Origin: Methanobacteriota archaeon
GTDB taxonomy: Archaea > Halobacteriota > Bog-38 > Methanoflorentales > Methanoflorentaceae
Assembly (NCBI GenBank): GCA_963719035.1
Contig: CAVRAO010000011.1
Coordinates: 32,001 to 96,000 of the forward strand
DNA length: 64,000 nucleotides
Reading direction: 5' to 3'
The translations under genes and the position numbers were made by a program. Positions 1 to 64,000 of the stretch are shown here, one piece after another. Within the stretch, counting starts at the first letter, position 1; every line of letters begins with the position of its first letter. The notes beneath the pieces are model-generated. The model was given only the letters and a program-made list of their open reading frames with translations, was not told where the DNA came from and made no database searches.

Positions 1-366
1 ACAAAAAAGAGGGGGTACTCTTCTCGCTCCGAGGGAATGCGGGACGCCATAAGGAACACTATAGTTCTTTATGAGTGGATGAACCAGGTCGATGGAAAAC
101 GCTTAGGCGTTATTTCGCTTGTTTATGAGCATCACCAGCGAGGGCTGAGTGATAACTTAGCCAGGATACAGCACGAACACGCGGACTTAATCATATCGTC
201 CGTCCACATCCACTTGGACCACGGTGACTGCTTAGAGACCGTTATCTTGCAAGGCGAAGGTAAGCGCATTAAGGAGCTCACCGAGACGATAATGGCGCTT
301 AAGGGCGTCAAATATGTGAAGCTTAATACGATCTCACCTAGCTCCAGCGATCAACAACCCCTATGA
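1..366 (+). CDS. nikR: Nickel-responsive regulator NikR (5'-truncated by window edge)
   Basis: Frame is open from base 1: KRGYSSRSEGMRDAIR (ribbon-helix-helix) then YEHH...QH...SSVHIHLDHGDCLE Ni-binding domain; adjacent to ECF transporter. Confidence 0.95.
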   Translation, partial: TKKRGYSSRSEGMRDAIRNTIVLYEWMNQVDGKRLGVISLVYEHHQRGLSDNLARIQHEHADLIISSVHIHLDHGDCLETVILQGEGKRIKELTETIMALKGVKYVKLNTISPSSSDQQPL

Positions 367-1298
367 TACCTGAGTGGATGAAAGAGGTCGAGCCGTGCAA
401 TTGTGACGCCGTTAGCGTAGAGAAGAAAAAGAGTTTTGTGGAAAAGACGATTTCTGGCATCCTCAATTTTTTTGAGGAGACTATGATCTCTGAGAGTTAT
501 ATAAAACGAAACGGTTTCTTACAAAGCATCGATCCTCGGGTGAAGTTGATCTCTTTGCTTATTTTGATTCTCGCCGTTAGCATGACTCGAGTTATCGAGG
601 TATTAGTTATCGTTTATATGTTGACCTTGGCCCTTGCAGTTGCGAGCAAGATAGACTTACTCTTTTTTATCAAACGCGTGTGGGTCTTCGTTCCTATATT
701 TGCTGGTGTCATAATGATTCCGGTTATATTCAACGTCTTTTTACCTGGCGATAATCTAGTAACAATCGCTACTTTTGGCAATGGCACATACGTCGGGCCC
801 ATTCTTCTGCCAAGTTCAATCTATATCACTCAACAGGGAACGATTACTGCCGCTAGGTTTATTTTGCGAGTAGCTACGTGTGTCTCAATCACAGTGTTGT
901 TGGTCCTTACAACAAAGCGCGACGTCCTTTTCAAGTCGCTCAGATCACTTTACGTTCCAAAAGTCTACGTTCTGACGTTCGACATGTGCTATAGGTACAT
1001 CTTCTTTCTCATGGACGCCATCCGGGATTTTTTCACGGCCAAAAAGAGCAGGACAGTTACGACGTTACCATTGCGCGAAGAACAAAAATGGGTGGCCGGG
1101 CGTATTGGCTATATGCTTGTGAAATCGCTGGATACTAGTGAGCGGGTGCACAAAGCAATGCTCTCCCGCGGCTTTGATGGCGATGTGAAACTCATGCACG
1201 ACTACGCGATACAAAAGAGAGATTACGCAACGATCGTAAGCTTCGCTATGTTTAGCGTGGTTCTAATCCTCATCGCCCAGAACGTCATTAAGATCTAA
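363..1298 (+). CDS. cbiQ: Ni/Co ECF transporter transmembrane T component (CbiQ/NikQ)
   Basis: IDPRVKL and AMLSRGF motifs, multiple TM helices, overlaps nikR stop. Confidence 0.92.
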   Translation: MIPEWMKEVEPCNCDAVSVEKKKSFVEKTISGILNFFEETMISESYIKRNGFLQSIDPRVKLISLLILILAVSMTRVIEVLVIVYMLTLALAVASKIDLLFFIKRVWVFVPIFAGVIMIPVIFNVFLPGDNLVTIATFGNGTYVGPILLPSSIYITQQGTITAARFILRVATCVSITVLLVLTTKRDVLFKSLRSLYVPKVYVLTFDMCYRYIFFLMDAIRDFFTAKKSRTVTTLPLREEQKWVAGRIGYMLVKSLDTSERVHKAMLSRGFDGDVKLMHDYAIQKRDYATIVSFAMFSVVLILIAQNVIKI

Positions 1299-1319
1299 CT
1301 GTCATCGCGAGGATACTTT

Positions 1320-2162
1320 ATGGAGACAATCTTCGATTTACAAAACGTCTCATACACCTATTTGGAAAAGTTCGAAGCACTGAAGGATGTGAACTTGACG
1401 ATGACTGAGGGTGAGCAGATCGTGGTAGTGGGAGCGAACGGCAGCGGAAAATCTACCCTCCTCTCTATACTAGCTGCGCTGATCTTCCCGACAGCCGGTG
1501 AGTTCTATGCGTTCGGCAACGCGGTCAAAGAGGAAGGTTTCAACTCGCTTGACGGTAATGAGTTCGGCCGCTATTTCAGAAAAAACGTAGGTTTCGTGTT
1601 TCAAAACCCAGACATACAGCTATTTTGCTCCACCGTCTTTGATGAGATCGCCTTTGGGCCACTACAACTAGATATGCCACTAGAGGAAGTAAAAAGCCGA
1701 ACCGAAGAGATCATGTCGCTAATGGGGCTCTCTGGCTTAAGGGACCGAGCGCCTCACACGCTTAGCGGGGGTGAGAAAAAGAAGGTCTGCATTGCCTCGA
1801 TACTCTCTGTTAATCCCGATGTGTTGCTGCTAGACGAGCCTACTGCAGGATTAGACCCGCGCAGTCAATTGTGGTTCATTGAGCTTCTCCAGGATCTCGC
1901 TAAAGCTGGTAAAACGGTCATTACGGCTACTCACGATCTTGACATTATTGAACAGATAAGCACAAGGGCTATTGTCTTCGGTGAGGACCACACGATAAAA
2001 GCTGACTCTGATTGTGTTGCAGTAATGAACGATGTAGAACTATTACTCTCCACAAACCTGCTTCACGAACATATGCATCGGCACGCTACGCTAATGCACG
2101 ACCATCTACACAAGATCGATGCAGCGCATCACGACGAGGCTGATCATTATAACGAGGACTAA
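1320..2162 (+). CDS. cbiO: Ni/Co ECF transporter ATPase (CbiO/NikO) with His-rich tail
   Basis: GANGSGKST, FQNPD, LSGGEKK, LLLDEPT; C-terminal HEHMHRH...HDHLH...HH. Confidence 0.93.
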   Translation: METIFDLQNVSYTYLEKFEALKDVNLTMTEGEQIVVVGANGSGKSTLLSILAALIFPTAGEFYAFGNAVKEEGFNSLDGNEFGRYFRKNVGFVFQNPDIQLFCSTVFDEIAFGPLQLDMPLEEVKSRTEEIMSLMGLSGLRDRAPHTLSGGEKKKVCIASILSVNPDVLLLDEPTAGLDPRSQLWFIELLQDLAKAGKTVITATHDLDIIEQISTRAIVFGEDHTIKADSDCVAVMNDVELLLSTNLLHEHMHRHATLMHDHLHKIDAAHHDEADHYNED

Positions 2163-2475
2163 AAAAGGCATCCTCTTGTAAAAGAATGAAGGTAGACATC
2201 CCTGGAAGCCTTAATTCATGAATAAACTAAAATAAACACTCTGAATTATTCCCTCACCCCGCTACTGGTAGCACGTTTCGTCGCCGGGTAGTAGCTCCAA
2301 TGGTATCTGGTTCGGGTGTATATCGCAGATTATATTCCCAATTAGATTTCAGCGATAGTGACGCATTTGTTACAAATTGAGGGGGTCATGAGATGAAGCG
2401 TGGGTCCTGTTGTTGTTTGTTTCGAGTGCTCTACTCGATTACGTAAAAAAAGAAAAGAAGAAACAACGAGCCTAC

Positions 2476-2811
2476 TTATAGCCCGCTGTTTTTTGAACTA
2501 CCACGCACTAGAGCTTTTCCAAGGAGCCATAACAAAACTCCACAGACTATGACTCCTATGATCGCTGACAGCCAATACCCCACGCTAATGCCTAGGAACT
2601 CTTCTCCGAGAGCCTCTAAAGCATAGTCTGGTATAGGCGCTGTCCATGTGCTAGCAAGGCTTTCAAGGCCTGTTGGGATAAACCCAACCTCTTCTTCAAG
2701 TTCCTCAATCCCCCACTCGCCAAAAGCAGTTCCGACCGCAAGCAGGCCGAGGGGGACGAGTAAGATCAGTATAGCAAGCCCTATTAGCAAATTCCTAAGA
2801 AGCTTGTCCAT
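2476..2811 (-). CDS. PDGLE-domain ECF accessory membrane protein (NikN-like)
   Basis: Two TM helices with AFGEWG and APIPDY motifs; directly downstream of cbiM/nikM. Confidence 0.85.
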   Translation of the reverse strand: MDKLLRNLLIGLAILILLVPLGLLAVGTAFGEWGIEELEEEVGFIPTGLESLASTWTAPIPDYALEALGEEFLGISVGYWLSAIIGVIVCGVLLWLLGKALVRGSSKNSGL

Positions 2812-2822
2812 TGGTCTCCCTC

Positions 2823-3545
2823 CTATGCTGGCGCCGGAGGCGCAGCGGACCTTATTTTATCTTGTCCTCCTTTATAGTCGAAGATGATTGTAGGATCATA
2901 GCGAGCTATGTAAGCAAACGCTAGTGCCGTTATTATTGCTTCGACAAAGCAGAACAGAACCAGATGTTCGATCATCATAGCCGGGATCGTAACATCAAGC
3001 CCGTAGGGCATATATAAGGGCACACCGTCTGCACCGGTGTGAAGTGCAGGTTGTATGCCGAGCTCAAGGGCTGTGAAGAACGCGCCGGCGGCGAGGGCTA
3101 CGTATCCGCCAACTCCAGCAGCTAGTGTTCTTGTATTTGACGTAATCTCTGTTTTTCCGCTGATAAACTTATACACATAATACGCGAGGAACGGCATGAC
3201 AAACGCCATGTTGAAGCAGTTCGCTCCTATAGCTGTGATCCCCCCATCGCCGAAAAGCAACGCTTGCATAATGAGCGCAACGCTAACGGTTACGACCGCT
3301 ACCCAAGGCCCTAATATAATCGCGATAAGTGCACTGCCTACAGCGTGTCCAGTGCTCCCGCCTACGATGGGCACGTTGAACATCATGATAACGAAGGAAA
3401 ACGCGGCTGCTAGCGCAAGGTATGGTATTTGTCTGTCTTTGAGGTTGTTTTTAAGCCAATACCCTGCATAGAGCCAAATCGGGATCATAACGACCCATAG
3501 AATTCCGTACGTTATCGGTCCGATATATCCGTCTGGTATATGCAA
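2823..3545 (-). CDS. cbiM: Ni/Co ECF substrate-binding S component (CbiM/NikM)
   Basis: N-terminal MHIPDG metal-binding motif, GGSTGH, GDGGITAIGAN. Confidence 0.95.
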   Translation of the reverse strand: MHIPDGYIGPITYGILWVVMIPIWLYAGYWLKNNLKDRQIPYLALAAAFSFVIMMFNVPIVGGSTGHAVGSALIAIILGPWVAVVTVSVALIMQALLFGDGGITAIGANCFNMAFVMPFLAYYVYKFISGKTEITSNTRTLAAGVGGYVALAAGAFFTALELGIQPALHTGADGVPLYMPYGLDVTIPAMMIEHLVLFCFVEAIITALAFAYIARYDPTIIFDYKGGQDKIRSAAPPAPA

Positions 3546-3897
3546 TTAAATCACCAAAAAAGTAATAAAAAGGAAGTTATAAAAAGCTATCGAATCGTAG
3601 CACAAAGTGTATCTTGTTTGATAAAAACGTAATAATATATTAGACTAAAAATCGGGTCTACACGAATACGCTATGTTTGTGGAATCTCAAAAGATGAAGA
3701 GAGCAAGTCTAAGGTCATTTTAATAGACCCAGTTAAGCTAGCGTCAATTGATTAAAAGAAGTAATTAACTCAGTCCGTTCACTTTAGCACAGCAATACTC
3801 AATAGTAACGACCACCGCTCACCTCATTGATTTCTTTGAACGCTATAAGCGATAGAGTTCATTGCCATAGGATTAAATATGGGTGTTGGGCTTAGTC

Positions 3898-4110
3898 ATG
3901 CGCATGCTAAAAGCACGGAGCAAAATGCGGAAATCAAAGAACAAGGCTTACATTTACGTTCCTATGGCGATTGTTCTTGACGAGCAGTTCCCCTTCAAAA
4001 CTCACACAGACCCTGAGATGGTAGAGGTCGAAATCTCTATACAAAAGGGCGGATTAACGATTAAACCCATTGAACAGTCTATTCGTGATGATGCCTTAAT
4101 GTATGACTAA
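3898..4110 (+). CDS. Small AbrB/swapped-hairpin-like DNA-binding protein (paralog of 7201..7428)
   Basis: Shares R-SKN-A...P-M-I-DE-FPF...V(E)-I-G-L-I-P...DD..YD pattern with 7201..7428; fold assignment is inference. Confidence 0.6.
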   Translation: MRMLKARSKMRKSKNKAYIYVPMAIVLDEQFPFKTHTDPEMVEVEISIQKGGLTIKPIEQSIRDDALMYD

Positions 4111-4224
4111 CACGTCTTCCACCTTCTCCAACAAACGTACGTGGTTACAAACCAGTCGGCTGAATTTGTCTAAAAAGCTTACACTAGACACAATCACTTT
4201 GAAGCTTAGATCTTTTTTAACAAA

Positions 4225-4274
4225 TCTATTAGAAGTCTAATAATTGCTTGTTAGATTTCCATTAGACTTAAATA
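4225..4274 (+). promoter_or_regulatory. Operator array A (four TCTAWTAGA-like nonamers, 11-bp period) abutting TATA-like TTAAATA
   Basis: tctattaga 4225, tctaataat 4236, cttgttaga 4247, tccattaga 4258; AAGTCTA-N23-TAGACTT. Confidence 0.7.
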
Positions 4275-4294
4275 CAAAAAGAACAATTATGATG

Positions 4295-4415
4295 CGGCAA
4301 GTATCCCTCCTAAAGAGATCACCGATTGGCCAAACGTAATTGGTGCTTCGCGTGCGTGCTGGGATCCTCCTTTAATCCCAGCACTTGGAGCGATATGTGT
4401 CTCATAATCTTTTTT
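4295..4415 (+). ncRNA. Candidate structured small RNA with CU-rich anti-SD loop
   Basis: Downstream of TATA; hairpins CACCGATTG/TAATTGGTG and GTGCTGGGAT-cctccttta-ATCCCAGCAC; ends in T-run. Confidence 0.45.
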
Positions 4416-4629
4416 GAACACTTACTTACCCCTTGATAATATGCCTTCGCGCAGGACAGATAGTTGAAATAAGGACATTATCGCGCAAAGACCTGTTACA
4501 GCCCGCTTCCCTCTCTTCGATGAGTTTAAATCCCGTAGCGAACACTTGAATCACGATTAAAAAAATTACAGTTGGGGACCGTAACTTCAGAATTAGACAT
4601 TTCTATACGCTAGATGGAGGGCACATCAT

Positions 4630-5445
4630 TTGATGGACAAATGGGATCCCGAGGACTATTCTAAACATTCATATTCACAATATGCGTTCGCCTTGGGACT
4701 AGTAGGAAGGCTCGGGCTTCTTGGTAACGAGCGCATTTTGGATATTGGTTGTGGTGATGGGAAGATAACCGCTAAGCTTGCTGCATGTGTGCCAAACGGG
4801 TCTGTCGTTGGCATTGATTCCTCTGCTGACATGATCGCCTTTGCTAAAAACATGTTCCCGCCGTCAGAACATCCAAACCTCCTATTTCGCTGTGGGGACG
4901 CCGCGAAGCTCAAGTTTTGCCAGGAATTCGACCTTGTTGTGTCCTTTGCCTGTCTCCACTGGACTGATGACCTAGTGACGGTATTTCAAGGTATTAAACA
5001 GAGTCTCGCGCCAGGCGGTCGGTTTGCGGCTCAGCTCATGGTGAAGCGACTTACCACAGAAAAGAGAAGCGGGTCTCCGTTGCACCAAGCACGAAGAGAG
5101 GTTATAGATCGCCCCGCTTGGAGAGCGTATTTTCAGGGTTTCGAGAGGCAAGGGACGGTTTACCGTGCCGATGAATACGAAAGGATTCTGCGCGAAGCCG
5201 AGTTCGTCCCGCGCCGAATCGAGTTCGTTACGGAAGATGTGACACACCCCGGAACAGACGCACTAAAGGGGTGCGCACGAGCCACATGGCACCGGTATAC
5301 TAACCGAATTCCGGTCGAGCGCCGCCCCGCCTTTCTTGATGAGGTCGTGCAGCGCTTTATTGAGTTGCACCCTCCTGATCGCAACGGGCAGATACATGTT
5401 CGTGGGAATATATTAGAGGTCGAAGCCACGATAGCAAACAAATGA
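4630..5445 (+). CDS. Class I SAM-dependent methyltransferase (trans-aconitate methyltransferase-like)
   Basis: WDPEDY start, ILDIGCGDG, GIDSSADMI, FDLVVSFACLHW. Confidence 0.9.
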   Translation: MMDKWDPEDYSKHSYSQYAFALGLVGRLGLLGNERILDIGCGDGKITAKLAACVPNGSVVGIDSSADMIAFAKNMFPPSEHPNLLFRCGDAAKLKFCQEFDLVVSFACLHWTDDLVTVFQGIKQSLAPGGRFAAQLMVKRLTTEKRSGSPLHQARREVIDRPAWRAYFQGFERQGTVYRADEYERILREAEFVPRRIEFVTEDVTHPGTDALKGCARATWHRYTNRIPVERRPAFLDEVVQRFIELHPPDRNGQIHVRGNILEVEATIANK

Positions 5446-5531
5446 CTGTTTGCCGCCCTTCTGTTATATGAAGAATTTTGGTGCTATAGCGCTATGATAA
5501 GTGGTTGACGATCAAACCTTCTATGTTGCTT

Positions 5532-6428
5532 TTAGAGCTTACTTACGGTTTTACTGATCAGGACTGAGGTGTTGTTTACCTTGCCTGTCGGTAGCACCCT
5601 CCCCGACTCGTGAAACCCAGCCAAATCCTCTGCGGTCACCGTCGGATACAGGATCGCCCGCATGCCACTGTAAGTCCGATAAAGGATTTTAGTTTCCGTC
5701 GAGACAACACTGCGGACATTCGTAAAGACTCGATTTTTTGGCTCTGCAGACGCCCCTACAATAACCCCATCATACTTCAAATCCGCCAATGCAGATTCAT
5801 CGCCACATACCACTTCAATCGACGAGCTAAACCCTAGTTTATCGAGAACCTGTCTTGAAAGGTCCGCAATTTGTGGGACAAGTTCGAGGCTGATCCCTTC
5901 CACTCCATAGTGCGTATTGAGCAGCATTGACGTTAAGGGCACTGATCCCCCGCCAATGAACACCACCCGATCCCCTGCTGAGAAGGCTGCTAGCAGTACC
6001 TCGTTGCCAACTAAGGTTAGGTAGCGGTTGTAGTAATGGAACGATTCAACCTCTGCCCACGGGTCATCAGCTATCAGTATATCACGAGCGTTCTGAGTTT
6101 CAAGACGAGTGCCCACTGCAACGTAGAACGCTCGAATGACCTTTAAAGCCTCACTAATTCGTTCATCGTTAAGGATAAGCTGCGCCGATACAAAGTTGAT
6201 CTCCATGTCTTGCGCAATTACTTCGATCGCATCAAGCAGCGGGATGATCTTATCTAACGGCTGGCGTTCAAGATCGTCACCGTCATACTTGCTCAACTCA
6301 TCGGCTATTGCAGAGATTTTGACATAGTAATCGTTACGTTTCATAGAATCTTCGGCAACAGTTTTCACAAGTCGCGGTTCAGATACAACCGCTCGGTATG
6401 TAGTGTCGACTTTGCTGATAACAGACAT
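5532..6428 (-). CDS. Nicotianamine synthase-like protein (copy 1)
   Basis: FHYYNRYLTLVGNE, VFIGGGSVPLTS, AEPK, YRTYSGMRAILY, GKVNNT motifs as in archaeal NAS-like enzymes. Confidence 0.85.
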   Translation of the reverse strand: MSVISKVDTTYRAVVSEPRLVKTVAEDSMKRNDYYVKISAIADELSKYDGDDLERQPLDKIIPLLDAIEVIAQDMEINFVSAQLILNDERISEALKVIRAFYVAVGTRLETQNARDILIADDPWAEVESFHYYNRYLTLVGNEVLLAAFSAGDRVVFIGGGSVPLTSMLLNTHYGVEGISLELVPQIADLSRQVLDKLGFSSSIEVVCGDESALADLKYDGVIVGASAEPKNRVFTNVRSVVSTETKILYRTYSGMRAILYPTVTAEDLAGFHESGRVLPTGKVNNTSVLISKTVSKL

Positions 6429-6742
6429 TAAGGTTACGTTTCAACCTCTAGTGCTCACCGTGTCCATCAGACGATTCGCCACACAATAATCGTTCCTCGC
6501 GATGTCTTGACGACGGAAAACATATTTGACGTAAATGGTGTCCGCACAACATTGGTTGACGGTAGGCCGGGAGTTGCATTGTTCCTTTGATGTCTGCTGA
6601 GTGATGGCAAATCTTGAGGAGATCCTGAGGGTACCTCTAGGGCCCTCTCAAGCGTATCCGTTAGTCTTGCCATTTTTAATCGAGTTAGGCGGCGTGCGAA
6701 CGCTCGGACAGTGGTTAGAAATCAAAAAGCAGTCGCCTGAGT

Positions 6743-6850
6743 AAAAAAACGAAACAATTTCGTGGACGGATATACTTTGGTTCATAAACGGACGTGCTGG
6801 GAAAAAGAGGTGAAACGCCCAGCACATATATTCCCTACTATAGACAGAGG
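6743..6850 (-). ncRNA. Candidate small RNA with GUGCUGGG stem and CACCUC loop
   Basis: Minus strand GTGCTGGG-cgtttcacctctttt-TCCCAGCAC; ends in ACGAAA/TTTCGT hairpin plus T7; downstream of operator B TATA. Confidence 0.45.
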
Positions 6851-6874
6851 CTAACATAACTCAATGAACCTTAT

Positions 6875-6917
6875 ACTTAAGTCTATTGGAATATTTTTAG
6901 AATTCTTATAGACTTAA
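6875..6917. promoter_or_regulatory. Operator array B / divergent promoter
   Basis: TTAAGTCTAT-N21-ATAGACTTAA inverted repeat; nonamers at 6882, 6893, 6904. Confidence 0.7.
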
Positions 6918-7009
6918 CTGTATAGAAACCGTGGTGAGCAAAGCAACTTCATACTCATTTGCGTTCTATGTGTTAAGTGGTTCCCATAAGTTGGATGGAG
7001 TGCTAAGAT

Positions 7010-7180
7010 ATGTGGACATCAAACAAACTGGAAGTAAGTGTAGTGAGCATAGCCGTACCCCTGGCTATGTGTAGCGCTGGGTGCAACTCACAATCATCAT
7101 CAAGAGAACGAACGAGACGACCAGTAGTATCGTTGAGACTAATCAATCGCCTGGTGACCATAATGGGAGGAATCCAGTAA
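7010..7180 (+). pseudogene. Short ORF with lipoprotein-like signal (possible remnant)
   Basis: MWTSNKLEVSVVSIAVPLAMCSAGCNSQSS resembles the lipobox signal of 23997..24713; downstream of operator B. Confidence 0.3.
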
Positions 7181-7200
7181 TAGAAAAACAAGCGGCAAGT

Positions 7201-7428
7201 TTAGGAGTCGTAGAGGGACTGAATATCGTCGACTATCGGCGGACGTGGACTTAATGGGCTTATAATCAAACTTCCTTCACTAATCGCAAGTTCTACGTCG
7301 AGTCGTTCCGGCATTTCCGACCCATCACTTAACCGGAACGGAAATCGCTCATCCATCAAAATCGTCATCGGTATGTCCAAAAACGCGCTGTTCTTGGATC
7401 GCCTTATGGTACTTATCGTGCCAATCAT
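7201..7428 (-). CDS. Small AbrB-like DNA-binding protein (paralog of 3898..4110)
   Basis: Clear paralogy by eye; TATA box about 25 bp upstream within operator C. Confidence 0.6.
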   Translation of the reverse strand: MIGTISTIRRSKNSAFLDIPMTILMDERFPFRLSDGSEMPERLDVELAISEGSLIISPLSPRPPIVDDIQSLYDS

Positions 7429-7451
7429 AAGAAATGAGGTACACTGGATGT

Positions 7452-7495
7452 TATTTAAGTCTAATGGTTGTCTAATAGAATTCTATTAGGCTTTA
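7452..7495 (-). promoter_or_regulatory. Operator array C overlapping promoter of AbrB-like gene
   Basis: Minus strand CCATTAGACTTAAATA is identical to 4259..4274; nonamers at 7460, 7471, 7482; AAGTCTA-N23-TAGGCTT. Confidence 0.7.
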
Positions 7496-7649
7496 AGGTC
7501 TGCCCTTTCACATTCGGGGTGACGTCGAACAGTTCTGACGCGATTCTCTGTTTGGAACGATAATCAGATTTAATTCAGATATTGCTTGAAGCACGTAGGT
7601 CATATAGTGGAAAAACACAACTGCAACTAGGTATTTGATTGTACGCTCT

Positions 7650-8623
7650 ATGGATACTAGCTACCTCTATGCACTCAAAAACTGCGCGCTGTGTGAGTGG
7701 AAATGCAACGTCGATAGGCTAAATGGTGAACGGGGGGTATGTCGCGTTGGACTACCAGAAATAGCGTATACGAGCTTTGCGCAGGTTCTCAAGAGCTATT
7801 CGATCACCTTCTTGGATGTTGCTTTCGGTGCATATACTGCAATGCATACCGCATCTCACAATACCCGATGCAGGCTGGCTCTATCGGGGATATCGGAGCC
7901 GGAAAACGTCGCAACCGAAGTTCGCAGGGCCTTAGACACCAAAACTGCACAGGAAATTGGGATTCATCGGCTCAGCTTCACTGGCGGAGAAGCGTCAATC
8001 CACATCCTATCTCGAGGCAGCAGTCGATAAAACGAAAGAAGTAATCCCAGACGTCGCAGTAGGCGTTGCGACAAATGGGTTTTCAACACCACATACGCTA
8101 AAACGGCTGTTGGCCATCGCTTCATACCTAAATTTTGAAATTAAGGCGTTTGATGACTCGGTGCATGGGTTACTGACCGGGGCCCCGTCAAACCAGTGTT
8201 GCGCAATGTGGAGTTCGTCATGACGCGGCACTCAGGAAAAATTCGGGTGATTCGCTCGGTTGCGACCTGGCATCACCGATGCAGAGGTGCCGAAGATGCT
8301 GAGTTCATCAGAGATACCAACCTGACATACGGTATCGACTCATTGGATTTAGGCCAAGTTACATCTTATAACCATCCGGGCCACGAAGCGCATGATGGAA
8401 AAACTTGTAGGTCGTGCAAGGACTTAGGAATAAAACGGATGGACATCTCACCATTATATCAAGGAAGGGGCTGCACGTGAGAGCAACTCCACAGCAACTT
8501 GCAGCAAACTACTTAAGACACGCTGGATGCGTTACTGAGCCGAGAGATTGCGGTTCCTGCGCCGTGAAGAACAACTGCTCGGCAACGCTTATAGAGCCTT
8601 GGATGGTAAAGCTTTCCAGCTGA
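7650..8623 (+). pseudogene. Radical SAM protein (PflX/PFL-activase-like), split by several frameshifts
   Basis: CALCEWKC..GVCRV N-terminus, CxxxCxxC motif (GCCFRCIYC), SFTGGEASIH, VATNGF, EIKAFDD and a C-terminal Cys cluster in successive frames. Confidence 0.8.
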
Positions 8624-8761
8624 GGTTATAAGCCACAAAGATCGCGAAAACTGTGACGTGCTTACCGTTGATAAGAAGCAGTTAAGATCCGCGAAAGGTC
8701 GCTTGCGAGATAACAAGAGTGTTGGTGTCAGGAGTGCAGACTTGCGCAAAGGAGACGCTTT

Positions 8762-9601
8762 ATGAGCTGTTACGAGTATTGGGCTAAGATTTCCACGATA
8801 GCGGATGCGTTGGGCGTTCATGATATCAATGCCATCAAGAGAAAGGCCTTGGCCGAAATCGTGCCTCTCCTCGATGCGATAGAAATCATTGCACACGATA
8901 CAACCATTGAGTTTGAAGAGGCGCAGCACATTCTGGATAACGAACGAATGAACGAAGCTCTGAAGATTATTAGAGAGTTCTATGTCGCTATCGGGGAGCG
9001 TTTGGAGAAACAAATTGCTTACGAGATACTAGATGCAGAAGAACCGAGGATAGCGCTTGAGTCGTACCACTACTATGAACGGTATCCGATCTTGGTAGGG
9101 AACGAGGTACTGCTAGCAGCCTTCTCAGCAGGGGATCGGGTGGTGTTCATTGGTGGGGGGCCGCTGCCTTTAACACCGATTCTACTACACAAGTGCTATG
9201 GTATTGATGGGATAAGCGTTGAGATAGTGCCTGAGATAGCTGCGCTCTCTGAGCGGGTACTCGGTAAATTAGGTTACGGCTCTGAGATCAAGGTGGTTTG
9301 TGGGGACGAAACAGTATTGTCGGATTTGAAGTGTGATGCTGTTATTGTAGCGGCGCTAGCAGAGCCCAAAAAGAGAGTTTTCAGGAATATCAAACGTTTA
9401 GTTGCCGCAGAAACAAAAATTCTTTATCGGACGTATACCGGTATGCGGGCGATCCTATATGCGCCAGTGGTGAGCACAGACCTAACGGGGTTTCAAGAGG
9501 TAGCGAGGGTACTACCGACAGGTAAGGTAAACAACACTTCGGTTCTAATAAGAAAGAATCGAAAGTTTGCACCAAGCCAAGAAAAGCGTTTTAATCATTA
9601 A
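8762..9601 (+). CDS. Nicotianamine synthase-like protein (copy 2)
   Basis: YHYYERYPILVGNE, VFIGGGPLPLT, AALAEPK, YRTYTGMRAILY, GKVNNT. Confidence 0.88.
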   Translation: MSCYEYWAKISTIADALGVHDINAIKRKALAEIVPLLDAIEIIAHDTTIEFEEAQHILDNERMNEALKIIREFYVAIGERLEKQIAYEILDAEEPRIALESYHYYERYPILVGNEVLLAAFSAGDRVVFIGGGPLPLTPILLHKCYGIDGISVEIVPEIAALSERVLGKLGYGSEIKVVCGDETVLSDLKCDAVIVAALAEPKKRVFRNIKRLVAAETKILYRTYTGMRAILYAPVVSTDLTGFQEVARVLPTGKVNNTSVLIRKNRKFAPSQEKRFNH

Positions 9602-10224
9602 GCTCGCGATCGATCACCAGCGCCGAATGACAGTTGCCACTTATTAACGTCATCGCTCCCATAATGAGCCTTTAATGCTTCTTTTACCCCCCATCTAACA
9701 AGTTTCGCTACCCTGCTTCCAAACGGAGTGGCCAGTCCGCTGTATAAAATCGAGTCACCCTTGCTGCTATTTTCATACGCAACGATAACCGCATCGCTCG
9801 TCGTGCCTGTGAATTGCAATCCCTTGTCGCTCAGGGCGCGCGTCTTTGCTTCCGTGGCGGTAATTATCGTCCCTGCGATCGCCCCCTCGCTCAACGTTTC
9901 TGAGGATATGACAATTATGTTAATGGTGCCAAACGACGACGGATTCGTGAGTCCTGCAGTCACAAAAACCGTCACGCACGCACCGCTCAGAATCCGTACG
10001 TTCTGCATCTCAACTGCTGTGAGAAGCGCGAGATACCCCCCTTCGAGCGTCATTGATGCTGCAACGTCATCAATGTAGCTCTTCGGATCGTTGTGAGAAA
10101 AATCGGGGGAAACCTGGATGTTAAGGATATTTTTTACCGCTCTTCTGCCGCCGTCGACACCACTGCTCAGGGCTTCAAAGTTACCTTTCAGCACTAAGAC
10201 TCGGTCTAATATCTCATATTCCAC
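9598..10224 (-). CDS. cbiZ: Adenosylcobinamide amidohydrolase (copy A)
   Basis: TAG, GTINI, TATEAK, TGTTSDA motifs; follows corrinoid ABC ATPase fragment. Confidence 0.85.
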   Translation of the reverse strand: MEYEILDRVLVLKGNFEALSSGVDGGRRAVKNILNIQVSPDFSHNDPKSYIDDVAASMTLEGGYLALLTAVEMQNVRILSGACVTVFVTAGLTNPSSFGTINIIVISSETLSEGAIAGTIITATEAKTRALSDKGLQFTGTTSDAVIVAYENSSKGDSILYSGLATPFGSRVAKLVRWGVKEALKAHYGSDDVNKWQLSFGAGDRSRA

Positions 10225-10764
10225 GCTTGTTCACCTTCAAGTAATACACTTTGAAATGCGCTATCCGACGTGTGACTCTATGTATTCTACGAGCGTCTCA
10301 AGCTCTGTGAAAACGAGGCATCTCTCTCGTAAGTCCCCATATAAACGTTGAGCAACGCCTGGCGTAAAATCGCGAGACTCTATAGGCGTCTCCTCCAATA
10401 TGACGAGTTTATCTCCTGCAAGAGCTGCTGCTTCGAGGTTCTTTAAGTTCGCCGGCCCAAAGCAGATATTCGGCAGTACGACGACGCGTGCCTCCCGAAT
10501 GAGTTGTCCGTTACGGCTGGTCCACCTCACTCGAAATGGGTGAAAACGGTGCTTCGACGGCGCACTCAATGCCGTAGTACTGCGCTACGTCGTAATCGGT
10601 GTCGAGTGTGTTGACCACGCCGGCAGAGACGCTAAACCCTGTTGGATAAGCGCATGGATGACAGGTGCCCCCTTGCCCCCGCCGGGAATGACGTGCACCT
10701 TTTCAGAGCTGCGCTCTCCAGGCGTGTGCTGCGGGAGAAGTGTTATCGAAAAAGCGTTCGTAAT
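9650..10764. repeat. Direct duplication copy A (cbiZ plus btuD 3' part); copy B at about 12716..13830
   Basis: Near-identical DNA at an offset of about 3066 bp. Confidence 0.95.
10261..10764 (-). pseudogene. Duplicated 3' fragment of corrinoid ABC ATPase
   Basis: Matches 13327..13830 with small indels; lacks N-terminus. Confidence 0.9.
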
Positions 10765-10917
10765 AATGTCTTTTTTTGCTGATTTAATGCACGTGAAGTC
10801 CTGCCTAGAACGGGAATTGAGGGCTGTTTAGATTTCATCACCCAACGACGGTGGTTTGCAGGACGTGTATGCCTCGATGCCGTTTTTAAATGTCGTTGCT
10901 TGGTCGATCACATGTCC

Positions 10918-11153
10918 TCATCGATATTTCGACAAATAAACAAAAGCAGCGATGGCGATAAAAACCAGTGCTAAGACGATTGCGACGTATAAGGGGACGT
11001 TTCCGCCTTCGATAACGCCCTCATGCTCCGCCTCTCAGAGACGTTGGTTAAGCCTTGTTCGATGTCATGCATGTCGACGCGCGAGGCTGTCCAGAAAGAG
11101 AGCGCTATCGCGCCTATGAAGATAGCCGCCAATACGAGATATTGCCACTTCAC
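10918..11153 (-). pseudogene. Two-TM CbiN-like partner of CbiM, frameshift near 11030
   Basis: VKWQYLVLAAIFIGAIALSFW then in another frame HEGVIEGGNVPLYVAIVLALVFIAIAAFVYLSKYR. Confidence 0.55.
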
Positions 11154-11154
11154 G

Positions 11155-11807
11155 TCACTCACCGACAACGTCTCGTGGAGTGAGCAAATCACGGCGCACC
11201 TTCCCCAAATATTCCACGACAAATCCCGTCACAATAGCCTCGCCTACGGCCACAAGCAGGTTCAAGAGGGGGACTTGGAGTGTGTACACGAGCAACGCAC
11301 TTCCCGAAAGGGCGCTCCCCTGTATCCCCGAAATCACGATGATGATTACTGACAAGGCGTTTCCGACAAGCAACCCGCCAAACGCCGCGACCGCTCCGCG
11401 GGTGAAGAGCTCAAAACGGCGGGTCGCATAATAGAAGAGGTAATACGCGCTCGCGACCTCGCTGATATTCACAAGGGTGTTTGCCCCGATCAGCCCCCAC
11501 CCGCCGTGGCTGATCGCGGCGCTGAGAATATTGACAATCAACACGATCAGCGACCCGATGGCAGGGCCGGCGAGAATGCCGATGAGTGGGGTGAGGTTCA
11601 TATGCACCCCGCCAGCGAACGGGATATTCACCTGAAATATTGCAAACGATGCGGCGGCGAGCAATGCGCAGTGGTGATCCGTTGGCTGGCGATAGTCTGG
11701 CGACGTGCGACGAGGAGCGCTACAGCAAGCACGATCAAGGCGATCGCCCACCAGAAGATCACCCACTGGATCGAAAATACTCCATCCGGCAGATGAATGT
11801 GTGCCAT
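11155..11807 (-). pseudogene. cbiM: Second CbiM-family ECF S component, frameshift near 11665
   Basis: MAHIHLPDG N-terminus in one frame; GGVHMNL..HGG..GAN in the next. Confidence 0.85.
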
Positions 11808-11898
11808 TAGCGATAGCCTCACGCGGTATCCCCTGTGAAGAGGATATTTTTTAGGTATATGCTATTCCTACCCTATTTATAAATAAATCTATTGATTC

Positions 11899-12408
11899 TT
11901 AGAGTAGGATCTTATCCTTATGCGTATAAACCAGCGTGTACAATAGCGGCTTATTAGTCAGGTTGCTGATATGATCGACCCGATCGACATGTTGTATCGC
12001 TTTAAGAATGGCGTCAAGCCGAGCGGCATACGTTTGCAGCATTTCGTCGATTTCCTGTTGCTTTTTCCAGTCAGCGATGCCCTTCTTCACTTCAACAAGA
12101 CGTTCCCTTGACATGTACCGCCACTTTCCATGCTGCCGCGAAGGCTCAAAATAGTAGTAGGGGCCGTGCAATGCGCCGGTCCTGCAGCGGCAACTCCGCT
12201 TACCACATCGCATATGCCGCTTTCGCAGTGAGCCGGGAAGCGGGTTCAGTTTGGCACGCTCATCAGTCAACGCCGAAATATGCTCAATGAGTTCGCTACT
12301 TTCGTGCAGCAAGTGCTTCACATGGACGATCTCTGATTCAGCACGATTATCCACGTCCTGTTCTCCTTCGTTTGAGCCAATGCGGTAACCGACCACGATA
12401 CGCTGCAC
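11899..12408 (-). CDS. DUF6788-like Zn-finger protein
   Basis: GSL...RCGKRSCRC..G..HGPYYY motif. Confidence 0.7.
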   Translation of the reverse strand: MQRIVVGYRIGSNEGEQDVDNRAESEIVHVKHLLHESSELIEHISALTDERAKLNPLPGSLRKRHMRCGKRSCRCRTGALHGPYYYFEPSRQHGKWRYMSRERLVEVKKGIADWKKQQEIDEMLQTYAARLDAILKAIQHVDRVDHISNLTNKPLLYTLVYTHKDKILL

Positions 12409-12684
12409 TATCAGTGCTAACTCTATTTCAATCGATTGCTCAAATTGGCAGTCTTCATTTGTGGTCCAGTATACTGTGTTTTTTATATCTTATTTTAGCG
12501 ATTGGCTCTCTGAGGCAGCACGTTCAACGAATCATTTTGTCTCATCCTTTATACCGTGAAACCGAAATCACCTGTATAGGTCATAAGCCAGGCGCTTGTG
12601 TGCAGCTCGTGGGCCGCGGCCCCCTTCCAGCGAATGCTGTACCGGGAGGCTCTCTTTTCAAGCCCTCCGATAGTGAACTGATTC

Positions 12685-13290
12685 TCAACGACGTTGTGCG
12701 GCCGAGGTCTCTTCGCCGTTGCTCCCATAATGAGCTTTCAGCGCGTCTTTTACTCCTAGTCTGACGAGTTTTGTGACTCTTTTGCCAAATGGGGTAGCAG
12801 GCCCGCTGTACAGAATATGCCCATCATCACCGCAGTCTTCATATGCGATCACCACTGCGTCAGTTGTTGTCCCGGTGAAATTGAATCCGTAATCGAGAAG
12901 GGCGCGCGCTTTCGCTTCGGTGGCCGTAATTATCGCCCCTGCGATCGCCCCCTCGCTGAACGTTTCTGAGGATATGACAATTATGTTGATGGTGCCAAAC
13001 GACGACGGATTCGTGAGTCCTGCAGTCACAAAAACCGTCACGCACGCATCGCTGAGAATCCGTACGTTCTGCATCTCAACTGCTGTGAGAAGCGCGAGAT
13101 AGCCCCCTTCGAGCGTCATTGATGCTGCAACGTCATCAATGTAGCTCTTCGGATCGTTGTGAGAAAAATCGGGGGAAACCTGGATGTTAAGGATATTTTT
13201 TACCGCTCTTCTGCCGCCGTCGACACCACTGCTCAGAGCTTCAAAGTTACCTTTCAGCACTAAGACTCGGTCTAATATCTCATATTCCAC
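12685..13290 (-). CDS. cbiZ: Adenosylcobinamide amidohydrolase (copy B)
   Basis: TATEAK, TGTTTDAV; last gene of the btuFCD-like operon. Confidence 0.87.
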   Translation of the reverse strand: MEYEILDRVLVLKGNFEALSSGVDGGRRAVKNILNIQVSPDFSHNDPKSYIDDVAASMTLEGGYLALLTAVEMQNVRILSDACVTVFVTAGLTNPSSFGTINIIVISSETFSEGAIAGAIITATEAKARALLDYGFNFTGTTTDAVVIAYEDCGDDGHILYSGPATPFGKRVTKLVRLGVKDALKAHYGSNGEETSAAQRR

Positions 13291-13326
13291 GCTTGTTCAC
13301 CTTCAAGTAATACACTTTGAAATGCG

Positions 13327-14650
13327 CTATCCGACGTGTGACTCTATGTATTCTGCGAGCGTCTCAAGCTCTGTGAAAACGAGGCATCTCTCTCGTAAGT
13401 CCCCATATAAACGTTGAGCAACGCCTGGCGTAAAATCGCGAGACTCTATAGGCGTCTCCTCCAATATGACGAGTTTATCTCCTGCAAGAGCTGCTGCTTC
13501 GAGGTTCTTTAAGTTCGCCGGCCCAAAGCAGATATTCGGCAGTACGACGACGCGTGCCTCCCGAATGAGTTGTCCGTTACGGTGGTCCACCTCACTCGAA
13601 ATTGGTGAAAACGGTGCTTCGACGGCGCACTCAATGCCGTAGTACTCCGCTACGTCGTAATCGGTGTCGAGTGCGTTGACCACCCCGGCAGAGACGCTTA
13701 AGCCCTTTTGGATCAGCGCGTGGATGACGGGCGCCCCCTTGCCCCCGCCGGGAATGACATGCACCGTTTCAGAGCTGCGCTCTCCAGGCGTGTGCTGTGG
13801 GAGAAGTGTTATCGAAAAAGCGTTCGTAATCGGGTGTTTTCTGACGAGCGCTGAGACGCCAAACGCTTCCGCGATGTGCTCTTGGGTCAGTACCTCCTCG
13901 ACGGTGCCGTCAGCGATGATCTCTCCACGTTTTAACAGCAGCAGTCGATCACAGGTACTGAGCGGCGAGATTGAGATCATGAATAGCAGCGATAACCGCA
14001 ATGCCAGAAGCTGCAAGGCGCCTTACAAGGTCAAAGATCTCAATTTTGATCCCAATGTCGAGCTGTGAAGTTGCCTCGTCAAGAAGGAGTATCTTCGGCT
14101 CTTGGGCCAAAGCACGGGCAATAATGACGCGCTGTCGCTCGCCGCCTGAGAGCTCGGCAATCTTGCGATCAGCAAACTGAGCGACATCAGTCATCTCTAA
14201 GGCCTTTCGCGTCACGTCAAAATCGTACGTCGATTCGGTTCCGAGGAATTTGATGTGGGGGTTCCTGCCCATAAGCACGACCTCCTCGACGGTAAAATCA
14301 AAAAAAAACATGTCGGTACTCTGGGGCACGACTGCCATCTGTTGTGCGAGTCGTTTAGGCTTTATCTGGTAAACATCAACATCATCGAGCGTTATGATGC
14401 CGACTTGTGGCCTTAGCACCCCGCTGATTGCTTTAATGAGCGTTGTCTTTCCTGACCCGTTAGGACCGACAAGACCGATCACCTCGCCGGGCCTGACCGT
14501 CAGTTGTGCGTTATTGAGCGCTTGCGTCTCAATGTAGTAGCAGTCGACGCCATCAACCCGCACACGTCCTGGTCCTCCTGTTTCAGAGCCACCTTCTTTA
14601 TCGAGTATATGCATTAACCGTTTCCTCGTCCGTTGTATGTGCGGCAGCAT
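13327..14650 (-). pseudogene. btuD: Corrinoid/iron-chelate ABC ATPase with C-terminal extension, frameshift near 13952
   Basis: GPNGSGKT, LSGGERQR, LLLDEAT, HDLNLAAQY|CDRLLLL across two frames. Confidence 0.85.
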
Positions 14651-15655
14651 CTAAAAGATGTTTTTCCTCCTGCTCCAGACCAGATACATAAAAAACGGGG
14701 CGCCAAGCAACGCAGTGATAATCCCAACGGGCATCTCAGAACCAGGTATGACGGACCGTGCGACAATGTCGGCCCAGATGAGCAAAATACCGCCGAAGAG
14801 CGCGGAAGCAGGAATGAGCGCCCTATGATCCGGACCCGTAAACGTCCGAACCACGTGGGGCACGATGAGCCCGACAAACCCGATGATGCCGCAGAAAGCG
14901 ACGGCAACCCCCACCACGAACGACACGGTTACCAAGAGGATTTTCTTGAGGCTCTCGACGGCCACACCTAGGTGCTGCGCTGATTCTTCCCCTGAAAGCA
15001 TCAGGTTCAAGTCACGCGCATATGCGTAGATGACGATCGTCCCGATGAGAATTATGGGGAACGTTATCTCCACGTACTCCCATCTGCTCGCCCACAGCCC
15101 CCCCATGAGCCAAAAAACGAGTTGGTGCAGATTCTCCCCCGCGACGAACATGAGGTACGAGATCAACGCTGAAAAGAGGGTTGAGAGCGCGATGCCCGAA
15201 AGCAGCAGCAGCGAGACTGAGCTTCTCGGGCCGATCATGGACAGCGCGTATACCGTAAAGGTGGCGATTACGGCGCCGGCGAATGCCGCGGGCGGGACGA
15301 AGACCGCACTAACCACCCCAAGTGAGATGACGAGGGCGGCACCAAACCCCGCACCGCTTGACGCCCCAAGCACGTAAGGGTCCGCCAACGGGTTCTTAAA
15401 AAGGGCCTGCATTGCGACGCCTGCGACGGCAAGACCCGCCCCCACGAGGAGCGCCATGAATGTTCGGGGGAGGCGTATCTGATATACGATGATTGCCTCA
15501 GCCTCAGACCACGTGCGATTTGTAGGCACGACCAAGTTTGTGAGAATTGCTGCTATCTTTTGTGGAGGGATCCAGACCGGACCGACAGCCACACCTATTA
15601 CAACAGACGCGAATAATACTCCTGCAAGCACTAAGAGCGTCGCGTTTCGTTTCAA
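14651..15655 (-). CDS. btuC: Corrinoid ABC permease (FecCD/BtuC family)
   Basis: IRLPR, NPLADPYVLG, GIIGFVGLIVPH, MPVGIITALLGAPFF. Confidence 0.9.
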   Translation of the reverse strand: MKRNATLLVLAGVLFASVVIGVAVGPVWIPPQKIAAILTNLVVPTNRTWSEAEAIIVYQIRLPRTFMALLVGAGLAVAGVAMQALFKNPLADPYVLGASSGAGFGAALVISLGVVSAVFVPPAAFAGAVIATFTVYALSMIGPRSSVSLLLLSGIALSTLFSALISYLMFVAGENLHQLVFWLMGGLWASRWEYVEITFPIILIGTIVIYAYARDLNLMLSGEESAQHLGVAVESLKKILLVTVSFVVGVAVAFCGIIGFVGLIVPHVVRTFTGPDHRALIPASALFGGILLIWADIVARSVIPGSEMPVGIITALLGAPFFMYLVWSRRKNIF

Positions 15656-15702
15656 GCGAATACAGTCCGTTTTTTAACGCCGGACTTCGTGCACTTGCAT
15701 TA

Positions 15703-16623
15703 CTACGATGCTTGGTTTATAATTTTGATTATCTGATCCATAGCATCGAAGGCGCGCGGCCCGGGCCGGGATATTACGTCGGTGTTCAAGACGAAAACTT
15801 TGCCGTTCTTGATGGCATCGACCGTAGTAAGGGCGGGGTCTGACTTGATCTGTTCAATTACCGTAGAATTCATCGCACTGTTCGCGATAATTATCGAAGG
15901 GTTGAGAGCAACTACCGACTCCTTGCTCATAGTACCATACCCGCTTACGTTGGCCAACTTCGCGACATTAATGCCCCCGGCCCGAGCGATGATGTCCCCT
16001 TCAAAGGTGTCCGCTCCTGCCGACATTATCGGGTCGTTCCACACAAGATAAAGCACGCGTGTTTGTGTCGCGTTGCTTGTCGCGTTGCTTTTGTTCAGCC
16101 TCTCCGTCAAGTTCGCAACAAGTGCGCTGCTATTTACGGTCGTACCAGTTATTTTGCCGATCAATGAGAGGTTATCCAATATGCCGGTTAAGCTATGTGG
16201 GTTGAGGACGACCGTCGGTATCCCATAACCACTAAGCGTTGACAGCACGGTATCGTTGTTCAGAGAACTTGCGAAGACGATATCAGGCTTGAGGGAAACG
16301 ATTTTCTCAATGTTAGGCGTGCTGAATCCGCCTACTTTTGTGATATTGACAGCCGCTGGTGGATAGTTGTCATACGTGGTGCCGCCAACAACCTTGTCGC
16401 CCAGTCCGAGGGCGAACAAGTCTTCTGTAATAGAAGGAGCGAGTGACACAATGCGATTAGGTGTTTGAGCGATGGTGACGGTTCTTCCGGCATCATCGGT
16501 AACCGTGATGCCGCCCGATTGAGTTGTCTGGTTTGAAGACAGCTGTGTGCATCCCGCCCCCAACGTAGCGAGGAGTACAGCGCAGATCACGACGCACGTT
16601 ACTTTTTTTTGTGTTATGTTCAT
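15703..16623 (-). CDS. btuF: Corrinoid-binding lipoprotein (BtuF-like)
   Basis: LGAGC lipobox, RIVSLAPSITE, SRPGPR; operon with cbiZ. Confidence 0.88.
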   Translation of the reverse strand: MNITQKKVTCVVICAVLLATLGAGCTQLSSNQTTQSGGITVTDDAGRTVTIAQTPNRIVSLAPSITEDLFALGLGDKVVGGTTYDNYPPAAVNITKVGGFSTPNIEKIVSLKPDIVFASSLNNDTVLSTLSGYGIPTVVLNPHSLTGILDNLSLIGKITGTTVNSSALVANLTERLNKSNATSNATQTRVLYLVWNDPIMSAGADTFEGDIIARAGGINVAKLANVSGYGTMSKESVVALNPSIIIANSAMNSTVIEQIKSDPALTTVDAIKNGKVFVLNTDVISRPGPRAFDAMDQIIKIINQAS

Positions 16624-16639
16624 GTTAATGTACCAAATA

Positions 16640-16892
16640 ACACCCCAAACGATGGGGCCAATCTTACGGTTTGCCCGTAATTGCTACGGTTTCAAATAAC
16701 GGCCAGAGCCGATTATTGCAGGGGGTAAACTCGGCCGGTGCGACAGGAGATGGCGGCGCTACATCAGTGCGAGCAATTGGAGGAGATTATGGATCCGCTC
16801 GTAGCTTGATAATGTCAAAGACATCAACCCACAAAAAGGATTGCAGCCGCCGCCATTCCCATGTGGAAGCCAGTCATATCCAACGCTTAAGT
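16640..16892 (-). promoter_or_regulatory. Structured 5' leader of btuF operon (riboswitch-like)
   Basis: CTTAAG TATA-like box at 16886; long stem 16839..16860 with 16746..16765 plus four further hairpins. Confidence 0.5.
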
Positions 16893-17245
16893 GCACCTTA
16901 TCCTATATCAATTTATCTTGAGAATCATCAATTTTACTTGATAAATTGGAAAGCAAGCGGCTCAAGCTTTGAGGCGACCCGCGTGAAGAGTTGTCAAGGC
17001 GTGTTGTCTCGTTTAAGGCGTTTCATGGTCCAAAGAGCCTAACTCTGAAATGATGGAACATTAGCGAGTAATACTTTCATCCTTCTTTTGGACAATACAT
17101 ACAGCTTTAAAGAAAGAGACAAGGCACCCCCGCTTTGTCGTACAGTTGAGTGGATTTCGTTCGAAGCTACGTGCTTTAACAAGGCAGTACGCGCTTTGAG
17201 AGGCCGGGGCGTTGTTACACACGTATTAAACGAGCAGGCGAATGG

Positions 17246-19000
17246 ATGACCCATCGAAGCGTTTCTCCGCCGTACGAGTATATTACCACTGAAGGGCGCC
17301 TTGCTGCCATCCTTGAGCGTATCGCGCCTTCGTCGGTTATGGCAATAGCGCTTGGAACCACGGGTCCTGACACCTTCGTTGACCGCATACGGGTCCTCCA
17401 ATTGGCAGTACCAGATCACCCCCCGGCAGTTATTGATTGTGCCCAGGTGCCCGAAGAGGGGCTGGCGAAGTTGCAGGAGCTCTTTGAGCTACCGGTCGTC
17501 AAGGTAGTGCATAACGGAAAGCTCGCCCTCAAGTTCCTCTGTCAGGCCGGATTTGGCCTATCCAGCCCATATTTCGATACGATGCTTGCCTCGCAACTGC
17601 TTAATGGTGGGTTGATGGATGCACGACACGATCTGAAAACCGTGGCAAAAGCGTATCTTGACGAGTACTTGCCGGAAACGTGCGGCATTATGCGAGCGGG
17701 CCCCCTTACCGATCAGCAGCTTCGATGTGCCGGACAAACGGTCAGCGTGGTCTTGAGCCTCCATGCGGCGTTATCCGAGCGCATCGCGAGCGCCGGCCTC
17801 ACCGACTGCATGCGTTTAGAGTGCAACTGCCTTCCCGCGGTTGCGGCAATTGAGCGCAACGGCATGCTCATGGACATGGGGCAATGGCGGACGTTGCAGG
17901 ATACGTATAACGAGTTAGAGGAGAGTCTCGCGCATGAGGTGCGCCGCGAGCTGACGACGTCGGGGCAGCGTACCCTCGGTGACGTTGCTGCCATCAATCT
18001 CGGTAGCCCCCACCAGGTGAAGCGTGCCCTCAGAAGCGCAGGTGTTCCTGTCCGCAACGTGCGCGAGGACGAGTTGCTTAAGTATGAGAAGTTGCATCCC
18101 GCGATCCCTCTTTATATTCGCTACAAGCACGTCTTGAAGCTCAAAAACGGCTTTTTGGATGCCCTCCCTCGGCACGTCCACCCGTTGACGGGAAGGGTAC
18201 ACCCCACCTTTCTTCAGGTCGGCACGGTAAACGGGAGATTCGCATGCCGCGATCCCAACCTGCAGCAAATTCCGAGAGACGGGACGGTGAGGGGGTGTTT
18301 CGTTGCGGCACGCGATCATCGTCTTGTGATCGCCGACTACGCCCAATTTGAGCTGCGCGTCATTGCGGACATCAGCGGCGATGAGACCATGACACGGGCG
18401 TTCCAACGGGGGGAGGACTTGCATAGGCTGACCGCATCGCTCGTGCTCGATACGCCCCTTGACCAGGTGACGAAGGACGAGCGCCTTATCGCAAAGGTGC
18501 TGAACATCGGTCTTATCTACGGAATGGGCGCACGGAGCTTACGGCGATATGCGAATTACATCTACGGTGTACACTTCACCCTCGAAGATGCGTTTGAATT
18601 TCGTAGGCGTTTCTTTGAGGCGTACTCAGGCGTGCGGGCGTTCCACCGGAGTATGGGCACCACACCACTGGTCTCTATCCGGACCCTAAGTGGAAGAATA
18701 CGCAGGTGGGCAGACGGCCAAGATCCAAAGCTGACTGAACTGCTGAACACCCGGGTACAGGGGACTGCCGCGGATATTATGAAACGGGCGGTGCCCTCCC
18801 TCCACGAAGCGCTTAGTGCGAGGGCAAAAATCGTCTGCTGTGTGCACGACGAGTTGCTGGTCGAAGCGCCGCAGGCACGCGCTGCTGAGGTCGCTGAGAC
18901 CGTCGCCTACCACATGCGAGCGGCAGGAACTGAGTTTTTGCGAACTGTCCCTCTTGACGTCGACGTGGCGATTGCTCGGAGCTGGGCGGGGAAGGTGTGA
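17246..19000 (+). CDS. polA: Family A DNA polymerase (exo + pol domains, no 5' nuclease), degenerate ExoI
   Basis: Motif A ADYAQFELR, motif B RLIAKVLNIGLIYG, motif C VHDELLVE; ExoI reads IALGTTG. Confidence 0.92.
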   Translation: MTHRSVSPPYEYITTEGRLAAILERIAPSSVMAIALGTTGPDTFVDRIRVLQLAVPDHPPAVIDCAQVPEEGLAKLQELFELPVVKVVHNGKLALKFLCQAGFGLSSPYFDTMLASQLLNGGLMDARHDLKTVAKAYLDEYLPETCGIMRAGPLTDQQLRCAGQTVSVVLSLHAALSERIASAGLTDCMRLECNCLPAVAAIERNGMLMDMGQWRTLQDTYNELEESLAHEVRRELTTSGQRTLGDVAAINLGSPHQVKRALRSAGVPVRNVREDELLKYEKLHPAIPLYIRYKHVLKLKNGFLDALPRHVHPLTGRVHPTFLQVGTVNGRFACRDPNLQQIPRDGTVRGCFVAARDHRLVIADYAQFELRVIADISGDETMTRAFQRGEDLHRLTASLVLDTPLDQVTKDERLIAKVLNIGLIYGMGARSLRRYANYIYGVHFTLEDAFEFRRRFFEAYSGVRAFHRSMGTTPLVSIRTLSGRIRRWADGQDPKLTELLNTRVQGTAADIMKRAVPSLHEALSARAKIVCCVHDELLVEAPQARAAEVAETVAYHMRAAGTEFLRTVPLDVDVAIARSWAGKV

Positions 19001-19100
19001 CGTGTTTGTCGGAATCCTTCGCGCTTTTGTCAAGAGAGCCCTCCAGCGCGCGTGAGCAGCGTGAGCAATTACCGTCGGGAAACGGCGACCCTCGTCCAGA

Positions 19101-19256
19101 TCACACTCTTCGCACTTTTTTCAACTTTACCGGCTTAAACTGTGCACAACCCTCGGGACGGTATGATGTATGGCTGGCAAACCGTCGCGTCGGCTCCATT
19201 TTTTCAGGCACAGGACAAAGCTGATAGAAGTGCTTACATGAAAGACACAGCAACAT
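19101..19256 (-). CDS. Small basic 4-Cys (Zn-binding?) protein
   Basis: MLLCLSCKHFYQLC...GCAQFKP; GGAGG-like RBS upstream. Confidence 0.45.
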   Translation of the reverse strand: MLLCLSCKHFYQLCPVPEKMEPTRRFASHTSYRPEGCAQFKPVKLKKVRRV

Positions 19257-19550
19257 CGTGGCCTCCTTGGTTTTGTGCGCAGTTGGGTTTTTCGTAAGCA
19301 AGTGGTGAAACTAACAGGACCGCGCGACTACGCAGCGACGTGTTTCATTCTTGCCAAAATCGCCTGAGCTAAAAAAAAAGCGTGTCGGCCATGAGCGCCT
19401 TACTTCTCCTTCTTGTCACGCGCGTTTGACTAGTGTTTACAACGTTCAAGAAGTACAACCGGTTGAGGTTCTTCTAGGGGTGCCCTAAATAGAAACCCTT
19501 ATAAACGTTCTACTTTGTGTTGATCATCACGAGCTGTTTGCGAGGTACTT

Positions 19551-21917
19551 ATGAAAGCTGTTAAACTTATTTCTCCACTTGTTGCGCTGCTCCTTATCAC
19601 CGTCTTCTTTGCCGGCGGTGTGACGATCACCGCTGCGACAAACGTAACGACGAATAGCACATTAACTGGCGATCCCACAACAACGCCGAGTGCTAGTCAA
19701 GCCGCTACCGTCGGCGCAGGGACTATAACGACCAGCATTAGCGCATCTGTAGATAAACAAAACGTCGCTGCAACTGAACAGTTTAACATCACCGGCAAGC
19801 TCACAGACAGTTCGAATGCAGGAATCCCCAACCAAACGGTTAACCTCGACAGATGGAACGGCGTCACGTATGTTTACACCGGCGTGAGGACGATCACTGA
19901 CGAAGATGGCAACTACAAGCTCAATCACTCGGAGTCCGTGGCTGGCACGTATAACTACTCATCTAACTTCACTGGTTTTGCCACCTATAGTGCGAGCCAC
20001 TCTTCTCCAAACGTCATCGTCACGGTTGCGGATCGGAAACCGACCGCACTTACGCTCGTCGTTGACAATACGAACCCATTCTCTAGCGAAACCTTTCACT
20101 TCACCGGACTGCTTACGAATTTGACCGGCGGCATTCCCGACGCTCGGGTTGAGCTGCAGCGTTCGTTAGATAACAGGGTTTGGTCGAGCGCCTCTGCCGC
20201 GGCTAAGACCGCTAACGGCACGGACGGACAAAGCGGGACGTTTGGTTTCGCCGGCGCCATTACTGGCGGCGGCACCGTCTACTTCCGCGCGAACTACAGC
20301 GGCAACTTCACTTACAAACCGGCCTACAGTCAAGCCCTAGTAGTCAATGTACTCAAACCAGAGACCAATATGGCTGACTTCCAGGTCAACAACGCCAATC
20401 CGATAACCGATCAAGCCATTTACTGGGCAGGCCACCTTAAAACAAATGCGACTGCTTCGAACCCCTCAAAGGCGCTTGCAGGTCAGCTCGTTTACTTGGA
20501 AGTGTCGGGAGAGGGTGTTTATTGGCAGCAAGTAAGCGATCCATTCGTGACTGACGCTGCGGGTTTATTTGCCTTTACAGGCGCTCTCGGGGCAACCGGC
20601 ACCTACTACTTCCGCGCCCACTTCTTCGGAACCGATGATGCCCGCGAGTCGGCAAGCCCTATTGTAACGGTAAAGGTCACGAGCTCCACAGCCAAGCTAC
20701 CGAGCGACCTTTCTATATTGGCATCGCCGCCGAATCCAATTGAGGGACAACTCGTCTACATCTACGGTGTGGCACGAAGCAAAGAGACTTATCCAGTTGC
20801 GTTTGCAGACGCTAAAGTCTACCTCTATTGGTCGTTAGATGGCAGCACAGGCTGGTCCTTGGCTTCTAGCAGCCCAAGTGTCGCCAACGCTTCGGGTGTC
20901 TACGCTTTCGCTGGTTCGCTTACCAAAGGCACCTACTACTTCCGCACCCACTACGACGGGAGTGCCAAGTACGAAGCGGTTGATAGTTCACCTCTGAAAG
21001 TTACTTGCACGGGGGGGCAATCTACCACGACGACCCTTACTGCGTCAACCGACACCCCCGCCATCGGCAAACCCGTCACCCTCACCGCCACCCTCAAGAG
21101 CGGCACCGCCCTCGCCGGCAAATCCGTCACCATCTACCACTACCTCAACAACGTCCGCTATAACGACTTCACCGGGACCACCGACGCTAACGGCCAGATC
21201 ACCCTCACCCAGACCTTTAGCTCTGCCGGCCAACGCCCCTACTACGCCACCTTCGCGGGTGACAGCTCCTACACCGCATCAACGAGCACCGTCGTCAACA
21301 TCAAAGTTGGAGCGACGCAGGTCGACTTCAAAGCGTCCACCACCGCCCCCGCCGTCGGCAAACCCGTCACCCTCACCGCCACCCTCAAGAGCGGCACCAC
21401 CGCTCTCTCCGGCAAATCCGTCACCATCTACCACTACCTCAACAACGTCCGCTATAACGACTTCACCGGGACCACCGACGCTAACGGCCAGATCACCCTC
21501 ACCCAGACCTTTAGCTCTGCCGGCCAACGCCCCTACTATGCCACCTTCGCGGGTGACAGCTCCTTCGCCTCATCAACGAGCACCGTCGTCAACATCAACG
21601 TCGGCGCAAGCAGCGAAAACACCACAACTATAGTTCTCCAAGCGTCCACCACCGCCCCCGCCGTCGGCAAACCAGTCACCCTCACCGCCACCCTCAAGAG
21701 CGGCACCACCGCTCTCTCCGGCAAATCCGTCACCATCTACCACTACCTCAACAACGTCCGCTACGACGATACCACCAAGACCACCAACGGTAACGGCCAG
21801 ATCATCCTCACGCAGACTTTTAGCTCTGCCGGCCAACGCCCCTACTATGCCACCTTCGCGGGTGACAGCTCCTACGCCTCATCAACGAGCACCGTCGTCA
21901 ACATCAACGTGCAATAG
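19551..21917 (+). CDS. Secreted Ig-like repeat surface protein
   Basis: Signal peptide, Thr/Ser-rich beta repeats, three YYATFAGDSS repeats at C-terminus. Confidence 0.88.
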   Translation: MKAVKLISPLVALLLITVFFAGGVTITAATNVTTNSTLTGDPTTTPSASQAATVGAGTITTSISASVDKQNVAATEQFNITGKLTDSSNAGIPNQTVNLDRWNGVTYVYTGVRTITDEDGNYKLNHSESVAGTYNYSSNFTGFATYSASHSSPNVIVTVADRKPTALTLVVDNTNPFSSETFHFTGLLTNLTGGIPDARVELQRSLDNRVWSSASAAAKTANGTDGQSGTFGFAGAITGGGTVYFRANYSGNFTYKPAYSQALVVNVLKPETNMADFQVNNANPITDQAIYWAGHLKTNATASNPSKALAGQLVYLEVSGEGVYWQQVSDPFVTDAAGLFAFTGALGATGTYYFRAHFFGTDDARESASPIVTVKVTSSTAKLPSDLSILASPPNPIEGQLVYIYGVARSKETYPVAFADAKVYLYWSLDGSTGWSLASSSPSVANASGVYAFAGSLTKGTYYFRTHYDGSAKYEAVDSSPLKVTCTGGQSTTTTLTASTDTPAIGKPVTLTATLKSGTALAGKSVTIYHYLNNVRYNDFTGTTDANGQITLTQTFSSAGQRPYYATFAGDSSYTASTSTVVNIKVGATQVDFKASTTAPAVGKPVTLTATLKSGTTALSGKSVTIYHYLNNVRYNDFTGTTDANGQITLTQTFSSAGQRPYYATFAGDSSFASSTSTVVNINVGASSENTTTIVLQASTTAPAVGKPVTLTATLKSGTTALSGKSVTIYHYLNNVRYDDTTKTTNGNGQIILTQTFSSAGQRPYYATFAGDSSYASSTSTVVNINVQ
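21042..21910 (+). repeat. Three near-identical ~270-300 bp intragenic repeats
   Basis: Units start near 21042, 21333 and 21642. Confidence 0.95.
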
Positions 21918-22473
21918 TTCGTAAGCGCTTTAGAAAAAGACCTCGCGACGAGAACGTGGTTTTCATTTGATGCTGGAAGCTTCACCGAGTTGAAGGTGTA
22001 AGTAGTGCGGCATCGCTGCGCGCTCTCTTCAAGCAGGGCGCAGCTCGCTAGGTCATCTGTCCCAGAGCAAGCTTACGTATTGCGCAAGTGAATTCGGGAA
22101 GCTACAATGATTGGTGGCTAAAATAGCTTTTCTGCAGCGTAGGGAATAAAACACGTGACGGGCCACTTGGTGGCAAAGAAACCCTGTGCTGTAGCCGTGT
22201 CCGCGCGTGCGCCCGGGCTCAGCTCGATATAGGTGCGCTGAATCTAATGAGAAACTACTTGTGCTGCAGGGTTAGTAAGCTCGCCCGTCTTACTGTCTTA
22301 CTTGCATGGTCGTGTATGCCTGCAGCCCCCTCTATGACTGTCTTCCGGATCATCAAGCACACTAATCGAATCTACGCATCTTATCAGCTTTTCATATCTT
22401 CGATCATCCCTACTGACGTTAAGATTTTAAGCTCTTCGAAAATATTATCTCCGGTAGGTGAGGACAGAGGGCT

Positions 22474-22950
22474 ATGAAAACGATCGTTATCTGTGTTTCT
22501 ATTCACCACGGCAATACGAAAAAAATCGCGGATGCGATCGCAGACGTCCTTCATGCCCAGGTATGCACGCCTGGAAAAGTGGATGCGGCCATGCTCGACG
22601 ATTGCGACCTAATCGGCGTTGGCTCCGGCATCTACTACGGACAGCATCATCAAAGCTTGCTCGATTTCGTAGACAACCTCCCGCTGCTTCACAAACAAGC
22701 GTTCGTCTTTTCGACCCGAGGCGGTGCGCTCGATCATAACCATGAGCCGCTTAAGCAACGACTGGAAAGAAAGGGGCTTCGCATTATCGCAGAGTTCTCC
22801 TGTAAAGGATTGGACACGTCGGGGGTATTCAACTACATCGGCGGCATAAACAATAATCGGCCAAACGACAATGACTTGAGCGACGCGCGGGCGTTTGCAC
22901 GCACGCTCCTCGAGCACCCTCACGCGAAACAGGCGGAACCGCCGGATTGA
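22474..22950 (+). CDS. Flavodoxin family protein
   Basis: SIHHGNTKKIA, GSGIY, FSTRG; paralog at 61971..62435. Confidence 0.9.
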   Translation: MKTIVICVSIHHGNTKKIADAIADVLHAQVCTPGKVDAAMLDDCDLIGVGSGIYYGQHHQSLLDFVDNLPLLHKQAFVFSTRGGALDHNHEPLKQRLERKGLRIIAEFSCKGLDTSGVFNYIGGINNNRPNDNDLSDARAFARTLLEHPHAKQAEPPD

Positions 22951-23726
22951 TCAAAAGGATTGACCAGATGAAGCAATGGTACGAAGAACTCTTCGAAAAC
23001 GCTGCTAAGTCGTATGATAAAGAGCCGTTTGTAAAAGGAACGCACGGCGAAGTTGACTTTATTGAAAAGGAGCTCGCGTACGATAAAAGCGCCCCCGTCT
23101 TAGACATAGGGTGTGGAACCGGCCGACACGCCATTGAACTGGCAAAAAGAGGGTTCGCAGTAACTGCCGTTGATTTGTCCGCGACGCAGTTGGATCTTGC
23201 GCGCGTGAAAGCCGCAGCAGCAAACGTTCCCGTTCAGTTTGTGAGGGCTGACGCTCGCCATCTTAACTACAGCGCTCAATTTGACGCTGTGATTATGGTT
23301 TGTGAGGGTGCGTTCCCCTTGATGGAAACGGACGAGATGAATTTTGAGATACTAAAGAACGCGTTCCGCGCACTCAGACAAGGCGGCGTGTTTATCCTTA
23401 CCACTCTGAACGGACTGTTTCCTTTGTTCCATTCTGTCAAGGACTATATTAACGAGCATCAAGATCACGACAGCATCAAGGCGAGCACGTTCGATCTTAT
23501 GACGTTTCGAGACTATTCAGAATATGAACACGTTGACGATGACGGAAACAAGCACCCCATCAAATGCAACGAGCGCTACTACGTCCCGTCTGAAATTACC
23601 TGGCTGCTAAAAATGGTCGGATTCTCAGAAATCGACATATACGCGGCGGAACTGGGGAATTGGAGCCGCGACAAAAAACTGACCACGGAAGATTTGGAGA
23701 TGTTAGTGGTTACAAGAAAAGAGTAA
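22947..23726 (+). CDS. Class I SAM-dependent methyltransferase
   Basis: VLDIGCGTGRH, VDLS, ADAR. Confidence 0.9.
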   Translation: MIKRIDQMKQWYEELFENAAKSYDKEPFVKGTHGEVDFIEKELAYDKSAPVLDIGCGTGRHAIELAKRGFAVTAVDLSATQLDLARVKAAAANVPVQFVRADARHLNYSAQFDAVIMVCEGAFPLMETDEMNFEILKNAFRALRQGGVFILTTLNGLFPLFHSVKDYINEHQDHDSIKASTFDLMTFRDYSEYEHVDDDGNKHPIKCNERYYVPSEITWLLKMVGFSEIDIYAAELGNWSRDKKLTTEDLEMLVVTRKE

Positions 23727-23996
23727 GAGCCTCGTAAAAAGCGCAACGCGCAGCTTAGTGCGTACAAAGTCAAAGGTCCTTGTGCAACCACGCGACCGAA
23801 TTTAGCGTCTCTCATTACAAAAAGGCATCAATTTGTTTGGTCGCGCCTGTTCTCTTCTTGTCTGCTACGCCATCGCTCGAGGAAATACTCGATTTATCCC
23901 ATCCAATCATTCAAAACAGTGGCCTGAATGGAAACGATTAAGTCCGCCCATCTCATTCATGGTTTAATCCGATAACAGAACTAAGAGGGTGTAGAA

Positions 23997-24713
23997 ATGA
24001 AAAATACTGGATTAGCGAGTTGGGTGGTCGTAATCTCTCTTGCGCTGGCGATGTTTTGCGCAGGTTGTACCTCGTCAACGACGCCGAGCCCAAGTGTGGG
24101 CACTTCCACTAACAACGCAACGGCACTTGGAGCGGCGATCACAGTGGTACAAGGACAGAACTTTACTATCCAGCTGCAATCGAATCCGTCAACGGGCTAC
24201 CACTGGGAACCAACCTATGACAACTCTTCTATCACCTTCATTAATCGAGCGTTTATAGCCAGCAGCGCTCCAACGCTCGGAGCGCCGGGCGCAGACACGT
24301 TTGCCTTCAAAGGCACAAAACAGGGAACGAGCATCATCACGTTCAATAACATAAGTCCATCGAACGTGACAGCAAATAGCGTGAATTACACCGTCACATG
24401 TACGACGACAAACGTGACGCAAGGAAACGCTGCGCTCGTTTCACAAGGACAGAACTTTACTATCCAGCTGCAAACGAATCCGTCAACGGGCTACCACTGG
24501 GAACCAACCTATGACAATTCTACTATTACCCTGATCAATAGGGCGTTTGCGAGCAGCGTTAGCACCGAGAGCGCTATCGTTGGAGCGGGCGGCACCGACT
24601 TGTTTACCTTCAAAGGCACAAAACAGGGAACGAGCATCATCACGTTCAATAACATAAGTCCATCGAACGTGACAGCAAATAGCGTGAGTTACACCGTCGT
24701 CATACAGTCGTAA
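23997..24713 (+). CDS. Lipoprotein with two chagasin/I42 protease-inhibitor domains
   Basis: FCAGC lipobox; two NPSTGYHW...GA(P/G)G units, near-identical DNA duplication. Confidence 0.88.
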   Translation: MKNTGLASWVVVISLALAMFCAGCTSSTTPSPSVGTSTNNATALGAAITVVQGQNFTIQLQSNPSTGYHWEPTYDNSSITFINRAFIASSAPTLGAPGADTFAFKGTKQGTSIITFNNISPSNVTANSVNYTVTCTTTNVTQGNAALVSQGQNFTIQLQTNPSTGYHWEPTYDNSTITLINRAFASSVSTESAIVGAGGTDLFTFKGTKQGTSIITFNNISPSNVTANSVSYTVVIQS

Positions 24714-25179
24714 GGGCATTCGCCCTTCTCTTTGTTTGTGATCTCCCCTCCTGTCGCCGCGGTTTATGAAGGACGCGCGGGTGTGCTGCAGCAGAGCCTT
24801 CACTACTCCCAGCTATACCCCAGGCTGCAGTGTTTGGACCCGTTTCTTTTAGACCTGGCGCTGCAGTTTATGAGTGGTGCTGACGAGTAAGCTGGACACA
24901 TAAAGCACTCGACTGCATATTGCGTCGAGATCGATTGCATACGCACAAGAAAGCGTGACACCATCGACTACGCAGCACACGCACAACTATAAAGCGATGA
25001 TATCGCGACGCAGTCGATCCGCAAGGAAAGGATGAGCTTCCGTTTTTCGTCGCAGGACGTGCCGTCGAAGCAATCACAAAGTACGGCCCGCTCACAACTT
25101 CCAAGTGCAGCTCAGAAAAGCAAACATTACTTAGAAAAAGAGGGTGATAGGTAAATTTGCTTGAGTGCAAAGGCGGTGT

Positions 25180-25951
25180 ATGAAAATGAAATCACTGTGG
25201 AAAGGATCGATAGCGTTTGGACTGGTGAACATCCCTATAAAACTCTACTCAGCGATCGAACAAAAGCCACTTCAGAACGCGGCTCTTGCACAGAGACAAG
25301 CTCTCACCGATTCGATACAAGAAATGGTGCGACGCCTGCACGGAAGAGGTCTCATCGGATGAGATCGTACGGGGAATCGAGGTCGGCCCGGACAAATATG
25401 TCGTTATAAGCGAAGACGAGCTCCGATCCATCAGACCGGAAAAATCCACCTGGATAGAGATCGTCGAGTTTATTCACTCCCATCAGATAGATCCGATCTT
25501 TTTTAACGCCCACTACTACGTTGGTCCGGAAAGACCAAAGGACAAGACGTATTTTTTATTCAGGGACGTGCTCCGCCAGACCGGGAAAACCGCAATCGGC
25601 AAGTTTGTCATGCGGGAAAAGGAGCATGTGTGCGCAATCGAAGCCTACCGAGAGGCGTTACTTCTAACGACGCTGAACTACGACTACGAGATTAGGGACA
25701 TCAAGCGAGTCGACGGTCTTGCGGAGGAGCCGTCGATTTCACAAGCGGAAATGGACCTCGCGAGACAACTCCTCGGCCAGATCACCGTCGATGAGTTTGA
25801 CATCACTCAGTTTCACGACACGTTTGAGGACGAGCTCCAGCAGCTCGTTGCAAAAAAAGCCCGGGGTGAAACGATTAGCGTCGAAAAGATCGAATACCAC
25901 GCGACTCCCGTAGAGAACCTCATCGAAGCGTTGAAGGCAAGTCTCAAATGA
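25180..25951 (+). CDS. ku: Ku protein (frameshift near 25277)
   Basis: MKSLWKGSIAFGLVNIPIKLYSA then PIRYKKWC...IVRG...NLIEALKASL. Confidence 0.9.
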
Positions 25952-26823
25952 TGCTCGCTGCCACCGGCACGCGTGAGATTCTGCAATCTAAGTCATACAT
26001 CTTCGAGCCTAAGCTGGACGGTTATCGGGCGCTCTGCCAAAAAAGGGGAGGGACGTTACGATTGCTATCACGAAACAACCGGGACATTACCCTTGAGTTT
26101 CCAGGACTGTCGTTTGGCGATCACATTAACGCCGATTGCACGCTTGACGGCGAGATCGTGATATACGACGAAAAGGGGAACCCCTCATTTGCGCTCATGC
26201 AACAGCGAAAGCACCACCGTCCGCCGCCAACCTACGTCGCGTTTGACATACTCGAGCTGGAAGGCCGGGATCTGCGGAGGCTGCCACTTTCAGAGAGGAA
26301 GCGGCTGCTTGCTGAGGTCGTTGAGGAAGGGGGGAATTTACAGCTGATGCCAAGCACTGAAAACGGAGCAGCGCTCTGGAACGTCGTTACCACAAGAGGC
26401 CTTGAAGGAGTGATGGCAAAGAAAAAGGAAAGCGTCTACGTCACTGGACGATCCCGCGCTTGGCTTAAGATCAAGCTCGAAAAAACGGTCGATTCCGTTA
26501 TCGTCGGGTATGCAACGAAGACGAGGGAGATCGCTTCGTTGGCACTTGGGTTGTATGACGGGGCGACCCTCACTTATATTGGACAGGTCGGCACGGGCTT
26601 TAGCGAGTCGCTCCTTGAAAAACTTAGCAAGGACCTCGTCCGGGCAAGTAACGACGTTGCTCTTCCCACGAATGTGCGCCCGGTCGTTCCCGATAAAGTG
26701 TGTGAGGTCAAGTACCTTGAATATACGAAGGACGGTCGGTTAAGGGCACCGGTGTTCTTGCGGATACGCGATGACAAGTCTCCGAGCGAATGCACGATCG
26801 ACCAGGTGATAAAAGGTGCTTGA
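25948..26823 (+). CDS. ligD: ATP-dependent DNA ligase (LigD ligase module)
   Basis: EPKLDGYR, LDGEIV, AFDIL, EGVMAK, WLKIK, LRAPVF. Confidence 0.92.
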   Translation: MMLAATGTREILQSKSYIFEPKLDGYRALCQKRGGTLRLLSRNNRDITLEFPGLSFGDHINADCTLDGEIVIYDEKGNPSFALMQQRKHHRPPPTYVAFDILELEGRDLRRLPLSERKRLLAEVVEEGGNLQLMPSTENGAALWNVVTTRGLEGVMAKKKESVYVTGRSRAWLKIKLEKTVDSVIVGYATKTREIASLALGLYDGATLTYIGQVGTGFSESLLEKLSKDLVRASNDVALPTNVRPVVPDKVCEVKYLEYTKDGRLRAPVFLRIRDDKSPSECTIDQVIKGA

Positions 26824-28158
26824 GGAGTACAGGAAAAAAAGGGACTTTGCTAAAACCGCCGAACCAGCGCCTGAGCAGTTGGAAAGCGAGCACGCGATCT
26901 ACGTCGTGCAGAAGCATAACGCGAGGCGAATACACTTTGACTTTCGCCTTGAGCACGATGGCGTCCTTAAGAGCTGGGCGGTTCCCAAGGGGCTCTCGGA
27001 CGACCCGCAGGATAAGCGGCTTGCGATCAGAACAGAGGACCATCCTGTCGCTTACGCGGCGTTCTCTGGCGAGATACCGCAAGGTGAGTACGGGGCCGGG
27101 ACCGTCGAGATCTGGGATAGGGGAAAATTTGTCAATATCACCATAAAGGGCGGAAAGGTTCAGCCGCTTAGCGAGGCGTTGGCAAAGGGACACTTCATTA
27201 TCTATCTGAAGGGTGACAAGCTCAACGGGTCCTACGCATTCACGCGTCTTGACAACGACGAGTGGGTAATCGTCAAAAAAAAGGAGAAGCCTCACCTGAG
27301 TACCGACATAGACGTTAGGGGGCACCGTATCAAGATAACGCATCCTGAAAAAGAGCTCGATGAGGGGATAACAAAAGCAGAGCTTGTGGAATACTATCGC
27401 AACGTTGCACCGTTGATGCTGCCCCATATTAAAGACAGATTCCTCTCGATGTTCAGGTTTCCCGAAGGGGTGCGCGGAGAGAAGTTCTTCCAAAAGAATA
27501 TCCCCGATTATTTTCCTGAGTGGATAGAAAGCAAGTGCCTGGAACACGAAAGCGGCGTGACCTGTTATGCGATCGTTAAGGACGAAGCAGCGATCGTCTA
27601 CATCAGTAATCAGGTTGTTGTGCCCCACATCACGGTCACGCGAATTGACAAACCTGACCTTCCTGACAAGATGATATTTGACCTCGACCCGTCTCGACCC
27701 GACGTGCCATCGCTCAAGTCAGCCGCAGTTAAGTTGAAGGGCTTTCTTGAAGCTTTAGGGTTTAAACCGTATATCATGACGACGGGGGGGAGGGCTATCA
27801 CGTTGCGGTGCCCGTCAAGCGCGAGCTTGACAACAGAGGCGTCCGAGACTTTGCCCTCAAGATCGCTCAGACCCTCGCTAAGCAAGACGACACCGTAACG
27901 ACGGAGCTAAGCACGGAAAAAAGAAAGGGACGAATCTTCATCGACGTAAACCGGATATCTGCGATGCAGACCGCGGTGGCACCGTACGCGGCACGATCAG
28001 AACCGGGCCTTCCTATTGCGAGCCCGTTTCCTTGGGACGAGCTGCCAAACATCAATCCAACGTCGTACACCATCAGAAACTACCCGAAAGAGGATGCATG
28101 GGAAAATTTCTTTTCAAATGCTGTGTCAATACGGGGTATCCTTAAGAACCTCGCGTAA
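26816..28158 (+). CDS. LigD phosphoesterase-polymerase fusion (frameshift in G-run near 27790)
   Basis: LEEYRKKRDF..VVQKHNARRIHFDFRLE..SWAVPKG (PE); FFQK, FDLDP, TTGG, FIDVNR..APY (Pol). Confidence 0.88.
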
Positions 28159-28465
28159 ACGCTCTTGAGAACGGAGCGTTGAAGGGTTTTAAACTTACAC
28201 CTCACCGGGGTTTACCCCCTTCTCTTTTCCACTTCAAACTATACCGGCTTTGTCATATCCTTGAGTACTACTCGCCTTAAGTCGCCTGCTCTCTCGAGCA
28301 TCACGCGCGAACAATTTCCCAGCCTCTCAGCCATTGCTGCACTGCCGTACAAACGGATCCATCCACACACCCGGTCGTGTGACACAGACCCTTTGTCACG
28401 CTTTTCCACGAAATCGCAGCCTCACGCGGCCTTATGACAGCACTCCGTGTAGTCTTGATTCGGAG

Positions 28466-28630
28466 ATGAGCGTGATGGCAACAAACGCAGCGACCATAAA
28501 AAACGGGGCCTGTCTCTACGGCCTTCGCTTCGGCTGTGTGAACACCACAAACGACCCGAACTGCAACAAGTGCGCAGAGCGCCTCGCCAATGCGGTGAAC
28601 AACGTGCTCAGGCCACGGCACACAAACTAA
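28466..28630 (+). CDS. 54-aa 4-Cys peptide (copy 1)
   Basis: GGAG RBS; conserved with copy 2; CLYGLRFGC...CNKC. Confidence 0.65.
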   Translation: MSVMATNAATIKNGACLYGLRFGCVNTTNDPNCNKCAERLANAVNNVLRPRHTN

Positions 28631-28771
28631 ACAGACCCTGTTTGTGGACCGTTTCTTTGATTAATTTATGGGTACGGCTGCTAAATTTACTGTTAAATCA
28701 CGCTGTTTGGCTGCTTACTGACAGCGAACGGGACTCATATTCTCCAGGTAACTCGGCGTCCGAAACGACCC

Positions 28772-29623
28772 TCATTCATTCAACTTCCAGTATACCCGAT
28801 GATCAGTAATGTCGTAAGCCACTTTGTACGTGCTGACAAGTCCGCTCAAGTGGCCCTTTATGGTAGTGACGGAAAGCCAGTATTGAGCCAGGTTGTCCTG
28901 CACGTTAAGCTCTTTGAGCACGTCGTAGATGAGGTCTTCCGTTGATCGAGCACGCTCTAAAAGTCGCAGTATCATAGCATCGATCTGTGCAAGCCGCTCT
29001 AAGTGAAGTGCGATCTGTTCAACGCTTTCTTCCTTTGACATAACCGCGCCGTGACTCGGAACGAGCCAGTCAAACGCTGTTTTTTTAATCGCGTCAAGCG
29101 AGCGGCGCGTGAGCTCGACGTCAATGGAGTAGGGCAACTTGTGACGTTCCCAGGTTGCCTTCGGGTAGAGGGCGTCTCCTGCAAAGAGCACACCGTTACA
29201 TAAGAAGCCCGTGTGCCCCATAGTATGCCCAGACAAGAGTAATGGGGTTATGCCTCCTTCGAACGGGTACTCTTCGGTATAGCGGTCGACCTTACACGGC
29301 TCTCCGCGGAAGAATTTTGTCGTCATCTCAACCGGTGGACGCGCCCAGTTAAACATGCCCCGGGCATTGAGCTCCGGATTCTCGATTAAAAATGCGTCCT
29401 CTTTCGGAGCAACTACGAGTGCTCGCGTACGCTTCTGCAGCGTACTGGCCCAAGCGAAATGATCGGCATGACCGTGGGTGATGAGGATCCCCTCAAGGTC
29501 GAGCGGGGCGTCAATAACGGCTGTATCGATTAGGTGGTTTTCGTAAAGACCGATGTTGGTTTTGCCAAGAATGCATTTGACGTCGTTTAATTCGATGAAT
29601 TTTTGTCTCACGTAATTTCGCAC
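28772..29623 (-). CDS. MBL-fold metallo-hydrolase with C-terminal wHTH
   Basis: THGHADH, GHTMGH, AGDA, PSHG. Confidence 0.9.
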   Translation of the reverse strand: MRNYVRQKFIELNDVKCILGKTNIGLYENHLIDTAVIDAPLDLEGILITHGHADHFAWASTLQKRTRALVVAPKEDAFLIENPELNARGMFNWARPPVEMTTKFFRGEPCKVDRYTEEYPFEGGITPLLLSGHTMGHTGFLCNGVLFAGDALYPKATWERHKLPYSIDVELTRRSLDAIKKTAFDWLVPSHGAVMSKEESVEQIALHLERLAQIDAMILRLLERARSTEDLIYDVLKELNVQDNLAQYWLSVTTIKGHLSGLVSTYKVAYDITDHRVYWKLNE

Positions 29624-30156
29624 CCCAATTAGTCTCCAACGGTTAGCGAGAGTCTCATTCTAGCATGTGAAAAATGTGACAAGCCTCCCTTCATGTCGCG
29701 ACGATCGAGTCTTAGCAGGTCCTCAGCGATAACTCTAACGGAGCAGATTTTTTAAAATGTCAGCAATTTCATCAGGTACAGGATGGAGCTCGCAATGGAC
29801 CTATTGACGCTGCAAGACCTGCCAAACGTTTAAACATATGCTACGCGGCGGGTTTTATTACGCGACCGGCAAGAGCGAAATAACCCCTGAACAAAAAGGG
29901 TGCTAGTTCCGCACTGCCCCGTGCACTTAGCGTACGGCCTCAAACATGACTTCTTTTGTTTACATAGTGCGGCAGATTAGTTTAGGGTAGGGGGTTTTCG
30001 CACATGTTAAAACGTGCTACGTAGATTGTACTCCCGTTTTGAGGTCACCATCGACCTAATGCGGCAACTTTTATCTTAAATCGAAAGAGTATGTCTGTCT
30101 TTAAAGATCTTTGATGGTCACTGACCACCATCTAAAACACGATGAGGTGATAAACG

Positions 30157-30474
30157 GTGCAATTCTTTGTAAGGTGGCGCATTGACAATACAATGCTTGC
30201 TAAGCCCGCTACGCCCGAAGAGATTGGGAAGCTATATTCAGCGATGCTCAAAATGGTAAAAGAGGATCTGCGCTACGGGTCCTTTAGCGCGTTTGGACAG
30301 TTTGGGAACGGCAGGGATGGATATGTCATAAGCGATCTAAAAGACGTAACAGACTTGGCTGCGGTTATGTTCAAGTACCGGCCATATGTTACGTGGAAGA
30401 TCCGTCCGGTGCTTGATGTTGACGAATCGATGGTAGTGATACAGGAAGCAAGTGCGACCGTCAAGCTTGAGTAA
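30157..30474 (+). CDS. DUF3303-like protein
   Basis: GAGGTG RBS; MQFFVRW...GYVI...PVL pattern. Confidence 0.55.
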   Translation: MQFFVRWRIDNTMLAKPATPEEIGKLYSAMLKMVKEDLRYGSFSAFGQFGNGRDGYVISDLKDVTDLAAVMFKYRPYVTWKIRPVLDVDESMVVIQEASATVKLE

Positions 30475-30679
30475 TTTGGTTTAAATGTAATTCAAGCAAT
30501 CTCCTTACCCGCGCGCCACGTCGCCTGCAGGAGGCCGCTCGACGCACCGGAGCAGATCATCCTTTTAGGAGAACATGCTCGAGCTGTGTGTGCTGCGGTA
30601 CAGCGTGTAAACCTTCTTACTGTCCGTTTAAGCAAAAAAGTCGTGAGCGGGTTTTTTAGCTTTTGTTTCAACTCCTGCT

Positions 30680-31153
30680 CTACGAATTAGCGAGATAGTC
30701 TCGATAATTAAGGACGAAATACCTCTTCCCTTTTTTCCGTACGACAAACCCTTCATCCTCGAGCAGTCGTTTCTGAGCTTCAGCGCCACCCGGATATTTC
30801 TCGTTTAGAAATCCATCCGCCTTCAACGTTCGCCAGTATGGAATGTTCAAGAGCGTGCCATCTTGTATGCCCTCTTCCACAGCGTTTGCCGCTGTCATGA
30901 TGAAAATACCAGTAGTAAGCGAGCAGCACGCTTTGACCCCGTGGTTCTTGGCAATTCTCTTACATATCTCCACAATGGTGATGAGCTTACCCGCCGGGAC
31001 ATCTTTCATGACCGCAACAACCTCGCTCGGATTGACCAGAACGACAGGGTCGCCAGGCTCAGCTCCCATTTTGTGCACCGCGTTGTAGCAGGGGAATCGC
31101 TCTTCTAATTCCATCACCTTTGGCAGCCCTTTTTTATCTCCCAGTTTCTGCAT
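30680..31153 (-). CDS. MGMT/alkyltransferase-like DNA-binding protein
   Basis: VPAGKLIT, IPYWRTL, Q..LLEDEG. Confidence 0.75.
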   Translation of the reverse strand: MQKLGDKKGLPKVMELEERFPCYNAVHKMGAEPGDPVVLVNPSEVVAVMKDVPAGKLITIVEICKRIAKNHGVKACCSLTTGIFIMTAANAVEEGIQDGTLLNIPYWRTLKADGFLNEKYPGGAEAQKRLLEDEGFVVRKKGKRYFVLNYRDYLANS

Positions 31154-31276
31154 CCACGTTTTCTTTTTTGTACGTCATTAGTCACGCCCCTTGAGTTTCG
31201 CCCCTCCGTTTTTGACCAATCCACGGTCGCGCTTTTTTGCTTCATTAATGTTTTTTGGCAAGCCCCAGCCTCGTTG

Positions 31277-31735
31277 TCACTCTTCCCACCTGTACAACTG
31301 CTTTTTCGTCAGTAAGCGATCACCGTTACAATTAAAACATATCCCATTGTGGCAACATAGCATCCCGCCGCACTTCGAACACTGCCACTTCGCGTTCTCA
31401 CGCTCAATAAAAGCAGCAAGCGAATGCTGTTTGATAAAGACAAGATTTTCGATAAAACTCATGCGATAACGCTTTTGATACCGTGCGTCAATATGTTCTA
31501 AGTTCCTGCACGGGAAACTGCTACATTCGTAACAAAACCGTACGTTGTGATTCAGAAGGAGCTCACATTGTTTCTTTAGAAACGCGCATTTCTTATCTCG
31601 GGGGCGACATCCAGCGCAGTAAGACATTCTCACCCCTTTACGTTTTACATCGTGCTTGCGCGCAAGGTAGCTACTACATACCAAGCAGTTCATGCCGCAC
31701 GGAGCGATGAGTTCGGCTTTTTCAGTCTCGAGCAT
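31277..31735 (-). CDS. DUF3795-like Cys-rich protein
   Basis: APCGMNCLVC, CAGC, CYECSSFPC, CSKCGG..CCH..CFNC. Confidence 0.8.
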   Translation of the reverse strand: MLETEKAELIAPCGMNCLVCSSYLARKHDVKRKGVRMSYCAGCRPRDKKCAFLKKQCELLLNHNVRFCYECSSFPCRNLEHIDARYQKRYRMSFIENLVFIKQHSLAAFIERENAKWQCSKCGGMLCCHNGICFNCNGDRLLTKKQLYRWEE

Positions 31736-31852
31736 AAGCTATCTTGGGGAATTTCGTCTGCCCGCTCATATAATGCTTTCTTTCACCCTAGCTCCGTACA
31801 TTGGTAGCCGTTTATAAACGGGCATAGCGCATCGCCCGCACGTTCCCATCAT

Positions 31853-31899
31853 GTGACGAAAACGTTCTGTCACGCTATGTGACAAAAACGTTCTGTCAC
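31853..31899. promoter_or_regulatory. Tandem GTGAC-N11-GTCAC palindromes (single copy at 28379..28399)
   Basis: GTGACGAAAACGTTCTGTCAC and GTGACAAAAACGTTCTGTCAC upstream of peptide copy 2. Confidence 0.6.
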
Positions 31900-31964
31900 G
31901 CTTTTCCACGAAATCGCAGCCTCACGCGGCCTTATGACAGCACTCCGTGTAGTCTGATTCGGAG

Positions 31965-32129
31965 ATGAGCGTGATGGCAACAAACGCAACGACCATAAAC
32001 AACGGGGCCTGCCTCTACGGCCTTCGCTACGGCTGTGTGAACACCACGAACGACCCGAACTGCAACCAGTGCGCAGAGCGCCTCGCCAATGCGGTCAACA
32101 GCGTGCTCCGGCCAACAGCGCACAGATGA
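31965..32129 (+). CDS. 54-aa 4-Cys peptide (copy 2)
   Basis: MSVMATNATTINNGACLYGLRYGCVNTTNDPNCNQCAERLANAVNSVLRPTAHR; frame and length preserved. Confidence 0.65.
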   Translation: MSVMATNATTINNGACLYGLRYGCVNTTNDPNCNQCAERLANAVNSVLRPTAHR

Positions 32130-32160
32130 ATAAACGTGCAGATTTAACGCGATTATTCTA

Positions 32161-32304
32161 CTAATCAGCGGGTTTCGGTTTCCTGGGTTCTATAAAGAAT
32201 ATGAAGAAAACAAAGAAGAGAAAGAACAGCGGCTGGTTGAGGAGCACGCCTAAGAATCCAAGCAAACCGATGAGGCCCCAATACCAGTGTATCTTTAGTT
32301 CCAT
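32161..32304 (-). CDS. 47-aa Phe/Gly-rich membrane protein
   Basis: MELKIHWYWGLIGLLGFLGVLLNQPLFFLFFVFFIFF; homolog near 62729..62842. Confidence 0.6.
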   Translation of the reverse strand: MELKIHWYWGLIGLLGFLGVLLNQPLFFLFFVFFIFFIEPRKPKPAD

Positions 32305-32657
32305 ATTCGTCCACTTGCAGTTCTCTTTAGTTTATAGGATATATATAAAAAGCCATTACTGAATGGCAAAAGCGAACAACGCGCCTGCAACAACTCACTC
32401 TCGGATGACAGCACGAAGGTCGCTTTCACAGACGCTAACGCAGCTTCCTTCCCCATCTCCGTAACGCGCAGTGCTGGCTGAGCGCGTTGGCATCATAAGA
32501 TCACACCTTTCTGAAGCTGCTGACCAAAAGGGTTATATGAACGCCTTTTCATGAGCCGATAGAGGTCGCTGGTGCGATTATTATGGGGCTCAAACGGGTG
32601 TATTGGAGCACCTGCGTTGATGTCGATCGTGAGTTATCGCGTTAGTTAGGTGAAGAT

Positions 32658-33701
32658 ATGTCAAAGAGAATTCAAGTCGGCGTACTTGGCGCCACTGGCG
32701 CCGTCGGACAGCGCTTTTGTCAACTCCTCGAGGCACACCCGTGGTTTGAAGTGGGGGCGGTCACGGCCTCTGAGCGGAGCGCGGGGAAGAACTATGAGGA
32801 CGCGGTTGATTGGCGTTTGAGCACGCCCATACCCGAAAACATAGGGGATCTTCGCGTTATTCCGACCACGGCAGCGGACATGCCTGATGATGTGAAACTG
32901 GTCTTTTCATCCCTCCCGGCCGACATCGCAGAACGCGTCGAAGCGGAGTACGCCAGCGACGGCTTTGGCGTCTCGAGTAACGCCGCCTCGTACAGGATGT
33001 TCGACGATGTGCCCCTCCTCATTCCCGAGGTCAACAAAGATCACGTGCAATTGATCCAGATACAGAAAGAGCAGCGCGGTTGGGATGGTTTCATCGTTAC
33101 CAACCCGAATTGTTCCACCATCGTGCTCGTCATGACGCTTAAACCGCTCATGCAGCTCGGGCTTACCGACGTCAAGGTCGCGACGATGCAGGCGGTATCT
33201 GGTGGGGGGTACACCGGGGTCTCATCTATGGCCATCCTCGATAACGTCGTGCCCTATATCGGTGGAGAGGAGGAGAAGATGCAGACCGAGACACCGAAGA
33301 TTCTTGGCGCGTTTAACGGAACGAAGGTCGTCAACGCCAGTGTCACTGTCAGCGCGATCTGCAACCGCGTCCCGGTGATCGACGGACATACTGAATCGGT
33401 ATGGGTTGACGTCGATGCGTCTCCTGAGGTCGTAAAACAGGCCATGGACTCGCTTCCGCCCCTCAAAGGATTACCATCTGCTCCCGAACGCCCTGTAATA
33501 GTCAGAGAGGAGAACGATCGACCGCAGCCGCGGCTTGACCGCGACGTTTACGACGGAATGAGCGTTACCGTTGGTCGGGTGAGGCGTGACGTTGTCAAGG
33601 GCATTAAGTATACGCTGATGGGCCATAACACTATAAGGGGAGCTGCAGGAGCTTCGATTCTCAACGCGGAGATGCTCGCCTCTGAAGGCTTCCTCAAGTA
33701 G
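32658..33701 (+). CDS. asd: Aspartate-semialdehyde dehydrogenase
   Basis: [36 protein letters not shown]. Confidence 0.97.
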
Positions 33702-34120
33702 GGGCGAGCAGTAGCACCGTCAGGTACCCCCACAATCTGGTAGTACCGAAAAAAGCGCACCGGGCAAGAGCCGAGACCCTACGACCTCGGTCAGTATCTC
33801 TTGGTGAGCATAGCGTGTCAGGTTGGCGATGGACGTGCGCTCTTCGTCGTTACAAGGGTGCTCCGCCCGAATAATGGTTTCTCCGTTATGCCCATTTAGA
33901 GCTTTTGTAACGTTGCCTTTGAAGAGCCTATTTTGATTGCATTGACGGTAACAGCAAAGGGCAGCAGCTCTCATGCAGTCCGCTCAAGCACGAGGTCTTC
34001 AAGGTGCATCTGTAGTACTCTTGAGCTGAGATCTCAGCCGTAAGCTCGCGTTCAGGTGCAAACAGATAGGCCTTTATTTACGATGGTCGCATTAGGGAGT
34101 ACCACTGTTGGAGTGATATA

Positions 34121-34498
34121 ATGGCAGAATTGACGACAACAATAGTTGAAGAGCAGCTCGCAAAGCACAACTTCATCGACCGGGGCGGCGCGCAAAAAGA
34201 ACCTGAGGGCATGCGATTTCGCTTGTTCTCGGTCGGCACGCAGAGCAACCTGCTGCTCGAAATAGGGTCTGACAACGGGATTAGACTTGTCCTTTCAACA
34301 CTGATGGAGCCGCTTGTCGAACGGCTCAAAGGAAGTGGCGAGATCGTCCTCGACGAGTCCAAGGACTTCACCCTTGCTAAGGATGAAACGGTCAAATTTG
34401 AGAAGCGGCAGGGAGATGCGCCCTATTGGTGGTCCTACAAGGTCGGGGATTACACAGAACCAGGTACCTGCTCAAGGCCATCGATATGTACGAGATGA
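34121..34498 (+). CDS. Hypothetical protein
   Basis: ORF with GGAGTG RBS and protein-like composition. Confidence 0.55.
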   Translation: MAELTTTIVEEQLAKHNFIDRGGAQKEPEGMRFRLFSVGTQSNLLLEIGSDNGIRLVLSTLMEPLVERLKGSGEIVLDESKDFTLAKDETVKFEKRQGDAPYWWSYKVGDYTEPGTCSRPSICTR

Positions 34499-34673
34499 TG
34501 ATGGGTTGGGGAGATGAGCTTACGAGCGCACCCCCAGCTGCAGAGTAATAATCTTTTTGATTAGCTAAAAAGGCTTAAACTAAGCTCTTGAACGATTGGA
34601 AGCCGCAGTTTGCGGAGCGGCACTCGTGGTGAGTGAGAACCTTAATATACGAACATAAGATAAGGGTATCTGC

Positions 34674-34747
34674 GGGCTCGTGGTCTAGCTGGTTATGACA
34701 TCGCCTTTACACGGCGAAGGTCGGGCGTTCGAATCGCCTCGAGCCCA
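34674..34747 (+). tRNA. tRNA-Val (TAC)
   Basis: GGGCTCG/CGAGCCC acceptor stem, TCGCC-TTTACAC-GGCGA anticodon arm, GTTCGAATC T-loop. Confidence 0.97.
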
Positions 34748-34993
34748 TCGTTTTTTTGAATATTGGTGGAAAAATAGGCTTCTTTTTCAATAAGGGTTCG
34801 TAACTCCCTGATTTCTTCTTCAAGAACCTCAATTCGAGCCGAAAAATCAGATTTGGCGTTTTGTTTTAACTCAACAAACGCGAAAATTTAAGCTTGTCTT
34901 TCCCTTTGTTACATATCCAAGATTCTCCATTTTTTACGGTCGTTTCCAATCTACTTGCGCAGATCGGTGCTTGGAGCGACATGTCGAAACACG

Positions 34994-35968
34994 TTAATTA
35001 TTACGTGTCACCTGTGTCCTTACATCTACTGTCTGCCCATTCGTGGTCATCATGATCGTTCCTTGCGTATCCGTCCGATATACCGTCGCGTTCACGGCAG
35101 CCAGTCGTGTCAGCGCTTGTGGCGCTGGATGGCCGTACGTGTTGTTCGCGCCGACCGAGATCACGGCGATATGTGGTGTGACCGCCCTAAGGAACGATGC
35201 ACTCGTAGCGGAGCGACTTCCGTGATGCCCCACTTTCAGCACATAAGCGCTGCAGTTGTACGTTGAGATCATATGCGCCTCAGCTGATGATTCTGCATCG
35301 CCCATCAGCAGATAGCTCACACGTTGATAAGTCACTTTAATGACTATGCTGTCATCATTATCCGGCGCATGCGTCGCGGAAATCTGCTGCAACGGATTAA
35401 TGACGAAAACAGCTGTATCCGAGTCGATGGCTATGCTGTCGCCTGCCCTCGATTTTGTGTAGGTGATGTTCTTTTGCGCGATTAACTGCAGGAACGTCGC
35501 GTACGTAGCGCTTGATTTCGGGAGCCCTACGTCATAGACGTGATCCACCTGCATTGAATCAAGAACAGTGATTAAACCGCCAACGTGATCGGAGTCTGGA
35601 TGTGTTGCGACAACCCCATTAAGACGTGTTATCCCGATAGAATGGAGATAAGCCACGACTGTGGGCCCCTCTGACTGTTTGCCGCCATCGATGAGCAGCG
35701 ATTCGTTATGTGGGAACGTCAAAAGGATAGCGTCTCCCTGCCCCACGTCGATGACTGACATAGTGAGATTCGAGCCTATCGATTGTTGGACCTGAGGGAG
35801 TTCTAAGGAAGGATTTGCCGCTGGAGTTGAACCCGACGGTGAGGTGTTCGCGGTAGGTGAGGGTGACAGCGTTGATACAGGAAACGTTATGCAACCGGCC
35901 ACAGACAGCGACGCTACGATAACAAGCACTATCGCAGCTATTGGTTTCAATTGCATACGATTATGCAA
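34994..35968 (-). CDS. ComEC/Rec2-like MBL hydrolase lipoprotein
   Basis: VAGC lipobox; DVGQGDA, THPDSDH, MGDA, KVGHHGS, YGHP. Confidence 0.9.
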   Translation of the reverse strand: MHNRMQLKPIAAIVLVIVASLSVAGCITFPVSTLSPSPTANTSPSGSTPAANPSLELPQVQQSIGSNLTMSVIDVGQGDAILLTFPHNESLLIDGGKQSEGPTVVAYLHSIGITRLNGVVATHPDSDHVGGLITVLDSMQVDHVYDVGLPKSSATYATFLQLIAQKNITYTKSRAGDSIAIDSDTAVFVINPLQQISATHAPDNDDSIVIKVTYQRVSYLLMGDAESSAEAHMISTYNCSAYVLKVGHHGSRSATSASFLRAVTPHIAVISVGANNTYGHPAPQALTRLAAVNATVYRTDTQGTIMMTTNGQTVDVRTQVTRNN

Positions 35969-36085
35969 GAGGCGACGGGTGGCTTAACTATTCCAATTAA
36001 GCAGAATGAAAAAAAGAGAGAGCATGCTACATTATTCGCGTAAAGATGCGAAAATTTTTTCCATTTAATGAACGTGATATAGTCT

Positions 36086-36298
36086 ATGAAACGACTCGTA
36101 AGGATTAAGGAGGGCAGGTGGCTGGCAGGGGTCTGCGGCGGAATCGCAAAATATTACGATATCGATCCCATCATCATTCGACTCTTATGGTTAGCCTTCA
36201 CCCTTGCATTTGGTGTTGGTCTCCTTGTCTACATCGTAGCATGGATCCTGATTCCGGAGGAGGGGGAAGAAGAAAACGTTGAAATTAATACGCTCTAG
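36086..36298 (+). CDS. PspC domain protein
   Basis: RWLAGVCGGIA..Y.ID..IIR...YIVAWILIP. Confidence 0.92.
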   Translation: MKRLVRIKEGRWLAGVCGGIAKYYDIDPIIIRLLWLAFTLAFGVGLLVYIVAWILIPEEGEEENVEINTL

Positions 36299-36834
36299 GC
36301 GGCTAATACGTTGTCAACCCACTGTTTTACAGGCGTACCGTAGCCCCATTGGAAATACACTACTTGCCCCGTCTCTAATATGGTTGCACTCACCCAATTA
36401 GCGTTAGGAGCTCCATTTTCAAACGTTGCGTTATATAGTGTATTTCCGTGGGTTAGGGTCGTGGTTACCCGTGGGTTATTTGCATAATATGGCTGAAGGT
36501 CACCGTAATACTCAGAGTAACCGTTATTACACATAGTTCCCGCACAGTGAACGACTATAGCAACGTGGTAGTTGTATTTTACTGGCGCAGGCGGCGTAAA
36601 TTTTGGTGCTGGTGCGGCAGAAGCAGAAGGAGTTATTAGCGTAGCAGAAGGCTTTACTAGCGTTTTCGAAGTATTTTTGACCGTATTAGCAGCCGTTGCT
36701 GGCGGCGTCTCGCCCGGTGATGAAGAAAGATTAGCGCAGCCCGCTATTAACAAAGAAGCAACTAAAAGCAGTAGAACAATTATCGCAGTTATCGGTTTCA
36801 ATTGCGTACGCTTAGTTTTTGCAGCAGAAGCCAT
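36295..36834 (-). CDS. Hypothetical lipoprotein with QLKPITAI signal
   Basis: Shared signal peptide with IAGC lipobox; original ATG appears mutated to ACG. Confidence 0.7.
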   Translation of the reverse strand: MASAAKTKRTQLKPITAIIVLLLLVASLLIAGCANLSSSPGETPPATAANTVKNTSKTLVKPSATLITPSASAAPAPKFTPPAPVKYNYHVAIVVHCAGTMCNNGYSEYYGDLQPYYANNPRVTTTLTHGNTLYNATFENGAPNANWVSATILETGQVVYFQWGYGTPVKQWVDNVLAA

Positions 36835-37219
36835 GTTAAACTAGCCTTTTTCATAAGTTTAAGTCTACAATAAGCGCCCACCCCAACAGCGCAAAAAATG
36901 ATAAACCCGCTAATATGATAGAGTAAGCTGGGGTTATTACAAACATCACCATTATGGCCACCCCTACTAGAGAATAAATCTCTTGGGCATACTTCATCAT
37001 TTATCGCGAACCTCACGCTTATGCAAGAAGCTAAGGTTGGCTTAACTATTCCTATTCTACACGACACTTTTCATGCCGTCACTCCATGTTGTATTATCCT
37101 CTAGGAACGGGACCCGTCAGTCAAAGGAAATCGAAAAAATAAATAATTAGCTAGGAGATAAGGAATGGGTTATAGGAACCCATTTCTAACTTTGTTTATC
37201 AACAAGCCCTTCTATGCGG

Positions 37220-37643
37220 TTATGTGATAGTAATCTTTGACGTAAGTTGCGAAGGTTGATAGGTACTATCACCTGCAAATTTCAGTGTGACGTCATATGT
37301 GCCTGGATTCAAACCGCTTGTGTCGAGGTACGCGGTATAATAACAGTCACTGCCTCCTGAAGATATTGTGCCAATTGTCGCAGTGACCGCTCCGTGGCCA
37401 CAAATCCGGTAGCCTGACGCAATTACATTGATTCCTATGTTGTCTCCCCCGCTTGGATCGCGGACGAATTGAATTGAGTATTTGATGGTATGCATCGACG
37501 TATCGCGCAAGCTTCGAATCTGGAATTGGACTCGGACTCGCTGTGTTATTTGTTGTATTTATGATGCAACCGACTGCCGATGTTAAGACAACAACGAGAA
37601 CGACTATCGCCGTTATCAGTTTCAATTGCATACGCTCATGCAA
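37220..37643 (-). pseudogene. Lipoprotein with Ig-like C-terminus, out-of-frame join
   Basis: MQLKLITAI..AVGC in one frame; PGTYDVTLKFAGDSTY in another. Confidence 0.65.
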
Positions 37644-37675
37644 GACTTAGAGGTTGGCTTAACAATTCCGATTTC

Positions 37676-38233
37676 CTATGGTGTGGTTGTAGGAGTCAAA
37701 GTAAAGATTAAGTCAATATGCACAAAAGTGAAAAATAGGAAAATCCCAAGAATGATCGCTCCGATTATTGCAGTCGCAAGTATGATCTTCTCTCTGTTCT
37801 TTTCTGCCTCTTGACGTAGCGCTATTTCGGATGGCGTTTTCGGCTCCTGTCGTGGTTGCCTATACGATTGAATCGCGGAAACGGCTACTGTAAGAAACAC
37901 GAAGACTATTGAGATTAATGCTATTACAGCAATAGCTTGCCCCGCAGGGGTATGCGGAGCGGTCACACCAGAACTGTCCAGTGCTAATGCAACGAGTATA
38001 ATTACAAACATCCAGATCCACGCCACAACTAGCGTTCTTGTTGCCGACAATACGCGAATTACACGATTCTTACTCTTCGGCGGAGGTTGAGGCTTTAGAT
38101 CAACGTAGTCAGTAGCTTTTGTAGTAGTGTGCGATGGGGTTGCCTGTCCACAGTTGGAACAAAACTTACTTTCAGGGACTAGTGTCGCTCCACAGTGTTT
38201 ACAAAATATAGCCGTCATGTTACAACCACCCAA
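37676..38233 (-). CDS. Zinc-ribbon membrane protein
   Basis: FCKHCG...FCSNCG plus three TM segments. Confidence 0.8.
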   Translation of the reverse strand: MGGCNMTAIFCKHCGATLVPESKFCSNCGQATPSHTTTKATDYVDLKPQPPPKSKNRVIRVLSATRTLVVAWIWMFVIILVALALDSSGVTAPHTPAGQAIAVIALISIVFVFLTVAVSAIQSYRQPRQEPKTPSEIALRQEAEKNREKIILATAIIGAIILGIFLFFTFVHIDLIFTLTPTTTP

Positions 38234-38303
38234 TCATGTTTACAAAATCAAGACGTGCATTAAAGAGACTATTAGAGGCTTAACGTTTCCTGTTAAAGAG
38301 TAT

Positions 38304-38480
38304 TTACCTAGGACGCCAAGTGTTCACTGCCCACGTAACGATAAAGGGCACTGCTAGGATAACAGCGCCATATGCAACAGTAAGGGTTTGATAAAATAGA
38401 CCAATTATCCCTAAAATTATGACAATAGCTTTTATCGCATCTTGGTGTTCGTCAGGGAATAAGATAGATTCTTTTGCCAT
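38304..38480 (-). CDS. Small 2-TM protein
   Basis: MAKESILFPDEHQDAIKAIVIILGIIGLF...; GGAG RBS. Confidence 0.5.
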   Translation of the reverse strand: MAKESILFPDEHQDAIKAIVIILGIIGLFYQTLTVAYGAVILAVPFIVTWAVNTWRPR

Positions 38481-38522
38481 CGCTCCAAACGCGTAACATA
38501 GCCGTAATAGATTTAAGCGTTG

Positions 38523-38690
38523 TTACTTTTCAGGAATTTTAAGATAGGCGAGAACCACTCCAATGATGATACATGCTGCGCCAATGAATACGTTATAGAG
38601 GGCAGCCGTTTGTACATAGACTCCGTATAACGAAATCACTGTAACAAACACACCAACAATTAGGAAAATCCAAGCAAGTGTTGAGACCAA
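38523..38690 (-). CDS. Small 2-TM protein
   Basis: GAGGTG RBS, TTG start, VSTLAWIFLIVGVFV... Confidence 0.55.
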   Translation of the reverse strand: MVSTLAWIFLIVGVFVTVISLYGVYVQTAALYNVFIGAACIIIGVVLAYLKIPEK

Positions 38691-38874
38691 CGCTTTTCAC
38701 CTCTTTCTCTTTACATGGTCGAAAAATAAATCAACGCGTAAGATGGTGATAATTTAGTTAAGCGTTATCTTTTTAGTTCTATTTTTTGCCAAAACACAAA
38801 GTTATGCAGACTTTGTTTGACATCTACCTTATGCAAGAAGCGAAGGATGGCTTAACAAATCCTATTCTTGCTTT

Positions 38875-39291
38875 CTATTGAACGATAATCGTCCCCTTCT
38901 CCTGCGAGTGGATGTAGCAGTTGTAGGGATACGTTCCTGTGGTATTGAACTGATACGTATAAGTGTCGCCCGCGCCAATTAATGGCGTTGAACCGCCCTT
39001 GCTCTCTCTTGGCGGCGTTGAAAATATTGAGTTCTCTGAAAAGAGCTGATGGTCGACCGAATCGTTGTTTCTCCACGTCACATTAGCCCCTTTTTGAATC
39101 GTGAGCGAAGAAGGGTTAAAGGCATAATCGTTGATCACAACTGTATTTTGACTAGCAGTGCTAGCAACTGTGCTTGGCGTAGGGGATTGATTTGTGGTGC
39201 TTGAAGTGCAACCAGCAACGGACAAAGATGCGACCATAAGCAATAGAACGGCTATCGCGGTTATTGGTTTTAGTTGCATACGCTTATTCAA
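38875..39291 (-). CDS. Cupredoxin (plastocyanin-like) lipoprotein
   Basis: VAGC lipobox; AFNPSSLTI..VTW.N.D..H; GTYPYNCYIH. Confidence 0.88.
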   Translation of the reverse strand: MNKRMQLKPITAIAVLLLMVASLSVAGCTSSTTNQSPTPSTVASTASQNTVVINDYAFNPSSLTIQKGANVTWRNNDSVDHQLFSENSIFSTPPRESKGGSTPLIGAGDTYTYQFNTTGTYPYNCYIHSQEKGTIIVQ

Positions 39292-50358: not shown

Positions 50359-50505
50359 ATGAATGACGCAATAGTAGCAACGGAGATTGAAAATCTTAGG
50401 ACAGAAATCAGCGATATTAAAAACTTAATGTTGAAGCGGTTTAAAGACCTCGAAGGATATTTATCAAATATCGAGGACGAATTAACGGCGATAATACGGC
50501 TATAA
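50359..50505 (+). CDS. Small coiled-coil protein
   Basis: GGTGA RBS; MNDAIVATEIENLRTEISDIKNLM... Confidence 0.45.
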   Translation: MNDAIVATEIENLRTEISDIKNLMLKRFKDLEGYLSNIEDELTAIIRL

Positions 50506-50548
50506 TAATAATAGAATTATTCGCGCTCGGGATAAGCTGTTTATTAAC

Positions 50549-50740
50549 GTGTATGACGGCGCGGCTGCTCCGCCGGCCGCAGCTGCTACGTGCCCAGCGA
50601 CGACCAGTGCCCAGGGGTGCACGACTTGCCAGCCTGCAACAAGCTGCTGCCCGCCGCCAGTGACGTGCTGCCCGCCGCCAGTGACGTGCTGCCCGCCGCC
50701 AGTGACGTGCTGCCCAGTGGTCACAGCTAAGTGCTGCTAG
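50549..50740 (+). CDS. Cys/Pro-rich peptide (13 Cys)
   Basis: (CCPPPVT)3 repeat, ends KCC-stop. Confidence 0.5.
   Translation: MYDGAAAPPAAAATCPATTSAQGCTTCQPATSCCPPPVTCCPPPVTCCPPPVTCCPVVTAKCC
50645..50715 (+). repeat. 21-bp tandem repeat TGCTGCCCGCCGCCAGTGACG, 3.4 copies
   Basis: Exact copies at 50645, 50666, 50687; partial at 50708. Confidence 0.97.
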
Positions 50741-50858
50741 GTCAAAACAGTCCCACAATACGAAATGAAAAAGCCAGAGATGAAGCATTGGGCCTTACAT
50801 TGGCAGAACGAATAAGGACAGGCTGAACAAACGCGGAAGGGCTGAATAAATGCGGAAG

Positions 50859-50890
50859 GCCAGAGGTATCCCCTGGCTTCTTTTTTGTTT
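50859..50890 (+). terminator. Hairpin plus T-tract
   Basis: GCCAGAGG-tat-CCCCTGGC followed by TTCTTTTTTG. Confidence 0.6.
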
Positions 50891-51241
50891 TATCAGATTT
50901 ATCCGTGCCCGCTTCGCCTTTTTTATATTAGAGCACCTCACTATTTCTAAAAAGGCACCCGTTCATAGATTTCCTGCATGTTCCTTCTTCAAACTGAGAT
51001 ACGCACCAGTTGTGTAGATATTAGAGTGACACACCACGTCGCGTCTTCCGTACATAGTGGCGTGATATCTTCGTCCTGTCTAGCGAGGTAACTAAAGATT
51101 AATTTAGAATAAATAAAATAGCGGCCGTTAACTGTTCGTTTTCCTTCACTTGTTCTTTCTGCATTACTGACAAATAAATTAGTCTAATTTTTATTGAAAA
51201 CAAAAATATTTATGACTTTAAATTGTTAATATCTCTGTTCT

Positions 51242-51850
51242 ATGGTAAGTGAAAGTCTTGTTTTTCAATTAGGCGCAATTATTTTTGCTATGTCTTTGGT
51301 AGTATTTCTGCTTATTAGCAAGAAAAAAAAACTGTTTGATACAGAGTTTTTTGTCAGCTTTCTCACTACCACAAGCTATGCACTTATGAGTCTAGGTATA
51401 GCGACAACTGTTGCTTTGAGCGGACAAACAATCTACTGGTCGCGATGGTTGTTTTATCTGGCAGCTTGTCCTTTACTAATGTATGATATCGCAAAAATCC
51501 TAAAAATATCAAACGAAGAATATCCAAAGCTTGCTTTCTTTACCGGTTTGACTATGTTCAATGGATTTCTTGCTAGCTATATTGTTACCCCCTCTCGGTG
51601 GCTTTTTTTTATCTTGAGTTCTGTGGCATTTATCTGCCTTCTTTACATGGTATTTCAAGGTCAGAAAAATCCTGCCTTCAAAACTCTCAAACCATTTGTT
51701 CTCGTTGGTTGGTCCCTTTTTCCAGCGGTATTCCTACTTGCTCCAACAGGGTTTGGGGTTCTCGATACATCCATTTCAGAAAGTCTATATCTTCTACTTG
51801 ACGTAGTAACTAAGTTATGTTTTGGTGTGATTACCATCAGGATGAAATAG
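51242..51850 (+). CDS. Schizorhodopsin-like microbial rhodopsin
   Basis: 202 aa, 7 TM; IYWSRWLFYLAACPLLMYD helix C; WSLFP; LLDVVTK retinal-binding Lys. Confidence 0.85.
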   Translation: MVSESLVFQLGAIIFAMSLVVFLLISKKKKLFDTEFFVSFLTTTSYALMSLGIATTVALSGQTIYWSRWLFYLAACPLLMYDIAKILKISNEEYPKLAFFTGLTMFNGFLASYIVTPSRWLFFILSSVAFICLLYMVFQGQKNPAFKTLKPFVLVGWSLFPAVFLLAPTGFGVLDTSISESLYLLLDVVTKLCFGVITIRMK

Positions 51851-51876
51851 CTTCTATCCTTGCAACTTACAGCTTA

Positions 51877-52260
51877 TCAACTTAGGTAGGAAATGGTTGT
51901 ACAACGCTCGTCGTTTTTATTTATGATAGATGCATAAGTAAAGCGCAGAGGACCCTTCAGAGCGTCCGATTTGAAAAAGAACGATGGGCTCGGCCGGATT
52001 CGGACCGGCGATCTCCGCCATGTCAAGACGGGGGATTTCGAGCTTTTTGAGGTCTTTTCTTTAGGAGATATGACCACAAGGAAGGCTAGCGCTCCTTCAT
52101 TTACAGTCTGAACTATTCTTGTGGACAAGCCTGCAAGTCGCGAGAAAGTATACGGTAGCCGTATTGTTGGGTAATCGTAACCATCTTTTGCGTGGTGCGA
52201 GAGATTTTACTGCGGTGGATCTCTAGCAGCTCGTTTTTTTGGATTGCAGCGTTGGCAAAT
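51877..52260 (-). pseudogene. SSV-type integrase N-terminal fragment
   Basis: YPTIRLP..LAGLSTRIVQTVNEGALAFLVV..LTWRRSPVRIRPSP; homolog of 40341 region. Confidence 0.8.
51981..52027 (-). mobile_element. att site: 3' half of tRNA-Val(GAC)
   Basis: Minus strand CTTGACATGGCGGAGATCGCCGGTCCGAATCCGGCCGAGCCCATCG. Confidence 0.85.
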
Positions 52261-52504
52261 AGGATTGGGTTATATTGAGCGGCTACATAATGGTAAATGA
52301 AGCTGACGTAGGGCATTTAATCGTTGTGATTAGCCGCGTGCGACTATATGGGAACGTCAGCAACCCGAGCTTTAAAGATGCCAGATTAGTCTATTGAGGA
52401 TCACGTCTCTGCGTCAAGAGGATGCGACGACTAACTTTTTCCTTTCTCTTCCTGCTCTCAAACGTGTCGTCCAACAAGTCTCGTTTCTTGCCGTATGTTA
52501 TTTA

Positions 52505-53392
52505 CTATCTACGATAGCGCATCCCAAAACCGATGGCCATAGCGAGCTTAGTAAGACAATATTTCGCTTCGCTCGACTGGAGGAACTTCAATTCCGCGCA
52601 GGCTTCACGTGCGTGCAACGCTGCCATTTGTCGTAGGTATTCTTCTTGTGAACAGCGTTGATCAGAGAGAGCTAGTGCGACTGATCGGGATCCACTCTGA
52701 ATGCCATCGGTTAGGTCATCGCGAACTTGGTAAGCAACGCCAAGTGCTCGAGCATATGCAGATAATCTTTCGATATCTGCACGCGTCGCCCCACCAACGA
52801 CAGCGCCTATGCTTGCTGCAGCCTCAAAGAGCACGGCCGTTTTTTTTGTAATGATCTCAACATACGTTTCAGTCTGAATAACGGGACCTGCTGTAAACGC
52901 GTTCACTTCGAGGAGTTCTCCTTCACACATGCTAATGGTTGCATTGGCAAGTGCATTTGCCACGCGAGGATCAGGATACCGAGAAGTAATACTTAGGATG
53001 AGTGAAAGGATGAAATCAGCGCTCAAAAGCGCCATCTCGCGACCATATGACGTGTGGAAAGACATGCTTCCTCGACGAGTTATGTCACCGTCAATAATGT
53101 CATCGTGGACTAGCGATTCCATATGCGCAAGCTCAACCGCAACAGCTGCAGGAAGCGGGTCGCATTCGCGGCCACCGACGCTCTCAAATGCTAGGAGGAG
53201 AAGAGTAGACCGAAGCCGTTTGCCGCCTTTAAGTGCCTTGACGAAAGGAGCAAAAAAGGGGGAGTTCTTCCGTTGCTGCAACTCGGCAAAAAGCGCGCGA
53301 TCGATTTGTGCACGATAATGACTGAGCGTTTCTGAGAGTCTGCAGGAGGAGTTTGATGCTATGTCTCTACTCATTTGGTCGCCGTGCTTCAA
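52505..53392 (-). CDS. Polyprenyl diphosphate synthase (GGPP synthase-like)
   Basis: GGKRLR, SLVHDDIIDGD..RRG, KTA, YQVRDD. Confidence 0.92.
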   Translation of the reverse strand: MKHGDQMSRDIASNSSCRLSETLSHYRAQIDRALFAELQQRKNSPFFAPFVKALKGGKRLRSTLLLLAFESVGGRECDPLPAAVAVELAHMESLVHDDIIDGDITRRGSMSFHTSYGREMALLSADFILSLILSITSRYPDPRVANALANATISMCEGELLEVNAFTAGPVIQTETYVEIITKKTAVLFEAAASIGAVVGGATRADIERLSAYARALGVAYQVRDDLTDGIQSGSRSVALALSDQRCSQEEYLRQMAALHAREACAELKFLQSSEAKYCLTKLAMAIGFGMRYRR

Positions 53393-53718
53393 TGAGTACG
53401 CCTATACATAAACCTAGCCGAGTAGCAGCTCATTAGTATATAGAACAATGGGACGGATCTGAAAGCGGATTATTTACAAAGCAGCGCCGTTTGCTATAGA
53501 GATCGGACCTCTAGCGGACTTGGAAGAAGGGGTAAACGATTCGTTTAACCGGCTAGATGAGCGCTGGCTAAACTAAGCTCACATCAAGTCTCGGCTGATG
53601 ATCAAGCACATTGCTAGTTCGATGACTAGCAGCTGGATTATCATCTTCTTGGAGCTCAAAAGCATATCCTCATTTAGTATGGAAACGCTCGGATTGCCTA
53701 AGGAATGGTGAGATCGCC

Positions 53719-54663
53719 GTGAAGCCAAGAACGCTCTGGCGCATCCTTAGGATAGAAGGCCTCATTCCGTTTACAGGTTCTGCCATCCTAATCGGTTTTG
53801 TCGTGACGCTATGGGAGGTCGGGGTCGCGGCAGCAGACTGGGGCTTGTTTGTACTCGCAGTTATTGCCGCCCTTCTAGCCCACATTGATGCACATATCTG
53901 GAACGACATTATGGATCTCGAAATCGACCGACGGGAAAAGAGTAAGGAGACCGGCCGTGACAGGCCTCTCGTGTTTGGGTGGGCGACTGTGAAAGACTAC
54001 CACATTATGTCTGCGATTGTCACAATCTTGGCTTTAGTTCTTGCAGCGTATCTCACAATATACCGAGTTTTTATTCCGCTGTTTGTTTTGCTCGGCCTCT
54101 TCTTCGTTTTCGGATACAATCATCCCCGCATTGCATTGGGTCACAAGCCGTTTACCGAGTGGTACATGTTTCCGTGGCTGGTCGTAGGAGTCACCGTAAC
54201 TATCGTCTATGCATCGACCAACACGTTTTCCCCACTCGCGTTCCTCCTGTCGTTGTTATCGGGTATCATGGTCACCTGCTTTGTAGTCTCAATGATGCGC
54301 AGAGATGTCGTGTCCGATCGGATTGGTGGAAAATTAACATCCTCGGTTCTATATCCTACATTGCCCCACTCAACCATCTATGGAAGCATTACCATGCTCA
54401 TTGCCGTCGCTGCGATCTATCCTCTAAGCTTGATACTTGGAATAAGACTTGCGTATATGCTTGTCCTTACGACGGTCAGTATTGGGGCAATTAACACGGT
54501 TCTTGGGGCACAGATCGATCAGCTCTCTACTAGGGCCACGTATTCCATCTTCCCGGATTTTGAAGCGAAAGCAAACAGGCTTATGCTCCGACAAATCGGC
54601 GCATCGACAGTTTACGCGGTAATTATCGCTGCAATTTTAGTGATGTTTGGAAACGTTTTGTGA
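53719..54663 (+). CDS. UbiA-family prenyltransferase
   Basis: WNDIMDLEID, RDVVSDRIGGKLT, multi-TM. Confidence 0.88.
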   Translation: MKPRTLWRILRIEGLIPFTGSAILIGFVVTLWEVGVAAADWGLFVLAVIAALLAHIDAHIWNDIMDLEIDRREKSKETGRDRPLVFGWATVKDYHIMSAIVTILALVLAAYLTIYRVFIPLFVLLGLFFVFGYNHPRIALGHKPFTEWYMFPWLVVGVTVTIVYASTNTFSPLAFLLSLLSGIMVTCFVVSMMRRDVVSDRIGGKLTSSVLYPTLPHSTIYGSITMLIAVAAIYPLSLILGIRLAYMLVLTTVSIGAINTVLGAQIDQLSTRATYSIFPDFEAKANRLMLRQIGASTVYAVIIAAILVMFGNVL

Positions 54664-54856
54664 AAATCTAGTTGCCATTGGTCTTACGAGACCACTAAGG
54701 CTGCTACGTTTTACCTCCGCCTGATATAGGCGATAACACTGGAATCGGATCAGGCGATTCGAGATAAATAAGATCATTATCGACGTGTGAAGACGGAGGT
54801 TTTAGAGGCTTTTGACGCATTTTCGGTAGAACGATAAGCTGGTCGTCAATTGACGA

Positions 54857-55359
54857 GTGGGGAAACACGGTTCACGATTCCAGTATAGGTGTTCAGGCAA
54901 CCCCCGCGGTATTACATTAACCTATACGACAATCGACCACGACGGCAATCGAACCGAACACGATTATGCCGTTCAGGTTATTTGGACCCAATGTCACTTT
55001 GAAGGAAAACGACCCTACTTCATCTGCCCCGGAGTCGTGAATGGCGTAACGTCCATGCGACGCGTTGCGAAGCTCTAAAAGCCACCCGCGGGCAAATACT
55101 TCTTTTTTCGGCATTGCCACAACTTGACATATTACAGCTGCAACGAGTCAGGAGACGTGCATTTCACAGCCAGACGCGAGCTAAACGCGCAGCTCGAAAG
55201 CTGGGGCTTACTAGCCCGGAGGATGTGTACACGATGGAACGGCCAAAGGGCATGCACAAGCGAACGTTTCAGCGGCTGCGGCAGGACGCGATTGATGCTA
55301 TCGAACGTGAGCACAAGGCCTTTGGGAGTGTAGTGCGTAAGTTTGCTAGTTCTCTGTAG
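54857..55359 (+). pseudogene. Mobile-element-associated hypothetical Zn-finger protein, degraded
   Basis: GKRPYFICP..RRVAKL..FRHCH.L.Y..ERPKGMHKRTF across frames. Confidence 0.6.
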
Positions 55360-55445
55360 ATGTTAGTTCACGCGGCTTTGGTCTTTCTGAAAAAGGGATA
55401 GGAATAGTTAAGTTAGTTTTGGCCATTTGCATAACTGAAAAACGA

Positions 55446-55820
55446 ATGGATGATACAGCAGCTGACTTCTGTGCACATTGCGGAGAAAGCGTAGCCCAAG
55501 AGGATAAGTTCTGTCCCGGATGTGGGAACTCGCTTGTATTGGCAACGTTAGCTTCTGAAATCCCGTTGGATCTCGATATTGGACAACCGGTATCGCAGCC
55601 TCAGCATGCTCAGCAAGTTCGCAACGACCGTAGAGGTCACCGTAAGTTATTCCTTGCCGGCACCGCTATCGCCTTAGCGTGGCTTCTTTTCGTGGCATTG
55701 TGGCTCTTCTTCTATGCCAGCGGGTCCAGCATTGCGCAAAACATTGGGATCCTCGTCTTATCTCTTGTAGTAATGGCGATATTGGAGACATTGCTAGTGG
55801 TGCCGAGGGCCATGAAATAA
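55446..55820 (+). CDS. Zinc-ribbon membrane protein
   Basis: FCAHCG..FCPGCG plus two TM segments; preceded by seventh copy of the dispersed repeat. Confidence 0.75.
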   Translation: MDDTAADFCAHCGESVAQEDKFCPGCGNSLVLATLASEIPLDLDIGQPVSQPQHAQQVRNDRRGHRKLFLAGTAIALAWLLFVALWLFFYASGSSIAQNIGILVLSLVVMAILETLLVVPRAMK

Positions 55821-56284
55821 CCTGACTGGGTATCGCGCCAGAGAAGAAACCGTAACGCGAGACTAAGCGTGCGTCGTTTGTTAGATCGTTCATTCTGTGC
55901 CTGCAGATTGACTTACGTGCCAACGTTAACAGGTCTTTGACGGGGTCAAATCATCGTGATATTTCGCCTTGACAAGGGGGCGAAGAACGTAAAAGATTTG
56001 ACGAGCGGTAACGGCGGCCTTTCTGAAGATGAAGAAATTTAGCATAGAGGAATTAAAAAAGGCGTATAAGGGGTAGCATTCGGGACAAAAATCGTCCTCG
56101 TTACGTACGCCGGTTCCACAATTCGAACAGAATTTGTCCGCCAAAAACAAGTGAAGATCAACTTTTACGTCTTATACTTTCTCATTCTTCCGCAGACTTT
56201 TGCAGGTTCCGTGCAGGGAACTATGTCGCGAATAACGAGGTCACGCCAGTTTTCCAAGGTTAGGGTTGTTGCTTGGTCTTATTG

Positions 56285-57709
56285 CTATGACCCGTCAAGT
56301 TGCCCGCGTTGAATTGCACGTTGGGCGACTTCGCTGCCAACTATTACCCCCTGATCACAATCGAACCTATAGTGGACTCCTGCGTAAAGGCGGGAGAGAG
56401 ACGCTTCCTGTACCGTTGCTTGTATGTCGTGCTTCTCCGTGGGGAAGATGTAGCTCAAAACCCCCCCTGCTGCGCTGGAGAAGCTTGAATGACCAGACGT
56501 ATAAGACGGAAAGTTCGGCGTGGGAACGGCGGTCTTGATGGTCGGATCGGCCTGAATAGGCCGCAGGTACCAATACTCGTACTTGGTGTTCCAGCAGCAG
56601 ATTCCGGCATCCATGGTCGCCGTATTCATAAGCGCGAGCGCCCGAGCGGAGCGCAATTCGTTGAGCTTATAGCTCTGAATCTGATCGCACGCGATCTGGT
56701 TCCAGTAGCTTGGAGGGTTAACATCATTCCAGAACTTGGCAATCTGCTGCTGTTCCACGGTTCGATTATTTGCGATTTGCTTGACTTCTCGCAGCGACGC
56801 ATTGAATTGCGCTGAACCAAACGCAGGTGGAGCAGCAGGCATAATCAGTTCAGACGAATTAAGCAACCAAGGTGTAACGTTGCCCCAATTCGGGAAATCC
56901 GGAGGCTGCGGTGGCGATGCCGTGCTAAACCACTTGCCCGGTCCTGTCGGTACGGTGCCTTTCCACGAAGCATTCGAGCCATCGTTTTTAGAACGATTGA
57001 TGACATGTTGTGCGACGGTGCGACCGAGGGAGTCTCCGGCAGTGATGTCACTACGGAAGTTCACGCCGGCCGCAAGCCGGGACTCTTCATCGGCAGCCGC
57101 CTGTGTTGATATCCACGCCGTTTCGTTGGGGTACAGATAAGAGAGCACTGCAGCAGATGCACCAGCGACCGCGGCGTGGTCAGCGGGGTATGCCGGATCA
57201 GAGGTTGTTTGCACCGCGGGCCGAATGCTCGAATCGAGCTCGTGGGGGCTCGATCGGTTAAACGTATATTTGTTGTTCCACGCAGCGACGAGTGCATCAT
57301 ACTGCGCCACACTTAAAAGCGCCAACTCGCGGGAGGCCATAAGTGGTGACGTATTATTTTTGACGACGAGGCTGCGTGCAATCTCGTTCCAGCGCACCAC
57401 TGAGCCGTTGTTCCAGTAGGCGATGCTTTCATTGACCTTAGGCGTTCGATTCAATTGGAGCGCCTTCAACTCGTTGAGGTCTTGATTATATTCCGCCGAA
57501 CCTTGCGACGGTGGGGGGAGCGAGCGCACTGCATCGCTTGAATTTAAGACGAACGGATTCCAGCTCCCACCTGTGGGCTCTGCTGCAAGCGCCATCCCCG
57601 CGCTTTTCGAGCTATCGTTTGTCGGGGTCAGACACGCGCTCGCGCTAACAGCAAGAAGGACAGAAACGAGCACGACGGCTATGAGTGGACGTTTTAAACT
57701 CACAAACAA
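56285..57709 (-). CDS. PAP2/vanadium haloperoxidase-like lipoprotein with tandem domains
   Basis: ASAC lipobox; K..W..RP, PSYTSGH, SRLYAGVHY; degenerate N-terminal copy PAYPADH/SRLAAGVN. Confidence 0.88.
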   Translation of the reverse strand: MFVSLKRPLIAVVLVSVLLAVSASACLTPTNDSSKSAGMALAAEPTGGSWNPFVLNSSDAVRSLPPPSQGSAEYNQDLNELKALQLNRTPKVNESIAYWNNGSVVRWNEIARSLVVKNNTSPLMASRELALLSVAQYDALVAAWNNKYTFNRSSPHELDSSIRPAVQTTSDPAYPADHAAVAGASAAVLSYLYPNETAWISTQAAADEESRLAAGVNFRSDITAGDSLGRTVAQHVINRSKNDGSNASWKGTVPTGPGKWFSTASPPQPPDFPNWGNVTPWLLNSSELIMPAAPPAFGSAQFNASLREVKQIANNRTVEQQQIAKFWNDVNPPSYWNQIACDQIQSYKLNELRSARALALMNTATMDAGICCWNTKYEYWYLRPIQADPTIKTAVPTPNFPSYTSGHSSFSSAAGGVLSYIFPTEKHDIQATVQEASLSRLYAGVHYRFDCDQGVIVGSEVAQRAIQRGQLDGS

Positions 57710-58212
57710 GTTTGCGACCCCTCTCTATAAATAATTCCTGCCGGACGCACAGCACTCAACTCGGAAATGCTTTGAGATTCCAGCTTAAATAATTGAATAC
57801 ACGTCGGAGGATCTCGATTGGAACGCTTTCGGCCCTCGGTCAAGACGATAACGAGCTCAAAGTAGCAGCGGCGCTCGCTCTCGGAAACATTAGTGATACT
57901 CCCGCTAGAGAACCACTTAAACAATTACGAAGCAACTCAAATGACCCACAGTGAAGAAAAAGCCTACTGCCTTAGATTAGTCGGTCGCTATAAGGAGGGG
58001 CATGCCACCTTGGCTGAACCCCGGGATCTGCTCTGTTCTTGGGTGATCCGGTTCGGGGAGCCAGCCCTCCTGAACCAGACGTTCTTTGCACCGTACCCGG
58101 TTGCACTTGCTGACCTGCCAGAAGAGATTACCGATCGTGGAAGGGATTATTGAAGGGAAGGAGAGTACATCTGATCAGCAGGAAACCCGGTAAAATTAAG
58201 GATGAGATAAAA

Positions 58213-59774
58213 ATGCCCCCAAAAAAAAGATTTGTTGCCCAGACCCATTCAGAGTTTACTATTATTTATCCCCACTAGCTTTTTCAGCAAAGTCCGGCTT
58301 TGTCCCGGGATCGACCGGTTATCATTGCTGAAGACCCATGGTTCTTTCGCAGGCACCGTTTCCATGCCCAGAAGCTCGTGCTTCACCGGGCATCCATGCG
58401 GCGGTACCACGAGTATCTTGTTGCTAAAGGATTCACGGTTGAATACCTTGAAACAGCAGCACTGGAGAAAAGTGCTGACGTCTATGAAAAGCTTGCTGGA
58501 AACGGGGTTACCGGGGTCCATCTCTGCGATCCGCTGGAAAACGGTCTGGTTGATGAGATTGAGAAATCCTGCACCAGGCAGGGAATCCGGCTAGTTACTT
58601 ACGAGAGTCCCATGTTCTTCTGCTCACGGGAATACCTCAGGGAGTTTTATCCTGAAGGGAGGAGATTCTATCTCACGGAATTTTACATAGCACAGAGAAA
58701 ACGCCACAAGATCCTGCTCGAAAAAGATGGCAAACCGGCTGAGAAACGCTGGACGTTTGATACCCTTAACCGGGAACCGCTGCCAAAGGATTTCCTCATA
58801 CCTCCGGTCTGGCACCCCGTTCAGAACGAGTATGTAACCGAAGCGATCAGCTACGTGCAGCAACATTTTCCAAAGGCCTCTGGCGATGTGAACGCCTTTT
58901 CCTGGCCAGTCACGTTTAAAGATGCGGAACGCTGGTTTGACGATTTCCTCATGAACCGGCTGGTACTGTTCGGGAGGTACGAAGACGCGATTCAACGGGA
59001 TGAAACGGTTCTTTTCCATTCCGCGCTCAGTCCCCTGCTGAATATCGGGCTCCTCACCCCTGGATACGTGGTGGATGCTGCATTGCGTCATGCACAGAAG
59101 CATGATACCCCGATTTCGTCTCTTGAGGGTTTTATCCGCCAGATGATCGGCTGGCGCGAGTTCATCAGGGCAGTCTATTACATCGCAGGAAAAAAAGAGC
59201 AGACATCTAATATACTGAATTTAACCCATTCGGTACCTCCCTGCTTCTGGACAGCCTCAACGGGTATCGAACCTGTTGACAGGACGATACAGCGTGTGCT
59301 CACTGGTGCCTATTGTCACAATATCGAGCGCCTGATGCGCTGGGTAATATCATGCTGCTCGCCGAATTCCATCCGGATCGGGTCTATGACTGGTTCTCGG
59401 AGCTCTTTATTGATGCATATGACTGGGTCATGGTACCCAATGTTTACGGGATGAGTCAGTTTTCCGACGGCGGGCTGATGAGTTCCAAACCCTACATATC
59501 CGGTTCCCCGTATGTGCTGAAGATGAGTAATTACCAGGAAGGTCCGTGGTGCGATCTCTGGGATGCTCTCTACTGGCGTTTCCTGTATATCCATCGGGAC
59601 ATCTTCGAGCATAACCCGCGGATGGCCCCCGTCATCACGTATATCACCCGCATGCCGGAAGAGAAACGGGCCCCGATGATCGTAAAAGCAGAAAATTACC
59701 TCACCTCAATCGGGGCATGTGCAGGGGTACCGGAGTCCCCCTCCAGCGAAAGGAAACTAAAGAAACGCCGGTAA
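58213..59774 (+). pseudogene. Cryptochrome/photolyase (PhrB-like clade), in-frame TAG and frameshift
   Basis: IYPH*LF, FHAQKLVLHRASM, FG.YEDA, EGFIRQMIGWREF, HNIERLM|LGN, FIDAYDWV, SKPYISG. Confidence 0.88.
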
Positions 59775-59829
59775 CGGCATGAACTGTTTACCGCTCCGGG
59801 TAGGGCAGCACCGGCTTTCATCCGAGCTT

Positions 59830-60217
59830 CCAAGCTAATCAGGACAAAATACGGTATGAACACTATGTTCCGGTGCCTCCAGCGCCAGCAGATGCTATAA
59901 AATCGTTATTAGAAGGACGCGCTAGGAACGAAAAAATGTTTTTGTATAACTCGATTAATAAATGGTTCAAACGCGAGAAGATATCTCTATCGCGCGTAGC
60001 GGCCCATTTCACGCTAGGGGACGCGAGGAAGTTCACTGAACAATATGGCGATATTATTCGGTGGGATCAGTCGAACAGAGCCTACATTATGACGCATGGC
60101 GTAAGTGAAATCGATTGGGAATATTACAAGCATCCGCTGCCGGAGAATGTTTTTGATGCGTATATGCGATACTGGGCGGATGTGCGGTTGGCGTGTAATT
60201 ATCCTTGCGTTGATTGA
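59830..60217 (+). pseudogene. Tyrosine integrase C-terminal fragment 1
   Basis: QDKIRYEHYVP, LGDARKF, THGVSEIDWEYYKHPLP. Confidence 0.85.
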
Positions 60218-60327
60218 AATCTTGTGGACAGCCAGAAACGTATAGGTAAAGATAGGCCACGTATATATGATGGGTTTATTAGCCGTTAAGTCGCGTATAA
60301 TGGCTTAACGCCCTGCTATACCTGTCA

Positions 60328-60504
60328 TTATTTCTCCAGTGAGTCTAGTCCTTCTAAACCTAAACAAAACACACCAACTCCTAGAAGGACTCCAATTGTG
60401 GTGTAGTCCAACGCTGGTATAACAGACATAGATGCTAAGATCGACATAACAACACTTGCAATTCCCATTCCTAACGCGACTGCATATAACACGATCTGGG
60501 TCAC
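60328..60504 (-). CDS. Small 2-TM protein
   Basis: GAGGTG RBS; IVLYAVALGMGIASVV...LLGVGVFCLGL. Confidence 0.6.
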   Translation of the reverse strand: MTQIVLYAVALGMGIASVVMSILASMSVIPALDYTTIGVLLGVGVFCLGLEGLDSLEK

Positions 60505-60699
60505 GTTCTCTCGAGCTATGTTCTCACCTCCTTACTCGTAATTAACGAACAGACGATTAAAGAGATCCGCCATTTTACGCGTCTTATTGTGTAGTTTGAT
60601 CGCGATTCAGCAGAGAGTTGACACTGATAAACGAAGCTTGGGATTTTCAGATCCGATTGTTCAGTTCTATGTGCTCACGACTTAGTAAACCAGCCTTTT

Positions 60700-60790
60700 G
60701 CACGATATCGATTGGAGGCAGATAAACATCCGCTGCCAGAAAACGTTTATGACGTGTATATACGGTATTGGGCAGATGTGCGATTCTAAT
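60700..60790 (+). pseudogene. Integrase 3'-end fragment 2
   Basis: IDW..KHPLPENVYDVYIRYWADV. Confidence 0.85.
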
Positions 60791-60835
60791 TCTATGACAA
60801 AAAAGAAGGAAAGGAAGCGCGAACGCTCCCCTTTT

Positions 60836-61093
60836 TCACCACGTTGTGTGGATTGCCTCCTCCAAAGACATCGCTGGTGCAATGTGGGCCACACCGAAGC
60901 TGCTAAATGGTGCCGTGATCTTAAGCAACGAGACTTCACTGGGCGCATCGAAGATTGCCACGGACGCGTGCCTGCCAATGAGGACGTAGCGACCGATCAG
61001 CTTGACGTCGTCAGGGTATTTGAATTGCTTCCACTTTTCGTAAACCTGCTCCATATGGTCAGGATCAAATTTAAACCACAATACAAACAGCAT
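60836..61093 (-). CDS. DUF3303-like protein
   Basis: GGAGGTG RBS; P.DVKLIGRY..VAIFDA..APAMSLEE. Confidence 0.75.
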   Translation of the reverse strand: MLFVLWFKFDPDHMEQVYEKWKQFKYPDDVKLIGRYVLIGRHASVAIFDAPSEVSLLKITAPFSSFGVAHIAPAMSLEEAIHTTW

Positions 61094-61239
61094 TTTTTTC
61101 CACCTCCTTTCATATTGGCAGCGGTGGTAGTAACCGCCGTTTTTTCTAAAACATTTATAAAGACACTCTAGGGGAATAAATGTTGTTATGACGGACGTCC
61201 GTCACAGTGATAAACGATATTTTGGCTACGAGCGGTAAC

Positions 61240-61447
61240 GCGTCACAATCTCATTTTTTTCTTGGCGATTTACGGAAATTCGCGGAAAATACGGCGATAT
61301 TTTTCAGTAGGATCAATCAAATCGAGCTTGTATTATGACGCACGGCGTGAGCGGCATTGATTGGAAGCACTACAAGCATCCGTTGCCTTTAAATGTCTAT
61401 GACGTGAATATGAAAAATTGGGCAGAAGTTACCGTCGATGCTTTAAA
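61240..61447 (+). pseudogene. Integrase 3'-end fragment 3
   Basis: LGDLRKFA..YGDI..DQSNRACIMTHGVSGIDWKHYKHPLP. Confidence 0.88.
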
Positions 61448-61496
61448 CCATTTGCACCCAAAGCGTTAAGTCAAAAATTCGCTCTGTAAAAAAGCG

Positions 61497-61781
61497 ATGA
61501 AAGGAACGGATATAACGAAAGTTGCTATCGTATCCGCCGTGTGCTTAATTGGATTAGTCGTCGTTCTAAAAAACGTCCTTAACATCCCCGCTGATATCCT
61601 CTCTCGGGATATCATCCTCTGGATAATTATTTACTCAGGGTTCACCATTGTTCTGATTTCCCAAGAGGAGACGCCACGAAAAGAAGGAGCACCGCGGAAG
61701 ACCTATGACAGTCCGTGGCTTTGGAGTGCAGTCATTATAGGCGTGACTCTTGCTATTATTGCAGTGTATGCTTTCGGATAA
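61497..61781 (+). CDS. Small 3-TM hypothetical protein
   Basis: Three hydrophobic segments. Confidence 0.7.
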   Translation: MKGTDITKVAIVSAVCLIGLVVVLKNVLNIPADILSRDIILWIIIYSGFTIVLISQEETPRKEGAPRKTYDSPWLWSAVIIGVTLAIIAVYAFG

Positions 61782-61822
61782 ATGAAATTGTTAGAAACTA
61801 TCTTGCATCTCAATAGGCCAAA

Positions 61823-61920
61823 GTGAGCGTAGTTGATTGGAAGCATTACAAGCATCCGCTGCCTAAGAGCGTCTAGGATACTTACGTGCGATATTGGCGA
61901 GATATCAATCTGTTTCTAGA
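61823..61920 (+). pseudogene. Integrase 3'-end fragment 4
   Basis: VSVVDWKHYKHPLPKSV*DTYVRYWRDI. Confidence 0.85.
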
Positions 61921-61970
61921 TGGCTGAAATGGTCATTCGGCGCGATGAATCTAAGTGGGAGACTATGGCA

Positions 61971-62435
61971 ATGAAATCTCTATTGATTTTGTATTCTTAT
62001 CATCACAAGAATACTGAGAAAATCGCTAGAATCTTCGCAAAAGTGCTAGATGCACAAATAAAAACGCTGCAGCAAGTAAACCTTGAAGAGCTTCAAGAGT
62101 ATAGCCTAATTGGCTTTGGCTCAGGGATATATAGTGAAAAACACCACGAATATCTGCTTGACCTTGCCGATAGACTACCACAGATCACCAACAAGAAAGC
62201 ATTCATTTTCTCAACCAGCGCAATTATGGGAGACGCCAAGGTCGCCAAAGATCATTCGCTGCTCAGGGAAAAACTGCAATCTAAGGGTTACATAATCGTT
62301 GATGAATTCAGTTGTAAGGGTTTTAACACAAATAGCTTCCTTAAACTATTTGGTGGAATGAACAAGGGTAGACCTAATGCTGAAGACCTCAAAAATGCGG
62401 AAGAGTTTGCGTCGAACCTGAAGCAGAACATATAA
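61971..62435 (+). CDS. Flavodoxin family protein
   Basis: SYHHKNTEKIA, GFGSGIY, FSTS, FSCKG. Confidence 0.9.
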   Translation: MKSLLILYSYHHKNTEKIARIFAKVLDAQIKTLQQVNLEELQEYSLIGFGSGIYSEKHHEYLLDLADRLPQITNKKAFIFSTSAIMGDAKVAKDHSLLREKLQSKGYIIVDEFSCKGFNTNSFLKLFGGMNKGRPNAEDLKNAEEFASNLKQNI

Positions 62436-62728
62436 AGCGTTCGCGCTTCCTTTCCTTTCTTCCGTTAAAGAAATGAAGCTGAGGGTAGTTCTCACTGCTG
62501 GATGTACAACTAACCCGACGGCATTGAATAATTATATTAATGTTATTATATTTAGAACGTCTAGCAGTCAATCACTAGCCGCACAAATACTTACATGATG
62601 TCGCTGATTCTATTTTTTAGACCTTTATAGCGTTTTAATCACACGAGGGTCGTCCTAGATATTTCTCAGGCCTTTTACTCATACTGCGGCAGACGAATAA
62701 ATCAACGGTCAGATTTTGCGCGACGATG

Positions 62729-62842
62729 CTAGGCGTCAACGGGTAGAGGCCTTCTAGGTACCGTGAAGAATATGAAGAAAACGAAGAAGACAAAGAATAG
62801 GGGACGGTCGAACAGCAATCCAAGAAAGCCGAGGAAACCCAA
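62729..62842 (-). pseudogene. Phe-rich membrane peptide homologous to 32161..32304
   Basis: LGFLGFLGLLFDRPLFFVFFVFFIFFTVPRRP; start region unclear. Confidence 0.5.
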
Positions 62843-62970
62843 ACATGAAGATTGTTATATCTATTCAATTAAATATATATTAAACTGAAACAAAAAACAG
62901 GGAGAAAAACCTGAACTGTGAAAAGTAGTACGTCTAAGAACACTTTACAGCTTTTGCGAGATGGTCTACC

Positions 62971-64000
62971 GTGAGACCAAAAGTGTTGCTCGTTGGCTAC
63001 AACGGCGCAAACAACACCGGGGCAGAGGCAAAACTTCTTGTAGTCATCGATGAGCTACGGCAAGTTATGGGTCCAAAAGCGGAATTACAGGTCGCTAGTC
63101 TCAATGTAGCTAATATACAGAGATACCTAAAAGAAGGCCAAAACCTTAAAATCAAACCTTTGCGGCCAGCACTCTTCCCGCTTGATACGAGAAAGCTGGT
63201 GAAGCAAACCGACCTGGTAATGCTCGTGGAAGGAAGTACCTATATGGATACCTGGGGGGCACCCCTCCTCTGGTACTACCTCCTCGCCACGAGATATGCC
63301 AAACAAATGAAGAAACCCTGTATTGCCTACTCCGTCGACGCTGGCAACGCATCAGATTTCAACAGCCGGCAAATTCGCCGAGAAGCAAGCAAAACCGATC
63401 TTATTTTGGCACGAACCCAAAACACAGCTAAGCGGCTACGCGGATGGGGGGTGCGAGCGCCCATCGAGGTCACAGCCGACAATGCCTTCGCCTTCCACCC
63501 AAGACCCGAAGATCAAAACATTCTCACACACGTCTGGCCTGAAGCAAAGCATGTAGTAGGCGTCGCAGCCGAAGACATCTACCAGTGGCCAGTCAGAATA
63601 CGACCGTGGGACTCGAAGAAATACCGCTATAGGTGGCCGTATTACTACTCACACTCAAAAGAGCGCCTCGAGAAAGCAGAATCACTCGCTGACGTGCTTG
63701 CCGCTGAGGCCGATGAAATTATCGAGCAATACGACAAAGACATCGCGCTCTTAAGCATGGAAGAGTTAGACGTTCCTTTCGCTCATAAGGTCAAACGCTT
63801 AATGAAGCACACAGACAGGGCACGAGTATTTACTGCTATTGAATACAACGCTTCACAAATGACCAGCATACTGCAAAGCTTAGACGCTCTCATCACGTCG
63901 CGATATCATGCAGGAGTCCTTTCATTACCAAATCAAGTCCCACAAGCAGCCATTGGCCATGATCTAAGGATTGAAGACCTCTACTCAGAACTGGACATAC
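62971..64000 (+). CDS. Polysaccharide pyruvyl transferase family protein (runs off window)
   Basis: VLLVGYNGANNTGAEA, EGSTYMD, TADNAF, ITSRYHA. Confidence 0.85.
   Translation, partial: MRPKVLLVGYNGANNTGAEAKLLVVIDELRQVMGPKAELQVASLNVANIQRYLKEGQNLKIKPLRPALFPLDTRKLVKQTDLVMLVEGSTYMDTWGAPLLWYYLLATRYAKQMKKPCIAYSVDAGNASDFNSRQIRREASKTDLILARTQNTAKRLRGWGVRAPIEVTADNAFAFHPRPEDQNILTHVWPEAKHVVGVAAEDIYQWPVRIRPWDSKKYRYRWPYYYSHSKERLEKAESLADVLAAEADEIIEQYDKDIALLSMEELDVPFAHKVKRLMKHTDRARVFTAIEYNASQMTSILQSLDALITSRYHAGVLSLPNQVPQAAIGHDLRIEDLYSELDI

What the first reader, a model, noticed from the sequence alone, without database searches (positions are those of the whole stretch)
3898..9601. Putative archaeal metallophore module: two NAS-like genes, radical SAM, methyltransferase and paired AbrB-like regulators between Ni/Co and corrinoid transporters
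Seen: two nicotianamine-synthase-like genes in divergent orientation, a radical SAM gene directly upstream of one, a methyltransferase convergent with the other, and two paralogous small proteins. NikR with a CbiMNQO-type transporter lies on one side and CbiM/BtuFCD/CbiZ on the other. Established: NAS-family enzymes transfer aminobutyrate from SAM to make nicotianamine-type chelators (thermonicotianamine; staphylopine/pseudopaline via CntL). No CntM-like opine dehydrogenase is visible here. Inference: a modified Ni/Co chelator may be made by two NAS plus radical-SAM and methyl tailoring.
Basis: partly seen in the sequence, partly recalled or inferred. Interest (0 to 1): 0.7.

Follow-up and report, generated by a model that had tools for sequence, protein, structure and literature searches.

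The report
Twin metal-chelator synthases in a methanogen
A methane-making archaeon carries two intact nicotianamine-synthase genes beside its nickel/cobalt importer, which likely make a known type of metal chelator, while the radical SAM gene between them is broken in this assembly, so the proposed four-enzyme pathway for a new chelator is probably not active here.

Summary
The genes are there, but the pathway reading is only partly supported. Both NAS genes are intact, keep catalytic E81/Y107 of the archaeal thermonicotianamine synthase MtNAS (46% and 54% identical), and are under purifying selection. NAS2 is canonical; NAS1 belongs to a sister clade that changed otherwise invariant residues. 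The radical SAM gene is broken in this assembly (15 one-base losses against an otherwise identical protein, probably read error) and is deleted, truncated or frameshifted in several close kin. The methyltransferase follows cbiM rather than NAS. Wider results: this radical SAM family sits right beside NAS in three clades, yet most NAS genomes lack it. A palindromic box found before the NikR-linked cbiM also precedes NAS in Methanobacteriales, including MtNAS, pointing to nickel control; the window's NAS genes lack it. Instead, an 11-bp-periodic operator-like repeat occurs three times around the two small, weakly AbrB-like genes and nowhere else in the genome. Verdict: a variant of a known archaeal NAS-plus-nickel-transporter arrangement, with one real open lead (the NAS-linked radical SAM enzyme).

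The parts
8762..9601 (+). NAS2, canonical MtNAS-type nicotianamine-synthase-like protein, 279 aa
   Evidence: PF03059 73.8 bits; phmmer to 3fpe E 1.5e-83; 54% to MtNAS, E81/Y107 and N-terminal SCYxYW kept; dN/dS 0.13 vs L114 ortholog
5532..6428 (-). NAS1, diverged paralog (likely start 6344, 270 aa)
   Evidence: PF03059 80.2 bits; 46% to MtNAS; E81/Y107 kept, but W7 and H44 (invariant in 110 other homologs) and L134, A195, P233 changed across its clade; dN/dS 0.12 vs L113 ortholog; sister clade to NAS2
7650..8623 (+). Broken radical SAM gene of an uncharacterised ~330-aa family (PFL-activating-enzyme-like fold, extra N- and C-terminal Cys clusters)
   Evidence: 15 one-base losses at 7809-8407 and no amino-acid mismatch against P0001 over 266 aa; 13 more bases missing at 8430-8443 vs X3, X10, X12; PF04055 for intact P0002; Foldseek best hit PFL-AE 3cb8, E 5.5e-11; invariant Cys
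4630..5445 (+). Class I SAM methyltransferase, Tam-like; probably not part of a NAS pathway
   Evidence: PF13649 E 7e-22; Tam model 82 bits vs cut-off 297; two paralogs elsewhere in the genome; beside cbiM without intact NAS in G005, G014, G004
3883..4110 (+). small1, 68-75 aa, weakly AbrB/SpoVT-like
   Evidence: beta-beta-alpha-beta-beta model, pLDDT 59; only PDB sequence hit is an AbrB/MazE/SpoVT protein at E 0.14; distant homolog P0158 hits PF04014 at E 9e-5, under cut-off; dN/dS 0.13
7201..7428 (-). small2, paralog of small1, divergent from the radical SAM gene
   Evidence: 41% to small1; same place in L113/L114; dN/dS 0.12
4231..4276 (-). Operator-like site A: TATA-like TTTAAG followed by 11-bp-periodic TCTAWTRG-type units
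   Evidence: matrix trained only on relatives scores 39.1
6872..6922 (.). Operator-like site B, same motif, readable on both strands
   Evidence: scores 44.2 and 33.8; counterpart in L114 precedes a 168-aa gene that the window lacks
7450..7500 (.). Operator-like site C between small2 and the radical SAM gene, face-to-face TATA-like boxes around an 18-bp palindrome
   Evidence: scores 51.1 and 26.3; best unrelated site in the 2.19-Mb genome scores 13.6; same site in L113/L114
3597..3635 (-). Palindromic box (TTATTAC-N~25-GTRHTAC) upstream of the cbiM TATA box; candidate NikR operator
   Evidence: conserved in all 14 cbiM upstream regions aligned; 0 of 60 shuffles reach its score
37..3545 (.). 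nikR (cut by window start), cbiQ, cbiO (+) and cbiM, PDGLE (-): Ni/Co ECF transporter with regulator (context)
9598..16623 (-). cbiZ copy, btuD fragment, frameshifted second cbiM, DUF6788, cbiZ, frameshifted btuD, btuC, btuF: corrinoid salvage backbone (context)

Best explanation
This is a variable gene patch beside a methanogen's NikR-linked Ni/Co importer in which NAS2 likely makes thermonicotianamine or a near copy (two aminocarboxypropyl transfers from SAM onto glutamate) as a probable nickel chelator, with no tailoring from the broken radical SAM gene or, likely, from the methyltransferase. Shown: intact NAS genes with catalytic residues and purifying selection; broken radical SAM frame; patchy slot between cbiZ and cbiM; two kinds of DNA motif. 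Inferred: the product (from MtNAS), nickel as its metal (from NAS beside CbiMNQO in four archaeal groups and a shared promoter box in Methanobacteriales), NAS1 as a genus-level duplicate with possibly shifted substrate range, the radical SAM family as a co-regulated member of nickel/metal-uptake islands rather than an obligatory partner, and the small proteins as AbrB-like repressors binding the 11-bp-periodic sites, which would control their own gene and the radical SAM-NAS2 unit.
For: NAS2 is 54% identical to MtNAS and keeps E81/Y107 (roles from PMC10491745 passages). Family NAS proteins nest among Methanobacteriales NAS, away from other Halobacteriota NAS; NAS1 and NAS2 are sister clades (quick tree). 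NAS lies beside CbiM/CbiQO in this family, Methanobacterium, f2 and f10. A matrix trained on this family's cbiM promoters finds the same box upstream of NAS in Methanobacteriales: at most 1 of 60 shuffles reached the score in 9 of 12 loci, including MtNAS; the other three had 2, 3 and 6 of 60. Host has mcrA. Radical SAM: broken here; 7551-8443 deleted in runs X1 and X8; P0001 and P0022 both stop at 266 aa; frameshifted in L113/L114 and G020/L129, three stops in L131. NAS 110 of 201 and radical SAM 25 of 201 Methanobacteriales genomes, both in 16, about what independence gives (13.7). Of 17 same-genus genomes, only G001 had a NAS match, and it has stops. Small gene in 2 of 24 family genomes, the same two that carry three motif copies.
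Against: No activity data. The window's NAS1, NAS2, radical SAM and methyltransferase have no NikR-type box within 400 nt, so nickel control of these copies is not shown. The radical SAM is adjacent to NAS in three clades, once with a different NAS subfamily, more than a passenger would predict. It is full length across the tested parts in X2, X3, X10, X12 and intact beside NAS in G021 and G022. Two NAS clades kept under purifying selection suggest more than one product. AbrB assignment is weak; fold searches found no such match. No exporter or chelate importer was identified.
Confidence: 0.55

Rival explanations
1. The radical SAM family is a true biochemical partner of NAS: it modifies thermonicotianamine, or cleaves a metal-chelator complex to release nickel, and this window holds a decaying copy of that two-enzyme system.
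For: NAS then radical SAM as a tight same-strand pair in 8 of 16 Methanobacteriales genomes with both; in family f2 only 2 of 57 genomes have the radical SAM and both have it within 310 bp of a NAS of another subfamily; without NAS it often lies beside BtuC-type chelate importers (10 of 80 loci), mcr genes (7 of 80) or CobN-like chelatases (4 of 80); two extra Cys clusters.
Against: 72 of 80 radical SAM loci had no NAS in the fetched flank (many flanks are short); 94 of 110 NAS genomes lack it; in the MtNAS host it lies 275 kb away beside tRNA-binding and Thg1 genes; 36 of 39 f10 genomes have it but only 8 have NAS, not adjacent; closest fold is a protein-activating enzyme; the two f2 genomes are one genus and probably one event.
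Confidence: 0.2
2. The window's NAS copies have been captured into an island run by the small repressors and serve general metal buffering or detoxification (Cu, Zn) rather than nickel uptake.
For: No NikR-type box before either NAS; periodic sites also precede unrelated island genes in L113/L114; heavy-metal P-type ATPase-like ORFs (named from recalled motifs) lie in the same islands in L114, G021 and G018.
Against: Locus stays next to cbiM/nikR in nearly all family members; homologs in Methanobacteriales carry the cbiM-type box.
Confidence: 0.15
3. One reading: two NAS, the radical SAM enzyme and the methyltransferase form one active pathway to a new modified Ni/Co chelator in this organism.
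For: All four genes are adjacent; most radical SAM lesions look like read errors (no substitutions against P0001, mostly lost T, confined to the interval deleted in X1/X8); NAS1 has clade-specific changes; other class I methyltransferases lie near tandem NAS in f2/f10.
Against: Nearest protein records end at 266 aa, losing the C-terminal Cys cluster; methyltransferase absent from L113/L114, G021, G022, G018, G019 NAS loci and present without NAS elsewhere; it is only 24-33% identical over about 100 aa to the methyltransferases near NAS in other lineages; the four genes face four different ways.
Confidence: 0.05

Closest known systems
MtNAS / thermonicotianamine synthase of Methanothermobacter thermautotrophicus (PDB 3fpe, 3fpf, 3o31)
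   Same: Same family, 46-54% identity, E81/Y107 kept, no opine dehydrogenase needed; a similar promoter box precedes MtNAS and this family's cbiM.
   Different: Two paralogs here, one with changes at otherwise invariant residues; beside a Ni/Co ECF transporter, a radical SAM gene and small regulators, whereas MtNAS lies between a large surface protein and a GNAT-like ORF.
Staphylopine/pseudopaline systems (CntL + CntM, CntK, exporters, importers)
   Same: NAS-like aminocarboxypropyl transferase near metal uptake genes.
   Different: CntL model 20-23 bits vs cut-off 350; no CntM match (inconclusive); neighbours are an ECF ion importer and a corrinoid importer, not a Cnt-type set.
Pyruvate formate-lyase activating enzyme and AmmeMemoRadiSam/YjjW-like radical SAM proteins
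   Same: CxxxCxxC motif, closest fold 3cb8, best but sub-threshold NCBIfam scores.
   Different: 45-72 bits vs cut-offs 220-250; extra N- and C-terminal Cys clusters; found in Ni/metal islands of methanogens and ANME; function unknown.
AbrB/MazE/SpoVT swapped-hairpin repressors
   Same: Size, predicted beta-beta-alpha-beta-beta order, weak profile links, nearby tandem operator-like repeats over a TATA box.
   Different: No Pfam hit; no toxin partner seen; tiny family (10 hits in 1.84 billion representatives).

Membership tests
MtNAS-type archaeal NAS (PF03059) | Pfam NAS score over cut-off | tested here: met
   80.2 and 73.8 bits vs 27.1
MtNAS-type archaeal NAS (PF03059) | Catalytic Glu81 and Tyr107 | tested here: met
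   both kept in NAS1 and NAS2; roles from PMC10491745 passages
MtNAS-type archaeal NAS (PF03059) | Glycine-rich SAM-binding motif | tested here: met
   GGGPLP in NAS2, variant GGGSVP in NAS1 and its clade
MtNAS-type archaeal NAS (PF03059) | Groups with MtNAS rather than CntL or Methanosarcina-type NAS | tested here: met
   quick tree, 54-row group with MtNAS, 97 support on the enclosing branch; no CntL rows included; CntL PDB hits only E 8e-5
MtNAS-type archaeal NAS (PF03059) | Makes thermonicotianamine from Glu + 2 SAM | not testable with these tools
   needs enzyme assay
Opine metallophore (Cnt) systems | CntL equivalog score | tested here: not met
   20.5 and 22.6 bits vs 350
Opine metallophore (Cnt) systems | CntM opine dehydrogenase in the genome | tested here: inconclusive
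   PF10100 and PF02317 no match in a 91% complete genome, but controls rang nowhere
Radical SAM superfamily | CxxxCxxC and PF04055 | tested here: met
   intact homolog P0002 73 bits vs 29.5; motif invariant and encoded in a shifted frame in the window
Radical SAM superfamily | Intact reading frame in this genome | tested here: not met
   15 one-base losses plus 13 missing bases
PFL-AE / AmmeMemoRadiSam / YjjW activases | NCBIfam cut-off | tested here: not met
   51 vs 232, 45-48 vs 220, 64-72 vs 250 bits
AbrB/MazE/SpoVT repressors | Profile match | tested here: inconclusive
   none for window proteins; homolog P0158 E 9e-5 under cut-off; PDB 7d2n E 0.14; Atlas 0.84 to a cluster with 16% PF04014
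AbrB/MazE/SpoVT repressors | Swapped-hairpin fold and dimer | tested here: inconclusive
   monomer model pLDDT 59 with the expected element order; no significant fold match; dimer not modelled
AbrB/MazE/SpoVT repressors | Binds its own promoter | not testable with these tools
   only co-occurrence with the periodic sites
Trans-aconitate 2-methyltransferase (Tam) | NCBIfam cut-off | tested here: not met
   81.8 vs 297 and 81.2 vs 320 bits

The most novel reading that the evidence does not exclude
Methanogens make a nickel-regulated metallophore in which NAS builds a thermonicotianamine scaffold and an uncharacterised radical SAM enzyme with two extra Cys clusters tailors it or cleaves its nickel complex to feed MCR/F430 synthesis; this lineage adds a re-specified second NAS under its own AbrB-like operator system, giving a second chelator.
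Probability: 0.18. Interest if true: 0.75.

Novelty: new variant of a known kind. Interest (0 to 1): 0.42.

Why it matters
Methanogens depend on nickel, and I found no paper in the searched library that assigns thermonicotianamine a physiological role (the key primary papers and review were not held). The shared promoter box before MtNAS and before a NikR-linked Ni importer makes 'thermonicotianamine is a nickel-starvation chelator' directly testable in culturable Methanobacteriales. The NAS-adjacent radical SAM family is a defined, untested enzyme. The window itself is a poor example of that pair, since its radical SAM gene is broken.

Tried and rejected
Complex prediction of intact NAS2-type P0042 with radical SAM P0005: no verdict, score 0.31 against a mark of 0.32; not used as evidence. 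Fold searches of the small-protein model: nothing significant (Foldseek no E<=0.001; best Z 3.4). Atlas for the radical SAM homolog P0019 gave only generic 'radical SAM' clusters. No RNA holder listed, so expression is unknown. T-insertion RNA editing as the reason for the missing T's: rejected, because short-read DNA contigs of close strains carry those bases. Single exact-motif hits in G018, G005, G014 are not the periodic site (matrix score under 8). Careful NAS tree did not finish; quick trees only, midpoint root, so transfer direction from Methanobacteriales is suggested, not shown; 104 radical SAM rows kept, those under 290 aa or with stops dropped. Genome searches with the radical SAM profile scored only 5-10 candidates per genome, so misses are possible. 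Whether the source strain has a stop after codon 266 was not seen directly: X11 shares the window's base at 8430 and lacks the AA insertion other strains show, but its own row was among those not displayed. Earlier findings of the scan: three look-ups returned nothing. Papers not held: Dreyfus 2009 and 2008, Laffont and Arnoux 2020, a Ni/Co transporter genomics paper; they may already report the NAS-cbiM/NikR link. Seen: passages of PMC10248798, PMC10491745, PMC3087415, PMC11672702, PMC10341464; search listings otherwise; no supplements read.
Full report
Setting. The window is G000:C11:32001-96000 of a 2.19-Mb, 13-contig, 91% complete genome that has mcrA. Family members are labelled Halobacteriota or Euryarchaeota MAGs. 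I take the lineage to be Bog-38/'Ca. Methanoflorens'-like; that name is recalled and was not tested.

Observation. All named genes are present at the stated place. In the genus the backbone is btuF-btuC-btuD-cbiZ, then a variable slot, then cbiM-PDGLE with nikR-cbiQ-cbiO. The slot is empty in G002, G006, G013, holds only the methyltransferase in G005 and G014, a NAS with stops in G001, and the methyltransferase plus NAS stubs in G003 and G004. Of 17 same-genus genomes (59-91% complete) only G001 had a NAS match; 4 of 6 in the sister genus did. A metagenome relative (L113/L114) has the same order small1, NAS1, small2, radical SAM, NAS2, without the methyltransferase. So the arrangement is real and older than this genome, but patchy.

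The two NAS. NAS2 matches MtNAS (3fpe) at E 1.5e-83. Identities to MtNAS are 54% (NAS2) and 46% (NAS1), 62% to each other; both keep E81 and Y107, which deprotonate the acceptor amine while MtNAS adds two aminocarboxypropyl groups to glutamate (PMC10491745, passages). dN/dS against L113/L114 orthologs is 0.12-0.13. In a quick tree they are sister clades inside this family, nested among Methanobacteriales NAS and far from other Halobacteriota NAS. The NAS1 clade has lost the N-terminal SCYxYW motif and changed W7 and H44, invariant in 110 other homologs, plus L134, A195 and P233. Whether these line the active site was not tested. Several NAS copies per locus are not unusual: tandem pairs or triplets lie beside CbiMNQO genes in families f2 and f10.

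The radical SAM gene. It has no open frame. A codon-aware alignment to P0001 needs 15 one-base insertions between 7809 and 8407 and gives no amino-acid mismatch over 266 residues. Short-read contigs of close strains supply the missing bases, mostly T. Runs X1 and X8 delete 7551-8443, and all the losses fall within that interval; frameshifts elsewhere in the first 20 kb are sparse. I infer that the assembly took this stretch from few, error-prone reads of a minority allele. That does not rescue the gene: P0001 and P0022, on contigs of different length, both end at residue 266, which would remove the C-terminal four-Cys cluster; homologs are frameshifted in L113/L114 and G020/L129 and have three stops in L131. 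Against this, X2, X3, X10 and X12 restore full length over the parts they cover, and G014, G018, G021, G022 are intact. The family is uncharacterised: sub-threshold scores to YjjW, PflA and AmmeMemoRadiSam models, closest fold PFL-activating enzyme.

Does it travel with NAS? Partly. Of 80 radical SAM loci, 8 had NAS in the fetched flank, many flanks being short. In 201 Methanobacteriales genomes NAS was in 110, the radical SAM in 25, both in 16 (13.7 expected if independent); 8 of the 16 have them as a tight pair, one 6 kb apart, and in the genome carrying the MtNAS sequence they are 275 kb apart. In 401 Halobacteriota genomes NAS was in 33 and the radical SAM in 57; in f2 it was in 2 of 57, both within 310 bp of a NAS of another subfamily; in f10 36 of 39 have it and 8 have NAS, on other contigs. 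On the tree, NAS-adjacent copies fall in three clades, probably two independent juxtapositions. Other neighbours are BtuC-type importers (10 of 80), mcr genes (7), CobN-like chelatases (4), FmdE, CbiX, a CooC-like ATPase, and in Methanothermobacter-like genomes tRNA-related genes. This fits shared membership of nickel/metal islands; a common substrate is possible but not required.

Methyltransferase. Tam-like but far below cut-off, two paralogs elsewhere in the genome, tied to the cbiM side of the slot rather than to NAS, absent from sister-genus NAS loci, and not orthologous to methyltransferases near NAS in other lineages.

Two DNA motifs. First, a palindromic box TTATTAC-N~25-GTRHTAC sits just upstream of the cbiM TATA box in all 14 family promoters aligned. 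A half-site matrix from 13 of them finds the same spacing upstream of NAS in Methanobacteriales (at most 1 of 60 shuffles as high in 9 of 12 loci, MtNAS included; 2, 3 and 6 of 60 in the rest) and in G018/G019, but not before the window's NAS1, NAS2, radical SAM or methyltransferase, nor in six other family NAS loci or seven f2 loci. That NikR binds it is inferred from the adjacent nikR; PMC3087415 (passages) reports Ni-regulated genes and NikR homologs in Methanothermobacter but gives no motif. Second, a TATA-like TTTAAG followed by 11-bp-periodic TCTAWTRG units occurs at 4231-4276, 6872-6922 and 7450-7500. A matrix trained only on relatives ranks these top in the genome (51, 44, 39; best unrelated 13.6). 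The small gene was found in 2 of 24 family genomes, the two with three motif copies each, and L113/L114 has both. The AbrB label is weak but consistent. I infer autoregulating repressors of the island; site C would cover promoters of small2 and of radical SAM-NAS2, but other sites precede unrelated genes in L114.

Verdict. Best reading (0.55): MtNAS-type synthesis of a thermonicotianamine-like chelator tied to nickel supply, a diverged second NAS, a dead or dying radical SAM gene and an unrelated methyltransferase. Rivals: the radical SAM as true NAS partner family-wide (0.2), general metal buffering (0.15), the full four-enzyme pathway active here (0.05). No paper linking archaeal NAS to nickel uptake or to this radical SAM came up in nine full-text searches, but the primary MtNAS papers and the 2020 review of NAS gene contexts were not held, so novelty of the cbiM/NikR link is uncertain. 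New variant of a known kind; interest 0.42.

Noticed in passing
window 7809-8443: Base losses are strongly T-biased, include isolated T's outside homopolymers, and are confined to the interval that runs X1/X8 delete; looks like a single-read artefact worth knowing for this assembly.
   Followed up: yes
window 9655-10764 and 12721-13830: 1.1-kb direct duplication (92%) of cbiZ plus the btuD 3' part; partial cbiZ duplications also occur in G003, G007, G010, G017, suggesting an insertion hot spot.
   Followed up: partly
window 10918-12484: Segment with a second cbiM (one base short near 11668), a small membrane ORF and DUF6788; further copies on G000 C8 and three in G003, possibly mobile.
   Followed up: partly
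window ~13955: btuD ATPase split by one extra G relative to three relatives; error or real not tested.
   Followed up: no
window 17246-19000: Family A DNA polymerase with 3'-5' exonuclease in an archaeon, conserved beside btuF in the genus.
   Followed up: no
window 25286-27895: Three adjacent ORFs that look like Ku, an ATP-dependent ligase and a LigD phosphoesterase (NHEJ set); named from recalled motifs, not tested.
   Followed up: no
L142, L145, L146, L020, L031: Methanobacterium NAS-radical SAM pairs lie among CbiMNQO, NikR, a second shorter radical SAM, FmdE, CbiX and ORFs that look like hcg (Hmd cofactor) genes (hcg names recalled); a compact nickel-starvation island.
   Followed up: partly
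L177-L182 (families f2, f10): Tandem or convergent NAS pairs and triplets beside CbiMNQO, often with a UbiE-like methyltransferase; one partner is a long-branch NAS clade. A better candidate for multi-enzyme chelator synthesis than this window.
   Followed up: partly
L175, L176, L183-L186, L065: An alkaline-phosphatase-superfamily gene recurs near Methanosarcina-type NAS and beside the radical SAM gene in some ANME-like loci.
   Followed up: no

What the first reader, a model, noticed from the sequence alone, without database searches (positions are those of the whole stretch)
4295..6850. Two candidate sRNAs sharing a GUGCUGGG/CCCAGCAC stem with an anti-Shine-Dalgarno loop
Seen: 4357-4385 (+) GTGCTGGGAT-CCTCCTTTA-ATCCCAGCAC and 6825-6794 (-) GTGCTGGG-CGTTTCACCTCTTTT-TCCCAGCAC. 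Each lies in a ~105-120 nt unit between an operator-linked TATA box and a T-run. The loops are complementary to GGAGG and GAGGTG, RBS forms seen in this window, including GGAGG before the downstream methyltransferase. Established: metal-sparing sRNAs exist in bacteria (RyhB, FsrA, NikS). Inference: archaeal metal-sparing antisense RNAs or cis attenuators.
Basis: partly seen in the sequence, partly recalled or inferred. Interest (0 to 1): 0.7.

Follow-up and report, generated by a model that had tools for sequence, protein, structure and literature searches.

The report
Constant-stem small RNA family in methanogens
The two hairpins are real members of an uncatalogued, lineage-restricted family with a conserved stem and a variable loop matching ribosome-binding sites; they are likely small RNAs that would damp translation, but these two copies sit behind a local operator, not the nickel-type box, so a metal-sparing role is unsupported.

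Summary
Both hairpins exist (unit 1 is 4356-4384, one base off) and are the only two exact copies in the 2.19 Mb genome, against 0.008 expected. The same stem occurs in 6 of 24 genomes of this methanogen family and in 12 of 81 metagenome hits. It shows two-sided base changes, has no Rfam match, and one doubtful hit among 132 other genomes of the phylum. Loops vary but, on the promoter strand, pair with ribosome-binding sites better than shuffles in 4 of 8. Unit 1 is stand-alone: the methyltransferase has its own conserved promoter, and two homologues have no downstream gene, which argues against attenuation. The operator here is a distinct island-only palindrome that also precedes an AbrB/VapB-like gene. 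Only three relatives place the hairpin behind the NikR-type box; another follows amtB-glnK. No specific target was found, and the bias towards metal enzymes is reproduced by a bare CCUCC. Best reading: trans-acting anti-RBS sRNAs like Methanosarcina sRNA154/sRNA41 (0.5); metal-sparing 0.12. No transcript seen. The scan noted similar anti-SD hairpin families in this genome and in other methanogens.

The parts
4235..4267 (.). Operator 1: two overlapping GTCTA-N12-TAGAC-type sites (33-bp GTCTA-N23-TAGAC), abutting the TATA box
4268..4274 (+). TATA box TTAAATA of unit 1 (function inferred)
   Evidence: same operator-TATA junction in L189
4295..4415 (+). Unit 1, candidate ~120-nt RNA (ends inferred): 5' CCCUCCU at 4305-4311, GGCCAAAC..GGUGC motif at 4328-4346 shared with G008, G017, G022, G011 and L189, main hairpin, T6 run at 4410-4415
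4356..4384 (+). Conserved hairpin 1; loop AUCCUCCUUUAAU at 4364-4376
4525..4531 (+). The methyltransferase's own TATA-like box (TTTAAAT), in a block conserved in relatives that lack the hairpin at this locus
4633..5445 (+). SAM methyltransferase (Methyltransf_25/31), GGAGGG RBS at 4616-4621; a neighbour, not part of the RNA
5532..6428 (-). Nicotianamine-synthase-family gene (PF03059); true start probably 6344, judged by eye against the paralogue at 8762
6743..6855 (-). Unit 2, candidate ~110-nt RNA (ends inferred), ending in the T7 run at 6749-6743
6794..6825 (-). Conserved hairpin 2; loop CGUUUCACCUCUUUUU at 6817-6802; 3' arm CCCAGCACGUCC identical to G008 and G011
6874..6880 (-). TATA box TTAAGTA of unit 2 (function inferred)
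6881..6913 (.). Operator 2 (33-bp, TATA-like boxes on both sides)
3904..4110 (+). Small AbrB/VapB-like ORF 1 (68 aa, probably leaderless); fold assignment weak
7201..7428 (-). Small AbrB/VapB-like ORF 2 (75 aa, 41% identical to ORF 1), behind operator 3
7459..7491 (.). Operator 3, in front of ORF 2 (suggests autoregulation; inferred)
3597..3635 (.). Different, NikR-type box (GTAGCAC..GTAATAA) at the nikM/cbiM promoter; NikR label inferred from position and recalled consensus; more than 600 nt from unit 1's TATA box

Best explanation
The two elements are members of a small family with a constant GUGCUGGG/CCCAGCAC stem and a variable pyrimidine-rich loop, and they are likely separately transcribed ~110-120-nt RNAs whose exposed loop would pair with Shine-Dalgarno regions of several mRNAs and lower their translation. 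In this genome their promoters carry an island-specific operator that is probably bound by the two neighbouring AbrB/VapB-like proteins, not by NikR. In relatives the same stem sits behind other inputs (a NikR-type box; the end of amtB-glnK). Shown: sequence, conservation, covariation, loop complementarity, operator placement. Inferred: transcription, the regulator, pairing in trans, repression and all targets.
For: The exact stem is in 3 of 40 relatives, with 0 hits for the reversed control. Homologues not used to build the model scored 64.8 bits (G017), 43.7 bits (L189) and 18.5 bits, E 0.003 (G021a). Twelve of 81 metagenome hits carry the family flanks. Nine-sequence alignment: 5 of 12 pairs change on both sides; 0 of 500 shuffles reach the covariation score; slid controls pair 33-51% of cells against 89%; RNAalifold finds the same helix unprompted. 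One-base indels among G008, G017 and G022 and no shared reading frame argue against coding. Loop shuffle tests: u1 22, u2 3, G008 33, G011 17, G021b 179, L189 535, G022 568, G021a 1208 of 2000. The six loops found by stem alone combine to p = 0.004. In 8 of 8 loops the promoter/context strand pairs better with the RBS probe than its reverse. L189 has a perfect UCACCUCC just 5' of the core, matching this genome's 16S 3' end GAUCACCUCCU. Stand-alone layout. Precedent: loop 2 of M. mazei sRNA154 and sRNA41 mask RBSs (PMC5867862 passages).
Against: Three of 8 loops (G022/G017, L189, G021a) are not anti-RBS beyond their composition, and G021a has no CCUC anywhere in the unit. A T-run of 5 or more follows the stem in only 3 of 8 units. 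G017 has an A-C mismatch in the stem. Most two-sided changes come from the two G021 copies, whose homology rests on synteny and the stem; one change depends on aligning a bulge; the rows are related, not independent. The family is patchy: 6 of 24 genomes, many incomplete. No specific target: the best hit for unit 2 (a TRAM gene, 16 of 16 pairs, -22.7) is matched by 9 of 60 flank-shuffled loops. Whole-unit shuffles are significant only for u2, L189 and G011. The AbrB/VapB call is weak: best Foldseek E 0.057, no VIA match, no Pfam family.
Confidence: 0.5

Rival explanations
1. Cis-acting RNA hairpin: a leader, attenuator or 3'-end stability/termination structure of a longer transcript, acting on the neighbouring gene (NAS for unit 2, fmdE in G021, the small hydrophobic ORF in G011) rather than in trans.
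For: The unit 2 loop is a 12-of-13 inverted copy of 6437-6449, upstream of the NAS gene; that site ranks 35 of 2355 start regions. In G011 the hairpin directly follows a 44-aa ORF whose GGAGGUGA pairs with the loop. Several homologues lack a T-run. TATA-to-stem distance varies from 48 to 141 nt.
Against: The methyltransferase has its own conserved promoter after unit 1's T-run. L189 has only a convergent gene behind the hairpin. The loop-NAS pairing does not form in the MFE of the 452-nt leader, and the matched site lies about 95 nt before the probable NAS start.
Confidence: 0.2
2. Metal-sparing antisense RNAs (RyhB/FsrA/NikS analogues) induced by Ni/Co shortage that repress metal-enzyme mRNAs.
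For: In G008, G017 and G022 the hairpin's TATA-like box directly follows the NikR-type box, divergent from nikM. The island holds NikR, a Ni/Co ECF transporter and NAS genes. The unit 1 loop pairs with 23 methanogenesis metal-enzyme start regions better than SD-matched genes (-10.0 vs -8.7, p 0.008), but not with 24 translation genes (p 0.12) or 12 ATPase genes (p 0.25).
Against: Both window copies carry a different operator, which is absent from metal-uptake promoters elsewhere in the genome. The bias is reproduced by bare CCUCCU/UCCUCC (p 0.05, 0.03) and by 13 of 20 core-keeping shuffles at p < 0.05, and I chose the gene set after seeing hdrA and mtrA among the hits. Unit 2 shows no bias (p 0.2). 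The G011 context is nitrogen (P-II). Only 3 of 17 nikM loci have the hairpin behind the box.
Confidence: 0.12
3. DNA-level palindrome: the relic of a mobile element or a recombination/protein-binding site carried around a rearranging island; the anti-SD look is incidental.
For: Near-invariant stem letters; patchy presence; varied contexts next to deletions, such as a btuD remnant in G017/G022 and a terminase-small-subunit-like fragment in G021 (phrog_6299 for the related G022 ORF). The G021 copies form long inverted repeats, up to 20 bp.
Against: The spacer varies from 12 to 18 nt, unlike a fixed protein-binding site. No target-site duplications were seen by eye in the flanks. Only 1-2 copies per genome. 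Loop strand bias in 8 of 8, G-U pairs at the stem base, and none of 59 viral stem hits has the family's upstream motif.
Confidence: 0.13
4. Chance similarity of two unrelated hairpins.
For: 10 of 171 GC-rich hairpin stems recur in this genome.
Against: Homologues share flanks and synteny, and show covariation.
Confidence: 0.02

Closest known systems
Methanosarcina mazei sRNA154 (loop 2) and sRNA41
   Same: Intergenic methanogen sRNAs that mask ribosome-binding sites; sRNA154 does so with an anti-RBS hairpin loop (PMC5867862, passages).
   Different: No Rfam match; the family was found only in this lineage; the regulator here is an island operator; targets and transcripts are not shown. The sRNA154 paper was not held, so sequences were not compared directly.
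M. mazei sRNA162
   Same: Masks an RBS by base pairing; its variable single-stranded region is the pairing part; homologues only in close relatives (PMC3510493, passages).
   Different: sRNA162 pairs through a 39-nt linker between stems and has one dominant target; here a 12-18-nt loop with no dominant target.
RyhB, FsrA and NikS (bacterial metal-regulated sRNAs)
   Same: Three relatives place the hairpin behind a NikR-type box; loops are C/U-rich.
   Different: These sRNAs are controlled by Fur or NikR (PMC9294342, passages). The two window copies lack the NikR-type box, and metal-enzyme targeting is not specific.
UCCC/CU-loop sRNAs of Firmicutes (RNAIII, RsaE, LhrC); recalled, not tested
   Same: Anti-SD seeds shown in hairpin loops, often several per RNA.
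   Different: Different domain of life; no Rfam similarity.

Membership tests
Archaeal trans-acting anti-RBS sRNA (sRNA154/sRNA41 kind) | Intergenic, non-coding, with its own promoter and terminator signals | tested here: met
   Window copies: TATA boxes and T-runs present, no shared ORF. A T-run follows the stem in only 3 of 8 family units.
Archaeal trans-acting anti-RBS sRNA (sRNA154/sRNA41 kind) | Conserved secondary structure with covariation | tested here: met
   5 of 12 pairs with two-sided change, 0 of 500 shuffles; leans on the G021 copies.
Archaeal trans-acting anti-RBS sRNA (sRNA154/sRNA41 kind) | Exposed anti-RBS sequence | tested here: inconclusive
   Met for both window copies, G008 and G011; not for G022/G017, L189 or G021a loops.
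Archaeal trans-acting anti-RBS sRNA (sRNA154/sRNA41 kind) | Discrete transcript and demonstrated pairing with a target mRNA | not testable with these tools
   No reads were available to lay on the region; target scans gave no standout.
Rfam families (any) | Covariance-model match | tested here: not met
   Only a tRNA in the window at gathering score; nothing at E <= 5 in 4100-7500.
Metal-sparing sRNA (RyhB/FsrA/NikS kind) | Promoter carries the metal regulator's box | tested here: not met
   The window copies carry a different operator; met only for G008, G017 and G022, and the NikR label is inferred.
Metal-sparing sRNA (RyhB/FsrA/NikS kind) | Targets are metal-enzyme mRNAs | tested here: inconclusive
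   Unit 1 p 0.008 but reproduced by a bare core; unit 2 p 0.2.
Metal-sparing sRNA (RyhB/FsrA/NikS kind) | Induced by metal limitation | not testable with these tools
   Needs expression data.
Cis attenuator / leader RNA | Always upstream of a same-strand gene that lacks its own promoter | tested here: not met
   Methyltransferase promoter is separate; no same-strand downstream gene in L189 or G011.
MITE / IS relic | Terminal inverted repeats with target-site duplication and many copies | tested here: not met
   1-2 copies per genome; no duplications seen by eye.

The most novel reading that the evidence does not exclude
A portable RNA module: one protein-recognised stem presents a loop that mimics the 16S rRNA 3' end and acts as a broad translational damper. 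It has been re-wired behind AbrB-like, NikR and nitrogen inputs in different strains, and the nikM-divergent copies would be a nickel-responsive sRNA in an archaeon, of which I found no report in my searches.
Probability: 0.15. Interest if true: 0.72.

Novelty: new member of a known kind. Interest (0 to 1): 0.42.

Why it matters
Only a handful of archaeal sRNAs have known targets. This adds an uncatalogued family with a defined, covarying scaffold and natural loop variants, which makes loop-swap tests on RBS reporters straightforward. If the copies behind the NikR-type box respond to nickel, they would give a handle on post-transcriptional nickel economy in methanogens, whose core enzymes need nickel. 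The value is limited by the narrow, patchy distribution, an uncultured host and no transcript evidence, and the scan has already noted several similar anti-SD hairpin families in methanogens.

Tried and rejected
RNA runs: no RNA holder was listed, so no reads were laid; this is no evidence either way.

BLAST-type search with 3850-4640 found only this genome among 41. The pattern GGTGC-N-GTGCTGGG gave 22 hits in 24 genomes, near control level; only the 4 known copies fold as the hairpin. The genome-contig scan gave 76 stretches, 3 of them family members and the rest judged chance. Viral scans: 59 stem hits, none with the family's upstream motif; one 16-aa AbrB-like fragment among 113 candidates.

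The pattern was mis-specified and could not match the window's own hairpins; it recovered only the two G021 copies. Model R2 and one search used a structure string off by one and were discarded; replace them. A 57-nt-loop copy in G021 was left out of all counts because about 0.6 chance matches are expected (my estimate). The G071 hit is a contig-end A-rich hairpin and was rejected. A relaxed 7-bp stem pattern was near control level outside this genome.

A search for loop-target covariation in G008, G017 and G022 gave 20 matches against 21 control matches. TRAM genes as specific unit 2 targets (ranks 1, 3 and 34; family confirmed) were not better than flank-shuffled loops. Micro-ORFs on either strand are not conserved. 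Gene starts for the target scans came from my crude caller (2355 ORFs of 80 aa or more); some are wrong, and the metal-enzyme, ribosomal and ATPase names were assigned by eye apart from three Pfam anchors. The AbrB fold was not confirmed by VIA or Pfam.

Full report
Observation. They are the only exact copies in the 2.19 Mb genome, with 0.0075 expected. Each follows a 33-bp operator that abuts a TATA-like box and precedes a T6 or T7 run. Unit 1 folds well (z -3.7); unit 2 folds modestly (z -1.5). Rfam has nothing here at either threshold. The genome is a methanogen (mcrA, mtrA, NiFe hydrogenases); a record title points to the Bog-38 lineage, and the name Ca. Methanoflorens for it is recalled.

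Neighbourhood. The units point towards each other around a methyltransferase and a nicotianamine-synthase gene, inside a Ni/Co island with NikR, CbiM/CbiQ and CbiZ. Upstream of each lies a small ORF (3904-4110 and 7428-7201, 41% identical). Their relatives number 25. The model's best structural hits are VapB DNA-binding domains, but only at E 0.057; VIA and Pfam give nothing, so AbrB/VapB-like is a lead. A profile of the operator finds three strong sites in the whole genome: before unit 1, before unit 2 and before the second small ORF. That fits autoregulation by these proteins (inferred). The box at the nikM promoter is a different sequence, seen by eye at all 17 nikM loci whose start I could place, of 18 examined.

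Homologues. The exact stem occurs in G008, G011 and G022 among 40 relatives, with no control hits. These share an upstream GGCCA..GGTGC motif with unit 1. A model built on five copies found G017 (64.8 bits), the metagenomic L189 type (43.7 bits) and a G021 copy with a G-C to A-U swap (18.5 bits). A second G021 copy came from a relaxed pattern. In all, 6 of 24 family genomes carry it, and 12 of 81 metagenome pattern hits are members, of four types. Among 132 genomes of other families there was one hit, which I reject. On nine copies, 89% of stem cells pair, 5 of 12 pairs change on both sides, and no shuffle of 500 reaches the covariation score. RNAalifold predicts the same helix. Most two-sided changes come from the G021 copies, and the rows are related, so this is good but not overwhelming support.

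Contexts differ. In G008, G017 and G022 the element starts right after the NikR-type box, divergent from nikM, and is followed by remnants of transporter genes. In L189 it has the same ORF-operator-TATA order as unit 1 but only a convergent NAS gene behind it. In G011 it follows amtB, a P-II gene and a 44-aa hydrophobic ORF. In G021 one copy lies behind the unit-2-type operator upstream of fmdE, and the other after a small gene. The window's methyltransferase has its own promoter block, conserved in G005, G007 and G014, which lack the hairpin at that locus. This argues against a dedicated attenuator and for a self-contained unit.

Loops. Against an RBS-consensus probe, four of eight loops beat composition-preserving shuffles (u1 22, u2 3, G008 33, G011 17 of 2000), one is marginal (G021b 179), and three do not (L189, G022, G021a). 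In all eight, the strand expected from promoter or context pairs better than its reverse. L189 carries a perfect UCACCUCC just upstream of the core instead. The motif equals the genome's own 16S 3' end.

Targets. On 2355 crude start regions, loop energies track general SD strength (r 0.58 and 0.63); 102 and 265 regions reach -12 kcal/mol. Unit 2's best hit is a stand-alone TRAM gene (16 of 16 pairs), with paralogues at ranks 3 and 34, but 9 of 60 flank-shuffled loops find an equally good best hit. The site upstream of the neighbouring NAS gene ranks 35 but probably lies about 95 nt before the true start and does not form in the leader's predicted fold. Unit 1 favours 23 methanogenesis metal-enzyme starts over SD-matched genes (p 0.008), unlike translation or ATPase genes, but a bare CCUCC core gives p 0.03-0.05 and unit 2 shows nothing. 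So the loops are generic anti-RBS seeds, with at most a tilt towards GGAGG-type sites.

Mechanism. The most likely reading (0.5) is two short RNAs from operator-controlled promoters, with a stable stem displaying an anti-RBS loop that blocks 30S binding on a set of mRNAs. Transcription, regulator and targets are all inferred. Rivals are a cis hairpin (0.2), a DNA-level relic (0.13), a metal-sparing sRNA (0.12) and chance (0.02).

Comparison with print. It works like M. mazei sRNA154 loop 2 and sRNA41 (review PMC5867862, passages) and sRNA162 (PMC3510493, passages). The sRNA154 paper itself was not held. RyhB, FsrA and NikS are defined by Fur or NikR control (PMC9294342, passages), which the window copies do not meet. 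Seven searches (listings and abstract starts only) showed no description of this family; most subscription papers and all supplements were not seen. Unchecked notes of this scan describe similar constant-stem, anti-SD-loop families in Methanothrix and two other sibling families in this genome. My model finds no further copy in this genome below E 0.1, so those appear to be separate families.

Verdict. A real, conserved, uncatalogued hairpin element, probably an anti-RBS sRNA family of one methanogen lineage: a new member of a known kind, interest 0.42. The metal-sparing label is not earned by these two copies.

Noticed in passing
window 9598-10569 and 12685-14016 (-): Near-identical duplication of cbiZ plus the 3' part of the ABC ATPase gene, flanking a broken second cbiM-like gene (11155-11822) and a DUF6788 ORF (11899-12408).
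   Followed up: no
window 7635-8620 (+): Radical SAM gene in several frames, so broken or mis-assembled; intact ~330-aa homologues lie divergent from nikM in G021 and G022.
   Followed up: partly
window 5532-6428 (-) and 8762-9601 (+): Two nicotianamine-synthase-family genes in a Ni/Co uptake island; NAS also lies beside nikM in G001, G021 and G022, hinting at a metallophore for Ni/Co in this lineage.
   Followed up: partly
window 17246-19000 (+): Family A DNA polymerase with 3'-5' exonuclease domain in an archaeon, next to the cobalamin-type ABC operon; also in G001.
   Followed up: no
G000 C2:490140 and C2:543262 (L351, L352): Two more intergenic hairpins with a GCTGCTGG/CCAGCAGC stem and C/U-rich loops, one between the hdr/frhB-like operon and the mvh-type hydrogenase genes; TGCTGG inverted repeats number 5 in intergenic DNA against a mean of 0.5. 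Possible distant members.
   Followed up: partly
L045 1566-1700, L309 5100-5840, L312 2233-2418: Small, very hydrophobic ORFs (44-80 aa) with strong RBSs near family hairpins or in the same island; the two scanned have no Pfam or PHROG family.
   Followed up: partly
L312 1511-1924 and L309 6064-6400: Terminase small-subunit-like fragment (phrog_6299 for the L312 copy) inside the island of two relatives, suggesting viral debris.
   Followed up: no
window 3707-3728 and 4168-4189: Two further single GTCTA-N12-TAGAC sites, the only exact ones in the genome, on either side of small ORF 1.
   Followed up: partly
G000 C8:384628, C8:43561, C2:203024: Three stand-alone TRAM genes share a very strong A-rich GGAGGTGA RBS and GTG starts.
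   Followed up: partly

Follow-up and report, generated by a model that had tools for sequence, protein, structure and literature searches.

How does an integrase gene come to leave four copies of its own 3' end, all on one strand and separated by single small genes, between positions 59834 and 61911 of the 64,000-nucleotide stretch of archaeal DNA analysed here (the window)? The pattern, which recurs across relatives, suggests a build-up of new genes through recombination within the tail of the integrase itself. A repeat search delineated a family (D1) of 75-nt copies at 60101-60175, 60697-60771, 61347-61421 and 61823-61897, on the same strand and spaced by 596, 650 and 476 nt, and independent protein and profile matches confirmed the four same-orientation copies of a tyrosine integrase 3' end (its last 25-128 codons) that had been predicted. 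With the protein of tail 1 as query, tails 3, 4 and 2 were recovered with E-values of 7.2e-20, 9.2e-10 and 1.5e-7; full-length paralogs from contig C2 recovered them with 3.7e-14, 2.7e-6 and 7.4e-4, respectively. Copies 2-4 share 60-73% identity with copy 1 and derive from diverged integrases, in agreement with the prediction that this is not a recent duplication.

Tail 1 is much longer than the repeat: its ~128 codons match residues 310-437 of the full-length C2 paralogs (tblastn, E 7.2e-34 to 1.8e-35). Searched alone, tail 1 had no match in Pfam or NCBIfam. It carries the core motif CATCCGCTGCC at 60131-60141 and forms the C-terminal end of an integrase; the N-terminal ~310 codons of this integrase sit 18 kb upstream (about 40664-41741), the gene order of the window being int(N), 18 kb, int(C). 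In tail 2 a frameshift separates IDW from KHPLP; between its core and about 60830 it shares 85% identity with the end of an intact integrase (L042_2392) of the complete genome G017, in an HSP spanning -3 to +100. The upstream part of tail 3 bears a 1-nt deletion (frameshift) and a TAG, leaving a 44-aa ORF (61335-61469), and tail 4 carries an in-frame TAG. Exactly one cargo gene had been predicted behind each tail: this holds in the three inter-tail intervals and not after tail 4, where at least 10 ORFs precede the next tail, about 11 kb further on and outside the window (C11:104836). The features are collected in Table 1.

Table 1. Features of the tRNA-Val island and of the tail array, in window coordinates.
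Feature	Position	Strand	Description and basis
tRNA-Val(TAC), island anchor	34674..34747	+	ARAGORN, Rfam, blastn
Direct repeat of tRNA-Val 3' part	40555..40605	+	51 bp, perfect; blastn 51/51
Integrase pseudogene, 5' part	40664..41741	+	~residues 119-310 of 438-aa paralog; two overlapping frames
18-kb accessory segment	41742..59833	.	Between integrase 5' part and tail 1; Pfam
Tail 1	59834..60217	+	3' ~128 codons of integrase; ORF 59873-60217 (114 aa)
Cargo 1	60328..60504	-	58-aa protein, two hydrophobic segments (2-TM), judged by eye
Tail 2	60708..60795	+	Core 60727-60737; a-part remnant frameshifted; nhmmer
22-nt element	60806..60827	.	Directly beyond cargo 2 stop; repeat search
Cargo 2	60836..61093	-	85-aa DUF3303/GYD-like protein; Pfam PF11746, E 2e-12
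Promoter/operator-like repeat	61091..61230	.	Conserved, upstream of cargo 2; blastn and alignment
Tail 3	61245..61431	+	Core 61377-61387; about 62 codons; nhmmer, sequence, translations
Cargo 3	61497..61781	+	94-aa protein, three hydrophobic segments (3-TM); ORF
Tail 4	61823..61911	+	Core 61853-61863; about 30 codons; nhmmer, translation
Cargo 4	61920..62435	+	171-aa flavodoxin family protein; Pfam Flavodoxin_5 (E 6.6e-8), Flavodoxin_3

The integrase family is divergent and lineage-specific, its members coming from peat and sediment MAGs of uncultured Halobacteriota. Against PF00589 (cut-off 27.1 bits) the 438-aa paralog reaches 27.3 bits, and 4 of 11 full-length members match this family (E <= 0.01); apart from one HTH match, the full-length members hit no other Pfam family. 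PDB chains searched by sequence, with a single protein and with a profile, gave no recombinase match. An AlphaFold2 model was built from 11 sequences (mean pLDDT 64; 74-94 for residues 130-360, only 43-61 in the tail), and its best Foldseek matches were all tyrosine recombinases: Cre, XerA, Tn1549 Int, XerD and lambda Int (E 1.5e-4 to 1e-2, prob 0.95-1.0, TM 0.16-0.42). The predicted fold is that of a two-domain tyrosine recombinase. Residues R283, K314, R382, H405 and Y415 are invariant in all 11 full-length members, and the His of the H-x-x-R box is replaced by S or G. We take Y415 to be the catalytic Tyr from the usual H...Y spacing of about 9-10 residues, in a region where the model is of low confidence. 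These residues, the Foldseek matches and the PF00589 hits support the assignment of the tails to tyrosine recombinase C-termini, and the repeats likely include the catalytic Tyr. The core CATCCGCTGCC begins two codons past the codon of this Tyr.

The genes between the tails have different histories. Cargo 1 has no family match, and a DNA search retrieved no homolog among relatives. Cargo 2 has matches of about 75% nucleotide identity in many relatives, confined to the gene. Cargo 3 has only weak, sub-threshold Pfam matches; a homolog (35%) lies 208 nt from a tail within an array of the complete genome G010. The flavodoxin gene (cargo 4) is found with 88-94% DNA identity in five other genomes, where its flanks are unrelated: it passes from genome to genome unaccompanied by tail 4, with boundaries tight to the gene. 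The repeat upstream of cargo 2 contains the palindrome TGACGGACGTCCGTCA, has matches in relatives as well, and adjoins a tail in 3 of its 12 copies in the window's genome. The 22-nt element is perfectly complementary to 62436-62457, directly beyond the stop of cargo 4, and from its sequence the pair looks like a terminator hairpin; the piece 60799-60830 recurs in many other contexts among metagenome contigs. Rfam searches of the window and of two array loci found no RNA family besides tRNA. Two cargo genes of the window lie on the minus strand and two on the plus strand, and across 58 inter-tail segments the longest ORF is co-oriented with the tails in 29 and anti-oriented in 29; on this orientation count, we rejected the tail as promoter of the downstream gene.

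The window is a tRNA-Val(TAC) island. The tRNA gene and its flank have orthologs at the tRNA-Val loci of G010 and G017 (75-83% identity), and the content of the orthologous island locus is entirely different across the three species. The 3' 51 bp of the tRNA gene (34703-34753) form the attachment-site repeat, which with its direct repeat flanks a 5.85-kb element; between these repeats there is no integrase of the tail family, and the ORFs match Pfam families for a metallo-beta-lactamase fold, a zinc ribbon and cupredoxin. The 5' part of the integrase pseudogene follows (tblastn match at 41157-41729, 53% identity, E 1.8e-59). The 18-kb segment behind it holds second copies of carB, a polyprenyl synthase gene and a PAP2-like gene, 48%, 54% and 82% identical to their paralogs in the same genome, and is without synteny in four relatives; we therefore rejected its reading as host core DNA. 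In all four loci examined that have an intact integrase gene next to tRNA-Val, the gene lies directly 3' of the tRNA.

Are such arrays peculiar to this island? The original prediction would have been refuted had no comparable arrays existed elsewhere; they occur genus-wide, co-oriented and often with an intact integrase at the head. The integrase family is present in all 17 genomes of the genus, with 1-53 matches each, and the window's genome has about 34 tails. Among adjacent tails less than 8 kb apart in that genome, 12 pairs are co-oriented and 2 are opposed; with array-selected regions added the count is 70 to 4, a figure that takes in regions picked because of their arrays. The two complete genomes hold arrays of 5-13 tails: in G010, 8 tails follow a full integrase gene (510302-511234) on its own strand, and the arrays of G017 comprise 5, 11 and at least 13 tails. 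No gradient of decay with age was evident by eye along the G010 array. A search of viral contigs for episomal or viral relatives gave 30 pattern matches, of which none was confirmed.

As to how the arrays arise, our preferred reading, which we hold tentatively and at somewhat less than even chances, is that recombination within the integrase 3' end, probably made by the integrase itself, inserts or exchanges units that bring a replacement tail. With similar reserve, the tRNA-Val(TAC) island may hold an accretion array, with the four repeats of the window as its spacers. The integrase adjoining tRNA-Val would use the 51 bp at the 3' end of the tRNA as its ordinary attachment site, and DNA units would additionally recombine inside its own 3' end. 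The most likely catalyst would be the integrase, acting at or beside the boundary between AAG and CATCCGCTGCC, two codons after the catalytic Tyr codon, and circular intermediates may take part. A unit would comprise the core, a replacement tail of ~22 codons ('b'), an accessory gene or a few of them, and what remains of the upstream tail ('x' or 'a'). Since mobile units would bring replacement C-terminal tails, each capture would rewrite the C-terminus of the resident integrase and displace the former tail downstream, where it would stay as a spacer; the outcome would be integrase, cargo, tail, cargo, tail and so on, with all tails co-oriented, and units could later be excised, exchanged or eroded at their 5' side.

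Besides the family and its tRNA anchor, the generality of the arrays, the directional truncation, the lack of tRNA-Val fragments and the open b frames (below), several mosaic junctions speak for this reading. In some modules the flanks are identical up to CATCCGCTGCC and the partner then changes. A 367-nt unit (core, b, a 67-aa ORF, x, core) occurs three times, in different arrays and genomes, with two left and three right neighbours. The pair L044_9780 and L048_1138 is 97% identical for 250 nt to position -2 and then continues into different b parts; 7 of 27 HSPs with a common downstream flank start at -7 to +9; and at one junction (C12:232383) the a part and core of a tail abut unrelated sequence. 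Also in its favour, among 27 related sequences the four-fold sites of the core codons P-L-P are less variable (1.17-1.53 bits) than those of the flanking codons (1.41-1.91 bits). Against it, some 'x' sequences, judged by eye from weak similarity, may be decayed a parts and not foreign DNA, and switch points are also found at -72, -26, +16, +28, +32, +48 and +59 to +72. The predicted gain of cargo at the integrase 3' end is supported in part by the modules that switch at or beside the core, and not by the switches elsewhere or by the flavodoxin gene, which moves without a tail. The identities of a and b parts correlate at 0.04-0.52 everywhere, low on both sides, with no clear discontinuity at the core. 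Intact integrases were expected to carry downstream sequence matching the cargo side, and a single case was found, the b part and terminator region of tail 2 against the G017 integrase. The tail core is unlike the 51-bp tRNA-Val attachment site (compared by eye), so the integrase would need a second specificity. In contigs of four public runs, where absence from the contigs does not imply absence, no excised circle and no clean core-to-core joint was seen. The four joints present in them (60186>60799, 60186>60810, 60832>61127 and 61347>61826) were rejected as excisions, since their short sides of 21-30 nt fit the conserved tail of other loci or organisms.

Homologous recombination by itself is a rival explanation. 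The tails would then be portable homology patches of about 75-400 nt, at which the integrase is not catalytic: the first tails would have formed through deletion, loop-out between two tails would give a circle with one tail and its cargo, and Campbell-type reinsertion into an integrase 3' end or tail would rebuild the order tail, cargo, tail. Switch points that cover the whole conserved 3' region, from -72 to +72, agree with such exchange, as does the near-identical pair L044_7912 and L048_3003 (98.8%), which switches partner at -72; since no other nearly invariant block is as long as the core, crossovers would be most frequent there in any case. With about 75 nt or more, the tails would supply the minimum useful homology, and the orientation, the inherited 5' boundaries and the missing att fragments are accounted for. 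However, tails that are 60-85% identical among themselves are poor substrates, the reduced synonymous variation in the core is left unexplained, and homologous exchange cannot make junctions with one unrelated side (x to core, or core to y). We consider it unlikely that homologous recombination is the whole explanation.

It is similarly improbable that the tails are passive debris, that is, the best-conserved and alone still recognisable parts, themselves without a role, of successive elements that entered at tRNA-Val, each with its integrase, and then lost their 5' parts and att fragment by deletion. As debris would have it, the locus is a tRNA hot spot of the classical kind: the perfect 51-bp repeat brackets a recent insertion of 5.85 kb, and the orthologous locus differs wholly in content among three species. 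Gene-tight mosaicism without tails, seen for the flavodoxin gene, also fits, as do the stops or frameshifts of many tails, the b-part pattern not being satisfied in 29 of 90, and the variable 5' boundaries. The 5' boundaries are not fixed: relative to the Tyr motif they cover the range from -105 to +2 codons without a gap, and part of their accumulation at the core reflects the fact that still shorter pieces escape detection. Random deletion, however, predicts 3'- and 5'-truncated pieces in equal numbers, many of them long. When the last 465 nt of the integrase gene were used as nhmmer query, 103 of the 108 matches retained the b part (the 3' end) and 5 did not; at the protein level, 89 loci extend beyond YKHPLP against 7 true N-terminal or central fragments. 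The start positions of these 89 loci are bimodal, 14 at or before -293 aa, a single intermediate one at -164 and 74 short ones between -105 and +2. The pieces are thus of two length classes, full length or beginning no more than 105 codons before the catalytic Tyr. Further points against debris are that single-small-gene units of 0.3-1 kb are far below the size of whole elements, that one short unit recurs across arrays and genomes with different neighbours, that 24 of 41 tails lacking an a part still have an uninterrupted b frame, and that the eight analysed loci without a tRNA-Val gene (L040, L042-L048) contain no tRNA-Val fragment. ARAGORN and Rfam likewise found no tRNA sequence in the tails themselves.

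Recombination at the integrase's own 3' end invites comparison with known systems. Integrons, with IntI, attI and attC cassette arrays, have been reported in archaeal MAGs (Sci Adv 2022, PMC9668308). As far as the available text of that report describes them, the likeness lies in a co-oriented array that begins with a tyrosine recombinase gene and consists mostly of single-gene units, set apart by a recurring recombination-associated spacer, and in the reappearance of units in other arrays with other neighbours. By the same text, the spacer here differs in being the recombinase's own coding 3' end where integrons have a folded attC; a tRNA gene anchors the array, and cargo orientation is random, so that there is no common Pc-type expression. 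The boundaries of some modules lie at the core and those of others elsewhere, and the flavodoxin gene is gene-tight. The tail arrays are not canonical integrons. That they represent an archaeal cassette capture apart from integrons, with a second recombination site in the integrase's last 25 codons and single-gene units that bring tails, is a rather doubtful extension of our preferred reading; if the tails were such a site, enzyme tail and gene cargo would evolve together.

SSV-type 'suicidal' integrases and hybrid int(N)/int(C) genes are the second precedent (Badel et al. 2020; review PMC8371274). In the portions of these sources available to us, the recombination site likewise lies inside the integrase frame, integrase pieces of different origin are joined, and integrase fragments are marks of past events. 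SSV-type elements have a tRNA-matching site near the 5' part, and their integration gives int(C), element, int(N); here, set against those same portions, the tRNA-Val att lies upstream of the integrase gene, no more than the last ~25-130 codons recur, and exchange would keep the integrase whole.

Prophages in icd and SCC composite islands at rlmH insert into a gene's 3' end and carry a replacement end. As would happen here, the target is restored by the element-borne 3' end and the old end left downstream, and repeated events yield tandem gene ends between cargo blocks; in contrast, the target here is the island's own integrase gene, the displaced ends vary in length, and the units are mostly too small for a recombinase. 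CIME-like elements lack an integrase and are flanked by att sites. The intact tRNA-Val, the adjacent integrase, the perfect repeat around the integrase-less 5.85-kb element and the hypervariable content are those of a tRNA-anchored island, with the difference that the repeated unit in the arrays is the integrase tail and not a tRNA att fragment. Tandem integration into such islands is mentioned in the available part of a review (PMC8371274). A literature search that covered abstracts and main-text passages of articles yielded no description of arrays made of integrase tails.

Should the tails be functional recombination sites, they would constitute an archaeal gene-capture platform on a principle different from that of integrons, with the site inside the recombinase gene and each event swapping the enzyme's C-terminal tail. 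This would explain the hypervariable small-gene islands of a whole class of uncultured peat archaea and provide a natural system for how the C-terminal tail tunes tyrosine recombinases. Even on plainer readings, a directional process, not described in the texts available to us, is needed to explain why strictly 3' ends persist, dozens of them in each 2-Mb genome. Compared with shuffled sequences, tails 1, 2 and 4 of the window gave no significant attC-like single-strand fold (z -0.61, +0.57 and -0.37), and neither ARAGORN nor Rfam identifies the x1 hairpin unit as part of a tRNA; only two x1-type tails of other genomes show short local hairpins, with z of -3.25 and -2.64.

The original prediction described four tandem integrase 3'-end fragments, each followed by one cargo gene. 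The four same-strand copies were confirmed by a repeat search, in which copies 2–4 of a 75-nt repeat were 60–73% identical to copy 1 and spaced by 596, 650 and 476 nt, and independently by protein queries. Querying the whole genome with the protein encoded by tail 1 (a tail being a 3'-end piece of a tyrosine integrase gene) retrieved copy 3 (E = 7.2e-20), copy 4 (9.2e-10) and copy 2 (1.5e-7); with two full-length paralogs from another contig as queries, the same copies were found at 3.7e-14, 2.7e-6 and 7.4e-4. As predicted, single genes separate tails 1–4; however, the pattern does not continue after the flavodoxin gene, where the next tail lies ∼11 kb on, outside the window. Tails 2–4 are degenerate (a frameshift in tail 2, a 1-nt deletion and a TAG in tail 3, a TAG in tail 4). 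Tail 1 is not a short fragment; it matches integrase residues 310–437. The G+C content falls from ∼0.51 to ∼0.41 across ∼59.8–63.0 kb of the window.

Positions of the tRNA gene, the integrase tail repeats and the cargo genes in the window
Feature	Position	Strand	Basis
Intact tRNA-Val(TAC)	34674-34747		
Tail 1	59834-60217		integrase match
75-nt repeat copy 1	60101-60175	same as copies 2-4	repeat search; reference copy
58-aa protein, two hydrophobic segments	60328-60504	minus	ORF
75-nt repeat copy 2	60697-60771	same	repeat search
85-aa DUF3303 protein	60836-61093	minus	Pfam E 2e-12
75-nt repeat copy 3	61347-61421	same	repeat search
94-aa protein, three hydrophobic segments	61497-61781	plus	ORF
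75-nt repeat copy 4	61823-61897	same	repeat search
171-aa flavodoxin-family protein	61920-62435	plus	Pfam E 6.6e-8

Two further elements lie among the cargo genes. A 22-nt perfect inverted pair (60806-60827 and 62436-62457) directly follows the stops of two convergent cargo genes, and the piece 60799-60830, which recurs in metagenome contigs in many settings that have nothing else in common, may represent a short terminator-like repeat of wide distribution. A ∼120-nt conserved intergenic element (61091-61230), comprising a Shine-Dalgarno sequence, a GC hairpin, an A/T-rich box and the palindrome TGTAACG...GTTACA, precedes small genes of a GYD/DUF3303-like family and is probably their shared promoter and operator. 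It has 12 copies in the genome holding the window (G000; C-numbers denote its contigs), others including those at C8:341956, C8:22350, C8:182216, C8:149005, C6:212947, C11:114526 and C11:117105.

Pfam, Foldseek and residue conservation together identify the repeats as pieces from the C-terminus of a divergent tyrosine recombinase. Two full-length relatives (372 and 438 aa) are encoded in the genome, the longer one scoring 27.3 bits against Pfam Phage_integrase (cut-off 27.1); among 11 full-length members drawn from this genome and related ones, 4 match this domain at E ≤ 0.01. PDB sequence searches with the family gave no match. The AlphaFold2 model of the integrase has a mean pLDDT of 64: residues 130–360 are mostly confident (10-residue block means of 74–94, with a dip to 45–69 at residues 221–240) and the tail region reaches 43–61 only. 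Foldseek matched the model to Cre, XerA, Tn1549 Int, XerD and lambda Int (best E 1.5e-4, probability 1.0), with low TM values for these recombinases (0.16–0.42). R283, K314, R382, H405 and Y415 are invariant in all 11 full-length members; from the H...Y spacing of the family, we take Y415, within D-W-x-x-Y-K-H-P-L-P, to be the likely nucleophile. Two codons past the Tyr codon begins the core, the motif CATCCGCTGCC (H-P-L-P), which separates the upstream a part of a tail from its downstream b part. The family is present in 17/17 genomes of the genus (1–53 matches each) and in the sister genus, with weak single matches only beyond the taxonomic family. A large protein collection holds 666 family clusters at E ≤ 1e-5, named 'hypothetical protein' or 'integrase' at source and almost none with a precomputed Pfam domain; members come from MAGs of peat, fen, bog and sediment that bear the label Halobacteriota, Methanobacteriota or Methanomicrobia archaeon. 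A search of viral contigs yielded no episomal relative.

The window tails belong to a tRNA-Val island. The 3' 51 bp of the tRNA gene are repeated perfectly at 40555-40605, and the 5.85-kb element between the repeats (34703-40605), which carries metallo-beta-lactamase-fold, zinc-ribbon and cupredoxin genes and no integrase of the tail family, resembles a recent integrase-less insertion that was mobilised in trans. The second repeat is immediately followed by the 5' part of an integrase pseudogene, which is split over two frames and matches residues ∼119–310 (41157-41729, E 1.8e-59). Since tail 1 takes up the match at residue 310, with an overlap of ∼6–7 poorly matching codons, the sequences identify it as the 3' part of this interrupted integrase or of a close paralog. 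The 18 kb between the two pieces (41742-59833) is not syntenic in four relatives and is therefore accessory DNA; it contains a pentapeptide-repeat protein gene and second copies of carB, a polyprenyl synthase and a PAP2-like gene (48% identity to the carB copy on C2, 54% and 82% to the respective paralogs elsewhere in the genome). The flank and tRNA have orthologous counterparts (75–83% identity) at the tRNA-Val(TAC) loci of two complete genomes of relatives, G010 and G017, and past the tRNA the three islands have only integrase or tail pieces in common.

Other features of the island, and of the genome beyond it, were recorded. A photolyase-related (DPRP) gene at 58300-59774 is split into two overlapping frames, probably by an assembly error or a strain-specific change, as contigs from all four public runs compared have one nucleotide more than the window at ∼59336-59338. 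A ∼370-bp repeat (51951-52346), which neither ARAGORN nor Rfam identifies as a tRNA, is present in many copies in four relatives each; identity rises to 90–98% over its 57-nt core (∼51974-52030), and one copy adjoins a tRNA-Val/integrase locus of G010. Isolated tRNA-Val 3'-end fragments at C9:10608-10661 and C9:11785-11827 (1.2 kb apart) and at C2:710478-710524 point to other small att-flanked units.

Comparable arrays exist elsewhere, contrary to the refuting outcome named with the prediction. In G010, a full integrase (510302-511234) directly 3' of tRNA-Val is followed by 8 same-strand tails. G017 has three arrays, of 5 tails (330.6–335.4 kb, full integrase at the head), 11 tails (2.294–2.313 Mb, full integrase mid-array) and at least 13 tails (364.8–386.5 kb). 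A tRNA-Val gene adjoins the intact integrase in 4/4 such loci examined (L003, L041, L049, L050), and no tRNA-Val fragment was found within the 8 fetched loci without a tRNA-Val gene (L040, L042–L048). G000 itself has ∼32–34 tails by nhmmer; among those less than 8 kb apart, 12 neighbours are on the same strand and 2 on opposite strands. Over G000 and the fetched regions, the latter picked for holding arrays, 70 neighbouring pairs are co-oriented and 4 are not, with gaps of 38–6574 nt (median near 1 kb). Separately, C5:1-5000 and C12:42400-47500 share tail-match E-values and identities, and their flanks are identical where compared; they are either a true duplication or one region assembled twice.

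We tentatively favour an origin of the arrays by integrase-catalysed recombination in the integrase's own 3' end. Units would recombine inside this end, at or beside the core, probably by the integrase itself; an incoming unit would bring a replacement tail, the old one being displaced downstream. Such recombination would yield co-oriented tails, intact integrases at the head or embedded, survival of 3' ends alone, absence of att fragments, single-gene unit size, recurring modules and open b frames. It is weakened by the variable 5' boundaries and the scattered switch points; it would also require a second site specificity in addition to the tRNA-Val att, and no circle was observed.

BLAST comparison of 90 tails in register, each with 250-nt flanks, revealed modules that retain one flank while the other changes. 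Tails L044_9780 and L048_1138 are 97% identical over 250 nt up to position −2, after which their b parts differ. A 367-nt unit, made up of core, b (ending WQNT...), a 67-aa ORF on the opposite strand, other upstream sequence termed x, and core, occurs twice in G017 and once in G010, with two different left and three different right neighbours. Of 27 HSPs with a common downstream flank, 7 have their start between −7 and +9 (∼3–4 independent events). From the core to ∼+100, window tail 2 shares 85% identity with the end of an intact integrase of G017, and one a-core junction with unrelated sequence was found, at C12:232383. No core-to-core joint was interpretable in assembled contigs of the public runs. 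Several observations count against a single crossover point: (i) other switches occur at −72, −26, +16, +28, +32, +48 and +59 to +72; (ii) the correlation of a-part and b-part identities has no clear break at the core; (iii) some x sequences resemble decayed a parts by eye; and (iv) the flavodoxin gene has counterparts of 88–94% identity in five other genomes, where homology does not extend beyond the gene and the flanks are unrelated, a tail lying downstream in two and none within 1.5 kb in the other three. Homologous exchange among tails acting as portable homology would account for the scattered switch points; however, it leaves the junctions with unrelated DNA unexplained, and we consider it rather unlikely.

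A search with a DNA profile built from the final 465 nt of eight intact integrase genes gave 108 matches, in which the b part was kept in 103 and missing in 5. Thirteen reach the 5' end of the profile. The 5' ends of the remaining 95 are not fixed and vary from −370 to +12 nt, 78 being within 115 nt of the core, a pile-up that is partly a detection limit because pieces shorter than core plus b (∼75 nt) escape detection. At the protein level, 89 of 105 loci extend past YKHPLP; the other 16 comprise 7 tRNA-like N-terminal read-throughs, 1 fetch boundary, 1 borderline case and 7 true N-terminal or central fragments. Start positions of the 89 have a bimodal distribution, with 14 at or upstream of −293 aa, 74 from −105 to +2 and a single one (−164) in between. 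That the arrays are passive debris of elements stacked at tRNA-Val agrees with the hot-spot context, but likewise appears rather unlikely, since random deletion of stacked integrases predicts both kinds of stump and many long ones, in disagreement with this asymmetry and bimodality, and since unit size and recurring modules do not fit either. A SSV-type split is ruled out, the tRNA att being upstream of the integrase gene and the pieces in N...C order. The 15-codon b motif remains open and can be recognised in 11/13 long, 26/36 intermediate and 24/41 short tails (a part gone). The a part has therefore been lost through a structural change, either deletion or exchange, rather than through slow decay. 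In the core codons P-L-P, variation at four-fold sites is lower (1.17, 1.26 and 1.53 bits) than at the four-fold sites flanking them (1.41–1.91 bits), a result that gives modest support because it is drawn from 27 related sequences.

Like integrons, tail arrays have a recombinase gene, an array and single-gene units; unlike them, they fail on attC folding and on cassette orientation, the longest ORF of inter-tail segments being co-oriented in 29 and anti-oriented in 29 (n = 58). Prophages in icd and SCC at rlmH insert into the 3' end of a gene and supply a replacement end. The tail arrays recall this arrangement, except that the target is the island's own integrase gene. No description of such arrays was found in the literature searched, including, supplements aside, an archaeal recombinase review (PMC8371274) and an archaeal integron paper (PMC9668308).

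Finally, a 45-nt unit, x1, is found upstream of at least 11 tails and consists of a hairpin, GGAGCC-N7-GGCTCC, followed by ∼26 nt; sequences upstream of the hairpin are unrelated among these tails. Folding gave local hairpins in 2 of 3 x1 tails (z −3.25 and −2.64), the third having been folded on incomplete sequence. x1 is a candidate minimal recombination site. It ends in GGCAGC-N11-GCTGCC spanning the core, adjoins a tail b part in every case, and occurs at C2:158754, C2:424083 and C8:5427 in G000 and, in fetched loci, at L047:8412, 9600 and 13288, L051:7078 and L044:15448.
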